From positions 1,472,001 through 1,536,000 of the forward strand of contig OY820591.1 in NCBI GenBank assembly GCA_963555985.3: a DNA stretch of 64,000 nt. The letters are read 5' to 3'. Below, in pieces: positions 1 to 64,000 of this stretch. The notes under the pieces are model-generated. The model was not told the origin of the DNA, made no database searches, and saw nothing but the letters and a program-made list of their open reading frames with translations. How positions within the stretch are numbered: position 1 is the first letter of the stretch; each line of letters starts with the position of its first letter. The stretch comes from Dehalococcoidia bacterium (GTDB lineage: Bacteria; Chloroflexota; Dehalococcoidia; Bin125). Made by a program: the position numbers and the translations under genes.

Positions 1-1
1 T

Positions 2-310
2 GTGCGCCGCATCTTCGGGCCGGAGATCGAGACTCGCTTCCGCTGCGACTACTTTCCCTTCGTGGAACCCGGGGCGGAGCTTGGGATTCGCTGGCAGGGC
101 GATTGGTTGGAGGTCTTGGGCTGCGGAATGGTGCATCCGGAGATCATCGAAGATGCGGGGCTGGATCCGGAGCGCTACACAGGCTTTGCATTCGGGATCG
201 GCGTGGAGCGGGTGGCGATGCTCCGCTACGGGGTGACGGACATTCGGCATTTCTACGCGAATGATGTTCGATTTCTGCGTCAGTTCGAGGGACGGAGCGG
301 CGCAGCGTGA
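2..310 (+). CDS. pheS: Phenylalanine-tRNA ligase alpha subunit, C-terminal part (5'-truncated by window)
   Basis: Motifs [29 protein letters not shown] and [16 protein letters not shown]; directly upstream of pheT. Confidence 0.97.
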
Positions 311-360
311 GGAACTTGTGCGACTGCTCGATCGACTGAGAACACACTGAGGATCTGGCG

Positions 361-2772
361 ATGCTGGTACCGCTGCGCTGGTTGTCGGAGTATGTGGATT
401 GGGAATTGAGCGCAGCCGAGCTCGCGCATCGGCTGAGCATGGCCGGGGCGGAAGTGGAGCGGATCGAGCAGACAGGCGCGCGCTGGAAACAGGTGGTAGT
501 AGGTCGAGTCGCGGAGGTCAGTCAGCATCCTGCTGCGGATCGGCTGCGGTTGGCGACCGTTGACTACGGTTCGGAAGAGCCGATGACGGTGGTCTGCGGC
601 GCTCCGAATCTGGCTGCGGGGCAGACGATTGCGTTCGCGCAGGTGGGGGCGGAACTGATCGACCCGCAGACGCGGGCGCCGCGGCGGTTGAAGCGCGCGA
701 AGGTTCGAGGGGTGGAATCGCGGGGGATGGTCTGCTCGGAGCGCGAGCTCGGGCTCTCGGATGAGCATGAAGGCATCCTGGTGCTCGAGACGGACGCGGC
801 GTTGGGCACGCCTCTGGCGGACGTGCTTGGGGAAACGATCTTCGACATCAAACCGACCCCCAATCGCTCCGATCACTTTTCGATCCTGGGCATCGCGCGT
901 GAAGTGGCGGCGTTGGTCGGCGGATCGGTTCGTGAGCCGGAGCTTGGCTATGAGGAATCGACGACGACGGCGGAAGCTCGCACGAGCGTGGCGATTGAAG
1001 ACGCGAGAGGATGTCCGCGTTATACGGCGATCGTGATTGAGGATGTGCAAGTGGGACCGTCGCCGGAGTGGATGCAGCAGGCGCTGAGCGCGGCCGGGAT
1101 GCGTCCGATCAACAATGTCGTTGACGTAACGAACTACGTGCTGCTGGAGTGGGGCCAGCCGCTGCACGCTTTCGATTACGAGCGGCTGCACGAGCATCGG
1201 ATCGTGGTGCGCCAGGCGCGGGAGGGCGAGTCGATCGAGCTGTTGGACGGATCGGAGCTTGGTTTGGAGACTGATGATCTGGTGATCGCCGACGCCGACC
1301 GCGCCGTCGCACTGGCCGGGATTATGGGTGGGGCCGACGCTGAGGTATCGGAGTCGACGACGACGGTGCTGTTGGAGACGGCGACGTTTGAGGCGGGCAC
1401 GATTCGGAGAAGCGCTGCACGACATAAGTTGCGCACGGAAGCGAGCTTGCGATTCGAGAAGATGCTGAATCCGGAGCTGGCGGAGCTCGCGGCGCGTCGC
1501 GCCGCCAAATTGATTGTGGAGACCTCGGGCGGTTCGGCTTGCGCAGGGATCGTGGATGCGTATCCGGGCAAGACGCATCCGGGTCAGGTGGTGGTTTCGC
1601 AGAAGCGAATTGAGCAGATCCTGGCGTCGCAGCCGTCGGTAGAAACGGTGCGCGGGGTGCTGGGAGCGCTGGGCATTCCCAATCGGTGGATTCCGCCGGA
1701 TCGGTATGTGGTGAGTTGCCCGCCATGGCGCTCGGACCTCACGATCGCGGATGACGTGGTAGAAGAAATCGGGCGGATCATCGGTTACGACACGTTGCCG
1801 TCGGCGGCAATAGCGGGCAGTGTGCCCGAGCCAGAGCGAGATCCGGAGCGGGAGCTGAGTGAGCAGGTTCGCGATCTCCTGAGCGGGATGGGTTGGCGCG
1901 AGATCATCACGTATGCGGCGGTCTCGGCTGAGGATCTAGCGGTGTCCAACGGCATTGAAGCGAATACGGTGCTCGGATCGATCCGGATGCAGAATCCGAT
2001 GAATTCGGAGCAGGATCGGATCCGTACGAGCCTGCGACCGGGCGGCCTGCGGGCGTTTGCGGCCAATCAGCGCGAGGCGCGCGGGGCACTGGCGCTGTTT
2101 GAGATTGGCAAGGCATTCCAGCCGCGCGCGGGCAAGCTGCCGTATGAAGAGCGGATGTTGGTCGCGCTGCTCGGTGGTGCGATTGAGGGCGGGATCCACG
2201 GCAGTGGTCGTGAGTTGGACTTCTACGACATCAAAGGGGCGCTAGAGCAGCTCGCCGAGGGGTTGGCAGTGGAAATTGAGGTTGAGGCGTTGGCTCAAGG
2301 GGACGCCATTCTCGTGCCCGGGGAGGCGGCGCAGGTCGGTACAAACGGTAAAGCGGTTGGACGGATAGGACGGGTGTCGAGAGCAGTGGCGGCGTACTTT
2401 GATCTGTCCGGTGACGTGTTCCTGCTTGAGCTTTCGCTCTCGGCGCTCGCGGCTCGGCTGCCGGCAGAGCAGGGCGTTGTCTCGCCGTCGCCGTTCCCGG
2501 CGGCGGTAGAGGACTTGGCACTGATCGTTGAGGAACAGACTCCGGCCGGTGCGCTGGCGCGGGCGATTGGACAGCAAGGATTGGTGGAAGCAGTGGAGTT
2601 GTTCGACGTGTACCGGGACGCGCCGATTCCCGAAGGGTGCAAGTCGTTGGCGTTTCGGGTGTTCTACCGTTCGCCGGATCGGACCTTGGGTGAGCGGGAA
2701 GTGGCGCGGGCGCGGCGCGGGATCGTGCGGCGGTTGGAGTCGCAGTTCGGCGCGCAATTGCGCGACTCATAG
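361..2772 (+). CDS. pheT: Phenylalanine-tRNA ligase beta subunit
   Basis: 803 aa; HPAADRL, VCGAPN, RGVESRGMVCSERELG, TPNRSD, RPINNVVDVTNY; C-terminal anticodon-binding domain (KSLAFRVFYRSPDRTL). Confidence 0.98.
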   Translation: MLVPLRWLSEYVDWELSAAELAHRLSMAGAEVERIEQTGARWKQVVVGRVAEVSQHPAADRLRLATVDYGSEEPMTVVCGAPNLAAGQTIAFAQVGAELIDPQTRAPRRLKRAKVRGVESRGMVCSERELGLSDEHEGILVLETDAALGTPLADVLGETIFDIKPTPNRSDHFSILGIAREVAALVGGSVREPELGYEESTTTAEARTSVAIEDARGCPRYTAIVIEDVQVGPSPEWMQQALSAAGMRPINNVVDVTNYVLLEWGQPLHAFDYERLHEHRIVVRQAREGESIELLDGSELGLETDDLVIADADRAVALAGIMGGADAEVSESTTTVLLETATFEAGTIRRSAARHKLRTEASLRFEKMLNPELAELAARRAAKLIVETSGGSACAGIVDAYPGKTHPGQVVVSQKRIEQILASQPSVETVRGVLGALGIPNRWIPPDRYVVSCPPWRSDLTIADDVVEEIGRIIGYDTLPSAAIAGSVPEPERDPERELSEQVRDLLSGMGWREIITYAAVSAEDLAVSNGIEANTVLGSIRMQNPMNSEQDRIRTSLRPGGLRAFAANQREARGALALFEIGKAFQPRAGKLPYEERMLVALLGGAIEGGIHGSGRELDFYDIKGALEQLAEGLAVEIEVEALAQGDAILVPGEAAQVGTNGKAVGRIGRVSRAVAAYFDLSGDVFLLELSLSALAARLPAEQGVVSPSPFPAAVEDLALIVEEQTPAGALARAIGQQGLVEAVELFDVYRDAPIPEGCKSLAFRVFYRSPDRTLGEREVARARRGIVRRLESQFGAQLRDS

Positions 2773-2931
2773 GCTCAGTTGCGTGGTTTCGTTGCGTATG
2801 TAACGCAAGTACTGCTGCGGGTTTCATCGGCGCTGCTGTTCGTGAATTCACGAACTTGGCACTCTCCGGCAGAGAGTGCCAGAATTGGGTAAGCTCGGAT
2901 TTGAAGAGCAATTCTCGAACGAAAGGAGCGC

Positions 2932-3441
2932 GTGATGAGTGGACGATTTGCTAACCCGGTCGGTAGTGCGGAGCGTCTGTCGAACGTGACGCAGCAGCTG
3001 TACGACTCGGGTGATCATCTGGAGCTGGCGACGGCGTTCTACGAGGCGTTGGCACTGCCGCCGGTAGAGCTACGGCGGGCGATGCGCGCGCTCGCCCGGC
3101 GCGAGGGAGGCGCTCAGCGCGATCTGCAGCACAGCCTGACGCTGATGCGGCTGCGGGCGTTGTTGCAGCATGAGTCGGGGGAGGCGCGAGTGCTCGCGCG
3201 AGCTTTCGACGACGCTTTCCTGGATCTGCCGGACGGTTGGCGCGACGCTTCGCGGGAGCTTGAACTGGCGGTGATTATGAACGCGCTGCATGCGCGGGAG
3301 TTCACCGCGCTGACGCGCATCCTGCCCTGGCTTCGCGACGGCTCGACGGGTTCGTGGCTGCTTGAGCATCTGCCGGATGCGGATGTGAGCGAGACGCTCG
3401 CTGATGCGACGGGTCAGCCGACCTTGGCTGTAAGCGGCTAA
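2932..3441 (+). CDS. Hypothetical helical protein
   Basis: 169-aa ORF with AAGGAG Shine-Dalgarno upstream; no recognisable motif. Confidence 0.7.
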   Translation: MMSGRFANPVGSAERLSNVTQQLYDSGDHLELATAFYEALALPPVELRRAMRALARREGGAQRDLQHSLTLMRLRALLQHESGEARVLARAFDDAFLDLPDGWRDASRELELAVIMNALHAREFTALTRILPWLRDGSTGSWLLEHLPDADVSETLADATGQPTLAVSG

Positions 3442-3475
3442 GGCGGCCTAGGCCAGATTCGATTCCAGCGGCAAC

Positions 3476-3516
3476 GATCACAACGCCTGAGCGTGATGCT
3501 CGGGCGTTGTGTGATC
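3476..3516. terminator. Hairpin between convergent genes, probable bidirectional terminator
   Basis: CACAACGCCTGAGC (3479-3492) pairs with GCTCGGGCGTTGTG (3498-3511). Confidence 0.6.
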
Positions 3517-3530
3517 TTGGTGGGAGTTGG

Positions 3531-3881
3531 TCAAGCGGCGTTGGCCTGTTCGACGATGGCGCTGAAGGCCTGGGGATCGTGGAGAGCGAGTTCGGCCAAG
3601 ACTTTGCGATCGATTTCGATTCCGGCGACTTTGAGTTGGTGCATCAGGCGGCTGTAGGTAGTGCCGTTGAGGCGCGCGGCGGCGTTGATGCGCTGGATCC
3701 AGATACGGCGGAGGTCGCCTTTGCGTTCACGGCGATGGGCGTAGGCGTAGCTGAGCGCGTGCAGGCGGGATTCGGAGGCGCGCCGGTAGAGGCGGTGGCG
3801 GACGCCGTGATGCCCCTTGGTCTGCTTGAGGACTTTCTTGTGACGGCGGCGCTCGCGCGGACCACCCTTGACTCGTGGCAT
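3531..3881 (-). CDS. rplT: 50S ribosomal protein L20
   Basis: MPRVKGG..., YAYAHRRERKGDLRRIWIQRINAA, IDRKVLAELA. Confidence 0.98.
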   Translation of the reverse strand: MPRVKGGPRERRRHKKVLKQTKGHHGVRHRLYRRASESRLHALSYAYAHRRERKGDLRRIWIQRINAAARLNGTTYSRLMHQLKVAGIEIDRKVLAELALHDPQAFSAIVEQANAA

Positions 3882-3939
3882 TGTCGAAATCCTGTCGTGG
3901 CGCTGGGTTGAGGGCTCTCGCCGGGGTTTGGCGAAGATG

Positions 3940-4146
3940 CTAAGGCGAGCCGTAGGGGAGCAGACGCTTCACACGCCGCTGGTTGCCCTTGTTCGGGACT
4001 TCGTGCATACGCCCCTGTTCGCGCAGGGTGCGCTTGTTCTTCTTCTGCTTGTTGTGGCCGCGGTAGCCCTTCATCCGCAGGACTTTGCCAGTGCGGGTGA
4101 TGCGAAAGCGTTTGGCCGCGCCCTTGTGGGTTTTCATCTTGGGCAT
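3940..4146 (-). CDS. rpmI: 50S ribosomal protein L35
   Basis: MPKMKTHKGAAKRFRITRTGK...RLLPY; lies between infC and rplT. Confidence 0.97.
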   Translation of the reverse strand: MPKMKTHKGAAKRFRITRTGKVLRMKGYRGHNKQKKNKRTLREQGRMHEVPNKGNQRRVKRLLPYGSP

Positions 4147-4309
4147 TGGAGCCGTTCTCCAGGGGCCGCGCGGCCTTGCCGACGCCGGGCGGCGTGATGG
4201 CTCAGCTTACGCCGCCACAGCCCCTTGATCCAATCACTTGAGGCACAGACGAGCAGCGCAGTCTGAGGCTGCAATGCGGCAAGGATCGGCAAACGGCTCG
4301 GGTGACGGC

Positions 4310-4924
4310 TTACGAAGCCGCAGCCGGGGCCTGTTCTGCTGCTTCAGCTGCCTTTGCGTCGGCCATCGCCTTGGCCTTGGCTTTGTCTTCGACCACGATG
4401 ACTGACATGAAGCGACCTTCAGTCGAGATCGGCTTCTCGATGGCGATGGGCACGCCCTGATCGTTCAAGGTGTCGAGCATCTCGTGGATGCGCTCAACGC
4501 CGATATCGCGGTGGGTGATCTCGCGTCCCCGGAACTGGATCGAGATCTTCACCTTGTCGCCGCCTTGCAGGAGACGGGCGGCGATGCGGCTCTTCGCCTC
4601 GACGTCGTGGCGGCCGGTGTTGGGGCGCATCTTGATCTGGTGAAGCGATGCGTTCTTCTGACGACGGCGGCTCTCTCGCTCACGCTTGGACTGCTCGTAC
4701 TTGAAGCGTCCATAGTCGAGCATCCGGGCGACGGGGGGCCGCGCTGTCGGCGCGACCTCAACGAGGTCGAGCCCTTGGGCGCTAGCCAAGTCCAGCGCCT
4801 GGCGGGTAGGCATGACGCCAAGCTGCTCGCCTTCAGATCCGATCACGCGCACTTCACGCGCGTAGATCATGTCGTTGACGCGCTGTTCTTTGTGGTCTCG
4901 TTGGTCACGGTCTCGAACGGCCAG
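4310..4924 (-). CDS. infC: Translation initiation factor IF-3, probable CTG start
   Basis: EVRVIG, GLDLVEVAPTARPPVARMLDYGRFKYE, GDKVKISIQFRGRE; the frame extends 18 codons upstream of ATG 4870 to a CTG (4924) 6 nt after AAGGAGG and restores the conserved RVND motif. Confidence 0.95.
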   Translation of the reverse strand: MAVRDRDQRDHKEQRVNDMIYAREVRVIGSEGEQLGVMPTRQALDLASAQGLDLVEVAPTARPPVARMLDYGRFKYEQSKRERESRRRQKNASLHQIKMRPNTGRHDVEAKSRIAARLLQGGDKVKISIQFRGREITHRDIGVERIHEMLDTLNDQGVPIAIEKPISTEGRFMSVIVVEDKAKAKAMADAKAAEAAEQAPAAAS

Positions 4925-5056
4925 GGCGATCCTCCTTCGCGCAACGGCCGGGCCAGCGGCGGCGCCGACGGTTGATGTGGCAGATAGTACGTCTCTGAGC
5001 AGCGGGTTTCAATGCAACTACGCAATTGCGGCGCATTTGTGATGGATCCGGCTCGC

Positions 5057-5578
5057 CTAGCCGGATTCGGCTTCGGTGTCGATCACCAGCAGCAGGTCGG
5101 CTTGGTCAACGGCGTCACCGGGCGAGACAGCGACGTGATCGATGCGTCCGGCGGCGGGAGAGCGGATTTCGTTGTTCATTTTCATGGCGACGATGACCAG
5201 GAGCGGGTCGCCCTCCGCCACCAGATCGCCGGCTGCGACTAGGACTTCGGTAACCTCGCCGGTCATGGGCGCGGTCAGTCGCACTTCACCCTCGATCGCG
5301 GGGCCGACGGCCCCAAGCGCGCCCGCAGCGCGCTCGATTTCGGTGCGGAAGCGGTCAGGACCGATGAACAGATCAAGCGTCGCGCCGTCGCGCTGGATCG
5401 CCATGGGCGTGGCGACGCCATCGATCCAGAGACGAAAGAGCGTGTTGTCGTCGATTGATTCGAGCTCGAGTGTGTGGGTCTGATCGCCAAGGCGAGCCGT
5501 GAAACGGCCGTCGCTTTCGTCGTCGATTGCGACTTCGCGCAGTTCGCCCTGGACGATTAGCCGGTAGTTCTTCGCCAT
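5057..5578 (-). CDS. Biotin carboxyl carrier (biotin/lipoyl-binding) subunit of an acyl-CoA carboxylase
   Basis: APMTG...GDLV...AMKMNNEIRSP biotinylation motif; overlaps the stop of the biotin carboxylase. Confidence 0.9.
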   Translation of the reverse strand: MAKNYRLIVQGELREVAIDDESDGRFTARLGDQTHTLELESIDDNTLFRLWIDGVATPMAIQRDGATLDLFIGPDRFRTEIERAAGALGAVGPAIEGEVRLTAPMTGEVTEVLVAAGDLVAEGDPLLVIVAMKMNNEIRSPAAGRIDHVAVSPGDAVDQADLLLVIDTEAESG

Positions 5579-7116
5579 CCCTGCTCCACTGGGAATCGGC
5601 GGCCGCGGGCAGACAGGGCCCAGGCGCGGCGGGGCCGGCCTCGCGCTTGCGATGTCTCGGAGCGTTCGCCCTGGGTGTGGAAGAAGAGCGCGGACGCCAG
5701 AATCGCTTCATGCTCGGCGTCCGGGCGGCCGTTGGGGTCAAGAATTTCGTTCTCCTCAACGTAGAGGGTGTGGATGTCGCCGGCGAGGAAGCGCTCGTCG
5801 CTGAGCAGCGCCTCGTGGAAGGGGATGGAGGTGCTGACACCGAGCACGAGGCATTCTCCGAGTGCGCGCCGCATTCGGCGGATGCACTGATCGCGGGTCT
5901 CGCCCCAACTGATCAACTTGCCGATCAGCGAGTCGTAGTGGGGGCTGACCCCGACTCCGCGGGCGAGCATCGAGTCTAGCCGCACGCCGGGTCCGCCGGC
6001 TTCGCGGAACCAAGCGATCGGGCCGACAGACGGAGTGAAGTTGCGATAAGGGTCTTCCGCCGTGATTCGGCACTCCATCGCCCAGCCGCGGATCGGGCGT
6101 TGAGCAGAGGTATATGCGAGCGGGAATCCGCCCGCGATCCGGAGCTGGTCTTCAACCAGATCGACGCCGCGCACGAGTTCCGTTACTGGGTGTTCGACCT
6201 GCAAGCGCGTGTTCATCTCGAGGAAGGCGAAGTCGTGGCCGTCCGGCTTGGTCTCGTCTTTCCAGACGAGGAATTCGACTGTCCCGGTGCTGGTGTAATC
6301 GCAGGCTTGGGCGGCCGCCGTGGCGGCGTCCTCCATGCGCTGGCGCAAGCGCGGCGACATGCCGGGCGCAGGCGCCTCTTCAACCAGTTTCTGGCGGCGG
6401 CGCTGAGCGGAACAGTCGCGCTCGCCGAGCGTGACGACCTTACCTCGCATGTCGGCGACGACCTGGATTTCGATGTGGCGGGCGGGGCGGATCAGCTTCT
6501 CGACGAAGAGCGAGCCGTCTCCGAAGGCGGTGATTGCTTCCTCCTGGGCCTGAGCGACGGCGCGCTCGATTTCGTCGCCGGATTCGACGATGCGAATACC
6601 GCGGCCCCCGCCGCCGGCGGCGGCTTTGATCACGATCGGATAGCCAATCTGATCGGCGGTGGCTCTGGCTTCGCGCAGATCGCTGAGCGGATCGATAGCA
6701 CCCGGGATGATCGGTACACCCGCGCGGTGCATGGTACGGCGCGACTCGATCTTGTCTCCCATCAGCTCGATCGCTTCGGGCGATGGTCCGACGAACGTGA
6801 TCCCGGCGTCGCGGCAGGCGCGGGCGAAGGTTGCGTTCTCGGAGAGGAAGCCGTAGCCGGGATGGATGGCGTTGGCTCCGGTCGCTCTGGCGGCATTGAG
6901 CACGGCGTCGATGGAGAGGTAGCTGTCGGCGGGCGCGTCGCCGCCGATGCGGATCGATTTGTCGGCCATACGGACATGACGTGCATTGCGATCGGCGTCG
7001 GAATAGACGGCGACCGTGCGAATGCCGAGGTCGCGCGCACCGCGAATGAGGCGGACAGCGATTTCGCCGCGATTGGCAATGAGCAGCGTGTCGAAGGGTC
7101 GCTGGTAGTCGCTCAT
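5557..7116 (-). CDS. accC: Biotin carboxylase subunit (acetyl/propionyl-CoA carboxylase type)
   Basis: LIANRGEIA, HPGYGFLSEN, KAAAGGGGRG, ERDCSAQRRRQK, FLEMNTRLQVEHPVTE, YDSLIGK. Confidence 0.93.
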   Translation of the reverse strand: MSDYQRPFDTLLIANRGEIAVRLIRGARDLGIRTVAVYSDADRNARHVRMADKSIRIGGDAPADSYLSIDAVLNAARATGANAIHPGYGFLSENATFARACRDAGITFVGPSPEAIELMGDKIESRRTMHRAGVPIIPGAIDPLSDLREARATADQIGYPIVIKAAAGGGGRGIRIVESGDEIERAVAQAQEEAITAFGDGSLFVEKLIRPARHIEIQVVADMRGKVVTLGERDCSAQRRRQKLVEEAPAPGMSPRLRQRMEDAATAAAQACDYTSTGTVEFLVWKDETKPDGHDFAFLEMNTRLQVEHPVTELVRGVDLVEDQLRIAGGFPLAYTSAQRPIRGWAMECRITAEDPYRNFTPSVGPIAWFREAGGPGVRLDSMLARGVGVSPHYDSLIGKLISWGETRDQCIRRMRRALGECLVLGVSTSIPFHEALLSDERFLAGDIHTLYVEENEILDPNGRPDAEHEAILASALFFHTQGERSETSQARGRPRRAWALSARGRRFPVEQGWRRTTG

Positions 7117-7339
7117 CCGCCGCTCTCTGACTCAGCAGTCCAGGTGGCGCCGCGTCCATGACGCAGCCAACGGATCATACCCGCCGACAGGGTAGGGAGA
7201 TAGGAAGCGACGGTCACTCGCGGCGCAGACACGGCCCTGTTCACGTTCAGTGCGCTCGTAGGTGCGGCGGAAGCTGACAGTGCGTTCGCTTTTACTTCGG
7301 CGGGGTGCGAGGGACGAAAAAAATCTCCCACGGCGGATG

Positions 7340-7590
7340 AGGAAAAAAGAGCGGCGTTCAGGGAGAAATTTTTTCTGGCGGAGCAGATTGCTGATCTCCT
7401 GTGTTGGCTGGGCTCAACGCTGTTCAGGGTGTTTAGGTTTGTTCAGATGCGACCGGAGAGGGGGGAGGCAAACAAGCTCGTTACCCAAACCGCTGTTCTG
7501 TTCAGAGTAGACGGTCTGAGCGTCCGGACGGGTGGACGCCAGCGGTTGGATGTGGCGTGGGCGACAGTGGGCGGTCGAGTTCCAAGTTCG
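7340..7590 (-). repeat. Divergent copy of the 10-bp-phased intergenic element family
   Basis: Minus strand reads TCTGAACAAA CCTAAACACC CTGAACAGCG, then about 40 nt later CGCCAGAAAAAATTTCTCCC; same order of motifs as the copies at 30.0 and 44.0 kb; boundaries approximate. Confidence 0.45.
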
Positions 7591-7602
7591 GAGACTGTGC
7601 CG

Positions 7603-7654
7603 GCCTCCCTCTGTCACTCCGTGGCATCGCCCCCCGCACCGCGGGGGAGGAGGG
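7603..7654 (-). repeat. REP-like palindrome (CCCTCxCCCC-hairpin-GATGxCACGxAGTGACAGAGG family)
   Basis: Reverse complement closely matches 62750-62801; partial copy at 39183-39214. Confidence 0.8.
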
Positions 7655-7682
7655 TGAGCGTATCGACCTTTTCAGCGCCCTA

Positions 7683-9509
7683 CTAAACGGGGAGGTGGGC
7701 TCGGGTGCGGCGCTGTTGACTGAGTTGCTCGCGCAATTCAGGCAGTGGGATTGCGCCGAGGTCCTCGCCGTTGCGGACGCGGACGGCGGCGGCTCGAGCT
7801 TCGACCTCGCGATCGCCGATCACGAGCAGGTAGGGGATTTTTCGCCGCTGTCCGTTGCGAATCTTGGCCTGCATCCGTTCGTTGCCGTCGTCGACATCAA
7901 CGCGCAATCCAGCAGAGCGGAGGTCAGCCGCCAGCTCGTGCGCCCAGGGCGCGTGACGATCGGCGATGGGGATGCAGCGAGCCTGGACGGGCGCGAGCCA
8001 AAGCGGGAACGCGCCGGCGTAGTGCTCGATCAGGATGCCCAGGAAACGTTCGAAGGAGCCGTGGATCGCGCGATGGATCACGACGGGGGTGCGCCGCTCG
8101 CCGTCTTCGGCGACGTAGACACAGCCGAGGCGGGCGGGCTGGATCATGTCGATCTGAATGGTGGAGAGTTGCCATTCTCGGCCCATCACGTCGGAGACGA
8201 AGAGATCGGCTTTGGGACCGTAGAAGGCGGCTTCGCCGAGTTGCTCAACATAATCGATACCGGCGGCGTCAAGCGCGTCTCGCAGGGCGGCGACGGCGCT
8301 GGCCCAAGCTTCGGGATCCTCCACATACTTGCCCGACTCGCCCGGGAGTGAGAGCTCGTAGCGGAAGTTGGGCATGCCGTAGGTGCGGAACAGGGTTTGC
8401 ACCAACTCGAGCACCCTGGCGACCTCGGCGGAGATCTGATCGGGGGTGACGAAGATGTGGCAGTCGTCCTGGGTGAGAGAGCGGACTCGGGTCAGTCCAG
8501 AGAGTTGACCGGATTTTTCGTAGCGGTAGAGGGTCGCGTATTCGGCGTAGCGCAGGGGCAGTTCCCGATACGAGTGCAGCGCCGTGTTGTAGAGCGTCAT
8601 GTGGACGGGGCAGTTCATCGGTTTGAGGAAGTAGCTCGCCTCGTCGCCTGCTCCGGCGTCGCTGTCGCGCATGGCCGGATACATGACATCGGCGTAGTTT
8701 TCGAGGTGACCGGAGCGGCGGAAGAGGTCGCCGCGGGCAAGGTGGCCAGTCCAGACTTCCTTGTATCCGCGTTCGTCCTGAAGTTCGCGGATCAGACGCT
8801 CCATCTCCTGGCGGATGATTGCACCGTCGGGGAGCAGCAGCGGGATGCCGGCGCCGATGTCTTCGGAGAAGGTGAAGAGGTCGAGTTCGCGGCCGAGGCG
8901 CCGGTGATCGCGGCGTTGGGCTTCTTCGATCCGCGCGAAGTGGGCGTCGAGTTCTTCGCGGGTAGCGAAGAGTGCCCCGTAGACGCGCTGCAACTGGGGG
9001 CGGGTCTCGTCGCCGCGCCAGTAGGCGCCGGCCACGTTGGTGAGGCGGAAGGGGCCGATCTGTCTCGTCGATTCGACGTGTCCGCCCCGGCAGAGGTCGG
9101 TGAATTCGGCGTGAGTGCAGAGACCGACGTGATCGGAGTCTTGGCTGAACTGATCGATCAGTTCGAGTTTGTAGGGCTGTTCGGCGAAGCGCTCGCGAGC
9201 TTCACCGACGGGAATTTCGTCCCAGACGAAACGGTGATTGCGGCGCATCTCTTTGCGCATCCGCTTCTGGATCTCCGTGAGATCTTCGGGAGTGAGGGGG
9301 CGGGGGAGGTCGAAGTCGTAGTAGAAACCGGTGTCGATCGGCGGGCCGATCGCGATTTTGCCGTCAGGGAAGAGTTGCAGAACGACTTGAGCGAGCACGT
9401 GCGCAGCGGAATGCCGCATTCGTTGCAGCCACTCGGCCTCGTCCACATCGTCGCGGCCTGTGACGGCGGCGGCCGACGCGAGCGCGTCGTCAGAGAGCTG
9501 GTCTGTCAT
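7683..9509 (-). CDS. thrS: Threonine-tRNA ligase
   Basis: RHSAAHVLA, DLCRGGHV, GAYWRGD, RDHRRLG, LKPMNCP, GLTRVR, AFYGPK, IHRAIHGSFERFLG; ATG 9509 follows AGGA, and the ORF-track start lies inside the tRNA. Confidence 0.98.
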   Translation of the reverse strand: MTDQLSDDALASAAAVTGRDDVDEAEWLQRMRHSAAHVLAQVVLQLFPDGKIAIGPPIDTGFYYDFDLPRPLTPEDLTEIQKRMRKEMRRNHRFVWDEIPVGEARERFAEQPYKLELIDQFSQDSDHVGLCTHAEFTDLCRGGHVESTRQIGPFRLTNVAGAYWRGDETRPQLQRVYGALFATREELDAHFARIEEAQRRDHRRLGRELDLFTFSEDIGAGIPLLLPDGAIIRQEMERLIRELQDERGYKEVWTGHLARGDLFRRSGHLENYADVMYPAMRDSDAGAGDEASYFLKPMNCPVHMTLYNTALHSYRELPLRYAEYATLYRYEKSGQLSGLTRVRSLTQDDCHIFVTPDQISAEVARVLELVQTLFRTYGMPNFRYELSLPGESGKYVEDPEAWASAVAALRDALDAAGIDYVEQLGEAAFYGPKADLFVSDVMGREWQLSTIQIDMIQPARLGCVYVAEDGERRTPVVIHRAIHGSFERFLGILIEHYAGAFPLWLAPVQARCIPIADRHAPWAHELAADLRSAGLRVDVDDGNERMQAKIRNGQRRKIPYLLVIGDREVEARAAAVRVRNGEDLGAIPLPELREQLSQQRRTRAHLPV

Positions 9510-9551
9510 GCCTGATTCCTGGGCGTGGGGGAGCATCTGAGGGGGTTGGCG

Positions 9552-9628
9552 TGGTGGGCGATACTGGATTTGAACCAGTGACCTCTGCGATGTCAACGCA
9601 GCGCTCTAGCCAACTGAGCTAACCGCCC
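9552..9628 (-). tRNA. tRNA-Val(GAC)
   Basis: GGGCGGTTAGCTCAGTTGG...CTGCG-TTGACAT-CGCAG...GGTTCAAATCC...CGCCCACCA; 77-nt cloverleaf with encoded CCA. Confidence 0.97.
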
Positions 9629-9827
9629 GCGACCGGCCGGCGGTCGAACAGCGATATCGACGATAGAACGGCGACATCGGCATGGCTGACCCTTCCCGCC
9701 CGAAATCGTGAGATGAGCGCGCTTCACTCGATCACGCTCCGCCCAACTGGCGGCGCACAGCGGCGATGCGCAAGCTTCAGGCTAACGGATGGGATTGTCG
9801 GTAATGGCCGTTGGGATTGTTAACCCG

Positions 9828-9856
9828 TTGACGCGCCGATGTGCGTTGGGTAGCTT
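9828..9856 (+). promoter_or_regulatory. Sigma70-type promoter
   Basis: TTGACG-17 nt-TAGCTT; preceded by two TGGGATTGT direct repeats (9790-9798, 9812-9820). Confidence 0.55.
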
Positions 9857-10039
9857 TCGGTGAATACCGACACCCGTCGTGTACGGGCGCACTGCGCGCG
9901 ACGGGTTGAGTTTGGAGAGAGCAGCTTGAGCGGATCGGCTACTCGGTTGATTGCCTCGTCTCCCGCTGCGGAATCCCGGGTGCCGGCACCTGCGTGCGGG
10001 CGTGTAGGCTTGATCTGTGCGGCGACGCGCTCGACACGG

Positions 10040-10115
<76 letters not shown>

Positions 10116-10162
10116 GCTACCCGCGCAGCGATCGTCGCGTCGTAGAAGATCGCCGTCGCAGC

Positions 10163-10247
10163 GGGGAAGTGTCGGAACTGGTAGACGAGCATGACTTAGA
10201 ATCATGTGCCGCAAGGCGTAGGAGTTCGAGTCTCCTCTTCCCCACCA
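10163..10247 (+). tRNA. tRNA-Leu(TAG)
   Basis: GGGGAAG acceptor stem, CATGA-CTTAGAA-TCATG anticodon arm, long variable arm GCCGCAAGGC, CCA end; 85 nt. Confidence 0.95.
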
Positions 10248-10308
10248 CAACCGGAACGCGGCTGGGCCGATTGAGCGCCCCGACTGCGAGGAGCAAAGGA
10301 GTCAGGCG

Positions 10309-11353
10309 ATGGCTGATCCGCTGCTGAGCGTCCAGAATCTCTCGACCAGTTTCTTCACTTCCGAAGGAGTGGTGCGGGCGGTCAACGACGTCTCCTATGA
10401 CCTGATGCCTGGGCAGACGCTGGGACTGGTCGGCGAGTCTGGTTCCGGCAAGAGCGTTTCGGCGCTTTCGTTGTTGCGCCTGATTCCCAATCCTCCCGGG
10501 AAGATCGTCAACGGCGAAGTCTGGTTCGATGGCGAAGAGTTGATGAGCGTCGACGATGGCCGGATGCGCGAGATTCGCGGCAACGACATCGCGATGGTCT
10601 TCCAGGAGCCGATGACCTCGCTGAATCCGGTCTTGACGATCGGTCGCCAGCTGACCGAGGCGATCGAGCTGCACATGGGTCTCAACCGCTCGCAGGCGAA
10701 TGAACGCGCGATCGAGCTGCTCAACATGGTCGGGATTCCGGCTGCCGAGCAGCGCCTGTTCGACTTCCCGCATCAGTTCTCGGGCGGTATGCGTCAGCGC
10801 GTGATGATCGCGATGGCGCTTTCCTGCGATCCGAAGCTGCTGCTCGCGGACGAGCCGACGACCGCGCTGGACGTGACGATTCAGGCGCAGGTGCTCGAGG
10901 TGATGGCGCGCTTGAGCCGCGAGCTTGGAACCGCCGTGATCGTGATTACCCACAACCTGGGTGTGGTCGCGCGCTACGCCGACCGCGTGAACGTGATGTA
11001 CGGCGGCCGGATCGTGGAATCCGGCGAGGCGGGTGAGATTTACGCGCGCCCCAAGCACGCCTATACGCTCGGCTTGCTTGAGTCGGTGCCGCGACTTGAC
11101 GCCCGGACCGGTCGGCTGATCCCGATTGAAGGAACGCCGCCCGACCTGACGAACCTGCCGGACGGTTGTTCCTTCGCGCCGCGCTGTCGCTTTGCGACCG
11201 ATCAGTGCATGGAGGAGCGCCCGGAGCTGCAGGAGTACGCCCCCGGACACCTGGTGGCCTGCTGGCACTCGGAAGAGGTCGCCGACGAGGCCGACCGCAT
11301 TCTCGCCAGCGCGCACACCGAAGAACTGGTGCAACAAGAAGAGGAGACGGCCA

Positions 11354-11361
<8 letters not shown>
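10309..11361 (+). CDS. Oligopeptide/dipeptide ABC transporter ATP-binding protein (OppD/DppD type)
   Basis: Walker [40 protein letters not shown]-terminal CSFAPRC...C...ACWH. Confidence 0.95.
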
Positions 11362-12622
<1,261 letters not shown>

Positions 12623-12655
12623 GGCCTACGGCGCGGTGAGCGCAGTCCGAGCAGA

Positions 12656-12689
12656 AAGGGCGGGACCTCCGGGTCCCGCTCTTCGTTTG
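12656..12689 (+). terminator. Probable intrinsic terminator after the ABC ATPases
   Basis: AAGGGCGGGACC-TCCG-GGTCCCGCTCTT followed by CGTTT. Confidence 0.6.
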
Positions 12690-12729
12690 CGCCGGAACCC
12701 GGCTCTGTCGGTGATACGATCAAGCTCGC

Positions 12730-14635
12730 ATGACCCCTTCCCAGATCCGCAACTTCTGCATCGTTGCGCATATCGACCACGGCAAGTCGACGCTGTCCGA
12801 TCGGCTCTTGGAGGCGACGGCGACGGTCGATCCACGCAACATGTCCGCTCAGCTGCTCGATTCAATGGCGCTGGAGCGCGAGAAGGGGATCACGATCAAA
12901 GCCCGCGCGGTGCGCATGGACTACCGAGCGCAATCGGGTGAGCGGTTTCGGCTGCACCTGATTGACACGCCCGGTCACGTCGACTTCTCGTATGAGGTGT
13001 CGCGCAGCCTGGCGGCAGCAGAGGGCGCACTGTTGGTCGTGGACGCAGCCGAGGGAATTCAGGCTCAGACGCTTGCGAACGTCTACCTGGCGCTTGAGCA
13101 GGATCTGACCCTGATCCCGGTCGTGAACAAGATCGACCTGGACGTAGCCCGCCCGGAGGCAGTTGCGGCCGAGTTGGTTGATGTGGTCGGATTTTCGCGG
13201 GACGAGATTCTGTACGTCTCGGCTAAGACGGGCGAGGGGATCGACTCACTGCTCGAGGCGATCGTGGAGCGGATCCCGTCGCCTGAGGGCCACGCCGCAG
13301 AGCCGCTGCGGGCGCTGATCTTCGACTCCGAATACGACCCGTACAAGGGCGTGATCGCGCACGTGCGGGTCGTGGACGGCGAAGTGAAGGGGCAGACGCC
13401 GCTGCGCCTGAGCGCGACCAACCGTCGCTTCGAGGCGATGGAGGTAGGCAGTTTCTCGCCCGAACTGCGGCGTCTTGATTCCCTGGCTTCGGGTGATGTC
13501 GGGTATGTCGCAACGGGGCTGAAAGATGTTTCGGACGTTCGCGTCGGGGACACGATGACCGATGGCGGACGTCGCTCGCCGCCCCCGCTTGCGGGCTATC
13601 GGGAGCCGAAAGCGATGGTGTTCGCGGGTCTCTATCCGGCGAACTCGGCCGATTACCAGGAGCTGACCGACGCGCTCGACAAGCTACGGCTGTCCGATTC
13701 TTCGATCCTCTATCAGCCAGAGTCATCCGCTGCGCTCGGTTTCGGCTACCGAATGGGGTTCCTCGGCCTGCTGCACATGGAGATCGTCCAGGAACGACTG
13801 GAGCGGGAGTACGGTCTGGAGCTCGTCTTCACAGCTCCGTCGGTCGAATACGAAGTGGAAGGCGTTGACGGGGTAGTGCGGCTGATTGAGAACCCCTCCG
13901 ACCTGCCAGCCCCAAATCACGTATCGGAGATTCGTGAGCCATGGGTGCGGATCTCGGTGATCGCGCCGCATACCTACGTCGGTCCGGTGATGGAGCTGGT
14001 GACGGGTCGTCGCGGAGTCTTCGAGCGGATGGAGTACCTCCAGCGCAGCGGACAGACGGTGGAGGCGAACGGCAGCAACGGCGCCGCGCCCAGCGCCGAA
14101 CAGGTCCGGGTGCTGCTCGAGTATTCGTTGCCGCTGTCGGAGATCCTGACCGACTTCTACGACGAGCTGAAATCTCGCACGCACGGATACGCGAGTCTCG
14201 ACTACACGCTGAGCGGGTATCAGCCGGCCAAGCTGGTCAAGCTCGATCTGTTGATCAACGGGGAACCGGTCGATGCGCTCTCGGCGATTGTTCATTCGGA
14301 ACGAGCGGCGGTTCAGGGCCGAGAATTGGCAGACAAGTTGCGCCGGTTGATCCCGCGCCAGCTGTTCGACGTGCCGATTCAGGCGGTGGTTGGAGGGCGC
14401 GTGATTGCGCGCGAAACCGTCCGCGCGATGCGCAAGAACGTCACTGCCAAGTGCTACGGCGGCGATATCACGCGCAAGCGCCAACGTCACTGCCAAGTGC
14501 TACGGCGGCGATATCACGCGCAAGCGGAAACTGCTCGCTCGGCAAGCGGAAGGGAAGAAGCGGCTCAAGCGCGTCGGCAACGTCGAGATTCCGCAGGAGG
14601 CGTTCCTGGCAGTGTTGCAGATTGGACGGGAGTAG
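12730..14635 (+). pseudogene. lepA: Elongation factor 4 (LepA), frameshifted near the 3' end as assembled
   Basis: IRNFCIVAHIDHGKST, REKGITIK, DTPGHVDF, GFLGLLHMEIVQERLERE; the true C-terminus ([14 protein letters not shown]...[10 protein letters not shown]) continues in another frame after a 46-bp insertion. Confidence 0.9.
14437..14526 (+). repeat. Perfect 44-bp tandem duplication with CC spacer inside lepA
   Basis: AACGTCACTGCCAAGTGCTACGGCGGCGATATCACGCGCAAGCG at 14437-14480 and 14483-14526. Confidence 0.97.
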
Positions 14636-14655
14636 CGGCGCGCGACCGAGTGGTA

Positions 14656-16035
14656 TCAAGCGTGTGCGGTCGCGCCATTCGCTCCGGCCGCCGCCGGTTC
14701 GGCTTCCTCGGTCTCGTCAACTTCCTCTTCTTCAGGCACGATTTCGAGCACGCCGGCGGTGTTGGCAATTGACTGCCGCAGCTCCGCCAGCGCCTCCGGA
14801 TCATCGGACTCTTCGAGCGCGAAGCTGACCAACTCGAATAAGGCCTCAACCGGGATCAGCGTGTAGCCGTAGGTCTCGCAGGCGTTGATCAAGGTCTGGG
14901 GAATCGCCTGGCGGCGGAGCTTGGGTTCGGTCTGACGCTGCCCGTTTGCGACGATGATGCCCTTCGGGCGCACCCGCCGGCTCAGGTAGCGCTCTTCGAT
15001 TCGTTGTTGGAGCGTGAGATACACGCGGTCACTGACCGCGCTGGATGAGCTAGCAATTTCGAGCAACGCCGTGTCGGAGCCGTCGCGGAGTTCGATTGGG
15101 CCGTCAGTGGCAGGCACGGTATAGCCGAGTACGCGGAACGCCTCGCGGACGGTTTCCTCAAACAGGCGATCGCTGCGCCAGAGCAGCGACTGAAAGCGGA
15201 TCGTGTCGTCAAGCAACGCGCGCGCTTCCGTGACGCGGCGCTGCGCCTCGGTCAGGGCGGCATTCGCTTCCGTGAGCCGCTGGCGGGCGTCGGCTGCTTC
15301 GGGTCCGTCAAAGCGCGACACCCAGTGCGGGGCGTTGCCGCTCGCTTCAGCGTGGGACATTCGCTCAATCAGCTCCAACAGCGCTGCGGTAAACGTCTTG
15401 CGCTGGGAGGTGGAGAGCTGATCGTTGGGGGCGGGAAGCGCGATGATCCGCCCGGCTGCGACGGGGAATTCTGCCGCGAGCGCGGCCCCGCCGATGCTGC
15501 GTCCGACAATCTGCGCGCCTTGATCGGGCCGCAGATCGAGGATCGCCCGATAGCGCAGGCGTCCCGCCAGATCATCCAGATATCCGGCAACCGGATGCTG
15601 GGGAATGGTCGCGCGCACATCGCGGCCGTCAGCCGGACGCAGCCGAGGCCAATGGAAAGGATCGCCTTCGGGCGCCGGCAGCAGCGCATAGCGATCCAAA
15701 CCCGGGAAGGAAGGCACGTTGGGATGGCGCACGTTGGGATGGAGGAAGAGCACGATCAGGCCGCCGTGCTCAACGAGTTGCAGCAGTTCGAGCCGGCGCT
15801 GCTCAAGCAGTTCTCCAAGGCCGAAATGGAATGCGCCCGACTCGCCTGCTGCGACCGCGCGTCCGTCCGGTGCGCGGAGATTGAGCGTGCCTTCAGCCAG
15901 GCCGTCAATCTGCTCGGAGACGGCGCGCGGGTCGATGATGCAGGCGTCGTAATCGAAGATCGAGGGCGCATTCGCGATCGAATGATTATCGACCTGCGGA
16001 TTGGGAATGGGGCAGCCGATCGAGATGATGCGCAT
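14656..16035 (-). CDS. Hypothetical protein with coiled coil and a C-terminal restriction-endonuclease-like domain
   Basis: About 459 aa from MRIISIG; C-terminal FEETVREAFRVLGY...LLEIA...KGIIVANG pattern resembles PD-(D/E)xK folds (inference). Confidence 0.65.
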   Translation of the reverse strand: MRIISIGCPIPNPQVDNHSIANAPSIFDYDACIIDPRAVSEQIDGLAEGTLNLRAPDGRAVAAGESGAFHFGLGELLEQRRLELLQLVEHGGLIVLFLHPNVRHPNVPSFPGLDRYALLPAPEGDPFHWPRLRPADGRDVRATIPQHPVAGYLDDLAGRLRYRAILDLRPDQGAQIVGRSIGGAALAAEFPVAAGRIIALPAPNDQLSTSQRKTFTAALLELIERMSHAEASGNAPHWVSRFDGPEAADARQRLTEANAALTEAQRRVTEARALLDDTIRFQSLLWRSDRLFEETVREAFRVLGYTVPATDGPIELRDGSDTALLEIASSSSAVSDRVYLTLQQRIEERYLSRRVRPKGIIVANGQRQTEPKLRRQAIPQTLINACETYGYTLIPVEALFELVSFALEESDDPEALAELRQSIANTAGVLEIVPEEEEVDETEEAEPAAAGANGATAHA

Positions 16036-16182
16036 ACGGCTGCTCGCCTTCGTTCTGCTTGGGATGTTGCGCGCCGACACCGGATCGCCGCGCTTTGCCC
16101 TGGGAGCTTGGAGTCGAGTCTATGAGCACCCCGAAGCGGCGGCAATTCTCGGAGATCGTCGTTTGTCTGGTCGGGAGGCGCA

Positions 16183-16212
16183 TTGACGGAGCGAATTGGC
16201 GCGGACTAGGCT
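16183..16212 (+). promoter_or_regulatory. Sigma70-type promoter of the SRP RNA
   Basis: TTGACG-18 nt-TAGGCT ending 6 nt before the SRP RNA 5' end. Confidence 0.6.
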
Positions 16213-16218
16213 TGCGGT

Positions 16219-16486
16219 GGCCGTGCTAGATGGGGAGCTAGCGGTGCCCTGTACCCGCAATCCGCTCTAGCGGGGTTGAATTCCTGCGCTGAGGCCGTAA
16301 CGCATGAGGTCTACCGACGCCAAGCAGTGATGAAGTCTGGGTCCCGCGCGGCGTAGCGCCGTGAACCCCGTCAGGTCCGAGAGGAAGCAGCGGTAAGCGG
16401 TCAGTTGCGGGTGACGCGGGAGTGCCTGGGCGGAGCCGGCTAGCGGAGGCAAGCTCATGGCGGCGTTCGACGGCAGGTGCACGGCC
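16219..16486 (+). ncRNA. ffs: Large bacterial signal recognition particle RNA (Alu plus S domains)
   Basis: 5' GGCCGTGCTAGATGGGGAGCTAGCGGTGCCCTGT Alu-type start; helix-8 motif TCAGGTCCGAGAGGAAGCAGC; terminal helix GGCCGTGC/GCACGGCC. Confidence 0.93.
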
Positions 16487-16539
16487 GCAGCTCTACACAA
16501 CATCCCGGTGCGGAGAGGGCGTCTCCGCGTGGTCGCACC

Positions 16540-17379
16540 GTGAGCGGACGCCGACGGCGAGCGCGCCTGGGCCAGCATCTACTCCGCGATCAGCGCGTCC
16601 TCGAACGAATCGTTGAGGCAATACCCGACGATGCTCTGCCCCTGCTCGAAATCGGCGCAGGGGACGGTGTGTTGACCGCTCACCTAGCTCGTCTGCAACG
16701 CCCCCTGGTCGCAGTCGAACTCGATCCCGGCATGGCTCAGCGGGCGCGGCGGCGGCTCCAGGGCGAGGGTGTCGACAGTAGCGCGATCGTGCTCGAAGGC
16801 GACATTCTGGACACCGATCCCGACGAAGCGCTCGCGGCCGTTGCGGTTCGACCGCCCTATGGTCTGGTGGGAAATCTCCCCTACGCGATCACCGCCCTGA
16901 TCTTCCGCAAGTTTCTGGAGCGCGAAACGAGCCGCCCGGAATGGATGCTCGTGATGACGCAACTGGAGGTTGCGCAACGTGTCACAGCCGCAGCCGGCAA
17001 GTTGTCGCTGTTGAGCGTCTCGGTCCAGTTCTACGCCGAGCCGGAGCTGTTGTTCACCGTCGAGCGCGAATCGTTCTCGCCGCCCCCGCAGGTGCGATCG
17101 GCGGTGATGCTGCTGCGGGTTCGACCGGGGCCGGCGGTTGACGTTCCCAGCGTGGAGCGCTTTTTCGAGGTCGTTCGCGCAGGCTTTCGCAGTCCGCGCA
17201 AGCAGCTCCACAACGCCCTCTCGCAGGGCGTCTGGACCGGCCCGGAGGGAGCGACGCCCTGGCTGGAGGCGTGTGAGATCGATCCGACTCGCCGGCCGGG
17301 AACGCTGACGCTGGAAGAGTGGACGCGCTTGGCCTGGTGGCGCGAGCGCCAGTTCGATACGAACGAGGCGGCGTCATGA
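16540..17379 (+). CDS. rsmA: 16S rRNA adenine dimethyltransferase
   Basis: LGQHLL, LEIGAGDG, VGNLPYAIT, QLEVAQR, FSPPPQVRSA, RKQLHN; GTG start at 16540. Confidence 0.94.
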   Translation: MSGRRRRARLGQHLLRDQRVLERIVEAIPDDALPLLEIGAGDGVLTAHLARLQRPLVAVELDPGMAQRARRRLQGEGVDSSAIVLEGDILDTDPDEALAAVAVRPPYGLVGNLPYAITALIFRKFLERETSRPEWMLVMTQLEVAQRVTAAAGKLSLLSVSVQFYAEPELLFTVERESFSPPPQVRSAVMLLRVRPGPAVDVPSVERFFEVVRAGFRSPRKQLHNALSQGVWTGPEGATPWLEACEIDPTRRPGTLTLEEWTRLAWWRERQFDTNEAAS

Positions 17380-18314
17380 GCGCGGCGCTCTGCACACGAG
17401 CGGCAGCCAAGCTCAATTTGACGCTGGAGGTACAAGGCCGCCGCCCGGATGGTTTCCATAATCTCGCATCGGTGGCGACCTCGCTCGACCTATTCGACGA
17501 CGTGAGCTTGCGTCCGGCAGACGAACGCAGCGTCCGCTATATCGATGAGCGGGGTCGCCCGGTCTCGATCCTGACAGACGACGACATCATCCTGCGCGCT
17601 TGGGATGAACTTGAGCGACGCACCGGCGTACGGCACGGCGGCGCGGTGGACGTAGTGAAACGGATTCCGGTCAGCGCCGGTCTGGGCGGCGGCTCGACCG
17701 ACGCAGCCGCTTTTCTGCGGCTGGCGCGCGCCGCCTGGGACTTGCCCTTTACCGACGATGAATTGATCGACGTAGGCGCAGCGATCGGCTCCGACGTACC
17801 GGCCTGCCTCACCGGCGGCATGGTTCGTATGGATGACCGCGGCGAACGCATTACGCCGCTCAAAGCTCCAGCCTCGGCGCTTGCCGGATGGTCTGCGTTC
17901 ATCTTCACCCCCGAGATCCCGGTGCCTGACGCGAAGACGGCGGCGATGTACCGCTCGCTGCGACCGACCGATTTCCGCTCCGGGGAAGCTACGGACACCC
18001 TGTTCGCCTCGCTCAAAGAAGGTCGGCCTCCAACCCAAGACGACTGCGTGAACTCGTTCGACGCCGTCGCCCGAGAAGTGATGCAAGGACTCACCGCCGC
18101 CTGGCGCAGGATGGGCGCGGCGGTCGGTTGGGCCTGTCACTATGCGCGCGTGGACTCACCGATTCCGCTCCTCGCCGGCGCCGGCCCGTCAATGTTCGCG
18201 ATCGTGCCTTCGCAAATCGCGCTCGCGGCGCTGGATGACCTGAGCAGCGGAGGATTCGTCTACGCAGCCAGACCGCTCCCACGCGAAGAGGCTGTCGCCG
18301 TTTGGGAGTGCTGA
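17376..18314 (+). CDS. ispE: 4-diphosphocytidyl-2-C-methyl-D-erythritol kinase
   Basis: AKLNLTLEV.GRRPDGFH, KRIPVSAGLGGGSTDAA, IGSDVP; ATGA overlap with rsmA. Confidence 0.93.
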   Translation: MSAALCTRAAAKLNLTLEVQGRRPDGFHNLASVATSLDLFDDVSLRPADERSVRYIDERGRPVSILTDDDIILRAWDELERRTGVRHGGAVDVVKRIPVSAGLGGGSTDAAAFLRLARAAWDLPFTDDELIDVGAAIGSDVPACLTGGMVRMDDRGERITPLKAPASALAGWSAFIFTPEIPVPDAKTAAMYRSLRPTDFRSGEATDTLFASLKEGRPPTQDDCVNSFDAVAREVMQGLTAAWRRMGAAVGWACHYARVDSPIPLLAGAGPSMFAIVPSQIALAALDDLSSGGFVYAARPLPREEAVAVWEC

Positions 18315-18315
18315 C

Positions 18316-18732
18316 GTGGACGCGGTCGCGGCGCTGTTTTCAGGATTCGTCAGCGGCGCAGCGGTCGGCGTGCTGGGATTGGGGATTCTCGGTCCGCTGC
18401 TCGTGACTGTGCCGACCACGAATCGGCTGCGCCGCGCATTTCCGGATCCGTCCAACTGGGTGATGGTCAGTCTCGGTCTGGCCTTGGTCGGGCAGGCGGG
18501 CTGCGCCGTCTTGGGCATGATCCTGGGGGCGGCGCTCCTCAGCCTGGGCCGCACCTCACCCGGTCTGGGCAGTCCGTCCTGGATGTTCACAACGGCGGTC
18601 TTGGCGGTCGTGGCCGGATTCGCGCTGGCGGCGATCGTCTGGCAACCGACCCTGCTCAAGCGGGTGCTCCTGCTTGCTCTGCTGACAGCGGGAGCGTTCG
18701 GCTGGATGCTGCCGCATCTAGCTTCGGCTTGA
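18316..18732 (+). CDS. Hypothetical membrane protein (about 4 TM helices)
   Basis: Four hydrophobic stretches; starts 1 nt after the ispE stop. Confidence 0.7.
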   Translation: MDAVAALFSGFVSGAAVGVLGLGILGPLLVTVPTTNRLRRAFPDPSNWVMVSLGLALVGQAGCAVLGMILGAALLSLGRTSPGLGSPSWMFTTAVLAVVAGFALAAIVWQPTLLKRVLLLALLTAGAFGWMLPHLASA

Positions 18733-18823
18733 CTGAACGGATCGAATCGGCGCGTATACTCGATTCACAGATCTAGTCACGGCGCTGGAATTCCCCCGCT
18801 GCGCCCTTGAAGTTGGAGACTTC

Positions 18824-19558
18824 ATGGACCCTCAGTCCATGCCCGGAACGATCCTCGACGCCCACATTCACACCGTTCGCGGCGCAGCCGACAGCGCGCT
18901 CCAGCCGGACGACCTGCTCGCCGAAGCTCAGCGCATCAGCCTCTCCGGGGTCAACCTGACCGAGCACGATCGCGTCTGGGAACGCTACGACTGGAACAAG
19001 TTTCGCAACGAAATGTCCGACGCCGGGATCTACCTCAACCAAGGGATGGAGGTCTCGACCGATCTGGGCCACATCGTCGTGTTTGGGATCGACCAGTATT
19101 ACGCCGGAATTCGATCCGCCGAGCGGCTGCGTGAAGTCTGCGACGAGATCGGTGCATTCATGTCGGTGGCGCACCCATTCCGCCACTTTTTCGATCCGGT
19201 CACGTTCCGGCGCAAAGGCGAAGAGCCGTTCTCGATGACGCCTGAAGAGGCTGCCGAGAAGATGCATGTGTTCCAGGTCGTGCATGGGATCGAAGTCGGC
19301 AACGGCGGCAACACGAGACGAGAGAACCTGTTCGCGTTGGAGGTCGCACGCATCCTCAACAAACCGGTGACAGGCGGCTCCGACGCGCACTCGACCTCGG
19401 GCATCGGAAGCTACACGACCGTCTTCCCGGAGCCGCTGACCTGCCGCGAGCAAACCGTGCAGTTGCTCCACGACCGCGCCACCGTCTGCTACGAGGGCCT
19501 CAACATCGGTGAGTTCCGACCCTTCGAACCCTGCACCGAGGACGGGCCGGCAGGCTAA
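18824..19558 (+). CDS. PHP-domain metal-dependent phosphoesterase
   Basis: DAHIHT, TEHD, GMEVST..GHI, AHP, GGSDAH. Confidence 0.9.
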   Translation: MDPQSMPGTILDAHIHTVRGAADSALQPDDLLAEAQRISLSGVNLTEHDRVWERYDWNKFRNEMSDAGIYLNQGMEVSTDLGHIVVFGIDQYYAGIRSAERLREVCDEIGAFMSVAHPFRHFFDPVTFRRKGEEPFSMTPEEAAEKMHVFQVVHGIEVGNGGNTRRENLFALEVARILNKPVTGGSDAHSTSGIGSYTTVFPEPLTCREQTVQLLHDRATVCYEGLNIGEFRPFEPCTEDGPAG

Positions 19559-19586
19559 GCCGGCGTTGAAACGACGGGCTGCGCCG

Positions 19587-22343
19587 GTGAGCGCTGAGGT
19601 CTACGCAGCCATCGACTTGGAGATGACCGGGCTCAAGCCGCGCTCCGACGAGATCATCGAGATCGGCGTCGTGCGCTGTACCCCGGAGCGCGTGCTCGAG
19701 CGCTGGAGCACACTGGTGCGCCCAGAGCGGATGCCGCCGCTGCGCGTCCAACGGATGACCGGGATCACGCCGGAGCTGCTGAAAGGCGCGCCCCGCTTCG
19801 AGGAGGTCGAGCCGAAACTGCGCTCCTTGCTCAGCGATGTTGGCCTGATCGGTCATAATGTCGCGTTTGACGAGTCGTTCCTCGAGGTCGTTGACGTACG
19901 CGCGACGCTTCCATCAACCGACACCCTGCTGCTGGCGCAGATCGTGGATCCGGCGGCTCCATCGCACCGGCTCGGTGACCTCTGCACGCGCTACGGGATT
20001 GACCTGGACGACGCCCATCGCGCATTGGCCGACGCAGAGGCGTCGAGGCGGTTGCTGCTCGCGCTGCGCGAGCGCTTCGCTCAACTTCCGTCTGCGGCGC
20101 GGCGCGCCCTTACGGAGTTGGCACTCTCACTTGGGATGCTCTGGCCGCCCGGGTCGATCCTGCTCGAGTGGGCGGAGGGCTTGCCTGTCAGCGAGCGCCA
20201 ACTGTCTCAGAGACGGCAGCCGTATGCGTCCGAGCCGGCGCGTGTGCCGCTGCCTCGCGGATCGCTGGCCGACCTGACCGAGCAGGCGTTTCAATCAATC
20301 GGCAACAACGAGTTTGAGCAGCGCAGCGAGCAGCTCTCGATGGCGCGCGATGTGGCGAATGCGTTGCAAACCGGCGGACCCGCAATCGTGGAAGCCGGGA
20401 CAGGCACTGGAAAATCCCTCGCCTATCTCGTGCCTGCTGCGCTCTGGGCGCTCAAGACCGGCAACCGCGTGGGCGTGAGCACGCACACGATCAACCTCCA
20501 GCAGCAGTTAGAAAACAAGGACATTCCGATGGCGCGGCGCTTGATCGCCGGCGTCTCAGCGGAAGCCAGCGAACTGTTGCAAGCCGTCGTTGTCAAAGGC
20601 CGCGGCAACTACCTCTGCCGCCGAAAGCTGCGAACGGAGCTCGGCCGCGCGGCTCAGTGGACAGACCCGAAGCTGCTCGCACGAGCCGTCGTCTGGGAGG
20701 CGCTCACGGAACGCGGCGATCGTGCGGAGCTACGCTTGCCCGCTCCGGAACTCGCAGCCTGGGAGCGGCTATCGGCGGCCTCAACGACCTGCCTGATTGA
20801 CGGCTGCCCATTCGTTGGGGACGGATCTTGTTTTCTCAGCCGCACCCGCGATCAAGCTTCAGAGGCGCACATCGTCGTCGCCAATCACGCCCTGCTCGTC
20901 TCCAACCTGGTCTACGGATCGGCCACGTTGCCCGATACCCCAGTCGTGATCGTCGACGAGGCGCACGCGCTCGAAGATGTTGCGACCGACCAACTGTCCG
21001 CAGTGATGAATGAAGCCTGGGTGCGGGAAGGCTTGGAGCGAGCGAGCCAGTCCGAATTCGCCGCAGAAGCTGCGCAGGTCGCGCCAGCCCAAGCGGACGC
21101 GCTGGCCTCCGCAATCGCGAGCGCCGAGCGACCCTTGCACACGCTCTACGACCGACTCGGAGGATTCGCCTCGACTCACTCCCAGGACTCGTTCGGCGGG
21201 GCCGACCAAGTGACGCTTACTCAAGGGGCGCGCAACAACCCCGCCTGGTCAGAGATTGAGGAAGCGTCCGAGCACGCCGCGCTTGCGCTTGCGCAAGCGG
21301 CCCAAGCAGCGGAAGCGTTGCAGGCGGAACTCGAGTTGGAGTTGCTTGATGCGAAAGAGGCGGAGCGCCAGAAGATCATCACCCTCGCAATCGAGGCGCG
21401 AGAGTTGGGGGCCGACTTGCGGGAGCGCATCGATCGGCTGCATCAAACACTGACCGCCCGCTCCGACGAGGAGATTGCCTGGATCCGGCGGGAGCGGCGG
21501 AAGTCGGGCGAGGCAGCCGTGCATTCGGCACCTTTGAGCGTGGCCGAGCATCTGCTTCCGCTCTGGACCGAGACTCATTCGGCAGTCTTGACCGGGGCCA
21601 CGCTGGCCACAGGTCCGGTCGCCGAAGGCGGCTTCGCATATCTCGCGGAGCGACTTGGAGTTGAAGACGCAGCCGAGTCTCAATACGGATCGCCGTTTGA
21701 CTACGAACGAGCCTGCCGGATCTATCTCCCGGACGATGCGTTGGACGCCGACGATCCCAGGCACAACGAGGCGGTCGGACACGCGGTTGCCCGGCTCGCA
21801 GCGGCGGCCGGCGGCCGCACGATGGCGCTCTTCCGCTCCTACTCGGCGCTGCGTCAAGTCGCCCGGATCGCAGAACCGCTCTTGGAAGAATCCGGGCTCG
21901 TGTTAGCGGCGCAGGGACGCGATGGATCGCCGGCGCGAATCGTAGACGCGCTCCGTGCCGATCGGTGCACCGTCGCCTTTGGCGTAGCTTCCCTCTGGAC
22001 GGGGATCGATGTCCCCGGCGATGCCTTGTCTCTGCTCATCATCACGCGCCTCCCCTTCGCCCCCCCGAGCGATCCTGTGCTTCAGGCGCGCGGTGAGCTA
22101 TACGAGAATGAGTTCATGGAATTCGCGCTCCCGGCCGCGGTGCTCCAGTTTCGCCAGGGCTTCGGACGCTTGCTGCGCACGCGATCGGACCGGGGCGCAG
22201 TCGCCGTACTCGATCGCCGCATCGCTACCCGTCGCTATGGAGGCCAATTTCTACGTGCCCTTCCGCCCGCGCCCGTGTCCAGGATGCCAATTGAAGCGAT
22301 CGCCGCTGAACTGCGCGAGTTCCTGCCCCCGAACCGAGGATGA
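19587..22343 (+). CDS. dinG: DnaQ-family exonuclease/DinG-family helicase fusion
   Basis: DEDDh exonuclease motifs (DLEMTG, HNVAFD, AHRALADA); helicase EAGTGTGKS, DEAH, TGIDVPG, QGFGRLLRT; four Fe-S Cys (YLC, TTC, GC, SC). Confidence 0.93.
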   Translation: MSAEVYAAIDLEMTGLKPRSDEIIEIGVVRCTPERVLERWSTLVRPERMPPLRVQRMTGITPELLKGAPRFEEVEPKLRSLLSDVGLIGHNVAFDESFLEVVDVRATLPSTDTLLLAQIVDPAAPSHRLGDLCTRYGIDLDDAHRALADAEASRRLLLALRERFAQLPSAARRALTELALSLGMLWPPGSILLEWAEGLPVSERQLSQRRQPYASEPARVPLPRGSLADLTEQAFQSIGNNEFEQRSEQLSMARDVANALQTGGPAIVEAGTGTGKSLAYLVPAALWALKTGNRVGVSTHTINLQQQLENKDIPMARRLIAGVSAEASELLQAVVVKGRGNYLCRRKLRTELGRAAQWTDPKLLARAVVWEALTERGDRAELRLPAPELAAWERLSAASTTCLIDGCPFVGDGSCFLSRTRDQASEAHIVVANHALLVSNLVYGSATLPDTPVVIVDEAHALEDVATDQLSAVMNEAWVREGLERASQSEFAAEAAQVAPAQADALASAIASAERPLHTLYDRLGGFASTHSQDSFGGADQVTLTQGARNNPAWSEIEEASEHAALALAQAAQAAEALQAELELELLDAKEAERQKIITLAIEARELGADLRERIDRLHQTLTARSDEEIAWIRRERRKSGEAAVHSAPLSVAEHLLPLWTETHSAVLTGATLATGPVAEGGFAYLAERLGVEDAAESQYGSPFDYERACRIYLPDDALDADDPRHNEAVGHAVARLAAAAGGRTMALFRSYSALRQVARIAEPLLEESGLVLAAQGRDGSPARIVDALRADRCTVAFGVASLWTGIDVPGDALSLLIITRLPFAPPSDPVLQARGELYENEFMEFALPAAVLQFRQGFGRLLRTRSDRGAVAVLDRRIATRRYGGQFLRALPPAPVSRMPIEAIAAELREFLPPNRG

Positions 22344-22879
22344 ACATGGCCGTCCCGCTTCACCATTGGCCGTCGCGCATCGAGGGCGAACGGACGTCAA
22401 TCGCCGCCGTTCGAGCCGAGGAGATCGTTGCCGACTGGCTGGACGAAGCAGCACAGGCAGTCGCAGGTCGCGGAACGCCGTGTCGCCTCCAGGAGCGCCT
22501 TGACGACGGCGACTCCGCGTTCTGGATCTATCCGGCGGAAGGGGCTAGCCAAGCGGTAGGCGCGCTGAGTGGGCGCTTGGCGGATATCGGCGGCGCGCAA
22601 GTCCTGGTCTGGACTTGGCTGGCAGTCGCGGCTGATTGGCGGCACTACGGCTACGGCGGCGCGTCGGTGCCGTTGTTCGAGCGTGCGGCGAGTGAACTTG
22701 GCGCAGAATCGGCGCTCGCCCCGCTGCCGCCGGACAACGGCGTCGCGCTCTACTTCTGGCTGCGTTTGGGTTATGTGCCTCTCCGCGAGCCCGAGCTGCT
22801 GCCGTCCGAACCGCCAACCGGTGTCGCACGAGACGCAATCTGGATGCACCGCTCGTTGGGATCGCCAGAGCGCCGGTAG
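22340..22879 (+). CDS. GNAT-family N-acetyltransferase-like protein
   Basis: LAVAADWRHYGYG acetyl-CoA-binding motif and NGVALYFWLRLGY; ATGA overlap with dinG. Confidence 0.75.
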   Translation: MNMAVPLHHWPSRIEGERTSIAAVRAEEIVADWLDEAAQAVAGRGTPCRLQERLDDGDSAFWIYPAEGASQAVGALSGRLADIGGAQVLVWTWLAVAADWRHYGYGGASVPLFERAASELGAESALAPLPPDNGVALYFWLRLGYVPLREPELLPSEPPTGVARDAIWMHRSLGSPERR

Positions 22880-22908
22880 GCTGAAATCAGCATCTGAGGA
22901 GGTCGTCG

Positions 22909-23328
22909 ATGTCGTTGGTGATACCGGACGAGATTCATGCACGAGTCAATGCAGCCTTGGACGAGGGCTTTCCCCTCTCCATGATGGCCGTGAGCGCGGA
23001 CGGCGAACCTGTGGTCAGCTTCCGCGGCAGCACCCAGACCTTCGGCGACGATGCGCTCGCCGTCTGGGTACGGGGCGAGCCATCCTCAACCCTGACCGCG
23101 ATTGCCGCCAATCCCTCCGTCGCGGTCGTCTACACAAACATGCCCGCGCGCAAATTCTGGATCTTCCGCGGCCAAGCCCGGGTCACCACCGACCCCGGCG
23201 ACCGCGATGCGATCTGGGAAGGCCAGCACGCCCTCGAAAAGTCGCGCGATCCGGATCGCACCGGGGTCGCAGTCGTGATCGACCTCGACAGCGTCCAGGG
23301 CAGCGGCGTCAATCTCAGCCGCGACTAA
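22909..23328 (+). CDS. Pyridoxamine 5'-phosphate oxidase-like (split-barrel flavin/F420-binding) protein
   Basis: AVSADGEPVVSFRGS...IAANPSVAV...FRGQARV; GAGGAGG SD. Confidence 0.8.
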   Translation: MSLVIPDEIHARVNAALDEGFPLSMMAVSADGEPVVSFRGSTQTFGDDALAVWVRGEPSSTLTAIAANPSVAVVYTNMPARKFWIFRGQARVTTDPGDRDAIWEGQHALEKSRDPDRTGVAVVIDLDSVQGSGVNLSRD

Positions 23329-23618
23329 CGCCGCTCACGCCGACGCTGCATCCAGGTTCGGCTGAGCCGACCAGCCCCAAGTCCCGCCCCCAACACGCCG
23401 AACCAGAGCGCAATCGTTTCGACGATCCCGCCAACCTGCGTCAGCGTCGCGCCGAGCCAGATTCCCAGACAGAGCGCAGTCACGACCCCAACCGTGGGCC
23501 GCCACCACGGCCTGACCGGCTCGGCCGGAATGCGCATGTTCGTCGCCGATCCGACGCTTGCTGGCGCATCAGTGTCGAGGCGTCTTCGGCGCCGTCGGCG
23601 TGGACGTGCTCGCGGCAT
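23325..23618 (-). CDS. Small hypothetical membrane protein
   Basis: Basic N-terminus plus two TM helices; co-oriented with cca. Confidence 0.55.
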   Translation of the reverse strand: MPRARPRRRRRRRLDTDAPASVGSATNMRIPAEPVRPWWRPTVGVVTALCLGIWLGATLTQVGGIVETIALWFGVLGAGLGAGRLSRTWMQRRRERR

Positions 23619-23620
23619 GA

Positions 23621-23953
23621 CTAGCGCCGTCGCCTCCGCGCCAGATCGCGCGCCGAGGCGCCCGGAGCCGCTCGGCGGACTCGGCGCGTTTCGGTCTGTG
23701 GGACTTCTTCGGGTTCATGGTTTGAGTCCGCTGCCTGCGGGTTCATCCGCTCGTCGAGACAGCGCCGACAGGCGAACTGGAGCGCCATCACCTCATCGTC
23801 GATCCAGACATCGCCGCAGTCGGGACCTTCAGCCGTAGTAGTGAGTCGAAGGTGGAAATACTCGCCGCAGATGTAGCAGTCGGAGCGTCCGTCGGGCACT
23901 GCCGGATCGCCGCAGACAACGCAAGGGGCGGAATCACTGGAGTCGGTCGTCAT
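23621..23953 (-). CDS. Small Cys/His-rich zinc-finger-like protein
   Basis: CVVC, CYIC...H, C, CRRC (PHD/RING-like spacing); ATG overlaps the cca stop. Confidence 0.7.
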   Translation of the reverse strand: MTTDSSDSAPCVVCGDPAVPDGRSDCYICGEYFHLRLTTTAEGPDCGDVWIDDEVMALQFACRRCLDERMNPQAADSNHEPEEVPQTETRRVRRAAPGASARDLARRRRR

Positions 23954-25284
23954 CGGCGCTGCTCTGGTACTCGCTTGGCGCGCGCCAGCGCACGTCGCGG
24001 CGGAGAGTCTGGCTTTGATGCTACCCGTTGCTCGATTCGCGCGACAGCGCCGCGATCCTCCGGATCCAGCGCCCGATCCCAGACCGCCTCCGTCAGCCAC
24101 CGCAACCACGCCCCAACCGCAGGCCCGCGCGGAACCCCTAGCTCAATCAGACGAGACGCACGAATCGGCGGCCTGATCGTCGCTCTCCGCTGCTGGTAAT
24201 CGAGCACCGCCCCTTGAGACACGCCCGACCACAGCGACGCGGCTGCATCGAGCGCGGCGGCGTCCATCGTCTCCAGCAGTCGCGCAACCGCCGCCGGCCG
24301 GCGCAGACGCCCCAGTTGCCGCCGCAGTGCCCGCAACCGCGCCCCGTCGTTCAAGGCAGCCTGTTCCCCGCGCTGAAGTGCAATCCGCACTCGCAACTCG
24401 TTCAGGACAGCGCGCGACGGTTCGGTCAGTCCCACGCTTGCCCAGAAATGCTCCGGCGATTGCACAACTCGCACAACACGAGGCGCAACCGACCAGTCTG
24501 GCCAACGCCCCTGCGGGAGCCGCATCCGTTGCGCCTGTCCCAGCGCGCCCGCCCGATCACGCTCGCTCAACAACAGCCGCCAGGCGTCTCCAAAGCGCCC
24601 AGGCGTCAACACCGCCAGGTAATGCCGCTGCTGCCGAACTTCGCTCGCTGTCTCCCGCGACAGACGCCCCTCCAGCCGCGCCGCATAACGCGCTGCCCGA
24701 ATCAACCGCGTCGGATCATCCACGAATGAGCGCGAATGCAGCGTGCGGATCGTCTGGCTGCGAGCATCTTCTGCTGCACCATGTGGATCGAGCAACAGTC
24801 CAGCGTCCGCTCCTGAGAGGACATACGCCGCCGCATTCACCGTGAAGTCGCGCCGCCGCAGATCGGCCAGGATCGGCGCTGGCTCCACCAGGGGCAGCGC
24901 CCCCGGAGCCGAGTAGCGCTCGGCGCGCGTCCGCGCGAGATCGATCCGCCCGCCCAGCTCGTCCGCCAGCCGCACGCTCGCAGTACCGAAGCGGTCATGA
25001 ACGGTCGGCGGCACGGCTCCAAACCGAGCTAGCACCACGTGCAAAGACGACGGATCGCCATCCACCGCCAAGTCAATGTCGGTACCGCCTTCGCTGAGCT
25101 CCACTGGCGGATCGAGCAGCAGATAGTCCCGCACCACCCCTCCCACCAGATAAAGCGGGAGCTCCTCTTCAGTCGCCGCATGACATAACGCTCTCAGCGC
25201 TTCAGCGACACGCTCAGGCAACGCGGCAACGAGTCGCTCCGGCAGAGCGATGTTCGACTCACTCGCTGTCCCGGTCTGCGCCAT
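23950..25284 (-). CDS. cca: CCA-adding tRNA nucleotidyltransferase / poly(A) polymerase family
   Basis: LVGGVVRD, DIDL, FGTA, DLRRRDFTVNA, SFVDDPTRLIRAARY. Confidence 0.9.
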   Translation of the reverse strand: MAQTGTASESNIALPERLVAALPERVAEALRALCHAATEEELPLYLVGGVVRDYLLLDPPVELSEGGTDIDLAVDGDPSSLHVVLARFGAVPPTVHDRFGTASVRLADELGGRIDLARTRAERYSAPGALPLVEPAPILADLRRRDFTVNAAAYVLSGADAGLLLDPHGAAEDARSQTIRTLHSRSFVDDPTRLIRAARYAARLEGRLSRETASEVRQQRHYLAVLTPGRFGDAWRLLLSERDRAGALGQAQRMRLPQGRWPDWSVAPRVVRVVQSPEHFWASVGLTEPSRAVLNELRVRIALQRGEQAALNDGARLRALRRQLGRLRRPAAVARLLETMDAAALDAAASLWSGVSQGAVLDYQQRRATIRPPIRASRLIELGVPRGPAVGAWLRWLTEAVWDRALDPEDRGAVARIEQRVASKPDSPPRRALARAKRVPEQRR

Positions 25285-25351
25285 TCGTCAATGCTCAGGT
25301 GCGTCTTCGTCCACGAGTCGAAGCGATCATTACGTGACGTAACGTTACGAG

Positions 25352-26095
25352 ATGGTCGTGTCACTCCAATCGGAACTGCCTCAAGCCAAGCTCGATCCGT
25401 TGCAGCAGCGAATCGGTTACTGCTTCCGCGATCCTGGACTGCTGCGACAGGCGTTCGTGCACAAGTCTTGGCTGAACGAGATCGATGACTCCGCGCTCGA
25501 GTCGAACGAGCGGCTGGAATTCCTCGGTGATGCCGTCTTGGGAGCCGTGATCGCGCGAGCCCTATTCGAGCGATTCCCGAAGACCACTGAAGGCTGGCTC
25601 ACCGTCTCACGAGCCCAGATCGTCCGCAACCAGACGCTCGCCCGCGTCGCCGCCTCGCTGGATCTCGGTACCTACCTGCTCATCGGAGCCGGGATCGCGA
25701 ACGAAGGCGCCCGCTCACGCCCGCGAGTCCTCAGCCGCACGCTCGAGGCGGTCTTCGGCGCGGTCTGGCTCGACGGTGGCGACAGCGCCGCCCGCGATCT
25801 GATCCTGCGTCTCTTGGCCGGCGAGTTCGAGATGATCAGCGCCGCCGAAATCACCCGCGACGCCAAATCGCAGTTGCAGCACTTCACCCAGGCCGAGTCA
25901 GGGACGATCCCGACCTACGAGATCGTGGACCAATCCGGACCTCCCCACGATCGCCGCTTTCGGGCGCATGTGTCCGTAGACGGCGAAGTGCTGGGCGACG
26001 GCGAAGGCAGGAGCAAACAGGGCGCCGAGATGGCCGCCGCGGAAGTGGCGCTTGGGGCGCTCGGCCTACAGAGCGATTCGGCGGTTGAGCCTTAA
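25352..26095 (+). CDS. rnc: Ribonuclease III
   Basis: NERLEFLGDAVLG, EAVFGAVWLDGG, dsRBD with GEGRSKQGAE. Confidence 0.96.
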   Translation: MVVSLQSELPQAKLDPLQQRIGYCFRDPGLLRQAFVHKSWLNEIDDSALESNERLEFLGDAVLGAVIARALFERFPKTTEGWLTVSRAQIVRNQTLARVAASLDLGTYLLIGAGIANEGARSRPRVLSRTLEAVFGAVWLDGGDSAARDLILRLLAGEFEMISAAEITRDAKSQLQHFTQAESGTIPTYEIVDQSGPPHDRRFRAHVSVDGEVLGDGEGRSKQGAEMAAAEVALGALGLQSDSAVEP

Positions 26096-26150
26096 GCTCT
26101 AGCTGTTGACCCCGCGCTTGCATTCGACACGCGCGTGAAAGGCGGAGGCG

Positions 26151-27128
26151 ATGGTTCGGCTCTTTCGGCGCTTGCGATCCTCCCAGGCAGACGCGCAGGA
26201 GGACGACGAACTGAAGCAAGAGTTCGCCCGCAGCGTCGAAGCCACGCGCCGCGGCAGGCTGGGCGCGCTGACCAGCCTGCTGCGGCGCAGTCAGGTCGAC
26301 GAGGACTTCTGGGACGAACTCGAAGAGACGCTCATCTTGGGCGACATCGGCGGCGGTGTCAGCGCCCGTTGGGTCGAAGAGTTGCGTGAGGACGCGCGCG
26401 GACAATCGGGCGCGGAAATCCGCTCGCTCCTGCGCGAACGCATGGTCTCGACCTTGGAACGTCCCAGCGCGGGCGGCGCGCTCTGGAACGGAACCGAGGG
26501 GACGGCCGAGCCGCCCCAAGTCGTATTGGTGGTCGGAGTCAACGGCGCGGGCAAGACGACGTCGATCGCAAAGCTCGCGCACGCCTACCAATCCGAAGGC
26601 AAGACCGTACTCCTGGCCGCCGCCGACACCTTCCGCGTCGCCGCGATTGAGCAGCTTCAGACCTGGGGTGAGCGCCTCGACATCCCCGTCATCGCCCATC
26701 GTCAAGGCTCCGACCCGGGCGCGGTCGCATACGATGCGCTCGATGCCGCCCTCTCGCGCGGGATCGACGTCGTGCTCGTGGATACCGCCGGACGCCTCCA
26801 AACCCAGCGCAATCTGATGGCCGAACTGGGCAAAGTCAGGCGCGTGATCGAGGGCAAGTGCCCCGGCGCGCCGCACGAGGTCTTGCTCGTGCTCGACGCC
26901 ACCAGCGGCCAGAACGCGCTCAGTCAGGCGCGACAGTTCTCCCAGGCAACCGGCGTGACCGCGGTCTGCCTGGCCAAGCTCGACGGCACCAGCAAAGGCG
27001 GCATCGTCTTCGCCATCGCCGAAGAGCTCGGCATCCCCGTCCGCTTCGCCGGTACCGGCGAGCGCCCGGACGACATCGCACCATTCGATCCCGGCGCATT
27101 CGTCGACGCACTCCTCGCCGACGACTAA
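26151..27128 (+). CDS. ftsY: Signal recognition particle receptor FtsY
   Basis: [39 protein letters not shown]. Confidence 0.96.
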
Positions 27129-27161
27129 ACCGAACCGCGTTCAGCTGACTATCTTGAGCGC

Positions 27162-27812
27162 ATGGACTTCATTCACGCTGCATGGACACCGGCCGGCGAC
27201 GGCCCCTACCCCACTCTGATCGCTCTGCACGGACACGGCGCGCATTGTCAGGATCTCGCCCCGCTCGCGCCCTTGCTCTGCGAGGGGCAGCTCCAAGTGA
27301 TCTGCCCTCAAGCCGAGTTCCGGTTGGAGGACGCCCCCTACTCCTACGCCCCGATGTTCACCTGGATGCGCCGAGGCGCGAACGATCGCCCGCTGGACGG
27401 CGAACTAGCCCGCGTCGCCTCCGCTCTCTCCGGATTCGTGGACGCCGCCCGCGAGCGCTATGACATCGACTCCCAACGTCTGGCGCTGATGGGATTCTCC
27501 CAGGGCGGCTCGCTCGCCTACCGCCTCGCTCTCAGCGAGCCGCAGCGCTGGCGCGGCGCGGCCATGCTCTCCACCTGGCTCGGCGACGAAGCAGCCGCAG
27601 ACATCCACCCCGAAGCCTCCTCACTCCCGCTCTTGGTGCAGCACGGAACCAGCGATCCGCTGGTCACGATCGACCGCGGGCGCGACTCGCGCGACAAACT
27701 GACGGCCTTGGGCATGGCGCTCGATTACCGCGAGTATCCAATGCAGCACGAGATCGGGCGTGCCAGCCTGCACGACCTCTCCGCCTGGTTGGCGGACTTG
27801 CTGCTCAAGTAG
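27162..27812 (+). CDS. Phospholipase/carboxylesterase (alpha/beta hydrolase)
   Basis: LHGHG, GFSQGG, HGTSDP, MQHEI catalytic triad motifs. Confidence 0.9.
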   Translation: MDFIHAAWTPAGDGPYPTLIALHGHGAHCQDLAPLAPLLCEGQLQVICPQAEFRLEDAPYSYAPMFTWMRRGANDRPLDGELARVASALSGFVDAARERYDIDSQRLALMGFSQGGSLAYRLALSEPQRWRGAAMLSTWLGDEAAADIHPEASSLPLLVQHGTSDPLVTIDRGRDSRDKLTALGMALDYREYPMQHEIGRASLHDLSAWLADLLLK

Positions 27813-27853
27813 CGCGCCCGCGGTCAAGCGGGCCAACGAAACGGACGCCGCCA

Positions 27854-29590
27854 ATGACGACGCTCACAACCGAACCACAGACGATGCTGGAAATCTGCAA
27901 GCTCGAAGAGCTGCAGAATGACGGTGTGAAGGTGGTCTCAGTCCAGGGCCGCACCGTGGCCCTGTTCTGGCACCAGGACGCGGTCTGGGCGGTAGACAAC
28001 CGCTGCCCCCACATGGGCTTCCCCCTCAGCCAGGGCACCGTCGCCGATGGCATCCTCACCTGTCATTGGCACCACGCGAAATTTGATCTCGCTGGCGGCT
28101 GTACCTTCGATCCCTTCGCCGACGATGTCGCCTCCTTCCGCGCCGAAGTCCGCGACGGAACCGTCTGGCTCGATCCGGAACCGGTCGAGGAAGAGCGGAT
28201 CGCGCACTGGACCCGCAAACTCCGCGAGGGGCTTGAGCAAAATCTGCGCCTCGTGATCGCCAAATCCGTGCTCGGCCTCTGCGAGGCCGGACGCGAGCGC
28301 GAAGTCCTGCGCGAAGCCGCCCTCTTCGGCGTCCAAAACCGCGCCTCCGGCTGGGCCAGCGGACTCTCCATCCTCACCGCCATGGCCAACGTCGCTCCGC
28401 ATTTGCGCGAGCAAGACCGCGCCCGCGCCCTCTATCACGGCGTCGTCCACGTCGCCCGCGATGTCCAGGGTCAGCCGCCCGACTTCGACCTCGCCCCGCT
28501 AGACACCGCCGAACAGCGTCCGGAGCAATTCCGCGCCTGGTTCCGGCGTTTCGCCGAAGTGCGCTCGCGCGACGCCTCCGAGCGCTGTCTGCGCACCGCA
28601 GCAGCAGCCGGTCTCGATTCTGAGCAATTGGCCGACCTGATCTTCGCCGCCGCCACCGACCACCTCTTCATGGACATCGGGCACACGCTCGACTTCGCCA
28701 ACAAAGCCTGCGAACTGCTCGATCACATCGGCTGGGAACACGGCCCGGACATCCTCAGCAGCGTGATCCCCACCGTCACCGGCGCGCAGCGGATGGAAGA
28801 GACCTCCGCTTGGCAGCATCCCGTGCACCTGCCGCAGCTGATCGCCGAAGCGAACCTCGCGCTGGACGAGGCGCTGATGATCGGCGGCGAGCGGCGGACC
28901 GACTGGGATGGCCACCGCGCCGTCGCCGAGTCGATTCTTGATGACGAACCCGCCGACTCGCTCCGCACCATCGTCAACGCCGTGCGTGACGGCGCGCCGC
29001 TCTCCGAACTCAGCTTGGCTGTCGCCTACGCCGCCGCGAGGCGCCCCGCGCACTTCCACATCTCCAACGAATTCGGCGACTGGAACACCGTCCACCACAC
29101 CTTCACCTACACCAACGCGGTCGACCGCGCGATGCAGCGCGCCTCCTCACGCGAACTCGCGCGCGGCATCCTCGACGGTGCCATGTCCGTCTACCTCGAG
29201 CGCTTCCTCAACCTCCCCAAACAAGCCATGCCGCGCGGTCACCGCAACGGCGCCGTCGCCGAGCACGTGCTCGCCCACTTCGACCGCCAGCAGCAGGTCG
29301 ACGAGACCGCCCAAACGGTCGCCGACCTCCTCGCCGCCGGCGAGCGCGAAACGGTCATCCAGACCCTCGGTCAAGCCCTCCTCCGCGAGGATGCCGGCTT
29401 CCACTCGTTCCAGATCTACGAGGCTGCCCTGCGCCTCGTCGCCCGCTTCGGAGACCGACCGGAGGCCGACGAAGTCCTCATCGGCGCCTCTCGCTTCCTC
29501 ACCGCCCACGCCCCCACCGTCCGCTCAATGGGCCAAACCTGGGAAACCGCCCGCCGTCTCCACCGAGGCGAAGCCCTCCACGCCGGCTAA
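27854..29590 (+). CDS. Rieske 2Fe-2S domain protein with a long helical C-terminal region
   Basis: NRCPHMG...TCHWHHAKFD Rieske motif; His-rich helical repeats (GHTLDFANKA, VHHTFTYTNA, GFHSFQ). Confidence 0.88.
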   Translation: MTTLTTEPQTMLEICKLEELQNDGVKVVSVQGRTVALFWHQDAVWAVDNRCPHMGFPLSQGTVADGILTCHWHHAKFDLAGGCTFDPFADDVASFRAEVRDGTVWLDPEPVEEERIAHWTRKLREGLEQNLRLVIAKSVLGLCEAGREREVLREAALFGVQNRASGWASGLSILTAMANVAPHLREQDRARALYHGVVHVARDVQGQPPDFDLAPLDTAEQRPEQFRAWFRRFAEVRSRDASERCLRTAAAAGLDSEQLADLIFAAATDHLFMDIGHTLDFANKACELLDHIGWEHGPDILSSVIPTVTGAQRMEETSAWQHPVHLPQLIAEANLALDEALMIGGERRTDWDGHRAVAESILDDEPADSLRTIVNAVRDGAPLSELSLAVAYAAARRPAHFHISNEFGDWNTVHHTFTYTNAVDRAMQRASSRELARGILDGAMSVYLERFLNLPKQAMPRGHRNGAVAEHVLAHFDRQQQVDETAQTVADLLAAGERETVIQTLGQALLREDAGFHSFQIYEAALRLVARFGDRPEADEVLIGASRFLTAHAPTVRSMGQTWETARRLHRGEALHAG

Positions 29591-29660
29591 GCAAAGCAGG
29601 GCGCTGCTCAATAGAACTCCGTCATACCCGCGCTTGCCGCGGAGCCTGTCCCCGCGAAGA

Positions 29661-29801
29661 GAGACCGTTGCAGATTGGCATTCCCGCCGCTCTCGTCATT
29701 CCAGCGAAAGCTGGAATCTCGCCCGACCAGATATACCGAACTCCGAACGAGATTCCAGGTCAAGCCTGGAATGACGGAAATGGGGATTTTGCAAAGGCCT
29801 C
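29661..29801. mobile_element. 141-bp MITE with IS5-like terminal inverted repeats carrying a REP doublet
   Basis: Ends GAGACCGTTGCAGA / TTTGCAAAGGCCTC (11 of 14 complementary); flanked by CGAAGA and CGAAGG; uninterrupted target at 34308-34351. Confidence 0.72.
29694..29776. repeat. CGTC-tagged REP doublet (REPIN-like)
   Basis: CGTCATTCCAGCGAAAGCTGGAATCTCG (29694-29721) and inverted CGAGATTCCAGGTCAAGCCTGGAATGACG (29748-29776). Confidence 0.85.
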
Positions 29802-29929
29802 CGAAGGCGGGGATCACTCGCCGAGTCCAGCGCTCAAGCCCCATCCCACCCCTCCTCCCCTCCCCCACAGAACCTGGCCGCCTCCCAACTCAACTGTGCA
29901 CGCGGCAACACCGCACCCAACCCCAGACC

Positions 29930-30187
29930 GTCACAGAACGTCCGTCCACATATAATCGAGCGCAGCCAACCCCGCACCCCTCACCAACGGAACCCGTCAT
30001 GACCGCCAACACCGAATCTGGACAGACCTGGACAAACCCGGACCCATGCCTGCAATTCCGCTCTAAACAGCCCCAAACCCAGCCAAATCGAGCCAAATCT
30101 GGACTTTTCCGGACTACCTGTCGCCACATTCCCCGCTCACAACGACAAATTCGCGGTGACCGCCCAGAAATTCTCTCGTGCCCATGA
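29930..30187 (+). repeat. 10-bp-phased intergenic element, copy A (contains a 62-codon ORF at 29999-30187)
   Basis: About 11 decamers such as GACAGACCTG GACAAACCCG ... AGCCAAATCT GGACTTTTCC, then CAGAAATTCTC; colinear with 43925-44165. Confidence 0.7.
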
Positions 30188-30249
30188 CTGACACTTGCCC
30201 GCCCGCTTACATTCGGCGAATACCCTGTACGAGTGAATGAGAGGCCGCT

Positions 30250-31293
30250 ATGAGGGGACCGCTCGCGCGACTAAGTCGAAGGCAGCTCGTGATCGCCGCT
30301 GCCGCTGCCGTCGTCGGCGTGATCGTGATCGTCGTCTTGGTGATCGTGCTTTCGAGCGACGCGCCGCCGCCCGCGACGATTGAGTCCGCCGTCGAATCCG
30401 TGCGGCAGCAAGATCAGCAAGAGGCTGCCCAATCGGAGCGACAATCCGACACTGCCACCAGTGAGGCGGAAGCAGCGTCTCAGACCGAGCAACAATCAGA
30501 CGCCACAGCCGACCAGCAGTCCAGTGGGCCGCAACAGGCGGTGAGCGCCGCTGCGGAAGAAGACTCGGACGGCGAAACCAGCTCAGCGAGCGACGAAGAC
30601 AGCGCAGCGAGCGGCTACGGCGACGACTACGGCTCCACAACCGAGGACGCCACGCGACAGTCGGAGCCGGAACAAGAGCAGTCAGCCCAGGCCGAGCAAC
30701 AGGCCCAACAACAGGCCGCAGCAAGCGTCGCCGCTCCAACTTCATTGGCGGATTTGGCCGGAACCTGGACCCTCTCCGAGCGAGGCGAGTCATTCGTCGG
30801 CTATCGCATCGGCGAGGAACTCGCCAACATCGGTACCGCCACCGCCGTAGGTCGCACAGGCGAAATCACCGCCACGCTGGAGTTCGACGGCGCAGCGATC
30901 ACCTCAGTCACCATCGAAGCCGACCTGCGCACCCTCCGCAGCGATCAATCCTTCCGCGACAGCGCCCTCCGCACGCGCGGCCTGGAGACCGACACCTATC
31001 CCTTCGCCACCTTCACCTTGACCGAACCGATCGCGATCGCCGATCTGCCAGCCGCTGACGAACCGGTCAGCATCGACTGCGTGCAGGGCACGTTGGATCT
31101 GCACGGAGTGACCAACGAGGTCTGCATCGCGCTCGAAGGCCAGTTGCTAGACGGCGAACTGGTGGTGGTCGTCGGCTCAACCGAGATCGCGCTAGCCGAC
31201 TATGAGATCGAGCCGCCGACCGGCTTCCGAGTCTTGTCAATCGAAGAGGTCGGGCTCATGGAGTTTCAAATCGTCTTCGAGCGCGCCCAATGA
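30250..31293 (+). CDS. YceI-family membrane-anchored/secreted protein
   Basis: N-terminal TM, low-complexity acidic linker, then GTWTL...VGYRIGE...LRSDQSFRD...YPFATF...GTLDLHGVT. Confidence 0.88.
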   Translation: MRGPLARLSRRQLVIAAAAAVVGVIVIVVLVIVLSSDAPPPATIESAVESVRQQDQQEAAQSERQSDTATSEAEAASQTEQQSDATADQQSSGPQQAVSAAAEEDSDGETSSASDEDSAASGYGDDYGSTTEDATRQSEPEQEQSAQAEQQAQQQAAASVAAPTSLADLAGTWTLSERGESFVGYRIGEELANIGTATAVGRTGEITATLEFDGAAITSVTIEADLRTLRSDQSFRDSALRTRGLETDTYPFATFTLTEPIAIADLPAADEPVSIDCVQGTLDLHGVTNEVCIALEGQLLDGELVVVVGSTEIALADYEIEPPTGFRVLSIEEVGLMEFQIVFERAQ

Positions 31294-31379
31294 CCCCCGC
31301 ATCCGCGCGTTATGACGCGAAACCCCACAATTATCGGGCCAAATCGCACATAACCTACATAGTGCGATCATGAAGTGGA

Positions 31380-31706
31380 TCAGCTCCGGGTGCCCCCTGA
31401 GTCGCCGGCCGAGTTGAGATCGAACTTGAGATTGCCGAACGAGTCCTGCTGCACGTTCACGATCTCACCCTCCGCGTCGAGGTGCGCCAGGATCTGAAAC
31501 AGATCAACCTGCCGCAGGTCTTCGGACGCGTTCTCCATCAGCAGCGTCACCGACAGCCGCTCGCGCCGCCCAAGCCGTTGCGCCTCCGCTCGAAGCGCGC
31601 GCCGAACCGTATCCACATCGGCAAGCGTCGCCGCCTCGGCCTGGGCGGCCTGCTGAACCGACCGCAGCTCGCTCAGCCGCTTCCTCAGCCCCTCAAACAG
31701 TCCCAT
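31380..31706 (-). CDS. Hypothetical protein (possible winged-helix-like C-terminus)
   Basis: 108 aa, AGGAG SD, overlaps the stop of the TPR gene. Confidence 0.65.
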   Translation of the reverse strand: MGLFEGLRKRLSELRSVQQAAQAEAATLADVDTVRRALRAEAQRLGRRERLSVTLLMENASEDLRQVDLFQILAHLDAEGEIVNVQQDSFGNLKFDLNSAGDSGGTRS

Positions 31707-32319
31707 CGCTGCTCCTGTTCACCCCGATACGTTCGGCAGCCCCATCAAGCAGCGCCAGCGTATCCGGCTGCGCCGACCGCAGCGCTGAGCGCCGCTCCTC
31801 AAGCTGACCGGACACTGCCCACAGTCCGACCAGCAGTGTCGCCGCCGCTCGCCAGTCATCAACCCCGGCCGGCAACTCGTCATACGGCCCCTCGCCCCGC
31901 GCAAGGATCACCGCGCGCCGCCCCGCCGCCGCATCTGCATCAGCCCCGAACTCCTCGATCACCGCGTCGAATTCATGCGCCGCCGCCTCCAACTCGTTTC
32001 GCGCCAGGCAAACGTTGCCATGCACGATCCGGGAGTCGACATCATACGGACGCGCATTCGCGCACCGGCCCGCGAATCGGGCCGCCTCCTCAAGGTTGCC
32101 GGCCAACAGCTGCGCGGCTGCAAGACGCAGCAGACGCTCGTCATTATGTTGCCCATCAGCCGCTTCGAGCAGGACCAACGCCTCCCCTGCCAACGCTCGA
32201 ACTTGCGACGGAGACCCGCCCGAGCGCAGCATGGCCTCGGCGCGCCCAAGCAAGGACACGACCTCCGTGTCGTCGCGGCTGACGCGGAATCGTCGGCGGA
32301 CTGCATCAATCAGACTCAT
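31693..32319 (-). CDS. Tetratricopeptide-repeat protein
   Basis: TPR-like helices (AAAQLLAGNLEEAA...RPYDVDSRIVHGNVCLARNELEAAAHEF); start taken at MSLID. Confidence 0.7.
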   Translation of the reverse strand: MSLIDAVRRRFRVSRDDTEVVSLLGRAEAMLRSGGSPSQVRALAGEALVLLEAADGQHNDERLLRLAAAQLLAGNLEEAARFAGRCANARPYDVDSRIVHGNVCLARNELEAAAHEFDAVIEEFGADADAAAGRRAVILARGEGPYDELPAGVDDWRAAATLLVGLWAVSGQLEERRSALRSAQPDTLALLDGAAERIGVNRSSDGTV

Positions 32320-32391
32320 AGCTCGTTGATAGCGTAGAGACGGGCGCTGCCGATCGTCATCCTGCGCCCGCATACGCTCGCGGAGTCCGGC

Positions 32392-33597
32392 GTGAAACAC
32401 ATCATCCATGCCGACCTGGACGCCTTCTACGCCTCAGTTGAGCAGCGCGACCGACCCGAGTTGCGCGGCAAACCCGTGCTTGTCGGCGGCTCCCCCCGCG
32501 CTCGCGGCGTTGTCGCAGCCGCATCCTACGAGGCTCGCGAATTCGGTTGCCGCTCCGCGATGCCAATGCGCACCGCCGTGCGGCTCTGTCCCCATGCTGA
32601 GATCGTCCGCCCGCGCTTCAGCCGCTACCGAGAAGCCTCTTCGCAAGTCATGGCCGTCTTCCGACAAGTCACGCCGGTGATCGAGCCCTTATCGATGGAC
32701 GAGGCCTTCCTGGACGTGACCCATCGGGTAGACGCAGGCCAACAGCCGGTCGAAATCGCCCGCTGGATCAAACAACGGGTGCGAACCGAGACCGAGTTGA
32801 CGATCTCCTGCGGCGCGGGCACGAGTAAGTCCGTCGCCAAGATCGCCTCCGACTGGGACAAACCGGATGGTCTCACCATCGTGCAACCAGGCGAGGAAGC
32901 GGACTTCCTCGCGCCGCTGGACATCGCCGAACTCTGGGGAATCGGCCCCAAAACCGCCGAGCGCCTGCGCGCCGCAGGCGTGACCACGGTCGGCGAGTTG
33001 GCCGAGCGTCCGATTGCCTGGCTCGTCGACCGCTTCGGCTCTCGCGGTGAGTGGTTTCATCAGTTGGCGCTGGGAAATGACGACCGTGCAGTCTCGTCCG
33101 AGCGCGAAACGAAGTCGATCTCTTCCGAGACCACCTTCGCTGAAGACGTTGGCGACGGAGAGCATCTAGCCTCAATCGTCCGCGATCAGGCAGACGGAGT
33201 AGCCCAGCGCCTCCGCGAGCACGGCTTGCGTGCGCGAACCGTGCAAGTCAAACTCCGCTTGTCCGATTTCACCACCTTCACTAGACAGCGGACGCTTGAG
33301 ACTCCGATCGACCAGGCGGAGCTGATCGAAAGCGCTGCGCAAGCCCTGCTACGGATAGAACTCTCTCCAACCCGCAAGTTCCGCCTGATCGGCGTAGGCG
33401 TCTCCGGTTTGGAGCATGGCGAATCCGCCACGCAACTCTCGTTGTTCGACGGAGAAGGCCAAGCCCTGACCGCTCCGCCTGAGACCAGCGCGCGGCGCGG
33501 CCGCCAGCAATCGCTCGAACAGGCAGTGCGTGAACTGAACGAGCGCTTCGGTGAGAACGTGGTCAAGCTGGGCGCGAATTTGGGATCGGAGGACTGA
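32392..33597 (+). CDS. dinB: DNA polymerase IV
   Basis: IIHADLDAFYASVE, SYEAREFG, SMDEAFLD, AKIASDWDKPDG, LWGIGPKT. Confidence 0.96.
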   Translation: MKHIIHADLDAFYASVEQRDRPELRGKPVLVGGSPRARGVVAAASYEAREFGCRSAMPMRTAVRLCPHAEIVRPRFSRYREASSQVMAVFRQVTPVIEPLSMDEAFLDVTHRVDAGQQPVEIARWIKQRVRTETELTISCGAGTSKSVAKIASDWDKPDGLTIVQPGEEADFLAPLDIAELWGIGPKTAERLRAAGVTTVGELAERPIAWLVDRFGSRGEWFHQLALGNDDRAVSSERETKSISSETTFAEDVGDGEHLASIVRDQADGVAQRLREHGLRARTVQVKLRLSDFTTFTRQRTLETPIDQAELIESAAQALLRIELSPTRKFRLIGVGVSGLEHGESATQLSLFDGEGQALTAPPETSARRGRQQSLEQAVRELNERFGENVVKLGANLGSED

Positions 33598-33600
33598 TTG

Positions 33601-34287
33601 ATGCTGCACCCTCGGAACGCGGCAGTCGTGACGTTCGATTGCTACGGAACCTTGATCGACTGGCGGGGCGGCGCTCGTGCCGCGCTCGAAGCGATCCCCG
33701 AACTCGCGGGCGTCGAGCTCGATGCTCTGGTTGAGCGCCGCCTCGAAGTCGAGCTCGAAGTCGAGCACGAACGCTACCGTCCCTACGACCAAGTACTGGC
33801 GATCTCGCTCAGTCGCACCGCCTCCGAGCTTGGAGTCGAACTGCCGGATTCCGAGGCGCGCGGCTTCGCCAATTCAATCGCTCGCTGGCCGCCCTTCCAG
33901 GACGCTCCCGGATTTCTGCGCCGCTTGGCCACGGTTGGCACACCCCTGGTCATCCTCTCCAACGTCACCCGTGAAGCCCTGCAAGTCAGCGTGCGCAAGC
34001 TCGGCGCGAACTTTGACCAGCTGATCACGGCGGAGGACGTGAGGTCGTACAAGCCCGCTCCCGCCCACTGGCAGCGGCTCTACGATTCCCGCCGGATCGC
34101 GCCGGCCGCAGAGCTGCACATCGCCGGCTCGATCACGCACGACATCCGCCCCGCCGCCGCGCTCGGCGCCGAGACCGCCTGGGTCCGCCGCGCCCACGAA
34201 CCGATCCCCGATGATGTCCAGCCCGACCTGATCGTGCAGTCGCTCGCCGAGCTAGCCGACTACTGGCGCCTCCCCTACTCGCGCTGA
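33601..34287 (+). CDS. HAD-superfamily hydrolase (haloacid dehalogenase type II-like)
   Basis: TFDCYGTLIDW, LSN, SYKP, HDI. Confidence 0.9.
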   Translation: MLHPRNAAVVTFDCYGTLIDWRGGARAALEAIPELAGVELDALVERRLEVELEVEHERYRPYDQVLAISLSRTASELGVELPDSEARGFANSIARWPPFQDAPGFLRRLATVGTPLVILSNVTREALQVSVRKLGANFDQLITAEDVRSYKPAPAHWQRLYDSRRIAPAAELHIAGSITHDIRPAAALGAETAWVRRAHEPIPDDVQPDLIVQSLAELADYWRLPYSR

Positions 34288-34307
34288 CCGCTCCGCCGCA
34301 CCTGCAC

Positions 34308-34351
34308 TTGCCGCGAGAGCCTGTCCCCGCGAAGGGTGGGATCACTCGCCG
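34308..34351. repeat. Short intergenic repeat; uninterrupted counterpart of the MITE-filled site at 29634-29823
   Basis: TTGCCGCG.GAGCCTGTCCCCGCGAAGG..GGGATCACTCGCCG equals the left flank (29634-29659) plus the right flank (29802-29823) of the MITE. Confidence 0.8.
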
Positions 34352-34427
34352 TGATCTGCACGGTCGTCGCGCACACGGCGAGATTGCCCCCTGTTCATGC
34401 CAAAGACAGGCTGCGGCGCGGCGCTCG

Positions 34428-34880
34428 TCAATCGAGGTAGCGGCGGAGGAGGGGGGTGAAACCGGCTCGCGCGAACTCTTGATCAGCAGTGAGGATGCTG
34501 CTGATGCCGTACTCGCGCATGATCACGATGGCGACGCAATCCTGGAGCGAGAAGCTGGAATCGGAGAACTCGCCCGCGTAGAGGTCGAGGGCCGCTTCCA
34601 TGAGCGCCGGTTGGTGGGAGATCACCCGGTACCTGGGATCCGTGCGTATCTCGCGGATGTAGTCGACCAGGTCCTGTCGCAACGACCGACGTGCGCGCGG
34701 GAAGTGCGCCAGCATCTCCAGTAGGACGCCGTCGCTAGTGTAGAACGTCTGTTGAGTATCGAGCTGCCTGGACGTGGCGATCGCTGCGCCCCGCCAGTTG
34801 TCATTCGGCGAGAATAGGCCGATCAGGTAGACGCTGTCGACAAACAGCGGCTCGAGGGTTGGCAACGGGCGCCCCGGCAT
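34428..34880 (-). CDS. PIN-domain (VapC-like) ribonuclease toxin
   Basis: FVDSVYLIGL, VLLE, SLQDCVA, ILTADQEF acidic tetrad; TGATG coupling to the upstream ORF. Confidence 0.9.
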   Translation of the reverse strand: MPGRPLPTLEPLFVDSVYLIGLFSPNDNWRGAAIATSRQLDTQQTFYTSDGVLLEMLAHFPRARRSLRQDLVDYIREIRTDPRYRVISHQPALMEAALDLYAGEFSDSSFSLQDCVAIVIMREYGISSILTADQEFARAGFTPLLRRYLD

Positions 34881-35107
34881 CAATCGTCGCGCGGTACTAG
34901 AAACTGGTTGAGGAAGGCTTCCGTCTCCGCGGCGAGTTCCGGCGACAACTCCGGCGGCTCATCGCCGAACACCTTGCGGAACGTACCCAGCAGCACCTCC
35001 GCGCCTGTGCGGTGGTCGTCTTCGGGGATCGGCTCGAACTCGACGTACCAACTCGGACGCTCCCGACCCTCGGCGTCGGTTCCGTTGACCGCTGACTCCT
35101 CGGACAT
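34880..35107 (-). CDS. Putative acidic antitoxin
   Basis: 75 aa, acidic, AGGAGG SD, stop overlaps the PIN start; family not recognised. Confidence 0.6.
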   Translation of the reverse strand: MSEESAVNGTDAEGRERPSWYVEFEPIPEDDHRTGAEVLLGTFRKVFGDEPPELSPELAAETEAFLNQFLVPRDD

Positions 35108-35158
35108 GACAGCCTCCTGCGTCGATCCTACCGCGTTGACCCCGCACCCGGACGCGGC

Positions 35159-35242
35159 GTCTGAATCAGGATTTGGGGGATTGTCGGATTTGCAGGATTC
35201 CAATCCCGTGAATCCAAACATCCCCCCAATCCTGATTCAGAC
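35159..35242. repeat. 84-bp palindromic element with 9-bp-spaced GGATT/AATCC units
   Basis: GTCTGAATCAGGATT...AATCCTGATTCAGAC perfect 15-bp ends with internal GGATT/AATCC repeats. Confidence 0.85.
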
Positions 35243-35251
35243 AGTGGACGC

Positions 35252-38200
35252 CTACTTCGTCGTCGCCGTCACCGCGATCCGGTAGTGCGATCCAGACTCG
35301 AACCAGCCCACTCCGACGTATTGCAACCGGCCCTTATCCGCGATCGACCAACCGTTGCCTGACGGCGTCAGCGTTGCGGCCGAGCTCGTGAAGGTTGCTA
35401 GGTAGTGGGAGCCGCTGGCCGAGTTGGGGGCCTTGATGTAGACGAAGTAGGTCGTGCTCGCGCTCAGGTCGCAGCCGCTGGAGCAGGTGTAGGTATAGGA
35501 GCCGGCCGTCGAGGGACTGCTGCCGCTCAGCGTGGCCAGCGTCGTGCCCGTGTTGGGGTTCAACCCCGACGCCGCGTGCAGCGTCACCTCGAGGTCGGTC
35601 GGGCTCCCGACGGTCGCACGGAAGGCAATGGCGATGCTGGACAGCGTGTAGCCGCCCGTGTTGCTGCCCGTCGTGAACGCTTGTGCCACCCGTTGTGTCG
35701 GGCTGCCGCCGCCCACATTCACAACACCGTTATCGCCCCCACTCAGGGTGCTCACCGAGACGATGGCCAGCGTCGTAAACTCCGACGCCGACGCCAGCAG
35801 GTTGCCCGACGTACACCCGCTGTCGCTGTAGGCCGAGTAGGTGTACGACGTGCCCGCCGTGAGACCGGTCAGGTTCTTCGTCGTCCCGCTCACGGGGCCG
35901 TCGCAGGTCGCGCCGGTGTTGGTGTGCTTGTAGTACCAGTCGCCGGCGTGATTGGCGATGGTCAGCGTGGCGGTCGTCGCGGCGACGTTCGAGGCGGAGA
36001 GGTAGGGAGCGAGCGTGGCCGATACCCTGAACCTTCCGGTCCAACTCCGGTCTGCCCAGGAGCCGCGGGCTAGCTGCTTCAACCCATTGTCGATGCTCCA
36101 GCCGAAGTGGGCTGTGTTGGTCTCGTCGTCTCCATCCGTCGTATCCCATTTGTAGGCGGGGCCGGAGGTTGACGACAGCACCAGGAAATAGGGCGTATTG
36201 TCCGACAGGTGGCAAGTCCCGGAACAGGCGTAGGTGGCATTCCCGGCTGCGGCCGCGTTGCCGTTGACGTGAGTGAGGGTGTAGGTCGCCGTCGCGGCCG
36301 GGTTGTCGCTCGACGCAGCGTGAATTGCCACGCTGAGGGGGGCTTCGGTAGCCTGACTTGGCGCGAGGAACCCGAGTGTCACGCCTTGCAGCGTGTAGCC
36401 GCCGCTGTTGGTTCCCGTGCGGAATCCGGTTGCCACACTGTTGTTTGCGTTAACATTCTGGCCAAAGGTGTCCGAGGCCTCGCCCAGGTTGCTCACGTTC
36501 GGAATCAGATCAATCAGCGGCGCGCGCATTGCGGTAGCCGACTTGCCCCACTGGTTGGTACTGGTGATCTTGATGTTGTAGGCAGCGCCGTCGTCGACGT
36601 TGTACGTGGTACCGCCGACCGTCCAGCTCGAGATCGTGATGCTGTGCTGCGCGGCGGTGTCGTCCTGGTCGCTCATCGTGGCGCAGCGCGTGTAGGACGA
36701 GCCGGACACGGCGCAGTCGATCTCGTAGCCGGTGGTGTAGAAGTTCGGCTTCCAGGACAGCGTGACCGAGCCGCCGGAGCGGCTATGCGTCAAGTTGCGC
36801 AGTTCTGCGAAGGCCGGGTAGATATTCTCCGACCGCTTCCAGTCGCTGGCATCGGCCGGATCGCTCGTCACTGCGCGGACCGCCACCATGTACTTTCGCG
36901 CACTATGCAAATCGCCTCGCGGCCCGTCGTCCACGGTCAGATTGGTGGCTGAAGTCGTGTTGCCGCACTGCCACCAGGACCAGCCGTCCACGTCGCTGCA
37001 CACCAGGTTGTAGCCGCTCGCGCCCGTCACCGCTGCCCAGCTCACGTGTAGTTTCTCGTCGCGGGCGTTATCGCGCGTGATTGTCCCAAAGGTGGGCGCG
37101 GCGAGCTGGCTTTGGGATTGCGCGGAGGCGATCGAGGCGCCGCCCGAGGACTGGACGGTGTTCAGCCAGTCGGTCGCGGGCATCCGCGCGAGGTCGGTCC
37201 AGGGGCCGCGCACGGCGCCGATCCGGGCGCGCACGCCGACCTCGTCGATGGTCTCGCTGGTGGTGTAGCGGTGGGATGCGCCGGAGACGTTGCTGGCTAC
37301 GTCGTGCCAGGAGGAGCTGCCGGCGGTCCTGGCGCGGATGTCGTAGCCGGTGACGCCGCTGACGGTGAGGGTGTCCCAGAAGATGTCGAGGTAGCCGTCG
37401 CCGGGGGTGACGCTGAGGCCGGTGGGGGCGGCGGGCGCGGTCAGCGCGGGCAGGGTGTCGTGCAGCTTGAGCGCGCCGCCGTTGCGCCAGATTTGCAGGA
37501 TGATGCCGTAGCCGGTACCGGCGTCGAGGCCGGGCGCGGTCACGGGACCGGTGGAGTCGGCGCTCCAGATCGGCGCGCTGGTCCAGACCGTTCCGCTGCA
37601 GGAGGCGCCGTTGTACTGCGAGTCGTTGCAGACGATCACGCGGTAGTACTGGAAGCCGTCGCCGATGTAAGCGCTCCAGGAGACGCTGGCGCTGAGGCCG
37701 TCGTCGGCGCGGGTGGCGGTCAGGCTGAGTTCGTCGTTGTCGATCTCGGTGGCGGTGAAATCGACCTTGCCGGAGTAGTACTCGCGGGCGTCGTGGGTCA
37801 GGTCGCGGGCGCCGTCGGCGTAGTCGTTGTCCTCGGCGGCGACCAGGGTGACGGTCTGGGCGGTGTCCCAGTTGCCGGGGGTGAAGGTGAGTTTGAGCGA
37901 GACGACATCGGCGGCCTCGCCCTGGAAGGTGATGTCGGCGTCGTCGTTGTCGCGCACGGAGAGGCCGATGCAGACTTCGACGTCTTGCGTGGGCTGGAGG
38001 GCGAGCTTGACCTGGTAGCTGACCTGGCCGCCTTCGGGCACGGAGAGGGCGCTGAGGGCGTTGCCGCTCGCGTCCTGGACGATGATGCCGGGCAGGTTGG
38101 GGGTGGCGCTGGCCTGCGTCTCTGCGCCGCCGCCGTGGGCGTTCGCCGCGCGCAGGTAGATGGTGTAGGCGGCGCCGTTGGTCAGCCCGGCGACGAGGTA

Positions 38201-39085
38201 GGCGGTCGTGGTCGCGTCGCTGGCGGGGACGCTCGTCCACGCGCCGCGGCCGCTGCCGGCCTGCTGGAGCGCGTACTCGTAGCCGGTGATCGACGAGTCC
38301 GAGGGGTCGTCCCAGGCGAGGCGAACGCTCTGGTCGCCGGCGATGGCGGTCAGCCCGGTGGGCGCGGACGGCGGCACGGGCGTGGTCGCGGGCGGGGTGT
38401 AGGGACCGCTGGCGGCAGAGTTGACCCAGCCCGACCAGCCGTGCTCGTTGCCGGCGCGCACGCCGACGACGACGGTCTTGGCGTTGTCGACGCTGAACGA
38501 AATGCTGGTCGTCTGGACGTTGCGGTGATCGGGGACGGGCGCCTGCCAGCCCGAGCCGTCGTTGTAGGTGACGTGGTACTTGGTCGCCCCGTCCGGGGCG
38601 TCCCAGGAGGCGGTGGCGCTCCCGTCGGCGCGGGTGATGGAGACGCTGCTGACGGAGCCGGGCGGGTTGGCGGGCGGAGAGTCGGGCGGGGTGTAAGGGC
38701 CGCTGGCGGGGGAGTTGACCCAGCCGCTCCAACCGTGCGCGTTGCCGGCGCGGACGCCGACGACGACGGTCTTGGCATTGTCGACGCTGAACGAAATGCT
38801 GGTGGTCTGGACGTTGCGGTGGTCGGGGACGGGCGCCTGCCAGCCGCTGCCGTCGTTGTAGGTGACGTGGTACTTGGTCGCGCCGCTGGGCGCGTCCCAG
38901 GAGGCGGTGACGGTTCCGTCGGCGCGGGTCAGGTTGACGGAGGTGACGTTGCCGGGTGGGGAGGTGAGATCACTTCCACCATCGGCAAGGGAGTTGGCGA
39001 TGGTCGCCAGCGCCGCCAGTCCGGCGAGTAGCGCAACGGCCGCCAGCGCCAGTCTCCGCCGATTCCAATGTCTTGAGATAGTCAT
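35252..39085 (-). CDS. Large secreted fibronectin type III repeat protein with two C-terminal beta-sandwich domains
   Basis: Signal peptide RRRLALAAVALLAGLAA; several FN3 units (APTGLTAIAGDQSVRLAWDDP...ITGYEY...GLTNG..Y...RAAN); two related domains with A..F.TG.N.GGYTL. Confidence 0.88.
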   Translation of the reverse strand: MTISRHWNRRRLALAAVALLAGLAALATIANSLADGGSDLTSPPGNVTSVNLTRADGTVTASWDAPSGATKYHVTYNDGSGWQAPVPDHRNVQTTSISFSVDNAKTVVVGVRAGNAHGWSGWVNSPASGPYTPPDSPPANPPGSVSSVSITRADGSATASWDAPDGATKYHVTYNDGSGWQAPVPDHRNVQTTSISFSVDNAKTVVVGVRAGNEHGWSGWVNSAASGPYTPPATTPVPPSAPTGLTAIAGDQSVRLAWDDPSDSSITGYEYALQQAGSGRGAWTSVPASDATTTAYLVAGLTNGAAYTIYLRAANAHGGGAETQASATPNLPGIIVQDASGNALSALSVPEGGQVSYQVKLALQPTQDVEVCIGLSVRDNDDADITFQGEAADVVSLKLTFTPGNWDTAQTVTLVAAEDNDYADGARDLTHDAREYYSGKVDFTATEIDNDELSLTATRADDGLSASVSWSAYIGDGFQYYRVIVCNDSQYNGASCSGTVWTSAPIWSADSTGPVTAPGLDAGTGYGIILQIWRNGGALKLHDTLPALTAPAAPTGLSVTPGDGYLDIFWDTLTVSGVTGYDIRARTAGSSSWHDVASNVSGASHRYTTSETIDEVGVRARIGAVRGPWTDLARMPATDWLNTVQSSGGASIASAQSQSQLAAPTFGTITRDNARDEKLHVSWAAVTGASGYNLVCSDVDGWSWWQCGNTTSATNLTVDDGPRGDLHSARKYMVAVRAVTSDPADASDWKRSENIYPAFAELRNLTHSRSGGSVTLSWKPNFYTTGYEIDCAVSGSSYTRCATMSDQDDTAAQHSITISSWTVGGTTYNVDDGAAYNIKITSTNQWGKSATAMRAPLIDLIPNVSNLGEASDTFGQNVNANNSVATGFRTGTNSGGYTLQGVTLGFLAPSQATEAPLSVAIHAASSDNPAATATYTLTHVNGNAAAAGNATYACSGTCHLSDNTPYFLVLSSTSGPAYKWDTTDGDDETNTAHFGWSIDNGLKQLARGSWADRSWTGRFRVSATLAPYLSASNVAATTATLTIANHAGDWYYKHTNTGATCDGPVSGTTKNLTGLTAGTSYTYSAYSDSGCTSGNLLASASEFTTLAIVSVSTLSGGDNGVVNVGGGSPTQRVAQAFTTGSNTGGYTLSSIAIAFRATVGSPTDLEVTLHAASGLNPNTGTTLATLSGSSPSTAGSYTYTCSSGCDLSASTTYFVYIKAPNSASGSHYLATFTSSAATLTPSGNGWSIADKGRLQYVGVGWFESGSHYRIAVTATTK
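38390..38956 (-). repeat. Intragenic tandem duplication (294-bp period) of an FN3-like domain
   Basis: 38390-38662 and 38684-38956 nearly identical (ATKYHVTYNDGSGWQAPVPDHRNVQTTSISFSVDNAKTVVVGVRAGN twice). Confidence 0.92.
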
Positions 39086-39156
39086 AGATTTCCCACCTCT
39101 CGTCACTTGAATGATCCGATATCCAATCTATCACAATCCACACCTCTCTCCGCCTA

Positions 39157-39226
39157 GGGAGCGCTTTGCAACAGTCGCGATCTCCTCTCCCCCCGCACTG
39201 CGGGGGAAGAATGTTGCCAAGCTCCC
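39157..39226. repeat. REP hairpin enclosed by short inverted repeats (mini-MITE-like)
   Basis: GGGAGCGCTTTGCAACA (39157-39173) and TGTTGCCAAGCTCCC (39212-39226) around CCCCCGCACTGCGGGGG; left end overlaps CTAG. Confidence 0.55.
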
Positions 39227-39272
39227 CGCAGCCAATGTCAACAAGCCCTAGCATCAGCGCAGGAGGCAGGCC

Positions 39273-39659
39273 ATGCAGTTGACGCGGATGTACCAGGGCG
39301 AAGACGGAACCTCGCAGTTCGAGGACATCGAGATCGCGCTGAAGGAATTCGAGATCGGCGCCTTCACCCGCAATCTGCGCCCCGATCACATGTCCTTCCG
39401 CATCTCGGAACCCGGTCTGGTCAACGATTGGCACAACGCCTCGGCCAAGACCATGATCATCGTGATTCAGGGCTCGGTGCAGACCGAGGTCTCCAGCGGC
39501 GAGACGCGCAGCTTCGGCCCCGGCGAGATCTGCTACGCCGAAGACATCGAAGGCCCCGGCCACCTGACCACCGATCTCGAAGGCCCGCGCCTCAGCCTGA
39601 TGGTCTTCTTGCCCGACGACTTCGACGTCCACCGCTGGGCCCGCTCGTTTGAGGACTAA
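39273..39659 (+). CDS. Cupin-like protein
   Basis: YQGEDGTSQFEDI...DWHNA...G..QTEVSSGETRSFGPG.....ED..GPGH; AGGAGG SD. Confidence 0.8.
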   Translation: MQLTRMYQGEDGTSQFEDIEIALKEFEIGAFTRNLRPDHMSFRISEPGLVNDWHNASAKTMIIVIQGSVQTEVSSGETRSFGPGEICYAEDIEGPGHLTTDLEGPRLSLMVFLPDDFDVHRWARSFED

Positions 39660-39680
39660 TCCAGAGTTTGGAGACTGCGA

Positions 39681-40055
39681 ATGCAGATCACCCGTGTCTA
39701 CACCGGCGACGACGGCGAGTCGCACTTCGAGACCATCGACGTAGCGCTCAGCGAGAGCGGCTACGGCAACCTCTCGACGCTCCACGAAGCCGAGGGCGTC
39801 ATCTTCCGCGAGACGCCCGTCGGCGGCGAGCTGGACTTCCACAACGCGCCCCGCCGTCAGTTCGTGGTCACGCTCAGCGGAACGGTTGAGATCGAAGTCG
39901 GCGACGGCTCCAAGCTGCAACTTCGAGGCGGCGACATCCTCCTGGCCGACGACGTGACCGGCCGCGGTCACATCACCCGCGATCTCGAGGGCCCGCGCCG
40001 CAGCCTCTTCATCCCGCTGCCCCAGGATTTCGACGTCGATTCGCTGCGCGGCTGA
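39681..40055 (+). CDS. Cupin-like protein (tandem paralog)
   Basis: YTGDDGESHFE...DFHNAPRRQFV...GDG...GDILLADDVTGRGH. Confidence 0.85.
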   Translation: MQITRVYTGDDGESHFETIDVALSESGYGNLSTLHEAEGVIFRETPVGGELDFHNAPRRQFVVTLSGTVEIEVGDGSKLQLRGGDILLADDVTGRGHITRDLEGPRRSLFIPLPQDFDVDSLRG

Positions 40056-40060
40056 GCTCG

Positions 40061-40630
40061 CTAGTCGTCCTGCGCCGACGCCCAACGAAAGTAATGGTCG
40101 AATGCGCAGACCGTCAGCGCGTGCGTGATCGTCTTGTCGTTCATCATCTCCGCGATCTCGCTCAAGGGACGAGTCTCGACCTCAATCGCCTCACTCGATG
40201 TCCCCACCACATGGTCCTCATCAACCACGCGGGTCACGTTGAGCGCCAGAAACGACCAACAGCGGTTCTCTTGCAGCGCCGGATTGGGATGCACCCAGCC
40301 CAGTTCGATCGCGTCTTCGGCCTGGTAACCGGACTCTTCAAACAGCTCCCGCAGCGCCGCCTCCTTCGGCGACTCGCCCGGATCCACGATTCCGCCCGGA
40401 ATTTCGAGCGTCAACTCGCGCGTCCCGTGTCGGAACTGCTTCACGAAGATCACGTCGCCCTCGGGCGTCACCGGCAGGATGTTCACCCAGTCGGGAAACT
40501 CAAACACGAAAAAGCGATGTTCCCTACCCGATCGCGGATGCCGCGAGATGTCCTTGCGCAGCGCGAAAAAGCCGTAGTCCTCAAGCGTCTCCGAGGACAG
40601 TCGCCGCCAGTCGTCTATTCGCTCGGACAT
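40061..40630 (-). CDS. NUDIX hydrolase (ADP-ribose pyrophosphatase-like)
   Basis: Nudix box PGGIVDPGESPKEAALRELFEESG; QFRHG. Confidence 0.92.
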   Translation of the reverse strand: MSERIDDWRRLSSETLEDYGFFALRKDISRHPRSGREHRFFVFEFPDWVNILPVTPEGDVIFVKQFRHGTRELTLEIPGGIVDPGESPKEAALRELFEESGYQAEDAIELGWVHPNPALQENRCWSFLALNVTRVVDEDHVVGTSSEAIEVETRPLSEIAEMMNDKTITHALTVCAFDHYFRWASAQDD

Positions 40631-40641
40631 CTTGTCGCGCC

Positions 40642-41469
40642 TTATGTCGCCGCGTTGATGATCTTGGCGTACGTCTCGATCCGCAGGAAATCGTCCAATC
40701 CCGCGTCCTCAAGCTGCGCGCCCAGATTCTCGATCAGCGTCGCCTTGTAGCCGTCCACATCGATCCCCAGTTCCGCAACGTCCGCCTTGATCCGGCGCAG
40801 ACCCAAGGCAACCGCTCCCGCAAGCAGCAGCTGGCTCTGCCAGACATACATTCGCCCCGCCGGCGAGAGCCGCTCCACCAGCCGGGGCAGAATCGTATGC
40901 AGGAAATTCACATGCCGCACCTCGTCGCGCAGGATCAGCCGGAAGATCTGCTTGGCCAGCGGATCCACGTCGTCGAGCTCCAGCGTCTGCTGCAAGAACA
41001 GCGCCGCGAAATTCTCGCTGAACAGCGTTGAGGTCAACCAATTCTCAACCCGGTACAGACCCCAAGACGCCATCCCCCCGAAACGCTCGATCAGAAACTG
41101 CTCCGGCTTCGACAGATACCCATGCCCGCCCACTTCGGTCAGGTAGCGGTCGAGCGCGTAGACATGCCGCGCCTCGTCCTGGCATTGCGCCGCGAGATAG
41201 AGGTTGAGCGCCGGGTCTCGAAGCTGATGCGTCGCCTGGCTCATCATCACCTGGATCGTGTCGAGACCCATCACCTCAAGGCCCAGGAACACGTTCATCA
41301 TCCGCAGCCAGGCGGCGCGTTTCGCTGGCGGAATTTCCGAGCCCGCGCCCCAGTCCACGTCTCGGTCCGCGTTCCAGAGCCGGTCCCCCTGCTGCCGGAA
41401 GAGCGTGCGGAAGACGTCGACCTGTTCCGGGCTCTGCGGGCGTCGAACCGCATTCGGTGATCTGCGCAT
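40642..41469 (-). CDS. Ferritin-like diiron protein (AurF/desaturase-like class)
   Basis: Two E...DExRH sets (LEVM/CQDEARH; SENF/RDEVRH) and N-terminal WNADRDVDW. Confidence 0.8.
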   Translation of the reverse strand: MRRSPNAVRRPQSPEQVDVFRTLFRQQGDRLWNADRDVDWGAGSEIPPAKRAAWLRMMNVFLGLEVMGLDTIQVMMSQATHQLRDPALNLYLAAQCQDEARHVYALDRYLTEVGGHGYLSKPEQFLIERFGGMASWGLYRVENWLTSTLFSENFAALFLQQTLELDDVDPLAKQIFRLILRDEVRHVNFLHTILPRLVERLSPAGRMYVWQSQLLLAGAVALGLRRIKADVAELGIDVDGYKATLIENLGAQLEDAGLDDFLRIETYAKIINAAT

Positions 41470-41564
41470 AGACGACCTGCCTCGCGCAGAGCATATCGGC
41501 ATCACCCCAACCCGCGTGCGCCTCCAACCTGCGGGTGAACGAGCTGGGATCGTATACTGACGCC

Positions 41565-41999
41565 ATGGCGAGTGACGAGGGATTCAACCTAGACGACACG
41601 GTGCGAGCGCTCCGCGAGGCTGACGTCGTCGTAATCGGCTTCGGCTGGTTGTCGGAGCGCCTGCTCGTCGATGGCCGCCGAAACGAGTCCGACGGCCCCT
41701 ACATCCGCGTCGTCGAGCCGGTGCGATCGCCCCAGGACCGACTCAGACAGTTGAGCAAGCTGCGACCCAGCTTCGGCGACCCGGAGTCGTTCGTTTTCTT
41801 CCCCTGGGCTGGTCGAGTCGATGCATTCGTTGGCGCGGGACTGTTCGACCGCATCCTCGAACGATGCGCCGGAGACCCTACCGCAGAGGACGATGCAAGG
41901 GCCGCATTGCGGCGCTTGTACGAGCTCGATCGCGAGGACATCCGCCAGGCGATCTCCGGCGGCGAGAAATACCACACGCTCTACGAGCGTGTTCCCTGA
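41565..41999 (+). CDS. Conserved-looking hypothetical protein
   Basis: 144 aa, typical codon usage, TATACT-N6-ATG start. Confidence 0.7.
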   Translation: MASDEGFNLDDTVRALREADVVVIGFGWLSERLLVDGRRNESDGPYIRVVEPVRSPQDRLRQLSKLRPSFGDPESFVFFPWAGRVDAFVGAGLFDRILERCAGDPTAEDDARAALRRLYELDREDIRQAISGGEKYHTLYERVP

Positions 42000-42218
42000 C
42001 GCTTCGTCAGCCCGCCGACCGAATATTCGTTGCCAAGCGATCTCGCTTGCCCTATCTGGTAGACGAAATGCAGCCGGCTGACGAGTTTCCGTCAAGCCGC
42101 GTGCAAACGCTCTGTGTAGTGCGATACGCGGATAGAATTTCGTCATGGCGTACGACCGTGTGCGTGCCGCGGCTGTTGCAGTGCAGAAGCCGAACGATTG
42201 CGACGAAAGACGGAGCCT

Positions 42219-42434
42219 ATGGCGGAGAGCAAGACGCGGGGACGCAGGCGCGCCACAGGAACGAGAGCACAGCCCCCGGCAGAGCCGGAAGGCTGTGCGC
42301 ACAACTGGCAGATCGAACGTCCCGATCAGCAGGTGTCGCGGGGCGTGTGCAGCAAGTGCGGCGCCGAGAAAGACTTCCTCAACTACGGGGAAGAACTGCG
42401 TATGCCCTTCGGACGGCGGCGGCGCAGAGGCTAA
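42219..42434 (+). CDS. Small zinc-ribbon protein
   Basis: CAHNW...CSKCG; GGAG SD; basic termini. Confidence 0.65.
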   Translation: MAESKTRGRRRATGTRAQPPAEPEGCAHNWQIERPDQQVSRGVCSKCGAEKDFLNYGEELRMPFGRRRRRG

Positions 42435-42461
42435 GCCTCGGCGAGACTGTCCCTCCTCGAG

Positions 42462-43367
42462 CTACCGAGGCGGCGCGGTGACTTCGACCGACACCGCGAT
42501 GATCCGCTCAACCCCATACACCGCAACCTGATCGAAAGCGGCGGGACTCAACTGTAGATCCGTGTTTGAGTCCTGTGAGCCGCGCACCACCACGAGCACC
42601 TCCGTACCCACCACCTCAGCCTGCTCTTCGTCACTCAGCAGAGTCGCGCCCGGGAGCCGCGTGAGCCGCAAGGTCGTGCCCACCGGCCACAGTTTGGTGA
42701 AGACAGTTGCCGGTTCTGCCGGGTCATAGCCGGAGCCGTCCGCCAGGTTGCGCGGAATCCCTTCTGGCACGGGTTCAGCTGTGATCCGTTCGGCCGTGAG
42801 CGGAGCTCCGTCAATCTGCCCCGGCGTCACCGGATCAGCCGAAACGCTGGGCTCCAGCCGAGCCGGGTGGATAATGTCGCCGTCACCCGCCGCCGAATCG
42901 TCGGCGGCGCTCTGCTGCCCCGCCTCCGCCGCCGAAGCTGGTGCCGACGCGCTCTCCTCTGCCGGTTGCCCGCTCTCGCTTACAGTCGGCTCAGCACTCT
43001 CTGTCGCGTTCCGACTGTCGCTACTCGATGACGAATCGGCCGCCTGTGACGGAGCTGCCGACGATTGATCCGCTTGAGCCTGAGCTGCTGCCGTCTGCGC
43101 AGCCGCCGTCGGAGCAGCCTCGGCGGTACCGTCGTCATTGAGCAGTTCGGTGACGCCGAAATAGACGCCGACGCCAATCCCGCCCATCACTGCGAGCGGC
43201 AGCACGATCCGGAACAACCACGCGAACCGCCGCCGCAGCGGAGGACGCTCGTTGGGCAGCCTGAGCCGTCGATTCGGGTGGTAGGGAAAGTCGTCGGTAC
43301 CTCGCACCCGAATCTGCGGACTGGAGAAATCTCTCGCACCGCGAGAGTGCAATGGCTGGCGGCTCAT
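42462..43367 (-). CDS. Membrane-anchored protein with a C-terminal RlpA/DPBB-like domain
   Basis: Single TM, Ala/Ser linker, then ADGSGYDP...WPVGTTLRLT...VLVVVR...LQLSPAAF. Confidence 0.65.
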   Translation of the reverse strand: MSRQPLHSRGARDFSSPQIRVRGTDDFPYHPNRRLRLPNERPPLRRRFAWLFRIVLPLAVMGGIGVGVYFGVTELLNDDGTAEAAPTAAAQTAAAQAQADQSSAAPSQAADSSSSSDSRNATESAEPTVSESGQPAEESASAPASAAEAGQQSAADDSAAGDGDIIHPARLEPSVSADPVTPGQIDGAPLTAERITAEPVPEGIPRNLADGSGYDPAEPATVFTKLWPVGTTLRLTRLPGATLLSDEEQAEVVGTEVLVVVRGSQDSNTDLQLSPAAFDQVAVYGVERIIAVSVEVTAPPR

Positions 43368-43428
43368 AGTTGCAGCCTATGGCATATCCGGAGCATCCGG
43401 CGTCGTCTCAGACCGTTAAGATCAAGCG

Positions 43429-43791
43429 ATGGAGACAAAGCTGATCCGCTGCCCCAACTGCGCCAGCCGGCTCGAAGTCGGAGTACCGCCCGAAACCGGC
43501 CGCACGCGCCGCGTCGTCACCCTCTGTCGTGCTTGCAATCACGATCTGGTCGTCTCACGCGGGCGCAAGCCTGACGAACCCCCCCGCATCCGCGCCTGCA
43601 AGCGTTGGGCCGTCACCTGCCCCTACTGCAAAGAACCCACAATCGCCCGCGTTCCACCCGCAGGCGTGCTGCGCCGCAAAGAAACCGCCCCCTGCCGGCA
43701 TTGCCGAAAACCGCTGATCGTAGAGCGCCGCGAAGAAGGCAAGCTCGTGCTCCGGGCGCACCGAGGCATCCTCGAAGGCGCGCTGCTCTAG
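43429..43791 (+). CDS. Double zinc-ribbon protein
   Basis: Four CxxC motifs (CPNC, CRAC, CPYC, CRHC) in two repeats; very basic. Confidence 0.75.
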   Translation: METKLIRCPNCASRLEVGVPPETGRTRRVVTLCRACNHDLVVSRGRKPDEPPRIRACKRWAVTCPYCKEPTIARVPPAGVLRRKETAPCRHCRKPLIVERREEGKLVLRAHRGILEGALL

Positions 43792-43924
43792 CAGAGGTGT
43801 TGCGCGTCCCTCGCACCTAGAGCCTGTTCACACAACCACGAGCGCGGTCGGCCCGCACGCGCGCTGGTCTCGAGGCTGAGCCTCGGCGCTCCCTGCCCCG
43901 CCCTCCTCCACCGAGGCGAAACCG

Positions 43925-44275
43925 GATATACTCAGAACATATACACGCACGAATCCAATCGGAGACCGCTGTGCCCCGTGAACGCCTCGCGCCAAACCTG
44001 AACAGTGCTGGACAAGCCCGGATTCGCCTGGAAAAAATCCGCCCGAATCGAGATCAATCCAGACAGATCTGGACAAATCTGGACAAATCCAGACCCACGA
44101 ACGCACGATCCTCAGCGCTCGCCAGAAGATCCGGTCAATCCCTCCGAAATTCTCCCGAGCCTGCGGATTCCAACCGCCCGAGTCCCTACCGTGCCCAAAG
44201 TCGCATCGCGGCCTTGCCGGCCCCAACTGCCGGAAAACCGAACAAATCTGGGCGGGTACAGCCCGCTGATGTAAT
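43925..44275 (+). repeat. 10-bp-phased intergenic element, copy B
   Basis: Decamers 43991-44100 (...AGACAGATCT GGACAAATCT GGACAAATCC AGAC), then CCGAAATTCTC; further CCGGAAAACCGAACAAATCTGG at 44230-44251. Confidence 0.72.
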
Positions 44276-44441
44276 CGCTGCTACGCAGCGCCGCCCCGTT
44301 GACGACCGAAGCGCTGCTCTCTAGTGACCGACGCGGGCGGCGACACTACGATCTGAAAAATGCGTGTGGCAGAGTAGGTCGTAGAGCACGCGAAGTACTC
44401 ACCCATCTTCCACTGCGAGCAGAGAGCGAGACTCGGAGACC

Positions 44442-45599
44442 ATGAGCGATTACGACCAGCGCGCGATCGAGATGCATCGAGAGTGGGGCGGCAAGGTCGA
44501 CTACGCATCGAAAGTGACCGTACGCGACCACGACGACCTCAGCGTCGTCTACACGCCCGGCGTCGCCGCCCCCTGCATGGAAATCCACCGAGACCCTTCG
44601 CTTGCCCGAGTGATGACCGGAGTCGGCAACCTGGTCGCTGTGATCACAGACGGTTCCGCCGTCCTCGGTCTCGGCGACATTGGCCCGCAAGCGGCCCTAC
44701 CGGTGATGGAGGGCAAATGCGTGCTCTTCCGCGAGTTCGCCGGTGTTGACGCCATCCCGATCGCCCTGGCCGTCCGCGAAGTCGACGACATCGTGGCCGC
44801 GATCGAGGCGATCGCGCCCTCCCTGGGCGGCATCAACCTCGAAGACATCTCCGCCCCCCGCTGCTTCGAGATCGAGCGCCGACTCCACGAGTCGCTTTCG
44901 ATCCCCGTCATGCACGACGACCAGCACGGGACTGCCGTGGTCGCGTTGGCCGGCGTGATCAACGCGCTCCGCCTCACCAACCGCGATTTCAAGGACATCC
45001 GCACCGTCGTGCTTGGCGCTGGCGCCAGCGGCATCGCCTGTTCCGCAATCCTGCGCGAGATGGGCTGCGAAGACATCTCCCTGATCGACTCCAAAGGCCT
45101 CCTCACGGTCGACCGCGAAGACCTCAACCCCTGGAAGCGCGAAGCCGCCGAGTGGTTCCCCCACAACAACAACCCCGACGGCGGCATTCCCCAGACCTCA
45201 CAGGTGATGCGCGGAGCCGACCTCTTCCTCGGTCTCGCCGGACCTGGCTTGGTCACCGTCGCCGACGTCGCCTCGATGAACGAAAACGCGATGGTCTTCG
45301 CCATGGCCAACCCCACGCCGGAGATCATGCCCGACGAGGCGGCTGAAGCCGGCGCCGCGATCGTGGCCACCGGGCGCTCCGACTTCGCCAATCAGATCAA
45401 CAACGCGCTTGGCTTCCCGGGCATGTTCCGCGGCCTGCTCGACGGCGGCATCCCCAAGATCGAAGACGAGCACAAGATCGCAGCCGCCCAAGCGATTGCC
45501 GACTTCGTCGAAGAACCGACCCCCGACCGGATCGTGCCGAGCATCTTTGAGGAAGGCCTCGCCTACAAGGTCGCCGAAGCGGTCCAAGCAGCCGGTTAG
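44442..45599 (+). CDS. NAD(P)-dependent malic enzyme (short form, no PTA domain)
   Basis: YTPGVA, DGSAVLGLGDIG, PVMEGK, NLEDISAPRCF, HDDQHGTA, GAGASG, ANPTPE, TGRSDF.NQINN. Confidence 0.95.
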   Translation: MSDYDQRAIEMHREWGGKVDYASKVTVRDHDDLSVVYTPGVAAPCMEIHRDPSLARVMTGVGNLVAVITDGSAVLGLGDIGPQAALPVMEGKCVLFREFAGVDAIPIALAVREVDDIVAAIEAIAPSLGGINLEDISAPRCFEIERRLHESLSIPVMHDDQHGTAVVALAGVINALRLTNRDFKDIRTVVLGAGASGIACSAILREMGCEDISLIDSKGLLTVDREDLNPWKREAAEWFPHNNNPDGGIPQTSQVMRGADLFLGLAGPGLVTVADVASMNENAMVFAMANPTPEIMPDEAAEAGAAIVATGRSDFANQINNALGFPGMFRGLLDGGIPKIEDEHKIAAAQAIADFVEEPTPDRIVPSIFEEGLAYKVAEAVQAAG

Positions 45600-46570
45600 C
45601 ACTCACTCGCGCTGCCGCCGTACACGTCCAGCGCCTGCGCCAAGGCCGCCCGCGCCCCGAACAACGGCGCGTAGCCGACAGTCACCCGCACCCGGCTGTC
45701 GTCGATCAGGTGCGGACGGCTCGTGAAGCTCACGTAGGAATCAACTCCCGCCGGCGCCGGCAGCGCCCAGTCCGCCAGTCCAACCACGTCCAGCGTCTGA
45801 GCCAACACAGCCGGGGCGCGCCAAAACCGCGGCTCAACGCCCCTGAGCCGGCACGCCTCCACCACCAGTTCGCGCCAGGTCGTATGCGTCGAGGCCACAT
45901 GAAAGACGTTCCCGATCGCTTCCTCACCTTGGTTCAGCAGCGCCCAGACCGCACGCCCCAAGTCGGCCGCAGCCAGAATCGAGATCGGCGCATCGCCGCC
46001 CCGAACCAGCCCGCCGCGCGGGTGGGCGATAAAGTGGCGCAGCACCGTGACCAGCCTGCCACCGCCCCGGCTCAGCACCGGTGCAGGTCGCACGATCGTC
46101 AGCGGTGTCTGCCTCCGATAGGTCCGCGCCGCTCGCTCCGCTTCGACCCGACTCTGCAACGCAGCCCCAATCGGCTGCGGCGTCCAGCTCTCACTCACGG
46201 GCCAGGGCGGCATTCGAGCGCCGTACGCCTCGGTCGTGGAGATGAACAGGAACTGCTCCAGATCACGATGTCTGCACGCATCGAGCAGCGCGGTCGTCGC
46301 GTGCAGGTTGACAGCCGCGTACTCGGAGGGAGCATGACCAATCTCACTCAGCGCGCGGGCGTGCACGACATGGGTTGCATCGGCCAGCGCCTCAGCCAGC
46401 GCCCCTGGTGTATCCCCGTTGAACGTCACGCGGCGTGCGTGCGCTGCCTCCGCCGGCAGCGGCTCGGATTCATCATCCAGGAGCAGCGTCAGCTCCACCT
46501 CCTGCCGCACGAGCTCGCGAAGAATGTCGCGTCCCGGCGTTTGCGCCGCCCCGGTCAGTACGATCCGCAT
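45596..46570 (-). CDS. Extended SDR / NAD-dependent epimerase-like protein with degenerate motifs
   Basis: MRIVLTGAAQTPG, VVHARA, VNLHAT..LL, FISTTEAYG, IVRPAPV; lacks the intact GxxGxxG and YxxxK. Confidence 0.75.
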   Translation of the reverse strand: MRIVLTGAAQTPGRDILRELVRQEVELTLLLDDESEPLPAEAAHARRVTFNGDTPGALAEALADATHVVHARALSEIGHAPSEYAAVNLHATTALLDACRHRDLEQFLFISTTEAYGARMPPWPVSESWTPQPIGAALQSRVEAERAARTYRRQTPLTIVRPAPVLSRGGGRLVTVLRHFIAHPRGGLVRGGDAPISILAAADLGRAVWALLNQGEEAIGNVFHVASTHTTWRELVVEACRLRGVEPRFWRAPAVLAQTLDVVGLADWALPAPAGVDSYVSFTSRPHLIDDSRVRVTVGYAPLFGARAALAQALDVYGGSASEC

Positions 46571-46653
46571 GAGTGGATCGTATCGTCGCGCCGCGCCCGG
46601 CCAGTCCGGCTGATGTGCGTCGAAACGCCGATCAAAACCGGAGAGGAACCCCA

Positions 46654-47442
46654 ATGCCAACGCTCTCGCGCCCTCAATGCGAGCTCTACTACGAGGTCAG
46701 CGGCGACGGTCCAGCCCTCGTCTTCGCTCACGGCGCGGGCGGCAACCACCTCTCCTGGTGGCAGCAGGTTCCGGTCTTCAATACGGCCTATCGTTGCATC
46801 GTCTTCGATCACCGAGGCTGGGGACGCAGCGTCGAATCGCCGGGCGGCCCCGGCCCAGCCGCATTCGTCGACGATTTGCTCGCCTTGCTCGATGCGCTGG
46901 AGATTGAGCAAACGGCGCTGGTTGCCCAGTCGATGGGTGGGCGCACCTGTCTGGGCCTCAGCCTGCGCGCTCCCGAGCGAGTCTCCGCGCTCATCATGGC
47001 GGACACCACCGGAGGTTTCCTCACCGATGCAATGCGCCCGCCGTTCGAGCAGGCCCGCGCCCGACTGCGAGAAGAAGGACTAGCCAGCCTCGCCTATCAC
47101 CCAAACTTGCGCGAACGCGATCCGGCCCTCGCCTTCCTCTACGACGAGATCATGGCCCTCAACCCTCCGCGAGACCCAAGCGCGCTGAACGCCCTCAACC
47201 GCGCCGCTCCGGACCCCGATCAGGTCGCCGCACTCGAGCCTCCAGTGCTCTGGATCGTCGGCGGCGACGACGCAATTCTGCCCCCGGCCGTCGTGCGCGG
47301 GGCGCACGCGCACGTCTCAGGCTCGGAGTACTTCGAATTACCCGGCACGGGCCATTCGGTCTACTTCGAACGAGCAGCAGAATTCAATGCTCGCGTTGGC
47401 AAATTCCTCGCCGATGCCGCTTGGGGAACGGGAATCATCTAG
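46654..47442 (+). CDS. Alpha/beta hydrolase
   Basis: FAHGAGG, DHRGWGRS, AQSMGG, GGDD, GHSVYFE. Confidence 0.92.
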   Translation: MPTLSRPQCELYYEVSGDGPALVFAHGAGGNHLSWWQQVPVFNTAYRCIVFDHRGWGRSVESPGGPGPAAFVDDLLALLDALEIEQTALVAQSMGGRTCLGLSLRAPERVSALIMADTTGGFLTDAMRPPFEQARARLREEGLASLAYHPNLRERDPALAFLYDEIMALNPPRDPSALNALNRAAPDPDQVAALEPPVLWIVGGDDAILPPAVVRGAHAHVSGSEYFELPGTGHSVYFERAAEFNARVGKFLADAAWGTGII

Positions 47443-48791
47443 TCGATTGGCGACCAGACAAGAGCGACCGTGTCCTCCAGCGCGGACTCCTGATACGACA
47501 ACGACGTATCCCAGAGCATGAATCCTGCGCCTCCGGTCTCGGCGGCGGCGACGATCTGCGCGCGAACCCGCTCTGCGTCGTAGTAGAGACCCTGCGCGCC
47601 ATAGTCATGGAAATCCTGGAGCCACGGCCGCACCTGTACCACCCCATACGGCGCGCTGCGCTCCACGGTCGCCTTCATGCTCTCTCGGATCACGATCGCC
47701 GGGTACGCGGGTGGATAGTCGAGATCAAAGTTCCCAGTCGCCCAACCGCTGGGATAGAGCATCGGTGAAACGTAGTCGAGGTACGGGGCAATCCCAGACA
47801 GCGACTGTCCAATCCCTTCGTCAAACGAGCTGATGGATACCTGTCCAAAGGTGTCGAACGAGAGCGCCGCGCCGGCGAGATGAATCGCCTCACTCGCCTC
47901 TCGCGCGAACGCGTTGATGGCGGCGACACGTTCCGCCTCGGTCCCGCGGCCCCGAACGTCCTGATACGGGAATCGTACGTAGTCGTACTGAATCTCCTCG
48001 AAGTACTGCGCTGCGGCCACGCCGATCTCGACGTTGTACGTTCGTGCCGCCGCCGTGTGCGGATTCGACCAGCCGTTGCCGTAGCTGTCCAAGAACCGCG
48101 CCCCGCTGTGCGAATAGAGCGATGCCGTCGGCAGCCAGCTCGGGTATACGCTGTCGAGGAACGTCACCACGCGCCCGATGCGGTAGACGCCCTTGCGCTG
48201 GAGCGTCTCCAGAAACTCGGCGATGTTGGCGCTGTTCCAGGTCGCTCTCATCGCGCGCACGGTATCCGTAGCCGCGAAATCGAAGACGACGCCGTATTCG
48301 TTCTTCACATCGACCACGACCGAGTTGATCAAGCCGCGGTCGACCAAATCGATCACCCACCGCTGCACCCTCAGATCCAGCGCGGACTCAAACGGAATGT
48401 GAATGCCGCGGACGATCAGGTTGTGCAGGATCACGACCACGTTGTCGCGATAGACGGGACGTTCGATCACGCTGTAACCGGGACGTACGATCGAAACCCG
48501 TCCGGTCCGGCTGTGCGGCTCGAAGCTGAAGCGGCCGGACCGGTCGGTTCGTGTCAGAGCGAGGCCGGTTGACACATGTGCGTCGCTAACCGGCCGCAGC
48601 CGACCGTTGCGCCAGACGTAGATGCGCCCACTCAACGAGGTAGTGGCGTTGATCGATTCGCTCGCAGGTTCATCAGCCCGAGTGGTCGTCGGCCATGCAG
48701 CGGCGAGCGCCGTGGCGGCAACGACGCCAATGAGCAGCACCCCGAAAACGAATTGACGAGCGCGAGGCCGACTGAGCAGGAGCGCGTTCAT
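47439..48791 (-). CDS. Secreted putative glycoside hydrolase (DUF4015-like TIM barrel) with N-terminal carboxypeptidase-regulatory-like domain
   Basis: Signal/TM; NSVVVDVKNEYG, FEEIQYDYVRFP, GIGQ, DYVSPMLYPS, RPWLQDF, GFMLW. Confidence 0.82.
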   Translation of the reverse strand: MNALLLSRPRARQFVFGVLLIGVVAATALAAAWPTTTRADEPASESINATTSLSGRIYVWRNGRLRPVSDAHVSTGLALTRTDRSGRFSFEPHSRTGRVSIVRPGYSVIERPVYRDNVVVILHNLIVRGIHIPFESALDLRVQRWVIDLVDRGLINSVVVDVKNEYGVVFDFAATDTVRAMRATWNSANIAEFLETLQRKGVYRIGRVVTFLDSVYPSWLPTASLYSHSGARFLDSYGNGWSNPHTAAARTYNVEIGVAAAQYFEEIQYDYVRFPYQDVRGRGTEAERVAAINAFAREASEAIHLAGAALSFDTFGQVSISSFDEGIGQSLSGIAPYLDYVSPMLYPSGWATGNFDLDYPPAYPAIVIRESMKATVERSAPYGVVQVRPWLQDFHDYGAQGLYYDAERVRAQIVAAAETGGAGFMLWDTSLSYQESALEDTVALVWSPID

Positions 48792-48847
48792 TGGTCGCAA
48801 CTCTCGTAACCGGCTACACCGGTTATGTCTAGCCTAATCGCCCTGGC

Positions 48848-49222
48848 CTATCTGGTCAGGTCTTGTCCCTCACTTTCGGCTACCTCCTTCAGGTTTTGCA
48901 ACCCCTGCCCCGCCGCCGCGACAATTGCGTTGCTTCCTTTACCAAACAGAAACAAATTGCTCAGGCTCCAGCGCAGACCGAAAGGCCGCAGCTCGTCGAT
49001 GATCGAACACCCTTCCTCGTGTGCGACTCGCTGCAATCTGTATGCATGGCGGACATGGAACATGAAGCCCATCCGGACGTCGATGACGAGCGAGCGAGGC
49101 CGCTCCTCCGCAACCAGCACAACACGCCCGTTGTCGATCCCGAGCTGAGCCTCCTCGCGCAACAGCCGCCAAACCGTCGTGATCGGCGCGCCGATCTCTA
49201 GCTGTTCGGTCGCATCGCTCAT
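48848..49222 (-). CDS. SRPBCC/START-like (polyketide cyclase-type) small protein
   Basis: IGAPITTVWRLL start and C-terminal helix GLQNLKEVAE typical of SRPBCC; ATGA overlap with the HAD gene. Confidence 0.6.
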   Translation of the reverse strand: MSDATEQLEIGAPITTVWRLLREEAQLGIDNGRVVLVAEERPRSLVIDVRMGFMFHVRHAYRLQRVAHEEGCSIIDELRPFGLRWSLSNLFLFGKGSNAIVAAAGQGLQNLKEVAESEGQDLTR

Positions 49223-49812
49223 AGACGTTCGTTGCCTCGCTCTAGCCCGCCCAGCGCAGCCGCGAGCTTATCCATGTCGTCGTACCGCATGACCCCGCGC
49301 GGGAAATCGAGCCCCCGGTTGCGCGGCCAGTCCAGCAAGGCGACAGGAATGTCGTTGCGTGCGAGCAATGCGGCAGTCGCAGCATCGTCATCCGCGTGAA
49401 GCGCCACCGCTCGCTCAGCCAACGCTGCCTCTTTGTATCGGGCCGAGCCGAGCGGTCCGCCGTTCATGATCAGTTCGTCCAGGTACGGACTGAATCCATG
49501 CCGCTCTAACCAGGCCTGAGTTTGACCACGCCCTCGTTCATGACGACCAGTCAGAACGATGACGGAGTGAGCTCGCGCCGCTGCACGAACCGCGTCCAGC
49601 GCCCCGCGACGGGGGGGTCTGAGGAGGTATCGCACGCGGTACCAAGTCCATGTGAGCAAATGCCCGATCCAGTTGTCCGCCGCGAAGTCGTCGCTACTCG
49701 CGCGTTGGGCGCTCGTCTGCAACGAAACATCCCGATTGATCGCAGGATTCCAGCCAAACGGCGGATCCGCGAGCACGCCGTCAAGATCGAATGAGATGAT
49801 CGGCAGCGCCAT
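49219..49812 (-). CDS. HAD-superfamily phosphatase (5'-nucleotidase/LNS2-lipin-like)
   Basis: FDLDGVL, LTGR, YK, ADDD motifs I-IV. Confidence 0.78.
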   Translation of the reverse strand: MALPIISFDLDGVLADPPFGWNPAINRDVSLQTSAQRASSDDFAADNWIGHLLTWTWYRVRYLLRPPRRGALDAVRAAARAHSVIVLTGRHERGRGQTQAWLERHGFSPYLDELIMNGGPLGSARYKEAALAERAVALHADDDAATAALLARNDIPVALLDWPRNRGLDFPRGVMRYDDMDKLAAALGGLERGNERL

Positions 49813-49838
49813 CGCTAGTCCTGACAGAGCGACCCGTC

Positions 49839-50825
49839 TTAGGCCCAGCCGTGTTCGCGGTACCAACGCATCGTCGCCCCCATGCCTTCTTCCAGACTTG
49901 TCGTCGGTCGCCAACCCGTGTCGCTAGTCAACGAGGACGAATCGCACAACCACGCGCGTTGGCGCATTTCGATTACTCGCGCCCGGTCGAGCGTAGGCTC
50001 AATTCCGCGGAGCATCGCCCAAGCCTCGGAGACGCGGGCAAAAGCGTGAAACACGCTGGGAGGCAACGATGGAATCAGCAGACGCCGCCCGGTGACCCGC
50101 TCGAGCGTGTTTAGCAAGTCATTCCAGGTGTGCGGACCTCCGTCGCCGCTCGCGTGATAGCGGACAAACGATTGCCCAGGCGCGCTCAACACGGCAGCGA
50201 TTGCCTCAGCCAAGTCCGGGCCGTAGATCGCGTCAACCAGATTCTTGCCGTCTCCCAGCCGCGCCGAGATTCCCCAGCGCGCCAACCGGAAGAAGATCAC
50301 GAGACCCGTATCGGCCGGACCAAAGACCATCGGCGGCCGAATCACAGTGATCTGCAATCCGCGATCAATCTCCTCAAGCGCAGCCTCGCCCGCCGCTTTC
50401 GAGCGACCGTAGGGCGAAACCGGATGTAGAGGCGTCTCGGGCGGCTCTGGCGCATAGCTCGGGGCCGGACCTTGGGCGGCGATCGAGGAAATGTAGATAA
50501 ATCGACTCACCCCCGCACTGGCGGCGGCGTCGGCGAGATTCCGCGTTCCCTCGCCGTTTGCGCGCATGAAGGCATCCTGGCGGACAGCGCGCAGCACCGC
50601 CGCTGCGTGGACGACCGCCTCAACGCCCTCACAAGCCGCCCGAAGTGAGTCTTCATCAGTGAGATCACCAGCGGCGCACTCGTAGGGAACCGCCGGCGTG
50701 GCGTCGATAAAGCTCGTGTCGCTTGTTGGCCGCACGAGCAGACGCAGATCGTGCCCGTGTGCGTGTAATGCGCGCGCGACATGTCCGCCGACGAATCCGC
50801 TGCCGCCGGTCAGAAGTACGCGCAT
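49839..50825 (-). CDS. NAD-dependent epimerase/dehydratase; candidate ceramide/3-ketosphinganine reductase (CerR-like)
   Basis: TGGSGFVG, SSIAA, SPYGRSKAAGE, RPPMVFGPAD; starts 14 bp after the Spt-like gene. Confidence 0.8.
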   Translation of the reverse strand: MRVLLTGGSGFVGGHVARALHAHGHDLRLLVRPTSDTSFIDATPAVPYECAAGDLTDEDSLRAACEGVEAVVHAAAVLRAVRQDAFMRANGEGTRNLADAAASAGVSRFIYISSIAAQGPAPSYAPEPPETPLHPVSPYGRSKAAGEAALEEIDRGLQITVIRPPMVFGPADTGLVIFFRLARWGISARLGDGKNLVDAIYGPDLAEAIAAVLSAPGQSFVRYHASGDGGPHTWNDLLNTLERVTGRRLLIPSLPPSVFHAFARVSEAWAMLRGIEPTLDRARVIEMRQRAWLCDSSSLTSDTGWRPTTSLEEGMGATMRWYREHGWA

Positions 50826-50839
50826 CGCTCGGTTCCGCT

Positions 50840-52126
50840 TCAGTTGATCAGTCTGTGACGGCGACCGGCGTCCGCGAAAATCTCCAGCGCGCGGTCTAAC
50901 TGCTCGTCGGTATGGGTGGCGATGTATGAGGTGCGCAAGATCGCCTGTCCCCTCGGCACGGCAGGCGCGATCACGGCATTCGTGTAGACCCCGTGATCGA
51001 GCAAGTCTTTCCAGAATGCGGCGGTGAGCACCTCGTCGCCCACCCGGATCGGGATGATTGGCGTCTGCGAGTTCGCAATGTCAAACCCGAGCGCTGCAAG
51101 TTCGCGGCGCATCCGCGCCCCGTTCTCCTGCACCCGCTTCACCCGCCACGGTTCTTCGTCGATCAGTTGGAGCGCCGCTAGCGCCGCCGCCGCCGAAGCC
51201 GGCGGCAGCGCCGCCGTGAACAACATCGGACGCGAGAAATGACGGATGTACTCAATCACGATCCGAGGCCCCCCGCAGAAGCCGCCCACCGAGGCGAGCG
51301 TCTTGCTGAACGTGCCGATCGTCAGATCATCAGGCTCCTCCAGGCCGAAGTGAGAGCGCGTTCCGCGCCCGGTCGCTCCGACCGTGCCGATCGCGTGCGC
51401 GTCGTCGACGAGCATCCGCGTGTTGTGCTTCCGGCACACCTCGCGCAGATCGGGCAGGGGCGCCAGATCGCCGCCCATCGAGTATGCGCCGTCAATGATC
51501 ACGAGACGGGCTTGCTCCGGATCGAGGTTGCTCAGCACGCGGTCGAGATGCACCGGATCATTGTGCTGGAAGCGCACGTACTTCCCCAGCGCGAGCCCAG
51601 CTGCGTCGTAGATCGAAGCGTGAACATCCCGGTCAAGTACGGAGACGCCGTGACGGTCCACCAACGCCGACACAGCCCCGAGATTCGCTAGATAGCCCGT
51701 AGAGAACACGATCGCCGCCTCGGACCCGAGAAAGTCCGCCAGCGCCTCCTCCAGTTCCAGGTGGATTGGACTGGTCCCGTTCAACAGCCGCGATCCGGTC
51801 ATTGACGGGCCCCAGCGCCCAAGCGCATCCTGAGCGGCGGCGAGCACATTCGGGTGCCGCGTAAGACCGAGATAGTTGTTCGAGCCGAGCATGATCACAC
51901 GCTGCCCGTCGACGATCGCCTCTGGGCCGTCGTTCACTTCAATCGGCTTGAAGAAGGGATACAGGCCCGCCGCCCGCGCCTGATCAGCGAGCTGAAAATG
52001 CGCGATTCGCGCGAAGATGTCGGGCGAACGCGCGTCCCGTTGACGTCCGTCCATCTCATCCATGCGCAGACCCGCAGCCTCCGCAAGAGCGGTCAATGAC
52101 GGTGTATCCGATTGGCTCTGCGTCAT
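50840..52126 (-). CDS. spt: PLP-dependent alpha-oxoamine synthase, most like serine palmitoyltransferase
   Basis: GLYPFFKPI, LGSNNYLGL, GSRLLNGT..H..LE, HASIYD, DDAH, GTFSKT, RPMLFTAALPP, GVYTN....PAVP. Confidence 0.72.
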   Translation of the reverse strand: MTQSQSDTPSLTALAEAAGLRMDEMDGRQRDARSPDIFARIAHFQLADQARAAGLYPFFKPIEVNDGPEAIVDGQRVIMLGSNNYLGLTRHPNVLAAAQDALGRWGPSMTGSRLLNGTSPIHLELEEALADFLGSEAAIVFSTGYLANLGAVSALVDRHGVSVLDRDVHASIYDAAGLALGKYVRFQHNDPVHLDRVLSNLDPEQARLVIIDGAYSMGGDLAPLPDLREVCRKHNTRMLVDDAHAIGTVGATGRGTRSHFGLEEPDDLTIGTFSKTLASVGGFCGGPRIVIEYIRHFSRPMLFTAALPPASAAAALAALQLIDEEPWRVKRVQENGARMRRELAALGFDIANSQTPIIPIRVGDEVLTAAFWKDLLDHGVYTNAVIAPAVPRGQAILRTSYIATHTDEQLDRALEIFADAGRRHRLIN

Positions 52127-52293
52127 TGCTGTGGAGCCTCCAGTGGGGACGGCCGGAAATCTGCGCGCTGCTTCGTCATGCGAGTGTAAGCGACTTTAGG
52201 CGACGCTCGTTCCTCATATGCAAATCGACCGCAACGTGCGAGTCATATGGCAGAGTGAGGGCGGCGTACCGGGGCTCGGGTTTGGTGGACTCG

Positions 52294-53097
52294 ATGCGGA
52301 TTGACCTCAAGTCCGCCGCGATGCTTGCGGCGACCGCGTTTGCGCTCCTGATCGTCTTCGGCGCTGTTTGGCCCGGGCATGGCGTCTGGTTGCTCGCCCT
52401 GGCCTTGGTGCTCTGTGCCGCCGCTGCCGTCCTCTGGCTTCGAGAGACGCAGGCGGAGAGTGCGTCGCAAGGAGTGCCAACCGCTCACTTTTCGCCATTC
52501 GCAGACGCGGTGGCGTACTCCAGAAGCGCTAATCGTCCGCCGAGCTTTTCGCGATCGCACGCCCTAACGCCCGCACGAGGGATTCCGCTGGCAGCGCTTG
52601 TCGCCGCAATCGGGGCGGTAGCGCTAGTCCTCTATGTCGGCGGCGCAACTGCCGGGAGTGGAGAGGCCGCGCAGCAGGCGATGACTCTTGGCTCGGACGT
52701 CGAAGTCATCGATCGCCACTCCACAGATTTCGGAACCGGCAGCACTCAAACGGGAACCGGAGACCCCGGCTCGAACAGCGAAGTGAGCAGCGAGACGGCC
52801 ACGGCCCCGTTACGCCCAATCGTGGTCGAAGATCCCAGCGGTACGACCCCATTGAGCCAACGCGGCGGACAGTTCGCCACAACCGCAGAGTCCACTAGAA
52901 CGGACGATGAATCCGCAGCCGGAACACTGACGCCCGATCCGGATACGTTCACCTACATCGTCGAGTCCGGGGACACGCTCTGGGACATCGCTACTCGATT
53001 CGACCTCGATGTGTCTGTGCTCATCGACCTGAATGGTCTCTCCAACGCCGATCTACAGATTGGCGACGAACTGGAGATCCCGGAACCGGCGGATTAG
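52294..53097 (+). CDS. Membrane protein with C-terminal LysM domain
   Basis: Three TM segments; YIVESGDTLWDIATRFDL....LIDLNGL..ADLQIGDELEIP. Confidence 0.85.
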   Translation: MRIDLKSAAMLAATAFALLIVFGAVWPGHGVWLLALALVLCAAAAVLWLRETQAESASQGVPTAHFSPFADAVAYSRSANRPPSFSRSHALTPARGIPLAALVAAIGAVALVLYVGGATAGSGEAAQQAMTLGSDVEVIDRHSTDFGTGSTQTGTGDPGSNSEVSSETATAPLRPIVVEDPSGTTPLSQRGGQFATTAESTRTDDESAAGTLTPDPDTFTYIVESGDTLWDIATRFDLDVSVLIDLNGLSNADLQIGDELEIPEPAD

Positions 53098-53106
53098 GCG
53101 CGTTCC

Positions 53107-53997
53107 TCAGCTATGCAGCCGATGCTGCACGATCTGCGCCGCGCGCGCCTGTTCGTCGGCGTGGTAAGAGCTTCGCACCATCGGCCCGCACTCAGCGTGA
53201 AGGAATCCCAGCGCGAGCGCCTCCTGACGAATCTCGGCGAACTCGTCCGGGGTGAGGAATCGAGCGACTGGCAGATGACGCTGCGTCGGTCTCAGGTACT
53301 GCCCGACCGTGAGCAGATCGACATCCGCTGCGCGGATATCACGCAGAAGTTCAGTCACCTCCTCGCGGGTCTCGCCGAGCCCAAGCATGAATCCGGTCTT
53401 GGTCGGGATGCTTGGCTTATGTCGCCCCGCGCGGGCGAGCAACTCCAGACTGCGCGTATAGCGCGCTCGATGGCGAACGCGCGGATAGAGGCGCTCAACC
53501 GTCTCGACGTTGTGATTGAGCACCGTCGGCCGGGCTTCCAACACGCTGTCCAGCGCTGCCCAGTTGCCCTCAAAGTCCGGGACCAGCACCTCGACTGATG
53601 TCTGGGGCCGCCGCCGCCGAATCTGGCGGATGCACGCGGCGAAGACCTGCGCCCCGCCGTCCGGCGCGTCGTCGCGGTTGACGGAAGTAATCACCACGTA
53701 GTTCAGGCCGAGTTGGTCGACTGTTTCCGCGAGCCGAGCCGGCTCGCTCCAATCAATCGCCGCAGGCCGCCCCGAATTCACCGCGCAGAAACCGCAGGCG
53801 CGGGTACACGTGTCGCCCAAAATCATGAACGTCGCCGTGCCGCGATTGAAGCACTCTCCAATGTTGGGACAGTGCGCCTCCTGACAGACCGTGTGCAACG
53901 CTTGACCGCGAAGCAGCCGGACGATCTCGGAGTAGCGCTCCCCGCTCGGGAATTGCGCCCGAATCCAGCGCGGCTTCGGCTCGAAACGGCCGCTCAT
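53107..53997 (-). CDS. lipA: Lipoyl synthase
   Basis: TVCQEAHCPNIGEC, CTRACGFC, NHNVETV, GQYLRP, VRSSYHA. Confidence 0.97.
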   Translation of the reverse strand: MSGRFEPKPRWIRAQFPSGERYSEIVRLLRGQALHTVCQEAHCPNIGECFNRGTATFMILGDTCTRACGFCAVNSGRPAAIDWSEPARLAETVDQLGLNYVVITSVNRDDAPDGGAQVFAACIRQIRRRRPQTSVEVLVPDFEGNWAALDSVLEARPTVLNHNVETVERLYPRVRHRARYTRSLELLARAGRHKPSIPTKTGFMLGLGETREEVTELLRDIRAADVDLLTVGQYLRPTQRHLPVARFLTPDEFAEIRQEALALGFLHAECGPMVRSSYHADEQARAAQIVQHRLHS

Positions 53998-54704
53998 GTC
54001 GTGCCCAACCGTAGCTCGACCGGCGCGAGCCGCAGCCCCAGCACCGTTGCGAATGCGCGCTCAAAGCACGGCACCACCTCAGCGACCGTGAGCTCACAGC
54101 CTGTCTCTTGCCACAACGAAGTCATCTCTACGCCAACGATGCCGCAGGCAGTAATCGCGTCGAACCACCCAAGCTCCGTGTTGACGTTCAGCGCCAAACC
54201 GTGCCGACTCACGCCCGCTTTGACGCGAACCCCGATGCTCGCCAGCTTGCGGCCCTCCACCCACACGCCCGGCCGACCGCGCACTCGCTCGCCGCTCACG
54301 CCGAAGGCGGCGGTAGTCTCAATCACCGACTCCTCAAGCGAGCGGATGTAGCGCCTGATCCCGATCCCTCGTTCACGAATCCTCAATAGCGGCCATGCGA
54401 CCAATTGGCCCGGACCGTGAAAGGTTAGGTCGCCGCCCCGGTCGGTATCGACCAGCGGCGCCCGCAGGTCGCCCTCGGGGACAAGCAAGTGCTCGCGCCC
54501 GCCGCGACGTCCTTGTGTATACGTCGGCGCATGTTCCAGGATGGCCACAGCCTCGGGAAGAGATCCTCTGACGATCGCTTCCGCACGCCGGGCCTGCCAC
54601 TCGCTGGCGGCGCCGTACTCGATGCGCCCGAGCTGCCCCACCTGAACGATTTGCGAACGTTCGAAGACGGGCGCTGATCCGCTGGCGATCGACGATTGGG
54701 ACAT
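53994..54704 (-). CDS. lipB: Octanoyltransferase
   Basis: LEHAPTYTQG, DRGGDLTFHGPGQLV, KLASIG, HGLALN, ITACG. Confidence 0.96.
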   Translation of the reverse strand: MSQSSIASGSAPVFERSQIVQVGQLGRIEYGAASEWQARRAEAIVRGSLPEAVAILEHAPTYTQGRRGGREHLLVPEGDLRAPLVDTDRGGDLTFHGPGQLVAWPLLRIRERGIGIRRYIRSLEESVIETTAAFGVSGERVRGRPGVWVEGRKLASIGVRVKAGVSRHGLALNVNTELGWFDAITACGIVGVEMTSLWQETGCELTVAEVVPCFERAFATVLGLRLAPVELRLGTT

Positions 54705-54848
54705 GAACTGATACCAGACGCCGCTCGGTGAGCGTTGGGTTAAGTGTAGGCCGCGACAACTGCATCCAGCCCTGAAGATGGTCTCTGTTTGGCTAGACTG
54801 ACCGCAGCGCCCGCCCCGCTCAAGAGCGCGACGCTTGCTGGATGAACG

Positions 54849-57554
54849 ATGACGACCTCGCAGTCACCCTGGCGTTCTGCTCTTGCCGGCGTCGCGGACT
54901 CAAGCGGTGCCGACGACTGGCTGGAAACGCACGACTGGATCGACTCGCTCCGAGATGTTGCGCGCAGGCGCGGATCAGAGCGCGTCTCGCGCCTGTTGCA
55001 GGCGCTTCAGATCGAGGCGCAACGCTCCGGCATTCGCCTCCCGGTCACCTCCCAGACTCCTTACGTCAACACGATCCCGCTGGAGAAACAGCCGCCCTAT
55101 CCGGGTGATGTCGCGCTTGAGCGCCGGATCAAGTCGATCATTCGCTGGAACGCGATGGCCATGGTCGTTGAGGCCAATCAGAACGAGCACGGCATCGGCG
55201 GACACATCTCCACCTATGCCTCCGCCGCGACCCTGCACGAGGTTGGCTTCAACCACTTCTTCCGCGGCCAGGATCATCCCTGCGGCGGCGATCTCGTCTA
55301 CTTCCAAGGCCATTCCGCGCCCGGAATCTATGCGCGCGGATACGTCGAAGGCCGCCTCACCCCGCAACAGTTGCACGGCTTCCGCCGTGAGCTTTCCGGC
55401 GGTTTGCCCTCATATCCCCATCCCTGGCTCATGAACGACTACTGGCAGTTTGCCACCGTCTCAATGGGCTTGGGACCGATCCAGGCGATCTACCAGGCCC
55501 GATTTATCCGCTACCTCGAGAATCGCGGTCTGATCCCTCGCACCGATCGCAAAGTCTGGTGCTTCCTCGGCGACGGCGAGACCGACGAGCCGGAGACTCT
55601 CGGCTCGATCGCCCTCGCCTCGCGCGAGTCGCTCGACAATCTGATCTTCGTGGTCAATTGCAACTTGCAGCGCCTCGATGGCCCGGTGCGCGGCAATGGC
55701 CAAATCATCCAAGAATTGGAGTCCGTCTTCCGAGGTGTTGGCTGGCACGTAGTCAAAGTGCTCTGGGGCAGCGAATGGGACGAGCTCCTGGCTCGCGACG
55801 AGCATGGCTTGCTCGTCCAGCGGATGGGCGAAGTCGTTGATGGCGAGTACCAGAAGTACACCGTCGCCGGCGGCGCCTACATCCGCGAGAACTTCTGGGG
55901 CGTCGATCCACGCCTGCTGCAAATGGTCGAAGACATCTCCGACGATGAACTCTGGCGGATGAGACTGGGCGGGCACGATCCCCACAAGGTCCATGCCGCC
56001 TACGCGGACGCTGCCGCGCACAAAGGCGCGCCGACGGTCATTCTCGCCCGCACGATCAAGGGTTACGGACTCGGCGAGGCTGGCGAAGGCCGCAATATCA
56101 CCCACCAGCAGAAGGAGCTCAACGAGCGCGAACTGATGCAGTTCCGCGACCGATTCGCAATTCCCCTCTCCGACGCCGAAGTGGTTGGCGCGCCGCTCTA
56201 TCGGCCCGCTCATGACAGTGCCGAGTCGCAGTACATCGCCCAGCGGCGCGCCGACCTCGGCGGACACGTACCCGAGCGCCGGTCCCCGCCGAGCACGCTC
56301 ACCTCGCCGCCCGACGAGACGTTTGCGGAATTCCTCGAAGGCACCGGCGAGCGCGAAGCCTCGACCACAATGGGCTTCGTCCGCATGTTGAGCCGGCTGA
56401 TGCGTGACCGCGAACTGGGCGAGCGGATCGTCCCAATCGTGCCCGACGAATCCCGAACCTTCGGCATGGAGGGCATGTTCCGCGAGTTCGGCATCTACGC
56501 CTCCACCGGTCAGCTCTATGAGCCGGTCGACTCCGATCGGCTGCTCTACTACAAGGAGTCCCGCGACGGTCAAATCCTCGAAGAGGGGATCACCGAGGCC
56601 GGCGCGATGTCGTCCTTCATCGCCAGCGGTATGGCCTACTCCACCCTCAAGGTGCCGATGATCCCGTTCTTCATCTTCTACTCGATGTTCGGCTTGCAGC
56701 GATTCGGCGACCTCGCCTACGCGGCCGGCGACGCACGCACTCGTGGATTCCTGATCGGCGCGACCGCGGGCCGGACGACGCTGAACGGCGAAGGCCTCCA
56801 GCACCAGGACGGGCACAGCCACTTGCTCGCCTCGGTGATCCCCAACCTGGTCGCCTACGACCCCGCCTATGCCTATGAAGTGGCCGTGATCGTGCAGGAA
56901 GGCATCCGCCGAATGCACGAAGCGAACGAGGACGTGTTCTTCTACATCACCGTTGAGAACGAGGCCTATCGTCAACCCTCAATGCCGGCCTCGGATGATG
57001 TGCGAGACGGAATCCTGCGCGGCCTCTACCAGCTCGATCCGGCCTCGAACGGCAGCGCTCCGCAGGTGCGCCTCTTCGGCAGCGGCCCCATCCTCAACGA
57101 GGTGCGCCGTGCTCAGAAGATCCTGCACGACGACTACGGTGTCAGCGCAGACGTATGGTCGGTCACTTCATACACCGAGCTTCGGCGCGATGCACAGACG
57201 ATTGAGCGCTGGAATCGCCTGCACCCGCTGGAGCAGCCCCGCCGGAGCTATCTCGAAAAGATGCTCGGCGAGAACCCTGCTCCAATCGTCGCTGCCAGCG
57301 ACTACCTGACAGCGCTCCCGGACCTGGTGGGACGCTGGCTCCCCGGCCCGCTGACCGCGCTCGGTACCGACGGCTTCGGCCGCTCGGACACCCGCGCAGC
57401 GTTGCGCGACTTCTTTGAGATTGATGCTCGTCACGTAGCGTGGTCCGCGCTCTCCGCGCTAGCACGCGACGGGATCGTGGATGGCGACGTCCTGATCCAG
57501 GCGCGAGCTGAACTGGACATTGATCCGAACCGCGCCGATCCGATGATGCGCTAG
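54849..57554 (+). CDS. aceE: Pyruvate dehydrogenase E1, homodimeric type
   Basis: YVNTIP, IRWNA, GGHISTYAS, TVSMGLGP, GDGETDEPE, NLQRLDGPVRGN, EGLQHQDGHS, GTDGFGRSDTR. Confidence 0.97.
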   Translation: MTTSQSPWRSALAGVADSSGADDWLETHDWIDSLRDVARRRGSERVSRLLQALQIEAQRSGIRLPVTSQTPYVNTIPLEKQPPYPGDVALERRIKSIIRWNAMAMVVEANQNEHGIGGHISTYASAATLHEVGFNHFFRGQDHPCGGDLVYFQGHSAPGIYARGYVEGRLTPQQLHGFRRELSGGLPSYPHPWLMNDYWQFATVSMGLGPIQAIYQARFIRYLENRGLIPRTDRKVWCFLGDGETDEPETLGSIALASRESLDNLIFVVNCNLQRLDGPVRGNGQIIQELESVFRGVGWHVVKVLWGSEWDELLARDEHGLLVQRMGEVVDGEYQKYTVAGGAYIRENFWGVDPRLLQMVEDISDDELWRMRLGGHDPHKVHAAYADAAAHKGAPTVILARTIKGYGLGEAGEGRNITHQQKELNERELMQFRDRFAIPLSDAEVVGAPLYRPAHDSAESQYIAQRRADLGGHVPERRSPPSTLTSPPDETFAEFLEGTGEREASTTMGFVRMLSRLMRDRELGERIVPIVPDESRTFGMEGMFREFGIYASTGQLYEPVDSDRLLYYKESRDGQILEEGITEAGAMSSFIASGMAYSTLKVPMIPFFIFYSMFGLQRFGDLAYAAGDARTRGFLIGATAGRTTLNGEGLQHQDGHSHLLASVIPNLVAYDPAYAYEVAVIVQEGIRRMHEANEDVFFYITVENEAYRQPSMPASDDVRDGILRGLYQLDPASNGSAPQVRLFGSGPILNEVRRAQKILHDDYGVSADVWSVTSYTELRRDAQTIERWNRLHPLEQPRRSYLEKMLGENPAPIVAASDYLTALPDLVGRWLPGPLTALGTDGFGRSDTRAALRDFFEIDARHVAWSALSALARDGIVDGDVLIQARAELDIDPNRADPMMR

Positions 57555-57565
57555 GGAGAGCGGAT

Positions 57566-58969
57566 ATGGCCGACGCGGCGACGGCGGAGATCATCGACTT
57601 CCTCCTGCCCGATCTCGGTGAGGACATCGAAGAAGCGGACGTGCTCGAGATCCACGTCCGTGTAGGCGACACGGTCGTACTCGAACAGCCGCTGATGGAA
57701 ATCGAGACTGAAAAGGCAACGCTCGATCTGCCCTCGTCCGTAGCTGGCGTCATTACCGCCATTCACGTCTCCGTCGGCGACACGATCAAGCCGGGCGACC
57801 CCGTGATTTCGGTGCGTGCCGGCGTTGCAGCCCAAGCAGCGCCGCCGCCTGAGCCGCCTCAGTCGACATCGCCCCCCCAAGCGGAACCATCCCCGCCAAT
57901 GCCGACCGCAGTTGCTGAACCAGATCACAGCCCTGCAACAGCACCGCCGGCAGAGCCGTCGCCTCCACAGCCTTCAGAGTCAGAGGGGCCTCTAGTCCGT
58001 CCCGCAGCGGTATCACCCTTGCTTGACGGAGAACCGGACGCGCGTCCGGTCTTCGCCTCACCATCTGTGCGGCGTTTTGCCAGAGAGATCGGCGTCGATA
58101 TCCGTTCCGTCACCGGCAGCGGCCCAGGTGGGCGAATCTCCGAGGACGACGTCAAGAACGCATCGCGAGCGCGTCACGCCGCACACGCCGAACCGCGCCG
58201 ACCCGCAACACCCCCTCAATCGCCCCGCGCCCCGGCCCCGCTCCCCGATTTCGCCGAGTTCGGACCGATTGAACGAGTCCCGATGAGCCGCTTGCGCCGC
58301 ACCATCAAGCGCAACATGGCCGTCTCCTGGCACGAAGTGCCGCACGTCACCCTCTTCCACACGGCAGACATCACCGACCTCGAAGACCTACGCCGGCAGT
58401 ATCGCTCTCGCGCTGAAGACGCCGGCGGGCGTCTGACGATCACCGCAATCATGCTCAAGATCGTCGCCGTAGCGCTGAAAGCTCATCCCCACGTCAACAG
58501 CAGCCTCGACGCCGAAGCCGACGAACTGATTCTCAAGCGCTACATGCATCTCGGCGTCGCGGTCGACACGCCTCGAGGACTGGTCGTACCCGTCATTCGC
58601 GATGTCGACAAGAAGAACATCGTCCAAATCGCGGTCGAGCTCACCGACATCTCGGAGCGCGCACGCAGCGGAGACCTCGGACTCGAGGACTTCCGCGGCA
58701 GCAGTTTCACCCTTACCAATCTCGGCGGTATCGGAACAGGACACTTTACGCCGATCATCCACCACCCGAACACAGCGATCCTCGGCCTGGGACGCGCCGA
58801 GCGCCGCGCCGTTTGGTCGGACCTGCGCAATCAGTGGGAGCCGCGCAGCATCATGCCGCTCTCGTTCACGTTCGACCACCGCGTGCTGGACGGTGCCGAC
58901 GGCGCGCGCTTCGCAAGCTGGATCACCGACGCCATCCGCCAGCCGCTCGTCCTGGCGCTTGAAGGGTAG
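57566..58969 (+). CDS. aceF: Dihydrolipoamide acetyltransferase E2 (single lipoyl domain)
   Basis: LPDLGE...IETEKA lipoyl domain, ASPSVRRFARE subunit-binding domain, FDHRVLDG. Confidence 0.94.
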   Translation: MADAATAEIIDFLLPDLGEDIEEADVLEIHVRVGDTVVLEQPLMEIETEKATLDLPSSVAGVITAIHVSVGDTIKPGDPVISVRAGVAAQAAPPPEPPQSTSPPQAEPSPPMPTAVAEPDHSPATAPPAEPSPPQPSESEGPLVRPAAVSPLLDGEPDARPVFASPSVRRFAREIGVDIRSVTGSGPGGRISEDDVKNASRARHAAHAEPRRPATPPQSPRAPAPLPDFAEFGPIERVPMSRLRRTIKRNMAVSWHEVPHVTLFHTADITDLEDLRRQYRSRAEDAGGRLTITAIMLKIVAVALKAHPHVNSSLDAEADELILKRYMHLGVAVDTPRGLVVPVIRDVDKKNIVQIAVELTDISERARSGDLGLEDFRGSSFTLTNLGGIGTGHFTPIIHHPNTAILGLGRAERRAVWSDLRNQWEPRSIMPLSFTFDHRVLDGADGARFASWITDAIRQPLVLALEG

Positions 58970-58975
58970 GCGCGG

Positions 58976-60427
58976 GTGAACGGCGCAGAAGCTCCAGGCA
59001 TCGTTGGCGACGAACGACTGCGAGTCGCTGTCCTCGGAGCCGGGCCAGGTGGATATCCGGCCGCATTCCTCGCCGCCGAGCGAGGTCTCGATGTCACCTT
59101 GATCGATAAAGCCCCCCAGCCGGGCGGTGTCTGTCTCTATGAAGGCTGTATTCCCTCCAAAGCCCTCCTCCACGTCGCCAAACTCCTGCGCGAAGCCGAG
59201 GAAGCCGCCGGATGGGGAATCAGCTTCGGGCCGCCCCGCATCGATCTGGATGAACTCCGCAGCTGGAAAGACGACACAATTCGCAAAATGACCGGCGGAC
59301 TCGGCCTGCTGCGACGGCAGCACAACGTGCGCTACGCCCAGGGCTACGGCCGGATCCGCGACGCCACGCGGCTCAACGTCGAGCACGCCGGCGAGGTGCT
59401 TGAGATCGAGTATGACGCGCTGATCGTGGCGACCGGTTCTTCCCCCTCAATCCCCCCCCCGCTTCAAATTGAGTCCGAACGGATCATGGACTCGACCGCG
59501 GCGCTCTCCCTGCCGGACATTCCCGAGACAATGCTCGTCGTCGGTGGCGGCTACATCGGCCTCGAACTCGGCACGGTCTACGCCGCGCTCGGCACGAGCG
59601 TCACCGTCGTCGAAATGCTGCCTCAGCTCCTGACCGGAGTCGAACGCGAGCTAGTCCGAATCCTGGAGCGCAGTCTCCGCCCGCGGCTATCCGCCATCCA
59701 CGTCAACACCTCCGTGGTCTGCGCAGAAGAAGTCAGCGACGGAATCCAGGTCACGTTGCGAGATCCCGAGGGCGTCGAACGCACCGAGACCTTCGATCGC
59801 GTGCTCGCGGCGACCGGGCGGCGTCCGAATAGCGCCGGACTCGGGCTCGAACGGACTCAGGCGCACGTCGATCCAAGCGGGTTCATCGAGACCGATCGCC
59901 AACGCCGGACGGCGGAACCGACCGTCTTCGCAGTCGGAGATGTGGCCGGGGAGCCAATGCTGGCGCACAAGGCGACCCACGAAGCCTCAGTCGCCGTCGG
60001 CGCGATCTGCGATGAACTGACCTCGTTCGAGCCGCTCGCGGTACCGGCCGTGATCTTCACCGACCCCGAAATCGCTTGGTGCGGCCTATCAGAATCGGAA
60101 GCCATCGCCTTGGACATCAACGCCACGACCGCCAGTTTCCCCTGGGGGGCATTGGGACGAGCAAGCGCCGCCGGCCGCAACGATGGTCTGACGCGGCTAG
60201 TGATCGAGCGCGACACCGAGCGCGTGCTAGGCGTGCAAATCGTGGGCGCTGGCGCTGGCGAACTCATCGGCGAGGGAGTGCTGGCAGTCGAGTTGGGCGC
60301 GCGGACGGCAGACCTGGCCGAATCCATTCACGCCCACCCAACCCTGTCGGAGTCCCTAATGGAGGCGGCCGCAGTGTTCTACGGCCGCAGTCCCCATTAC
60401 CTCAGCCGCCGCTCGGCAAGACGCTGA
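58976..60427 (+). CDS. lpdA: Dihydrolipoyl dehydrogenase E3
   Basis: GAGPGGY, GGVCLYEGCIPSK, GGGYIGLE, MLAHKA, HAHPTLSE. Confidence 0.96.
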   Translation: MNGAEAPGIVGDERLRVAVLGAGPGGYPAAFLAAERGLDVTLIDKAPQPGGVCLYEGCIPSKALLHVAKLLREAEEAAGWGISFGPPRIDLDELRSWKDDTIRKMTGGLGLLRRQHNVRYAQGYGRIRDATRLNVEHAGEVLEIEYDALIVATGSSPSIPPPLQIESERIMDSTAALSLPDIPETMLVVGGGYIGLELGTVYAALGTSVTVVEMLPQLLTGVERELVRILERSLRPRLSAIHVNTSVVCAEEVSDGIQVTLRDPEGVERTETFDRVLAATGRRPNSAGLGLERTQAHVDPSGFIETDRQRRTAEPTVFAVGDVAGEPMLAHKATHEASVAVGAICDELTSFEPLAVPAVIFTDPEIAWCGLSESEAIALDINATTASFPWGALGRASAAGRNDGLTRLVIERDTERVLGVQIVGAGAGELIGEGVLAVELGARTADLAESIHAHPTLSESLMEAAAVFYGRSPHYLSRRSARR

Positions 60428-60455
60428 CCCCACCCTCCGCGATACTGAACTGACC

Positions 60456-61322
60456 ATGTTGATCGAACTTGGCGACCGCACCCTGGACGCGACCGATCGC
60501 TGCCATGTGATGGGCATCCTCAACGTGGCGACCGACTCTCCGGTCGCCGACTCGATCGTCGCCGTCGGCGATGCGCCCCGCCGAGCCGAAGCGATGCGAG
60601 CAGCCGGCGCCTCAATCATCGACGTGGGCGCGCAGTCCACGCGCACTGGAGCGGCAGCGGTGTCCGTTGACGAGGAGATCGCGCGCGTCACCCCCGTCGT
60701 CGAATCCCTCGTGCGCGAAGGTCATCTCGTCTCGGTCGACACCTGGACTGCCCCGGTCGCGCGGGCAGCGGTCAATGCTGGCGCACACCTGATCAACGAC
60801 ATCACCGGCGCCGAACCGGAGACCGTCGCAGTCGCGGTCGAGACAAAGACACCCTTATTGATCATGCACATGCGCGGGCGGCCTCAGCACCACCGCTCCG
60901 AATTGCATGATTATGTCAATGTAGGCGACGAAGTCCGGGAATACCTCTCGCGTCGCGCTCAAGACATCCTCGCCGCTGGCGCGCCGTCAGTCTGGATCGA
61001 CCCCGGCTTCCAGTTCGGCCGCGGCCTCGCTGACAACCTTCGCCTGCTGCTGGATCTACCCAGGCTCTCAGCCCTTGGATATCCGGTCCTGATCTCCGCC
61101 TCGCGCAAGGGTTTCCTCGCTGAGATTCTCGGACACGGCGAACTTCGCTCGCACGACGCCCAGGCCCGCCCCGGGATGCTTGAAGCGACCCTCGGATTCA
61201 ACGTGCTGGCCGCCTGGCTCGGCGCACATGTCGTCCGCGTCCACGATGTCGAGTCCGTCGCCTGGGCGTTGCGCGTATCGGATGCAGCCCGCCGGCAATG
61301 GCGAGCTGACAGCGGATCATGA
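60456..61322 (+). CDS. folP: Dihydropteroate synthase
   Basis: VMGILNVATDS, IDVGAQSTR, SVDT, INDI, IDPG, SRKGF, VRVHDV. Confidence 0.93.
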   Translation: MLIELGDRTLDATDRCHVMGILNVATDSPVADSIVAVGDAPRRAEAMRAAGASIIDVGAQSTRTGAAAVSVDEEIARVTPVVESLVREGHLVSVDTWTAPVARAAVNAGAHLINDITGAEPETVAVAVETKTPLLIMHMRGRPQHHRSELHDYVNVGDEVREYLSRRAQDILAAGAPSVWIDPGFQFGRGLADNLRLLLDLPRLSALGYPVLISASRKGFLAEILGHGELRSHDAQARPGMLEATLGFNVLAAWLGAHVVRVHDVESVAWALRVSDAARRQWRADSGS

Positions 61323-61368
61323 GTTGGGAGTACCCTGAACCGTAGTTGCATTGAGGAGAAGGAAAACG

Positions 61369-61569
61369 ATGCCCGTCTACACCTACCGCTGCGAAACCTG
61401 CGGCGAAGACTTCGAGAAAATCCGCCCCATGTCTCAGGCTGGTGAAGCGCAACCCTGTCCAAAGTGCGAACTGCCCGCAGAACGCAGCGTCGCCGGCGTC
61501 TTCGAGAACAACAGCAGCAAGAACCGTTCGGCCAACTTCCCCAAACGCAAGCGCTACACGAACTGGTAG
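61369..61569 (+). CDS. FmdB-family zinc-ribbon protein
   Basis: MPVYTYRCETCG..FE...CPKC; GAGGAG upstream. Confidence 0.88.
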   Translation: MPVYTYRCETCGEDFEKIRPMSQAGEAQPCPKCELPAERSVAGVFENNSSKNRSANFPKRKRYTNW

Positions 61570-61629
61570 ACATCCCAGTCCAGATCACTCACCGTCCACC
61601 GGAGCGAGTTCACAGGAGCGGAAGCACCC

Positions 61630-62727
61630 ATGTCGCAGCAGCCGCCGGATCCAATTCCGTTCCCACGCCAGCGACCCGGCGTGCCTCCCCGTGGCGCCCC
61701 GCCCCCGCAACAGCCCCCCGCCCAGGGAGGCGCGCCCTCTGGACCCGTCATCTATTCGGCCTCTGGCCAGCCCTTGCGTCGGGTCGCACCGGCAACGCCG
61801 CCCCCGCCGCCGCAACCGGTTGCCTCAAGTCCGCCACCACCGCCCCCGACGGACGACCAAGCCGATGATGCTGGCCTCCACGCTCACGTCGCAGCCGTGA
61901 TCGACGCAACCGACGCCACTTTCCAGCGAGACGTGATCGAGCGCTCGCACGAACTCCCCGTCGTCGTCGACTGCTGGGCGCCCTGGTGCGGACCTTGCCG
62001 CGTCCTCGGACCGATCCTGGAAAAACTGGCCTACGAGCGCGACGGCCAGGTCCAGCTCGTCAAGGTCAACACCGACGAGAACCCCCAAGTCGCCCGCGCC
62101 CTCCAGGTGCAAGGCATCCCCGCCGTCTTCGCCTTCGCCGGCGGAGCAGTGATCAACCAGTTCGTCGGTGCCTTGCCCGAAGAGCAAGTGCGACAGTTCT
62201 TCGATTCCCTCATCCCCTCCGAGGCCGATCGCAAGGCCGCCGAGGGCTATCGAATGCTCCGCGAGAACCAGATCCCGATTGCGCGGCTGCACTTCGAGTC
62301 CGCCCTCTCGGAAGACCCCAACCACGAGATGGCCGGAGTTGGACTAGCCGCAGTCCTGGCCGGAATCGGCGAGACCGAGCGCGCCACTGAACTAGCCGAG
62401 AGGTGGCCGAACAATCCCACCAGCAGAGGCATCCTCGCCTCAATGGCTCTCCGCGCCGCAATGGCCGGCTACGAGCCGGATGAGGTCAGACAAAACGCCG
62501 CGACAATGCCCGATAGCGCCGAAGCTCGCTATCGGCACGGCTGCCTGCTCGCACTCGAAGGTCAGTGGCAAGCGGCGCTCGACGAGTTGCTCGAATCCGT
62601 CCGCCTGGACAAGTTCGCCGCCGACGAAGGCGCGCGCAAACGCCTCCTCGATCTCTTCGCCATGCTCGGAGAAAATCAGCCGGTCGTAGCCGAGTACCGC
62701 CGCCGCCTCGGGCAATTGCTGTTCTAG
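61630..62727 (+). CDS. Thioredoxin-TPR protein (YbbN/CnoX-like) with Pro-rich N-terminal extension
   Basis: WAPWCGPC, VQGIP, TPR-like C-terminus ending YRRRLGQLLF. Confidence 0.9.
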   Translation: MSQQPPDPIPFPRQRPGVPPRGAPPPQQPPAQGGAPSGPVIYSASGQPLRRVAPATPPPPPQPVASSPPPPPPTDDQADDAGLHAHVAAVIDATDATFQRDVIERSHELPVVVDCWAPWCGPCRVLGPILEKLAYERDGQVQLVKVNTDENPQVARALQVQGIPAVFAFAGGAVINQFVGALPEEQVRQFFDSLIPSEADRKAAEGYRMLRENQIPIARLHFESALSEDPNHEMAGVGLAAVLAGIGETERATELAERWPNNPTSRGILASMALRAAMAGYEPDEVRQNAATMPDSAEARYRHGCLLALEGQWQAALDELLESVRLDKFAADEGARKRLLDLFAMLGENQPVVAEYRRRLGQLLF

Positions 62728-62749
62728 CAATCCTTTGAACAAGCCTGAG

Positions 62750-62801
62750 CCCCTCTCCCCCCGCAATGCGGGGGGAGATGTCACGAAGTGACAGAGGCGA
62801 G
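62750..62801 (+). repeat. REP-like palindrome (same family as 7603-7654)
   Basis: CCCCTCTCCCCCCGCAATGCGGGGGGAGATGTCACGAAGTGACAGAGGCGAG. Confidence 0.82.
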
Positions 62802-62835
62802 TCCCTACAGGACTACCCAACCCAAGAGTGAACAA

Positions 62836-63168
62836 CTATCCCTCGTCTGCGTCCGTCCCCCGCGTGTACCACTGTCGCGTCCGCCACCACGGCATCGGGC
62901 GTTCGTCATCCTCCGGCTTGGCTCGATTGCGAATCGCCCAGATGAAGATGACCAGCGTCGCCCCGACAAAGCAGAACGGAATGAAGATCGAGGTCGCAAG
63001 CGTCTCGTCGGAGACGTGGATTCCCTCATCGTCCTCACCACCGGCCGCCGCAATCTGAGGTTCCGATTGCACGAAATCGTCAGCCGCCGTCGCCAGACCG
63101 AGCGCCCCCGCGCTCAGGCCGGTGACGAGCAGCAATGCAAGCAGGAGCCGTTGTAGTCGCGAGTTCAT
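62836..63168 (-). CDS. Small exported/membrane hypothetical protein
   Basis: Signal peptide (MNSRLQRLLLALLLVTG...ATA) plus a C-terminal TM helix. Confidence 0.65.
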   Translation of the reverse strand: MNSRLQRLLLALLLVTGLSAGALGLATAADDFVQSEPQIAAAGGEDDEGIHVSDETLATSIFIPFCFVGATLVIFIWAIRNRAKPEDDERPMPWWRTRQWYTRGTDADEG

Positions 63169-63312
63169 CACAGCCGAGTTGCCCCTCATTGGCTCGGTCC
63201 CGAGCCTGCCTTCGCGTGCGGTCGTGCGCCGCTAGTTTCGCGCCTCTGCCCAACACGGTCAATTCGCGCCGCGCAGCCCCCGCCAACGCCGCCGCACGAT
63301 TAGACTATGCCC

Positions 63313-64000
63313 ATGCACCCACCGACTAAATTCTCCCTACTCGACGCCGACGGCCAGGAACAGCAGTTCCCGCCCGATGGCCCCGTCCTCCTCGCGCTGG
63401 TCAAGGAGGACTGCGACACCTGCAACCTGACCCTGCCGCTGCTCGAAGCCGTTCACCGCGCCACCGACGACGGCCTCGACGTCTGGGTCGCCGTGCAGAA
63501 GCGCGACGACATCGCCGTCCTCAAAGACCGCCACGATCTCACAATGCCGCTCCTCGACGACGACGCCCTCGACCTCTCCTACGAGACCGACATCGACACC
63601 GTGCCCACCCTCTTCCTCTACGACGAATTGCACGAATGCACCCTTGAGACCTTCGGCTTCGACAAGCACGAGTGGCGCGAGATCAGCAACGAGGCCATGA
63701 CCCTCTCCGGCCAACCGGGCCGTGAGATCGGCATTGATTGGGATGCGCTGCCCGCGCAGCGCCCAGGCTGCGGCGCGCGCAACTACGAACCCGGCGTCTA
63801 CGAACGACTCCAGGCCCTCAAAAGCGGCGACCTGCTCTCCCGACTCGTCGATCTCGCCTCCAGCGACGACATCCACGACTTCATGTACGACCAGGGCTAC
63901 ACCGACGGCTTCCCCGTCGTCCCGCCGACTCGCGAGCGGGTCTGGAAGATGCTCCAGGGCACCCAACGCGATCCGCAGGAAGAGGTGGCAATCATGCCGC
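63313..64000 (+). CDS. Thioredoxin-like (CxxC) domain fused to a DG(L/F)PVVPPT-family domain; 3'-truncated and absent from the ORF track
   Basis: Manual translation: MHPPTKFSLLDADG...VKEDCDTC...DIDTVPTL...RPGCGARN...GYTDGFPVVPPTRERV; open to the window end. Confidence 0.85.
   Translation, partial: MHPPTKFSLLDADGQEQQFPPDGPVLLALVKEDCDTCNLTLPLLEAVHRATDDGLDVWVAVQKRDDIAVLKDRHDLTMPLLDDDALDLSYETDIDTVPTLFLYDELHECTLETFGFDKHEWREISNEAMTLSGQPGREIGIDWDALPAQRPGCGARNYEPGVYERLQALKSGDLLSRLVDLASSDDIHDFMYDQGYTDGFPVVPPTRERVWKMLQGTQRDPQEEVAIMP

Follow-up and report, generated by a model that had tools for sequence, protein, structure and literature searches.

Bacterial ceramide synthesis genes of the Caulobacter type, spt, bcerS and cerR, were reportedly described by Stankeviciute et al. 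in 2022. The spt-bcerS-cerR system is set out in the available sections of PMC11087976, PMC11324152 and PMC11334938. The order of the bCerS and CerR steps is disputed between the accessible parts of PMC11087976 and PMC11324152; in one published model, as excerpted from PMC11087976, CerR acts after bCerS on an N-acylated substrate. Spt-like proteins have already been counted in 218 Chloroflexota MAGs (Ding et al., ISME J 2024, PMC11334938, available in part), and the core idea of the first-pass annotation of our locus is less exceptional than had been implied there. Within the portions of the literature at hand, no biochemically tested Spt-like enzyme from Chloroflexota was found.

Here, we analyzed a 64 kb stretch of DNA (called the window) from a Chloroflexota genome, whose closest genomes carry the label Chloroflexota/Dehalococcoidia, in agreement with the earlier phylum assignment. 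ORF calls place five co-oriented genes on the minus strand of the window (47439-52126), and our own reading of the sequence reproduced the coordinates and spacings first given for them. An Spt-like alpha-oxoamine synthase (AOS) gene is separated by 14 nt from the gene of a CerR-like SDR reductase, which is followed after 26 nt by a HAD-like gene; the latter shares an ATGA stop/start overlap with a small SRPBCC-like gene, and a DUF4015 gene lies 56 nt further on (47 nt if its alternative TTG start at 48800 is used). The AOS gene has a GGAGG about 10 nt 5' of its ATG. The longest ORF of the HAD-like gene would start with a TTG at 49914 and run into the SDR gene, and this gene was counted from its ATG. 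We favor, with moderate confidence, a joint reading in which the AOS and the SDR form a sphingoid-base core from which a GNAT acyltransferase gene is missing, the HAD-like and SRPBCC-like proteins are accessory and the DUF4015 gene is unrelated.

Synteny of all five genes, and of the regions flanking them, extends to the genomes of four Chloroflexota relatives (L001-L004). Identity to these genomes is 86-87% for the AOS, comparable to that of AceE (84-85%), and 50-69% for the neighbors of the AOS. Conservation of the neighborhood, which had been named as a test of the proposed operon, was thus found in L001-L004, but conservation of the HAD-like, SRPBCC-like and DUF4015 genes does not extend beyond the clade of the window, and the same four genomes retain unrelated flanking genes as well. 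The databases contain numerous protein clusters and megabase-sized contigs related to the window.

The AOS (50840..52126, 428 aa) matches Pfam Aminotran_1_2 (E 2e-59). Its best NCBIfam model is the Spt model NF047600 (432 bits, cut-off 640); the Spt models NF047599 (399 bits, cut-off 500) and NF047603 (324 bits, cut-off 670) score lower, and neither the AOS nor any of 18 relatives scanned passes one of these three cut-offs. Two Spt models nevertheless rank ahead of bioF (365 bits) and Kbl (340 bits) for the AOS, and NF047600 is the top model in 18/18 relatives. Among 19 scanned members of the clade, the AOS scores lowest with NF047600, the others reaching 445-588 bits. When the AOS was ranked against the PDB, S. 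multivorum SPT came first (351 bits), followed by a Thermus AOS (292 bits) and the Sphingomonas SPTs (291-294 bits), with Kbl (233 bits), cysteate acyltransferases (206-212 bits), BioF (205 bits) and CqsA-type enzymes (121 bits) further down.

A maximum-likelihood tree of 50 rows (support given as ultrafast bootstrap/SH-aLRT) was anchored with two Spt proteins accepted by their NCBIfam cut-offs, from P. distasonis (683.8 bits, cut-off 640) and R. mucosa (612.7 bits, cut-off 500); the PDB ranking stands in for biochemically characterized Spt. The AOS sits with both anchors in a clade of 43 rows (100/99), and three Kbl, three BioF and one HemA sequence fall outside. Inside this clade the window groups with L001 and L004 (100/100) as the sister of L005-L007 (100/97), and the window and L005-L007 are nested in a clade of 12 rows (100/99) with Polyangiaceae and Sorangium. 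The stem leading to the AOS is long (0.67-0.77 changes per column). The phylogeny against Spt, BioF and Kbl that had been asked for thus groups the AOS with Spt and away from BioF, Kbl and HemA. Taken together, the tree, the NCBIfam ranking and the PDB ranking support the original call of an Spt-like rather than a BioF/Kbl-like enzyme, as far as sequence comparison can tell.

The motifs YPFF, GSRLLNGT and GTFSK, which had been cited as resembling Spt, are all found in the AOS. In a table of 21 rows, 14 of them Spt-like, GSR[LFI]xNGT occurred in 11 Spt-like rows and in none of the seven Kbl, BioF and HemA references, the remaining three Spt-like rows carrying the near-variants NGS or TGT. GTFSK is present also in one of three BioF references. 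The C-terminal loop of the AOS, PAVPRGQAILR, is closer to the Kbl loop PVVPKGQARIR than to the loop of Bacteroidota Spt.

Could the pair instead have a housekeeping role in threonine breakdown or in biotin synthesis, as a Kbl- or BioF-type AOS with a threonine dehydrogenase of the SDR type? AOS homologues are named '8-amino-7-oxononanoate synthase' in the database, the window AOS scores 365 bits with the bioF model, fairly close to the cut-off of 426, and a Kbl gene can be followed by a gene of the NAD-dependent epimerase family, e.g. on an Agrobacterium plasmid. The tree, however, puts the window's clade (100/99) outside BioF and outside a Kbl clade (100/100) that leaves out the window AOS. 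In line with the first-pass annotation, a Pfam search of 56 of the 60 greedily called ORFs in the window gave no match to bioA, bioB, bioD or zinc-type tdh; the missing bioA/B/D genes also speak against this reading, and so do the properties of the reductase.

This reductase (49839..50825, 328 aa) matches Pfam Epimerase (E 4e-37) and 3Beta_HSD, and its nearest NCBIfam model is HpnA (153 bits, cut-off 368). With a NAD(P)-binding glycine motif (GGSGFVG, residues 7-13) and a Ser-Tyr-Lys triad (S113/S114 and Y139xxxK143), it is an extended SDR. In BLASTP it matched an R. mucosa SDR with 98 bits (29% identity over 332 residues, E 7e-28); in the sphingolipid cluster of that species, the gene for this SDR follows that of the acyl-AMP ligase and takes the position of cerR. 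Other Spt-linked SDRs gave 168-229 bits, an SDR adjacent to Kbl in Agrobacterium 50 bits and the reductase's own paralogue 35 bits. The best PDB match reached 124.5 bits, compared to 39.8 bits for an engineered SDR-type threonine dehydrogenase. An assignment of the SDR to the Kbl-linked threonine dehydrogenase type was rejected on the 50 bits against the Kbl-adjacent SDR versus 98-229 bits against Spt-linked SDRs, and together with the PDB scores this makes the Kbl/BioF-type explanation highly improbable. The SDR tree mirrors the AOS tree, and CerR-like SDRs stand next to Spt-like genes in 26 of 80 related loci from many phyla. This homology and the conserved pairing bear out the earlier proposal of a CerR-type reductase and support placing the SDR, by sequence, in the CerR-like family found alongside spt and bcerS in different phyla.

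The residues N83, G111, S112, H169, S216, D241, H244, T272, S274 and K275 of the AOS align with active-site residues of S. multivorum SPT, whose roles are described in the available part of PMC10196870: K275, H169, D241 and H244 correspond to Lys244, His138, Asp210 and His213, and S216, T272, N83 and G111-S112 to Ser185, Thr241, Asn52 and Gly80-Ser81. The catalytic lysine and the PLP-binding residues identify the protein as a fold-type I PLP-dependent alpha-oxoamine synthase. The aligned residues are common to all AOS, including Kbl and BioF, and are therefore silent on a preference for serine or on chain length. An AOS with another substrate could be envisaged, using alanine or glycine to form 1-deoxy bases, cysteate to form sulfonolipid-type bases, or a short acyl chain to form a signaling amino-ketone; its product would then differ from a classical sphingoid base. 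The conserved residues leave the choice of substrate unfixed, the AOS is the most divergent clade member by Spt-model score and has a long stem, S. multivorum SPT accepts Ala and Gly, poorly, according to the accessible text of PMC10196870, and loss of bCerS together with new neighbors would suit an altered product. We nevertheless consider a different substrate distinctly unlikely: cysteate acyltransferases (206-212 bits) and CqsA-type enzymes (121 bits) scored far below SPT (351 bits) in the PDB ranking, and the AOS has kept its CerR-like partner, the two co-evolving as would be predicted for a long-chain 3-keto amine.

The window departs from related loci in the interval between the AOS and SDR genes. 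Among 80 such loci, 27 contain a CerR-like SDR, 26 a GNAT (about 380 aa), 20 both and 13 a PAP2 protein, and the genes are commonly arranged as AOS-GNAT-SDR or SDR-AOS-GNAT. In L006 and L007, the nearest relatives outside the clade, a bCerS-like GNAT stands between the AOS and the SDR; the window's clade lacks it in this interval, and a gap of 14 nt is found there. In the sphingolipid cluster of R. mucosa, roughly 10 kb away from spt, lies a gene with which the GNAT family shares 37.6% full-length identity; this cluster also contains ACP, acyl-AMP ligase, SDR and LptF/G paralogues, and its layout matches that of Caulobacter in the available part of PMC11324152. By this homologue the GNAT family is judged to be bCerS-like. 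In a database search with the L007 GNAT, the matches listed were all at least 63% identical. A tblastn search with 18 GNAT queries (E<=1e-3) found no bCerS-like GNAT in the 64 kb window, nor was a GNAT found in the stretches examined around the locus in L001-L005. As Pfam likewise gave no ACP match in the 56 of 60 ORFs, the lack of bCerS and ACP in the window noted at the outset holds. An acyl-ACP synthetase is also absent from the window.

If CerR acts after bCerS, the window reductase would need a bCerS gene in another part of the genome to be supplied with its substrate. The pathway may indeed be complete but split, with bCerS at another site as in Bacteroidota, the HAD-like, SRPBCC-like and DUF4015 genes as bystanders and gene order as the only difference. 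Of the genome (about 3.1 Mb), the window covers 64 kb, and the GNAT is present in relatives on both sides of the clade. According to the available sections of PMC11334938, many Spt-like genes lack co-localized bCerS/CerR genes (e.g. 0/33 Cloacimonadota MAGs have them) and the Bacteroidota genes are unlinked. We regard such a split pathway as possible but rather unlikely, since the translational coupling of the HAD-like and SRPBCC-like genes, the tight spacing after the SDR gene and one database ORF (P0251) speak against a bystander role, at least for the HAD-like gene. P0251 encodes an SDR part followed by a HAD-like part in a single ORF; the former is 43% identical to the window SDR (residues 94-292), the latter 43% identical to the window HAD-like protein (residues 4-132).

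The HAD-like (NT5C-like) putative phosphatase (49219..49812, 197 aa) itself has no Pfam or NCBIfam match. Across 30 homologues, D9, D11, K127 and D142 are invariant and D143 is almost invariant; T88 is invariant only within the 5-row alignment of the clade. The AF2 model (pLDDT 89.8) gave 170 Foldseek matches in the PDB at E<=1e-3, with HAD hydrolases in the listed top ranks. The four HAD motifs and the modeled fold thus support the initial HAD phosphatase label, which applies at the level of motif and fold. Eight of the 30 homologues match NT5C and six match LNS2, and the nearest named relatives of the protein are NT5C-type nucleotidases, not lipid phosphatases. Members of this family are few, with 126 representatives at E<=1e-3 in a set of 1.84 billion, and come mostly from Chloroflexota.

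The start of the SRPBCC-like gene (48848..49222, 124 aa) overlaps the stop of the HAD-like gene, as it also does in L001, L002, L003 and L004 (8 nt). Its product is shorter than typical family members (130-190 aa) and has no Pfam or NCBIfam match. The AF2 model reached a pLDDT of 79.8 from a 5-row alignment, with two of the five models near 42. Its top Foldseek matches in the PDB were all Bet v1/START/SRPBCC folds (PYL/RCAR, CalU16, ZhuI, CoxG), at E about 1e-3 (only one at E<=1e-3) and TM 0.35-0.67, and a language-model atlas also points to SRPBCC. Of the SRPBCC/START label given on first pass, the fold-level resemblance stands, but with weak scores and no Pfam match the label is weakly supported. 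Both the HAD-like and the SRPBCC-like families are rare and largely confined to the window's clade, and only adjacency and P0251 connect the two genes to lipids.

The DUF4015 protein (47439..48791, 450 aa counted from ATG), a putative glycoside hydrolase, matches PF13200 over the full profile (1-313 of 313, 246.1 bits, cut-off 27, E 6e-73), confirming its family label, and has a hydrophobic stretch at its N-terminus. Its only PDB relative is the uncharacterized protein 4s1a. In the one paper found, DUF4015 is mentioned in fusion with a YkyA domain, next to fusions of polysaccharide deacetylase, and the domain has no known connection to lipids. No terminator-like site was found in the 56-nt gap upstream of the gene, which is retained only in L001-L004. 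A link to the sphingoid-base pathway was not detectable; its membership in the unit is doubtful, and most likely the hydrolase is a cell-envelope enzyme that has no relation to the pathway and lies downstream by chance. The role in head-group editing or transport first suggested for the HAD-like, SRPBCC-like and DUF4015 proteins finds no supporting result, given their restriction to one clade, the nucleotidase relatives of the HAD-like protein and the lack of a lipid connection for DUF4015.

In the joint reading of a sphingoid-base core with accessory genes, the AOS would condense an amino acid, most likely L-serine as judged from family membership, with a long-chain acyl thioester to a 3-keto long-chain base, and the cytoplasmic CerR-like SDR would reduce the 3-keto group, as homology and the conserved pairing suggest. 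As the GNAT is gone from the AOS-SDR position, N-acylation, if any, would need an unlinked enzyme; alternatively, the end product may be a free or differently modified long-chain base. The HAD-like and SRPBCC-like proteins, whose genes are translationally coupled, probably act on or carry a product of the pair, as judged from adjacency alone. It appears unlikely that bCerS is truly lost and that the clade makes free or phosphorylated long-chain bases, with the CerR-like enzyme acting on the 3-keto base and the HAD-like and SRPBCC-like proteins dephosphorylating and/or carrying the long-chain base. If this were true, a bacterial sphingoid-base pathway lacking the N-acylation step would have been found, with a new module of HAD-like and SRPBCC-fold proteins; if bCerS is encoded elsewhere in the genome, the finding shrinks to an ordinary rearranged sphingolipid locus. 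Should the pair be active, an abundant uncultured Chloroflexota clade would join the growing list of bacterial sphingolipid producers. With its reductase still tightly linked to Spt and the acyltransferase gene out of the cluster, the clade is a natural test case for the disputed need of CerR-type reductases for an N-acylated substrate, and the two rare accessory genes are concrete candidates for long-chain-base handling proteins.

Compared to known systems, the HAD-like protein has its four HAD motifs and its fold in common with NT5C-type 5'(3')-deoxyribonucleotidases and LNS2 (lipin/Nir2-type), but differs from both by its missing Pfam match and its rare, mostly Chloroflexota family. The AOS is 56-58% identical to those of L006 and L007, with which it shares a clade (100/97), and 45% identical to that of a Rubrobacter radiotolerans plasmid cluster (L090); the SDRs of these three loci are 36-41% identical to the window SDR, but all three have the order AOS-GNAT-SDR and contain neither HAD-like nor SRPBCC-like genes. 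The Chloroflexota Spt-like 'clade B' of PMC11334938 belongs to the same phylum and, in the available sections of that paper, likewise owes its Spt-like status to phylogeny and co-localized CerR/bCerS, although Anaerolineae are highlighted there. Whereas Caulobacter CerR is reported as periplasmic in the accessible part of PMC11087976, the window SDR opens directly with its Rossmann motif, and unlike in Rhodobacteria the cluster contains neither ACP nor acyl-ACP synthetase. In contrast to spt-bcerS-cerR, HAD-like and SRPBCC-like genes come in the window instead of a bCerS-like GNAT. As in that system, an Spt-like AOS adjoins a CerR-like SDR, both are homologous to genes of the R. mucosa cluster and their pairing recurs across phyla; the locus departs only modestly from a known system and is not a new pathway.

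Five minus-strand genes of the window follow one another in the same direction and encode an alpha-oxoamine synthase (AOS; 50840-52126; Pfam Aminotran_1_2, E 2e-59), an SDR reductase (49839-50825; Pfam NAD-dependent epimerase/dehydratase family, E 4e-37), a HAD-like protein (49219-49812), an SRPBCC-like protein (48848-49222) and a DUF4015 protein (47439-48791; Pfam DUF4015, E 6e-73). The first-pass annotation had described these co-oriented genes as a candidate sphingolipid operon, and its coordinates and spacings were reproduced when the sequence was read again: the first two gaps measure 14 nt and 26 nt, the third and fourth genes overlap by 4 nt (ATGA), and the last gap is 56 nt (47 nt with a TTG start). 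The HAD-like and SRPBCC-like proteins match nothing in Pfam or NCBIfam, so that both labels needed separate tests. A promoter and terminator scan of 47000-52600 returned 0 promoter-like sites, and the two terminator-like sites in this interval both lie within coding sequence and are outnumbered in shuffles; neither result carries information on operon limits.

The remaining window is occupied by housekeeping genes: PheT, IF3, AccB/AccC, ThrRS, LepA, KsgA and FolP, a GHMP-family kinase, a protein of helicase/exonuclease type, and a PDH complex accompanied by LipA/LipB. The 64-kb window holds no biotin operon, no zinc-type tdh and no ACP gene; the first-pass annotation had likewise seen no bioABD or tdh genes nearby. 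Near the cluster, Rfam searches of the window detected neither a riboswitch nor any other RNA; elsewhere there is a large-type bacterial SRP RNA (16221-16484; RF01854, 173.6 bits), and three tRNAs (Val-GAC, Lys-CTT and Leu-TAG) fall within 9552-10247. A protein of 1284 aa with repeats of fibronectin type III is encoded at 35252-39106, and separately, at 40061-41505, an AurF-like diiron oxygenase gene adjoins a NUDIX hydrolase gene. The cluster has cell-envelope genes on either side, the DUF4015 gene on one and a LysM-domain protein gene (52096-53097), divergent from the AOS gene, on the other. The true start of the LysM gene is probably further inside its longest ORF, because this ORF extends over the AOS gene's first 31 nt, which lie on the opposite strand. 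Downstream of the DUF4015 gene follow a convergent alpha/beta hydrolase gene (46573-47442, plus strand) and a second extended SDR gene (45596-46660, minus strand), both kept in the four closest Chloroflexota/Dehalococcoidia loci (L001-L004).

The two NCBIfam models scoring highest against the window AOS are those for serine palmitoyltransferase (Spt; NF047600, 432 bits; NF047599, 399 bits), followed by bioF (365 bits), TIGR01825 (BioF/Kbl subfamily; 354 bits) and Kbl (340 bits); the protein reaches no curated NCBIfam cut-off. Its PDB matches are the S. multivorum SPT (351 bits), the Sphingomonas SPTs (291-294 bits), the Thermus broad-specificity AOS (292 bits), Kbl (233 bits), cysteate acyltransferases (206-212 bits), BioF (205 bits) and CqsA (121 bits). 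A scan of 185,579 species genomes with the window AOS yielded 80 related loci: AOS identity is 86-87% in four Chloroflexota/Dehalococcoidia MAGs, 56-58% in three further Chloroflexota, and 43-53% in the remainder, which come from Myxococcota, Nitrospirota, Gemmatimonadota, Acidobacteriota, Fibrobacterota, Actinomycetota, Spirochaetota, Dictyoglomota and Bacillota.

A maximum-likelihood tree of 50 rows was calculated from the window AOS, 38 of the 80 loci (picked to cover every clade of an 83-row quick tree, the other 42 being omitted) and 11 references taken from annotated plasmid and E. coli records. Two of the references are Spt enzymes that pass their family models (P. distasonis, NF047600, 683.8 with a cut-off of 640; R. 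mucosa, NF047599, 612.7 with a cut-off of 500), and seven are other AOS enzymes (three Kbl, three BioF and one HemA). The window AOS falls into a 43-row clade (ultrafast bootstrap/SH-aLRT 100/99) which includes both Spt references and excludes all seven others, in agreement with the earlier assignment to Spt. Within this clade it groups with L001 and L004 (100/100), this group is sister to the next Chloroflexota loci L005-L007 (100/97), and all of these are nested, together with Polyangiaceae and Sorangium, in a clade of 12 rows (100/99). The sequence motifs first proposed as signs of Spt held up in the rows compared: GSR[LFI]xNGT is present in 11 of 14 Spt-like rows, as near-variants in the other three and in none of the seven other AOS; GTFSK also occurs in one of the three BioF references. 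The window AOS retains every active-site residue reported for S. multivorum SPT; these residues occur throughout the AOS family and so do not determine substrate choice. A residue-level test of serine specificity was dropped, as the contacts in S. multivorum SPT are mediated by backbone, water or PLP-phosphate and are common to other AOS enzymes.

The neighbours of the 80 loci were clustered, and since greedy ORF calling had produced antisense artefacts at high-GC loci (family F4), the counts were redone by tblastn; they refer to the locus stretches examined. An SDR homologous to that of the window was counted at 27 of the 80 loci, a number reduced to 26 after rejection of the L038 SDR, which sits on an unrelated long branch and is encoded 5 kb away on the other strand. 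A GNAT-domain protein of about 380 aa is found at 26 loci, both SDR and GNAT at 20, and a PAP2 protein weakly similar to phosphoinositol-dihydroceramide synthase at 13. Compared with the SDRs of AOS-GNAT-SDR clusters the window SDR scores 168-229 bits, with the R. mucosa SDR 98 bits (29% over 332 residues) and with the Agrobacterium SDR that follows kbl 50 bits; its own paralogue at 45596-46660 is only distantly related to it (35 bits). The trees of SDR and AOS mirror each other; the two genes therefore travelled together, in line with the initial reading of the NAD-dependent reductase as CerR. Homology, phylogeny and conserved pairing thus lend good support to a Spt-like enzyme and its predicted reductase in this Chloroflexota genome. 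At 23 of the 80 loci, mostly Bacillota, there is a classic SDR whose best NCBIfam model is KdsR (3-ketodihydrosphingosine reductase; 235 bits, cut-off 400). This 260-aa protein is usually encoded directly downstream of the Spt-like gene, with no CerR-like or GNAT gene nearby; the Bacillota loci (among them L015, L017, L023, L027, L035, L043, L048 and L049) are mostly from Clostridia.

The GNAT neighbour family is, judged by homology, bCerS-like (bCerS, bacterial ceramide synthase): along its full length it shares 37.6% identity with an R. mucosa plasmid gene located about 10 kb from spt. Besides an ACP and an SDR, the cluster on that plasmid carries an acyl-AMP ligase, LptF/G paralogues and a DAG-kinase-family gene. 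The same layout is described for Caulobacter (PMC11324152). The order AOS-GNAT-SDR is found in L006, L007 and on the Rubrobacter radiotolerans plasmid, and the SDR gene directly follows the AOS gene in the window and L001-L005. No GNAT homologue was detected in the 64-kb window, as had been noted for bCerS and ACP at first reading, or in the examined parts of L001-L005. In the tree, GNAT occurs on both sides of the window's clade; this is most simply read as loss or relocation in the lineage leading to the window. Whether a copy is encoded elsewhere in the genome matters because published models disagree on whether CerR acts after (PMC11087976) or before bCerS (PMC11324152). In a protein database search with the L007 GNAT, which is blind to diverged copies, the best 120 matches listed are all at least 63% identical and come from another clade. 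On contigs of matching size, AOS is linked to GNAT in the 55-60% clade (172406, 793867, 7368 and 10209) and to the HAD-like gene in the window's clade (19615, 2459283, 2002712 and 30752).

The HAD label was borne out by the four HAD motifs (D9, D11, K127 and D142 invariant in 30 homologues, T88 invariant in a five-row clade alignment), by a confident predicted structure (pLDDT 89.8) and by fold comparison with the PDB, where 170 structures match at E<=1e-3 and HAD hydrolases take the top ranks among the matches listed. Of 30 homologues, 8 match NT5C nucleotidases and 6 match LNS2 domains, the closest relatives that have a name. The family is rare, with 126 representatives at E<=1e-3 among 1.84 billion; the best 120 of 182 clusters at E<=1e-5 are all at least 58% identical, and all six organism names shown among the matches listed are Chloroflexota or Chloroflexi MAGs. 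For the small SRPBCC-like protein the label is plausible, not firm: the model (pLDDT 79.8) was built from five sequences only, and the fold matches listed are all Bet v1/START/SRPBCC proteins at E about 1e-3 and TM 0.35-0.67. In the window and in L001-L004 alike, its gene starts before the stop of the HAD-like gene. Prediction of a complex of the two proteins gave a score of 0.00 (mark 0.32), which speaks neither for nor against an interaction. The SDR and HAD-like genes, 26 nt apart in the window, are separated by about 365 nt in L002 (10266-10634) and L003 (10266-10626), where the sole ORF called in the spacer encodes 81-86 aa.

Roles of the downstream genes in head-group editing or transport, as first proposed, found no support. 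The HAD-like, SRPBCC-like and DUF4015 genes are all kept in L001-L004, but their synteny is uninformative because LipA, LipB, AceE and other unrelated flanks are kept alike. The sole wider link to the pathway is P0251, a 433-aa database ORF in which an SDR part, corresponding to the C-terminal two-thirds of the CerR-like SDR, is followed by a HAD-like part, both sharing 43% identity with their counterparts in the window; rather than a true fusion, it may be a read-through, possibly frameshifted, across adjacent genes. No tie of DUF4015 to sphingolipids was seen, and its adjacency is probably coincidental: its sole PDB relative is an uncharacterised protein, and one report describes fusions to YkyA domains, as for polysaccharide deacetylases (PMC12700454).

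Several other loci bear on this gene family. In another Chloroflexota MAG (L079:2570-7264), an MGDG-synthase-like glycosyltransferase (PF06925, E 6e-15) takes the place of GNAT between the Spt-like AOS and the CerR-like SDR, with a GT4 glycosyltransferase just downstream on the opposite strand, which hints at a glycosylated long-chain-base lipid. On plasmid 1 of Rubrobacter radiotolerans (L090:3923-7290), the AOS gene is followed by genes for a hypothetical protein that shares 45% identity with the bCerS-like GNAT of L013, an NAD(P)-dependent oxidoreductase and an LTA-synthase-family protein; this cultured actinobacterium is tractable for testing the AOS-GNAT-SDR cluster type. The E. coli gene yghO, with the annotation 'protein YghO', encodes a homologue of the bCerS-like GNAT along its full length (35% identity); at a distance of about 3-4 kb there is an AOS gene that shares 40% identity with that of the window (neighbourhood records NZ_MG591698.1, NZ_OL790696.1 and NZ_CP141089.1 from E. 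coli, LT599585.1 and NZ_CP106839.1); in Klebsiella michiganensis (NZ_CP106839.1) an acyl carrier protein gene adjoins the AOS gene.

Spt-bCerS-CerR clusters and their wide distribution are already established. The spt-bcerS-cerR genes for ceramide synthesis of the Caulobacter type were reportedly described by Stankeviciute and colleagues in 2022. A Spt-like enzyme with its reductase in Chloroflexota is no new kind of finding: PMC11334938 reports Spt-like proteins in 218 Chloroflexota MAGs, on the same phylogeny-plus-synteny argument. A limited literature search, with most subscription journals outside it, found no description of a Spt-CerR cluster that lacks bCerS and is followed by HAD-like and SRPBCC-like genes. 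The layout without a bCerS-like gene at the locus is a real variant. The R. mucosa sphingolipid cluster contains both an ACP and a bCerS-like GNAT, whereas the window has neither.
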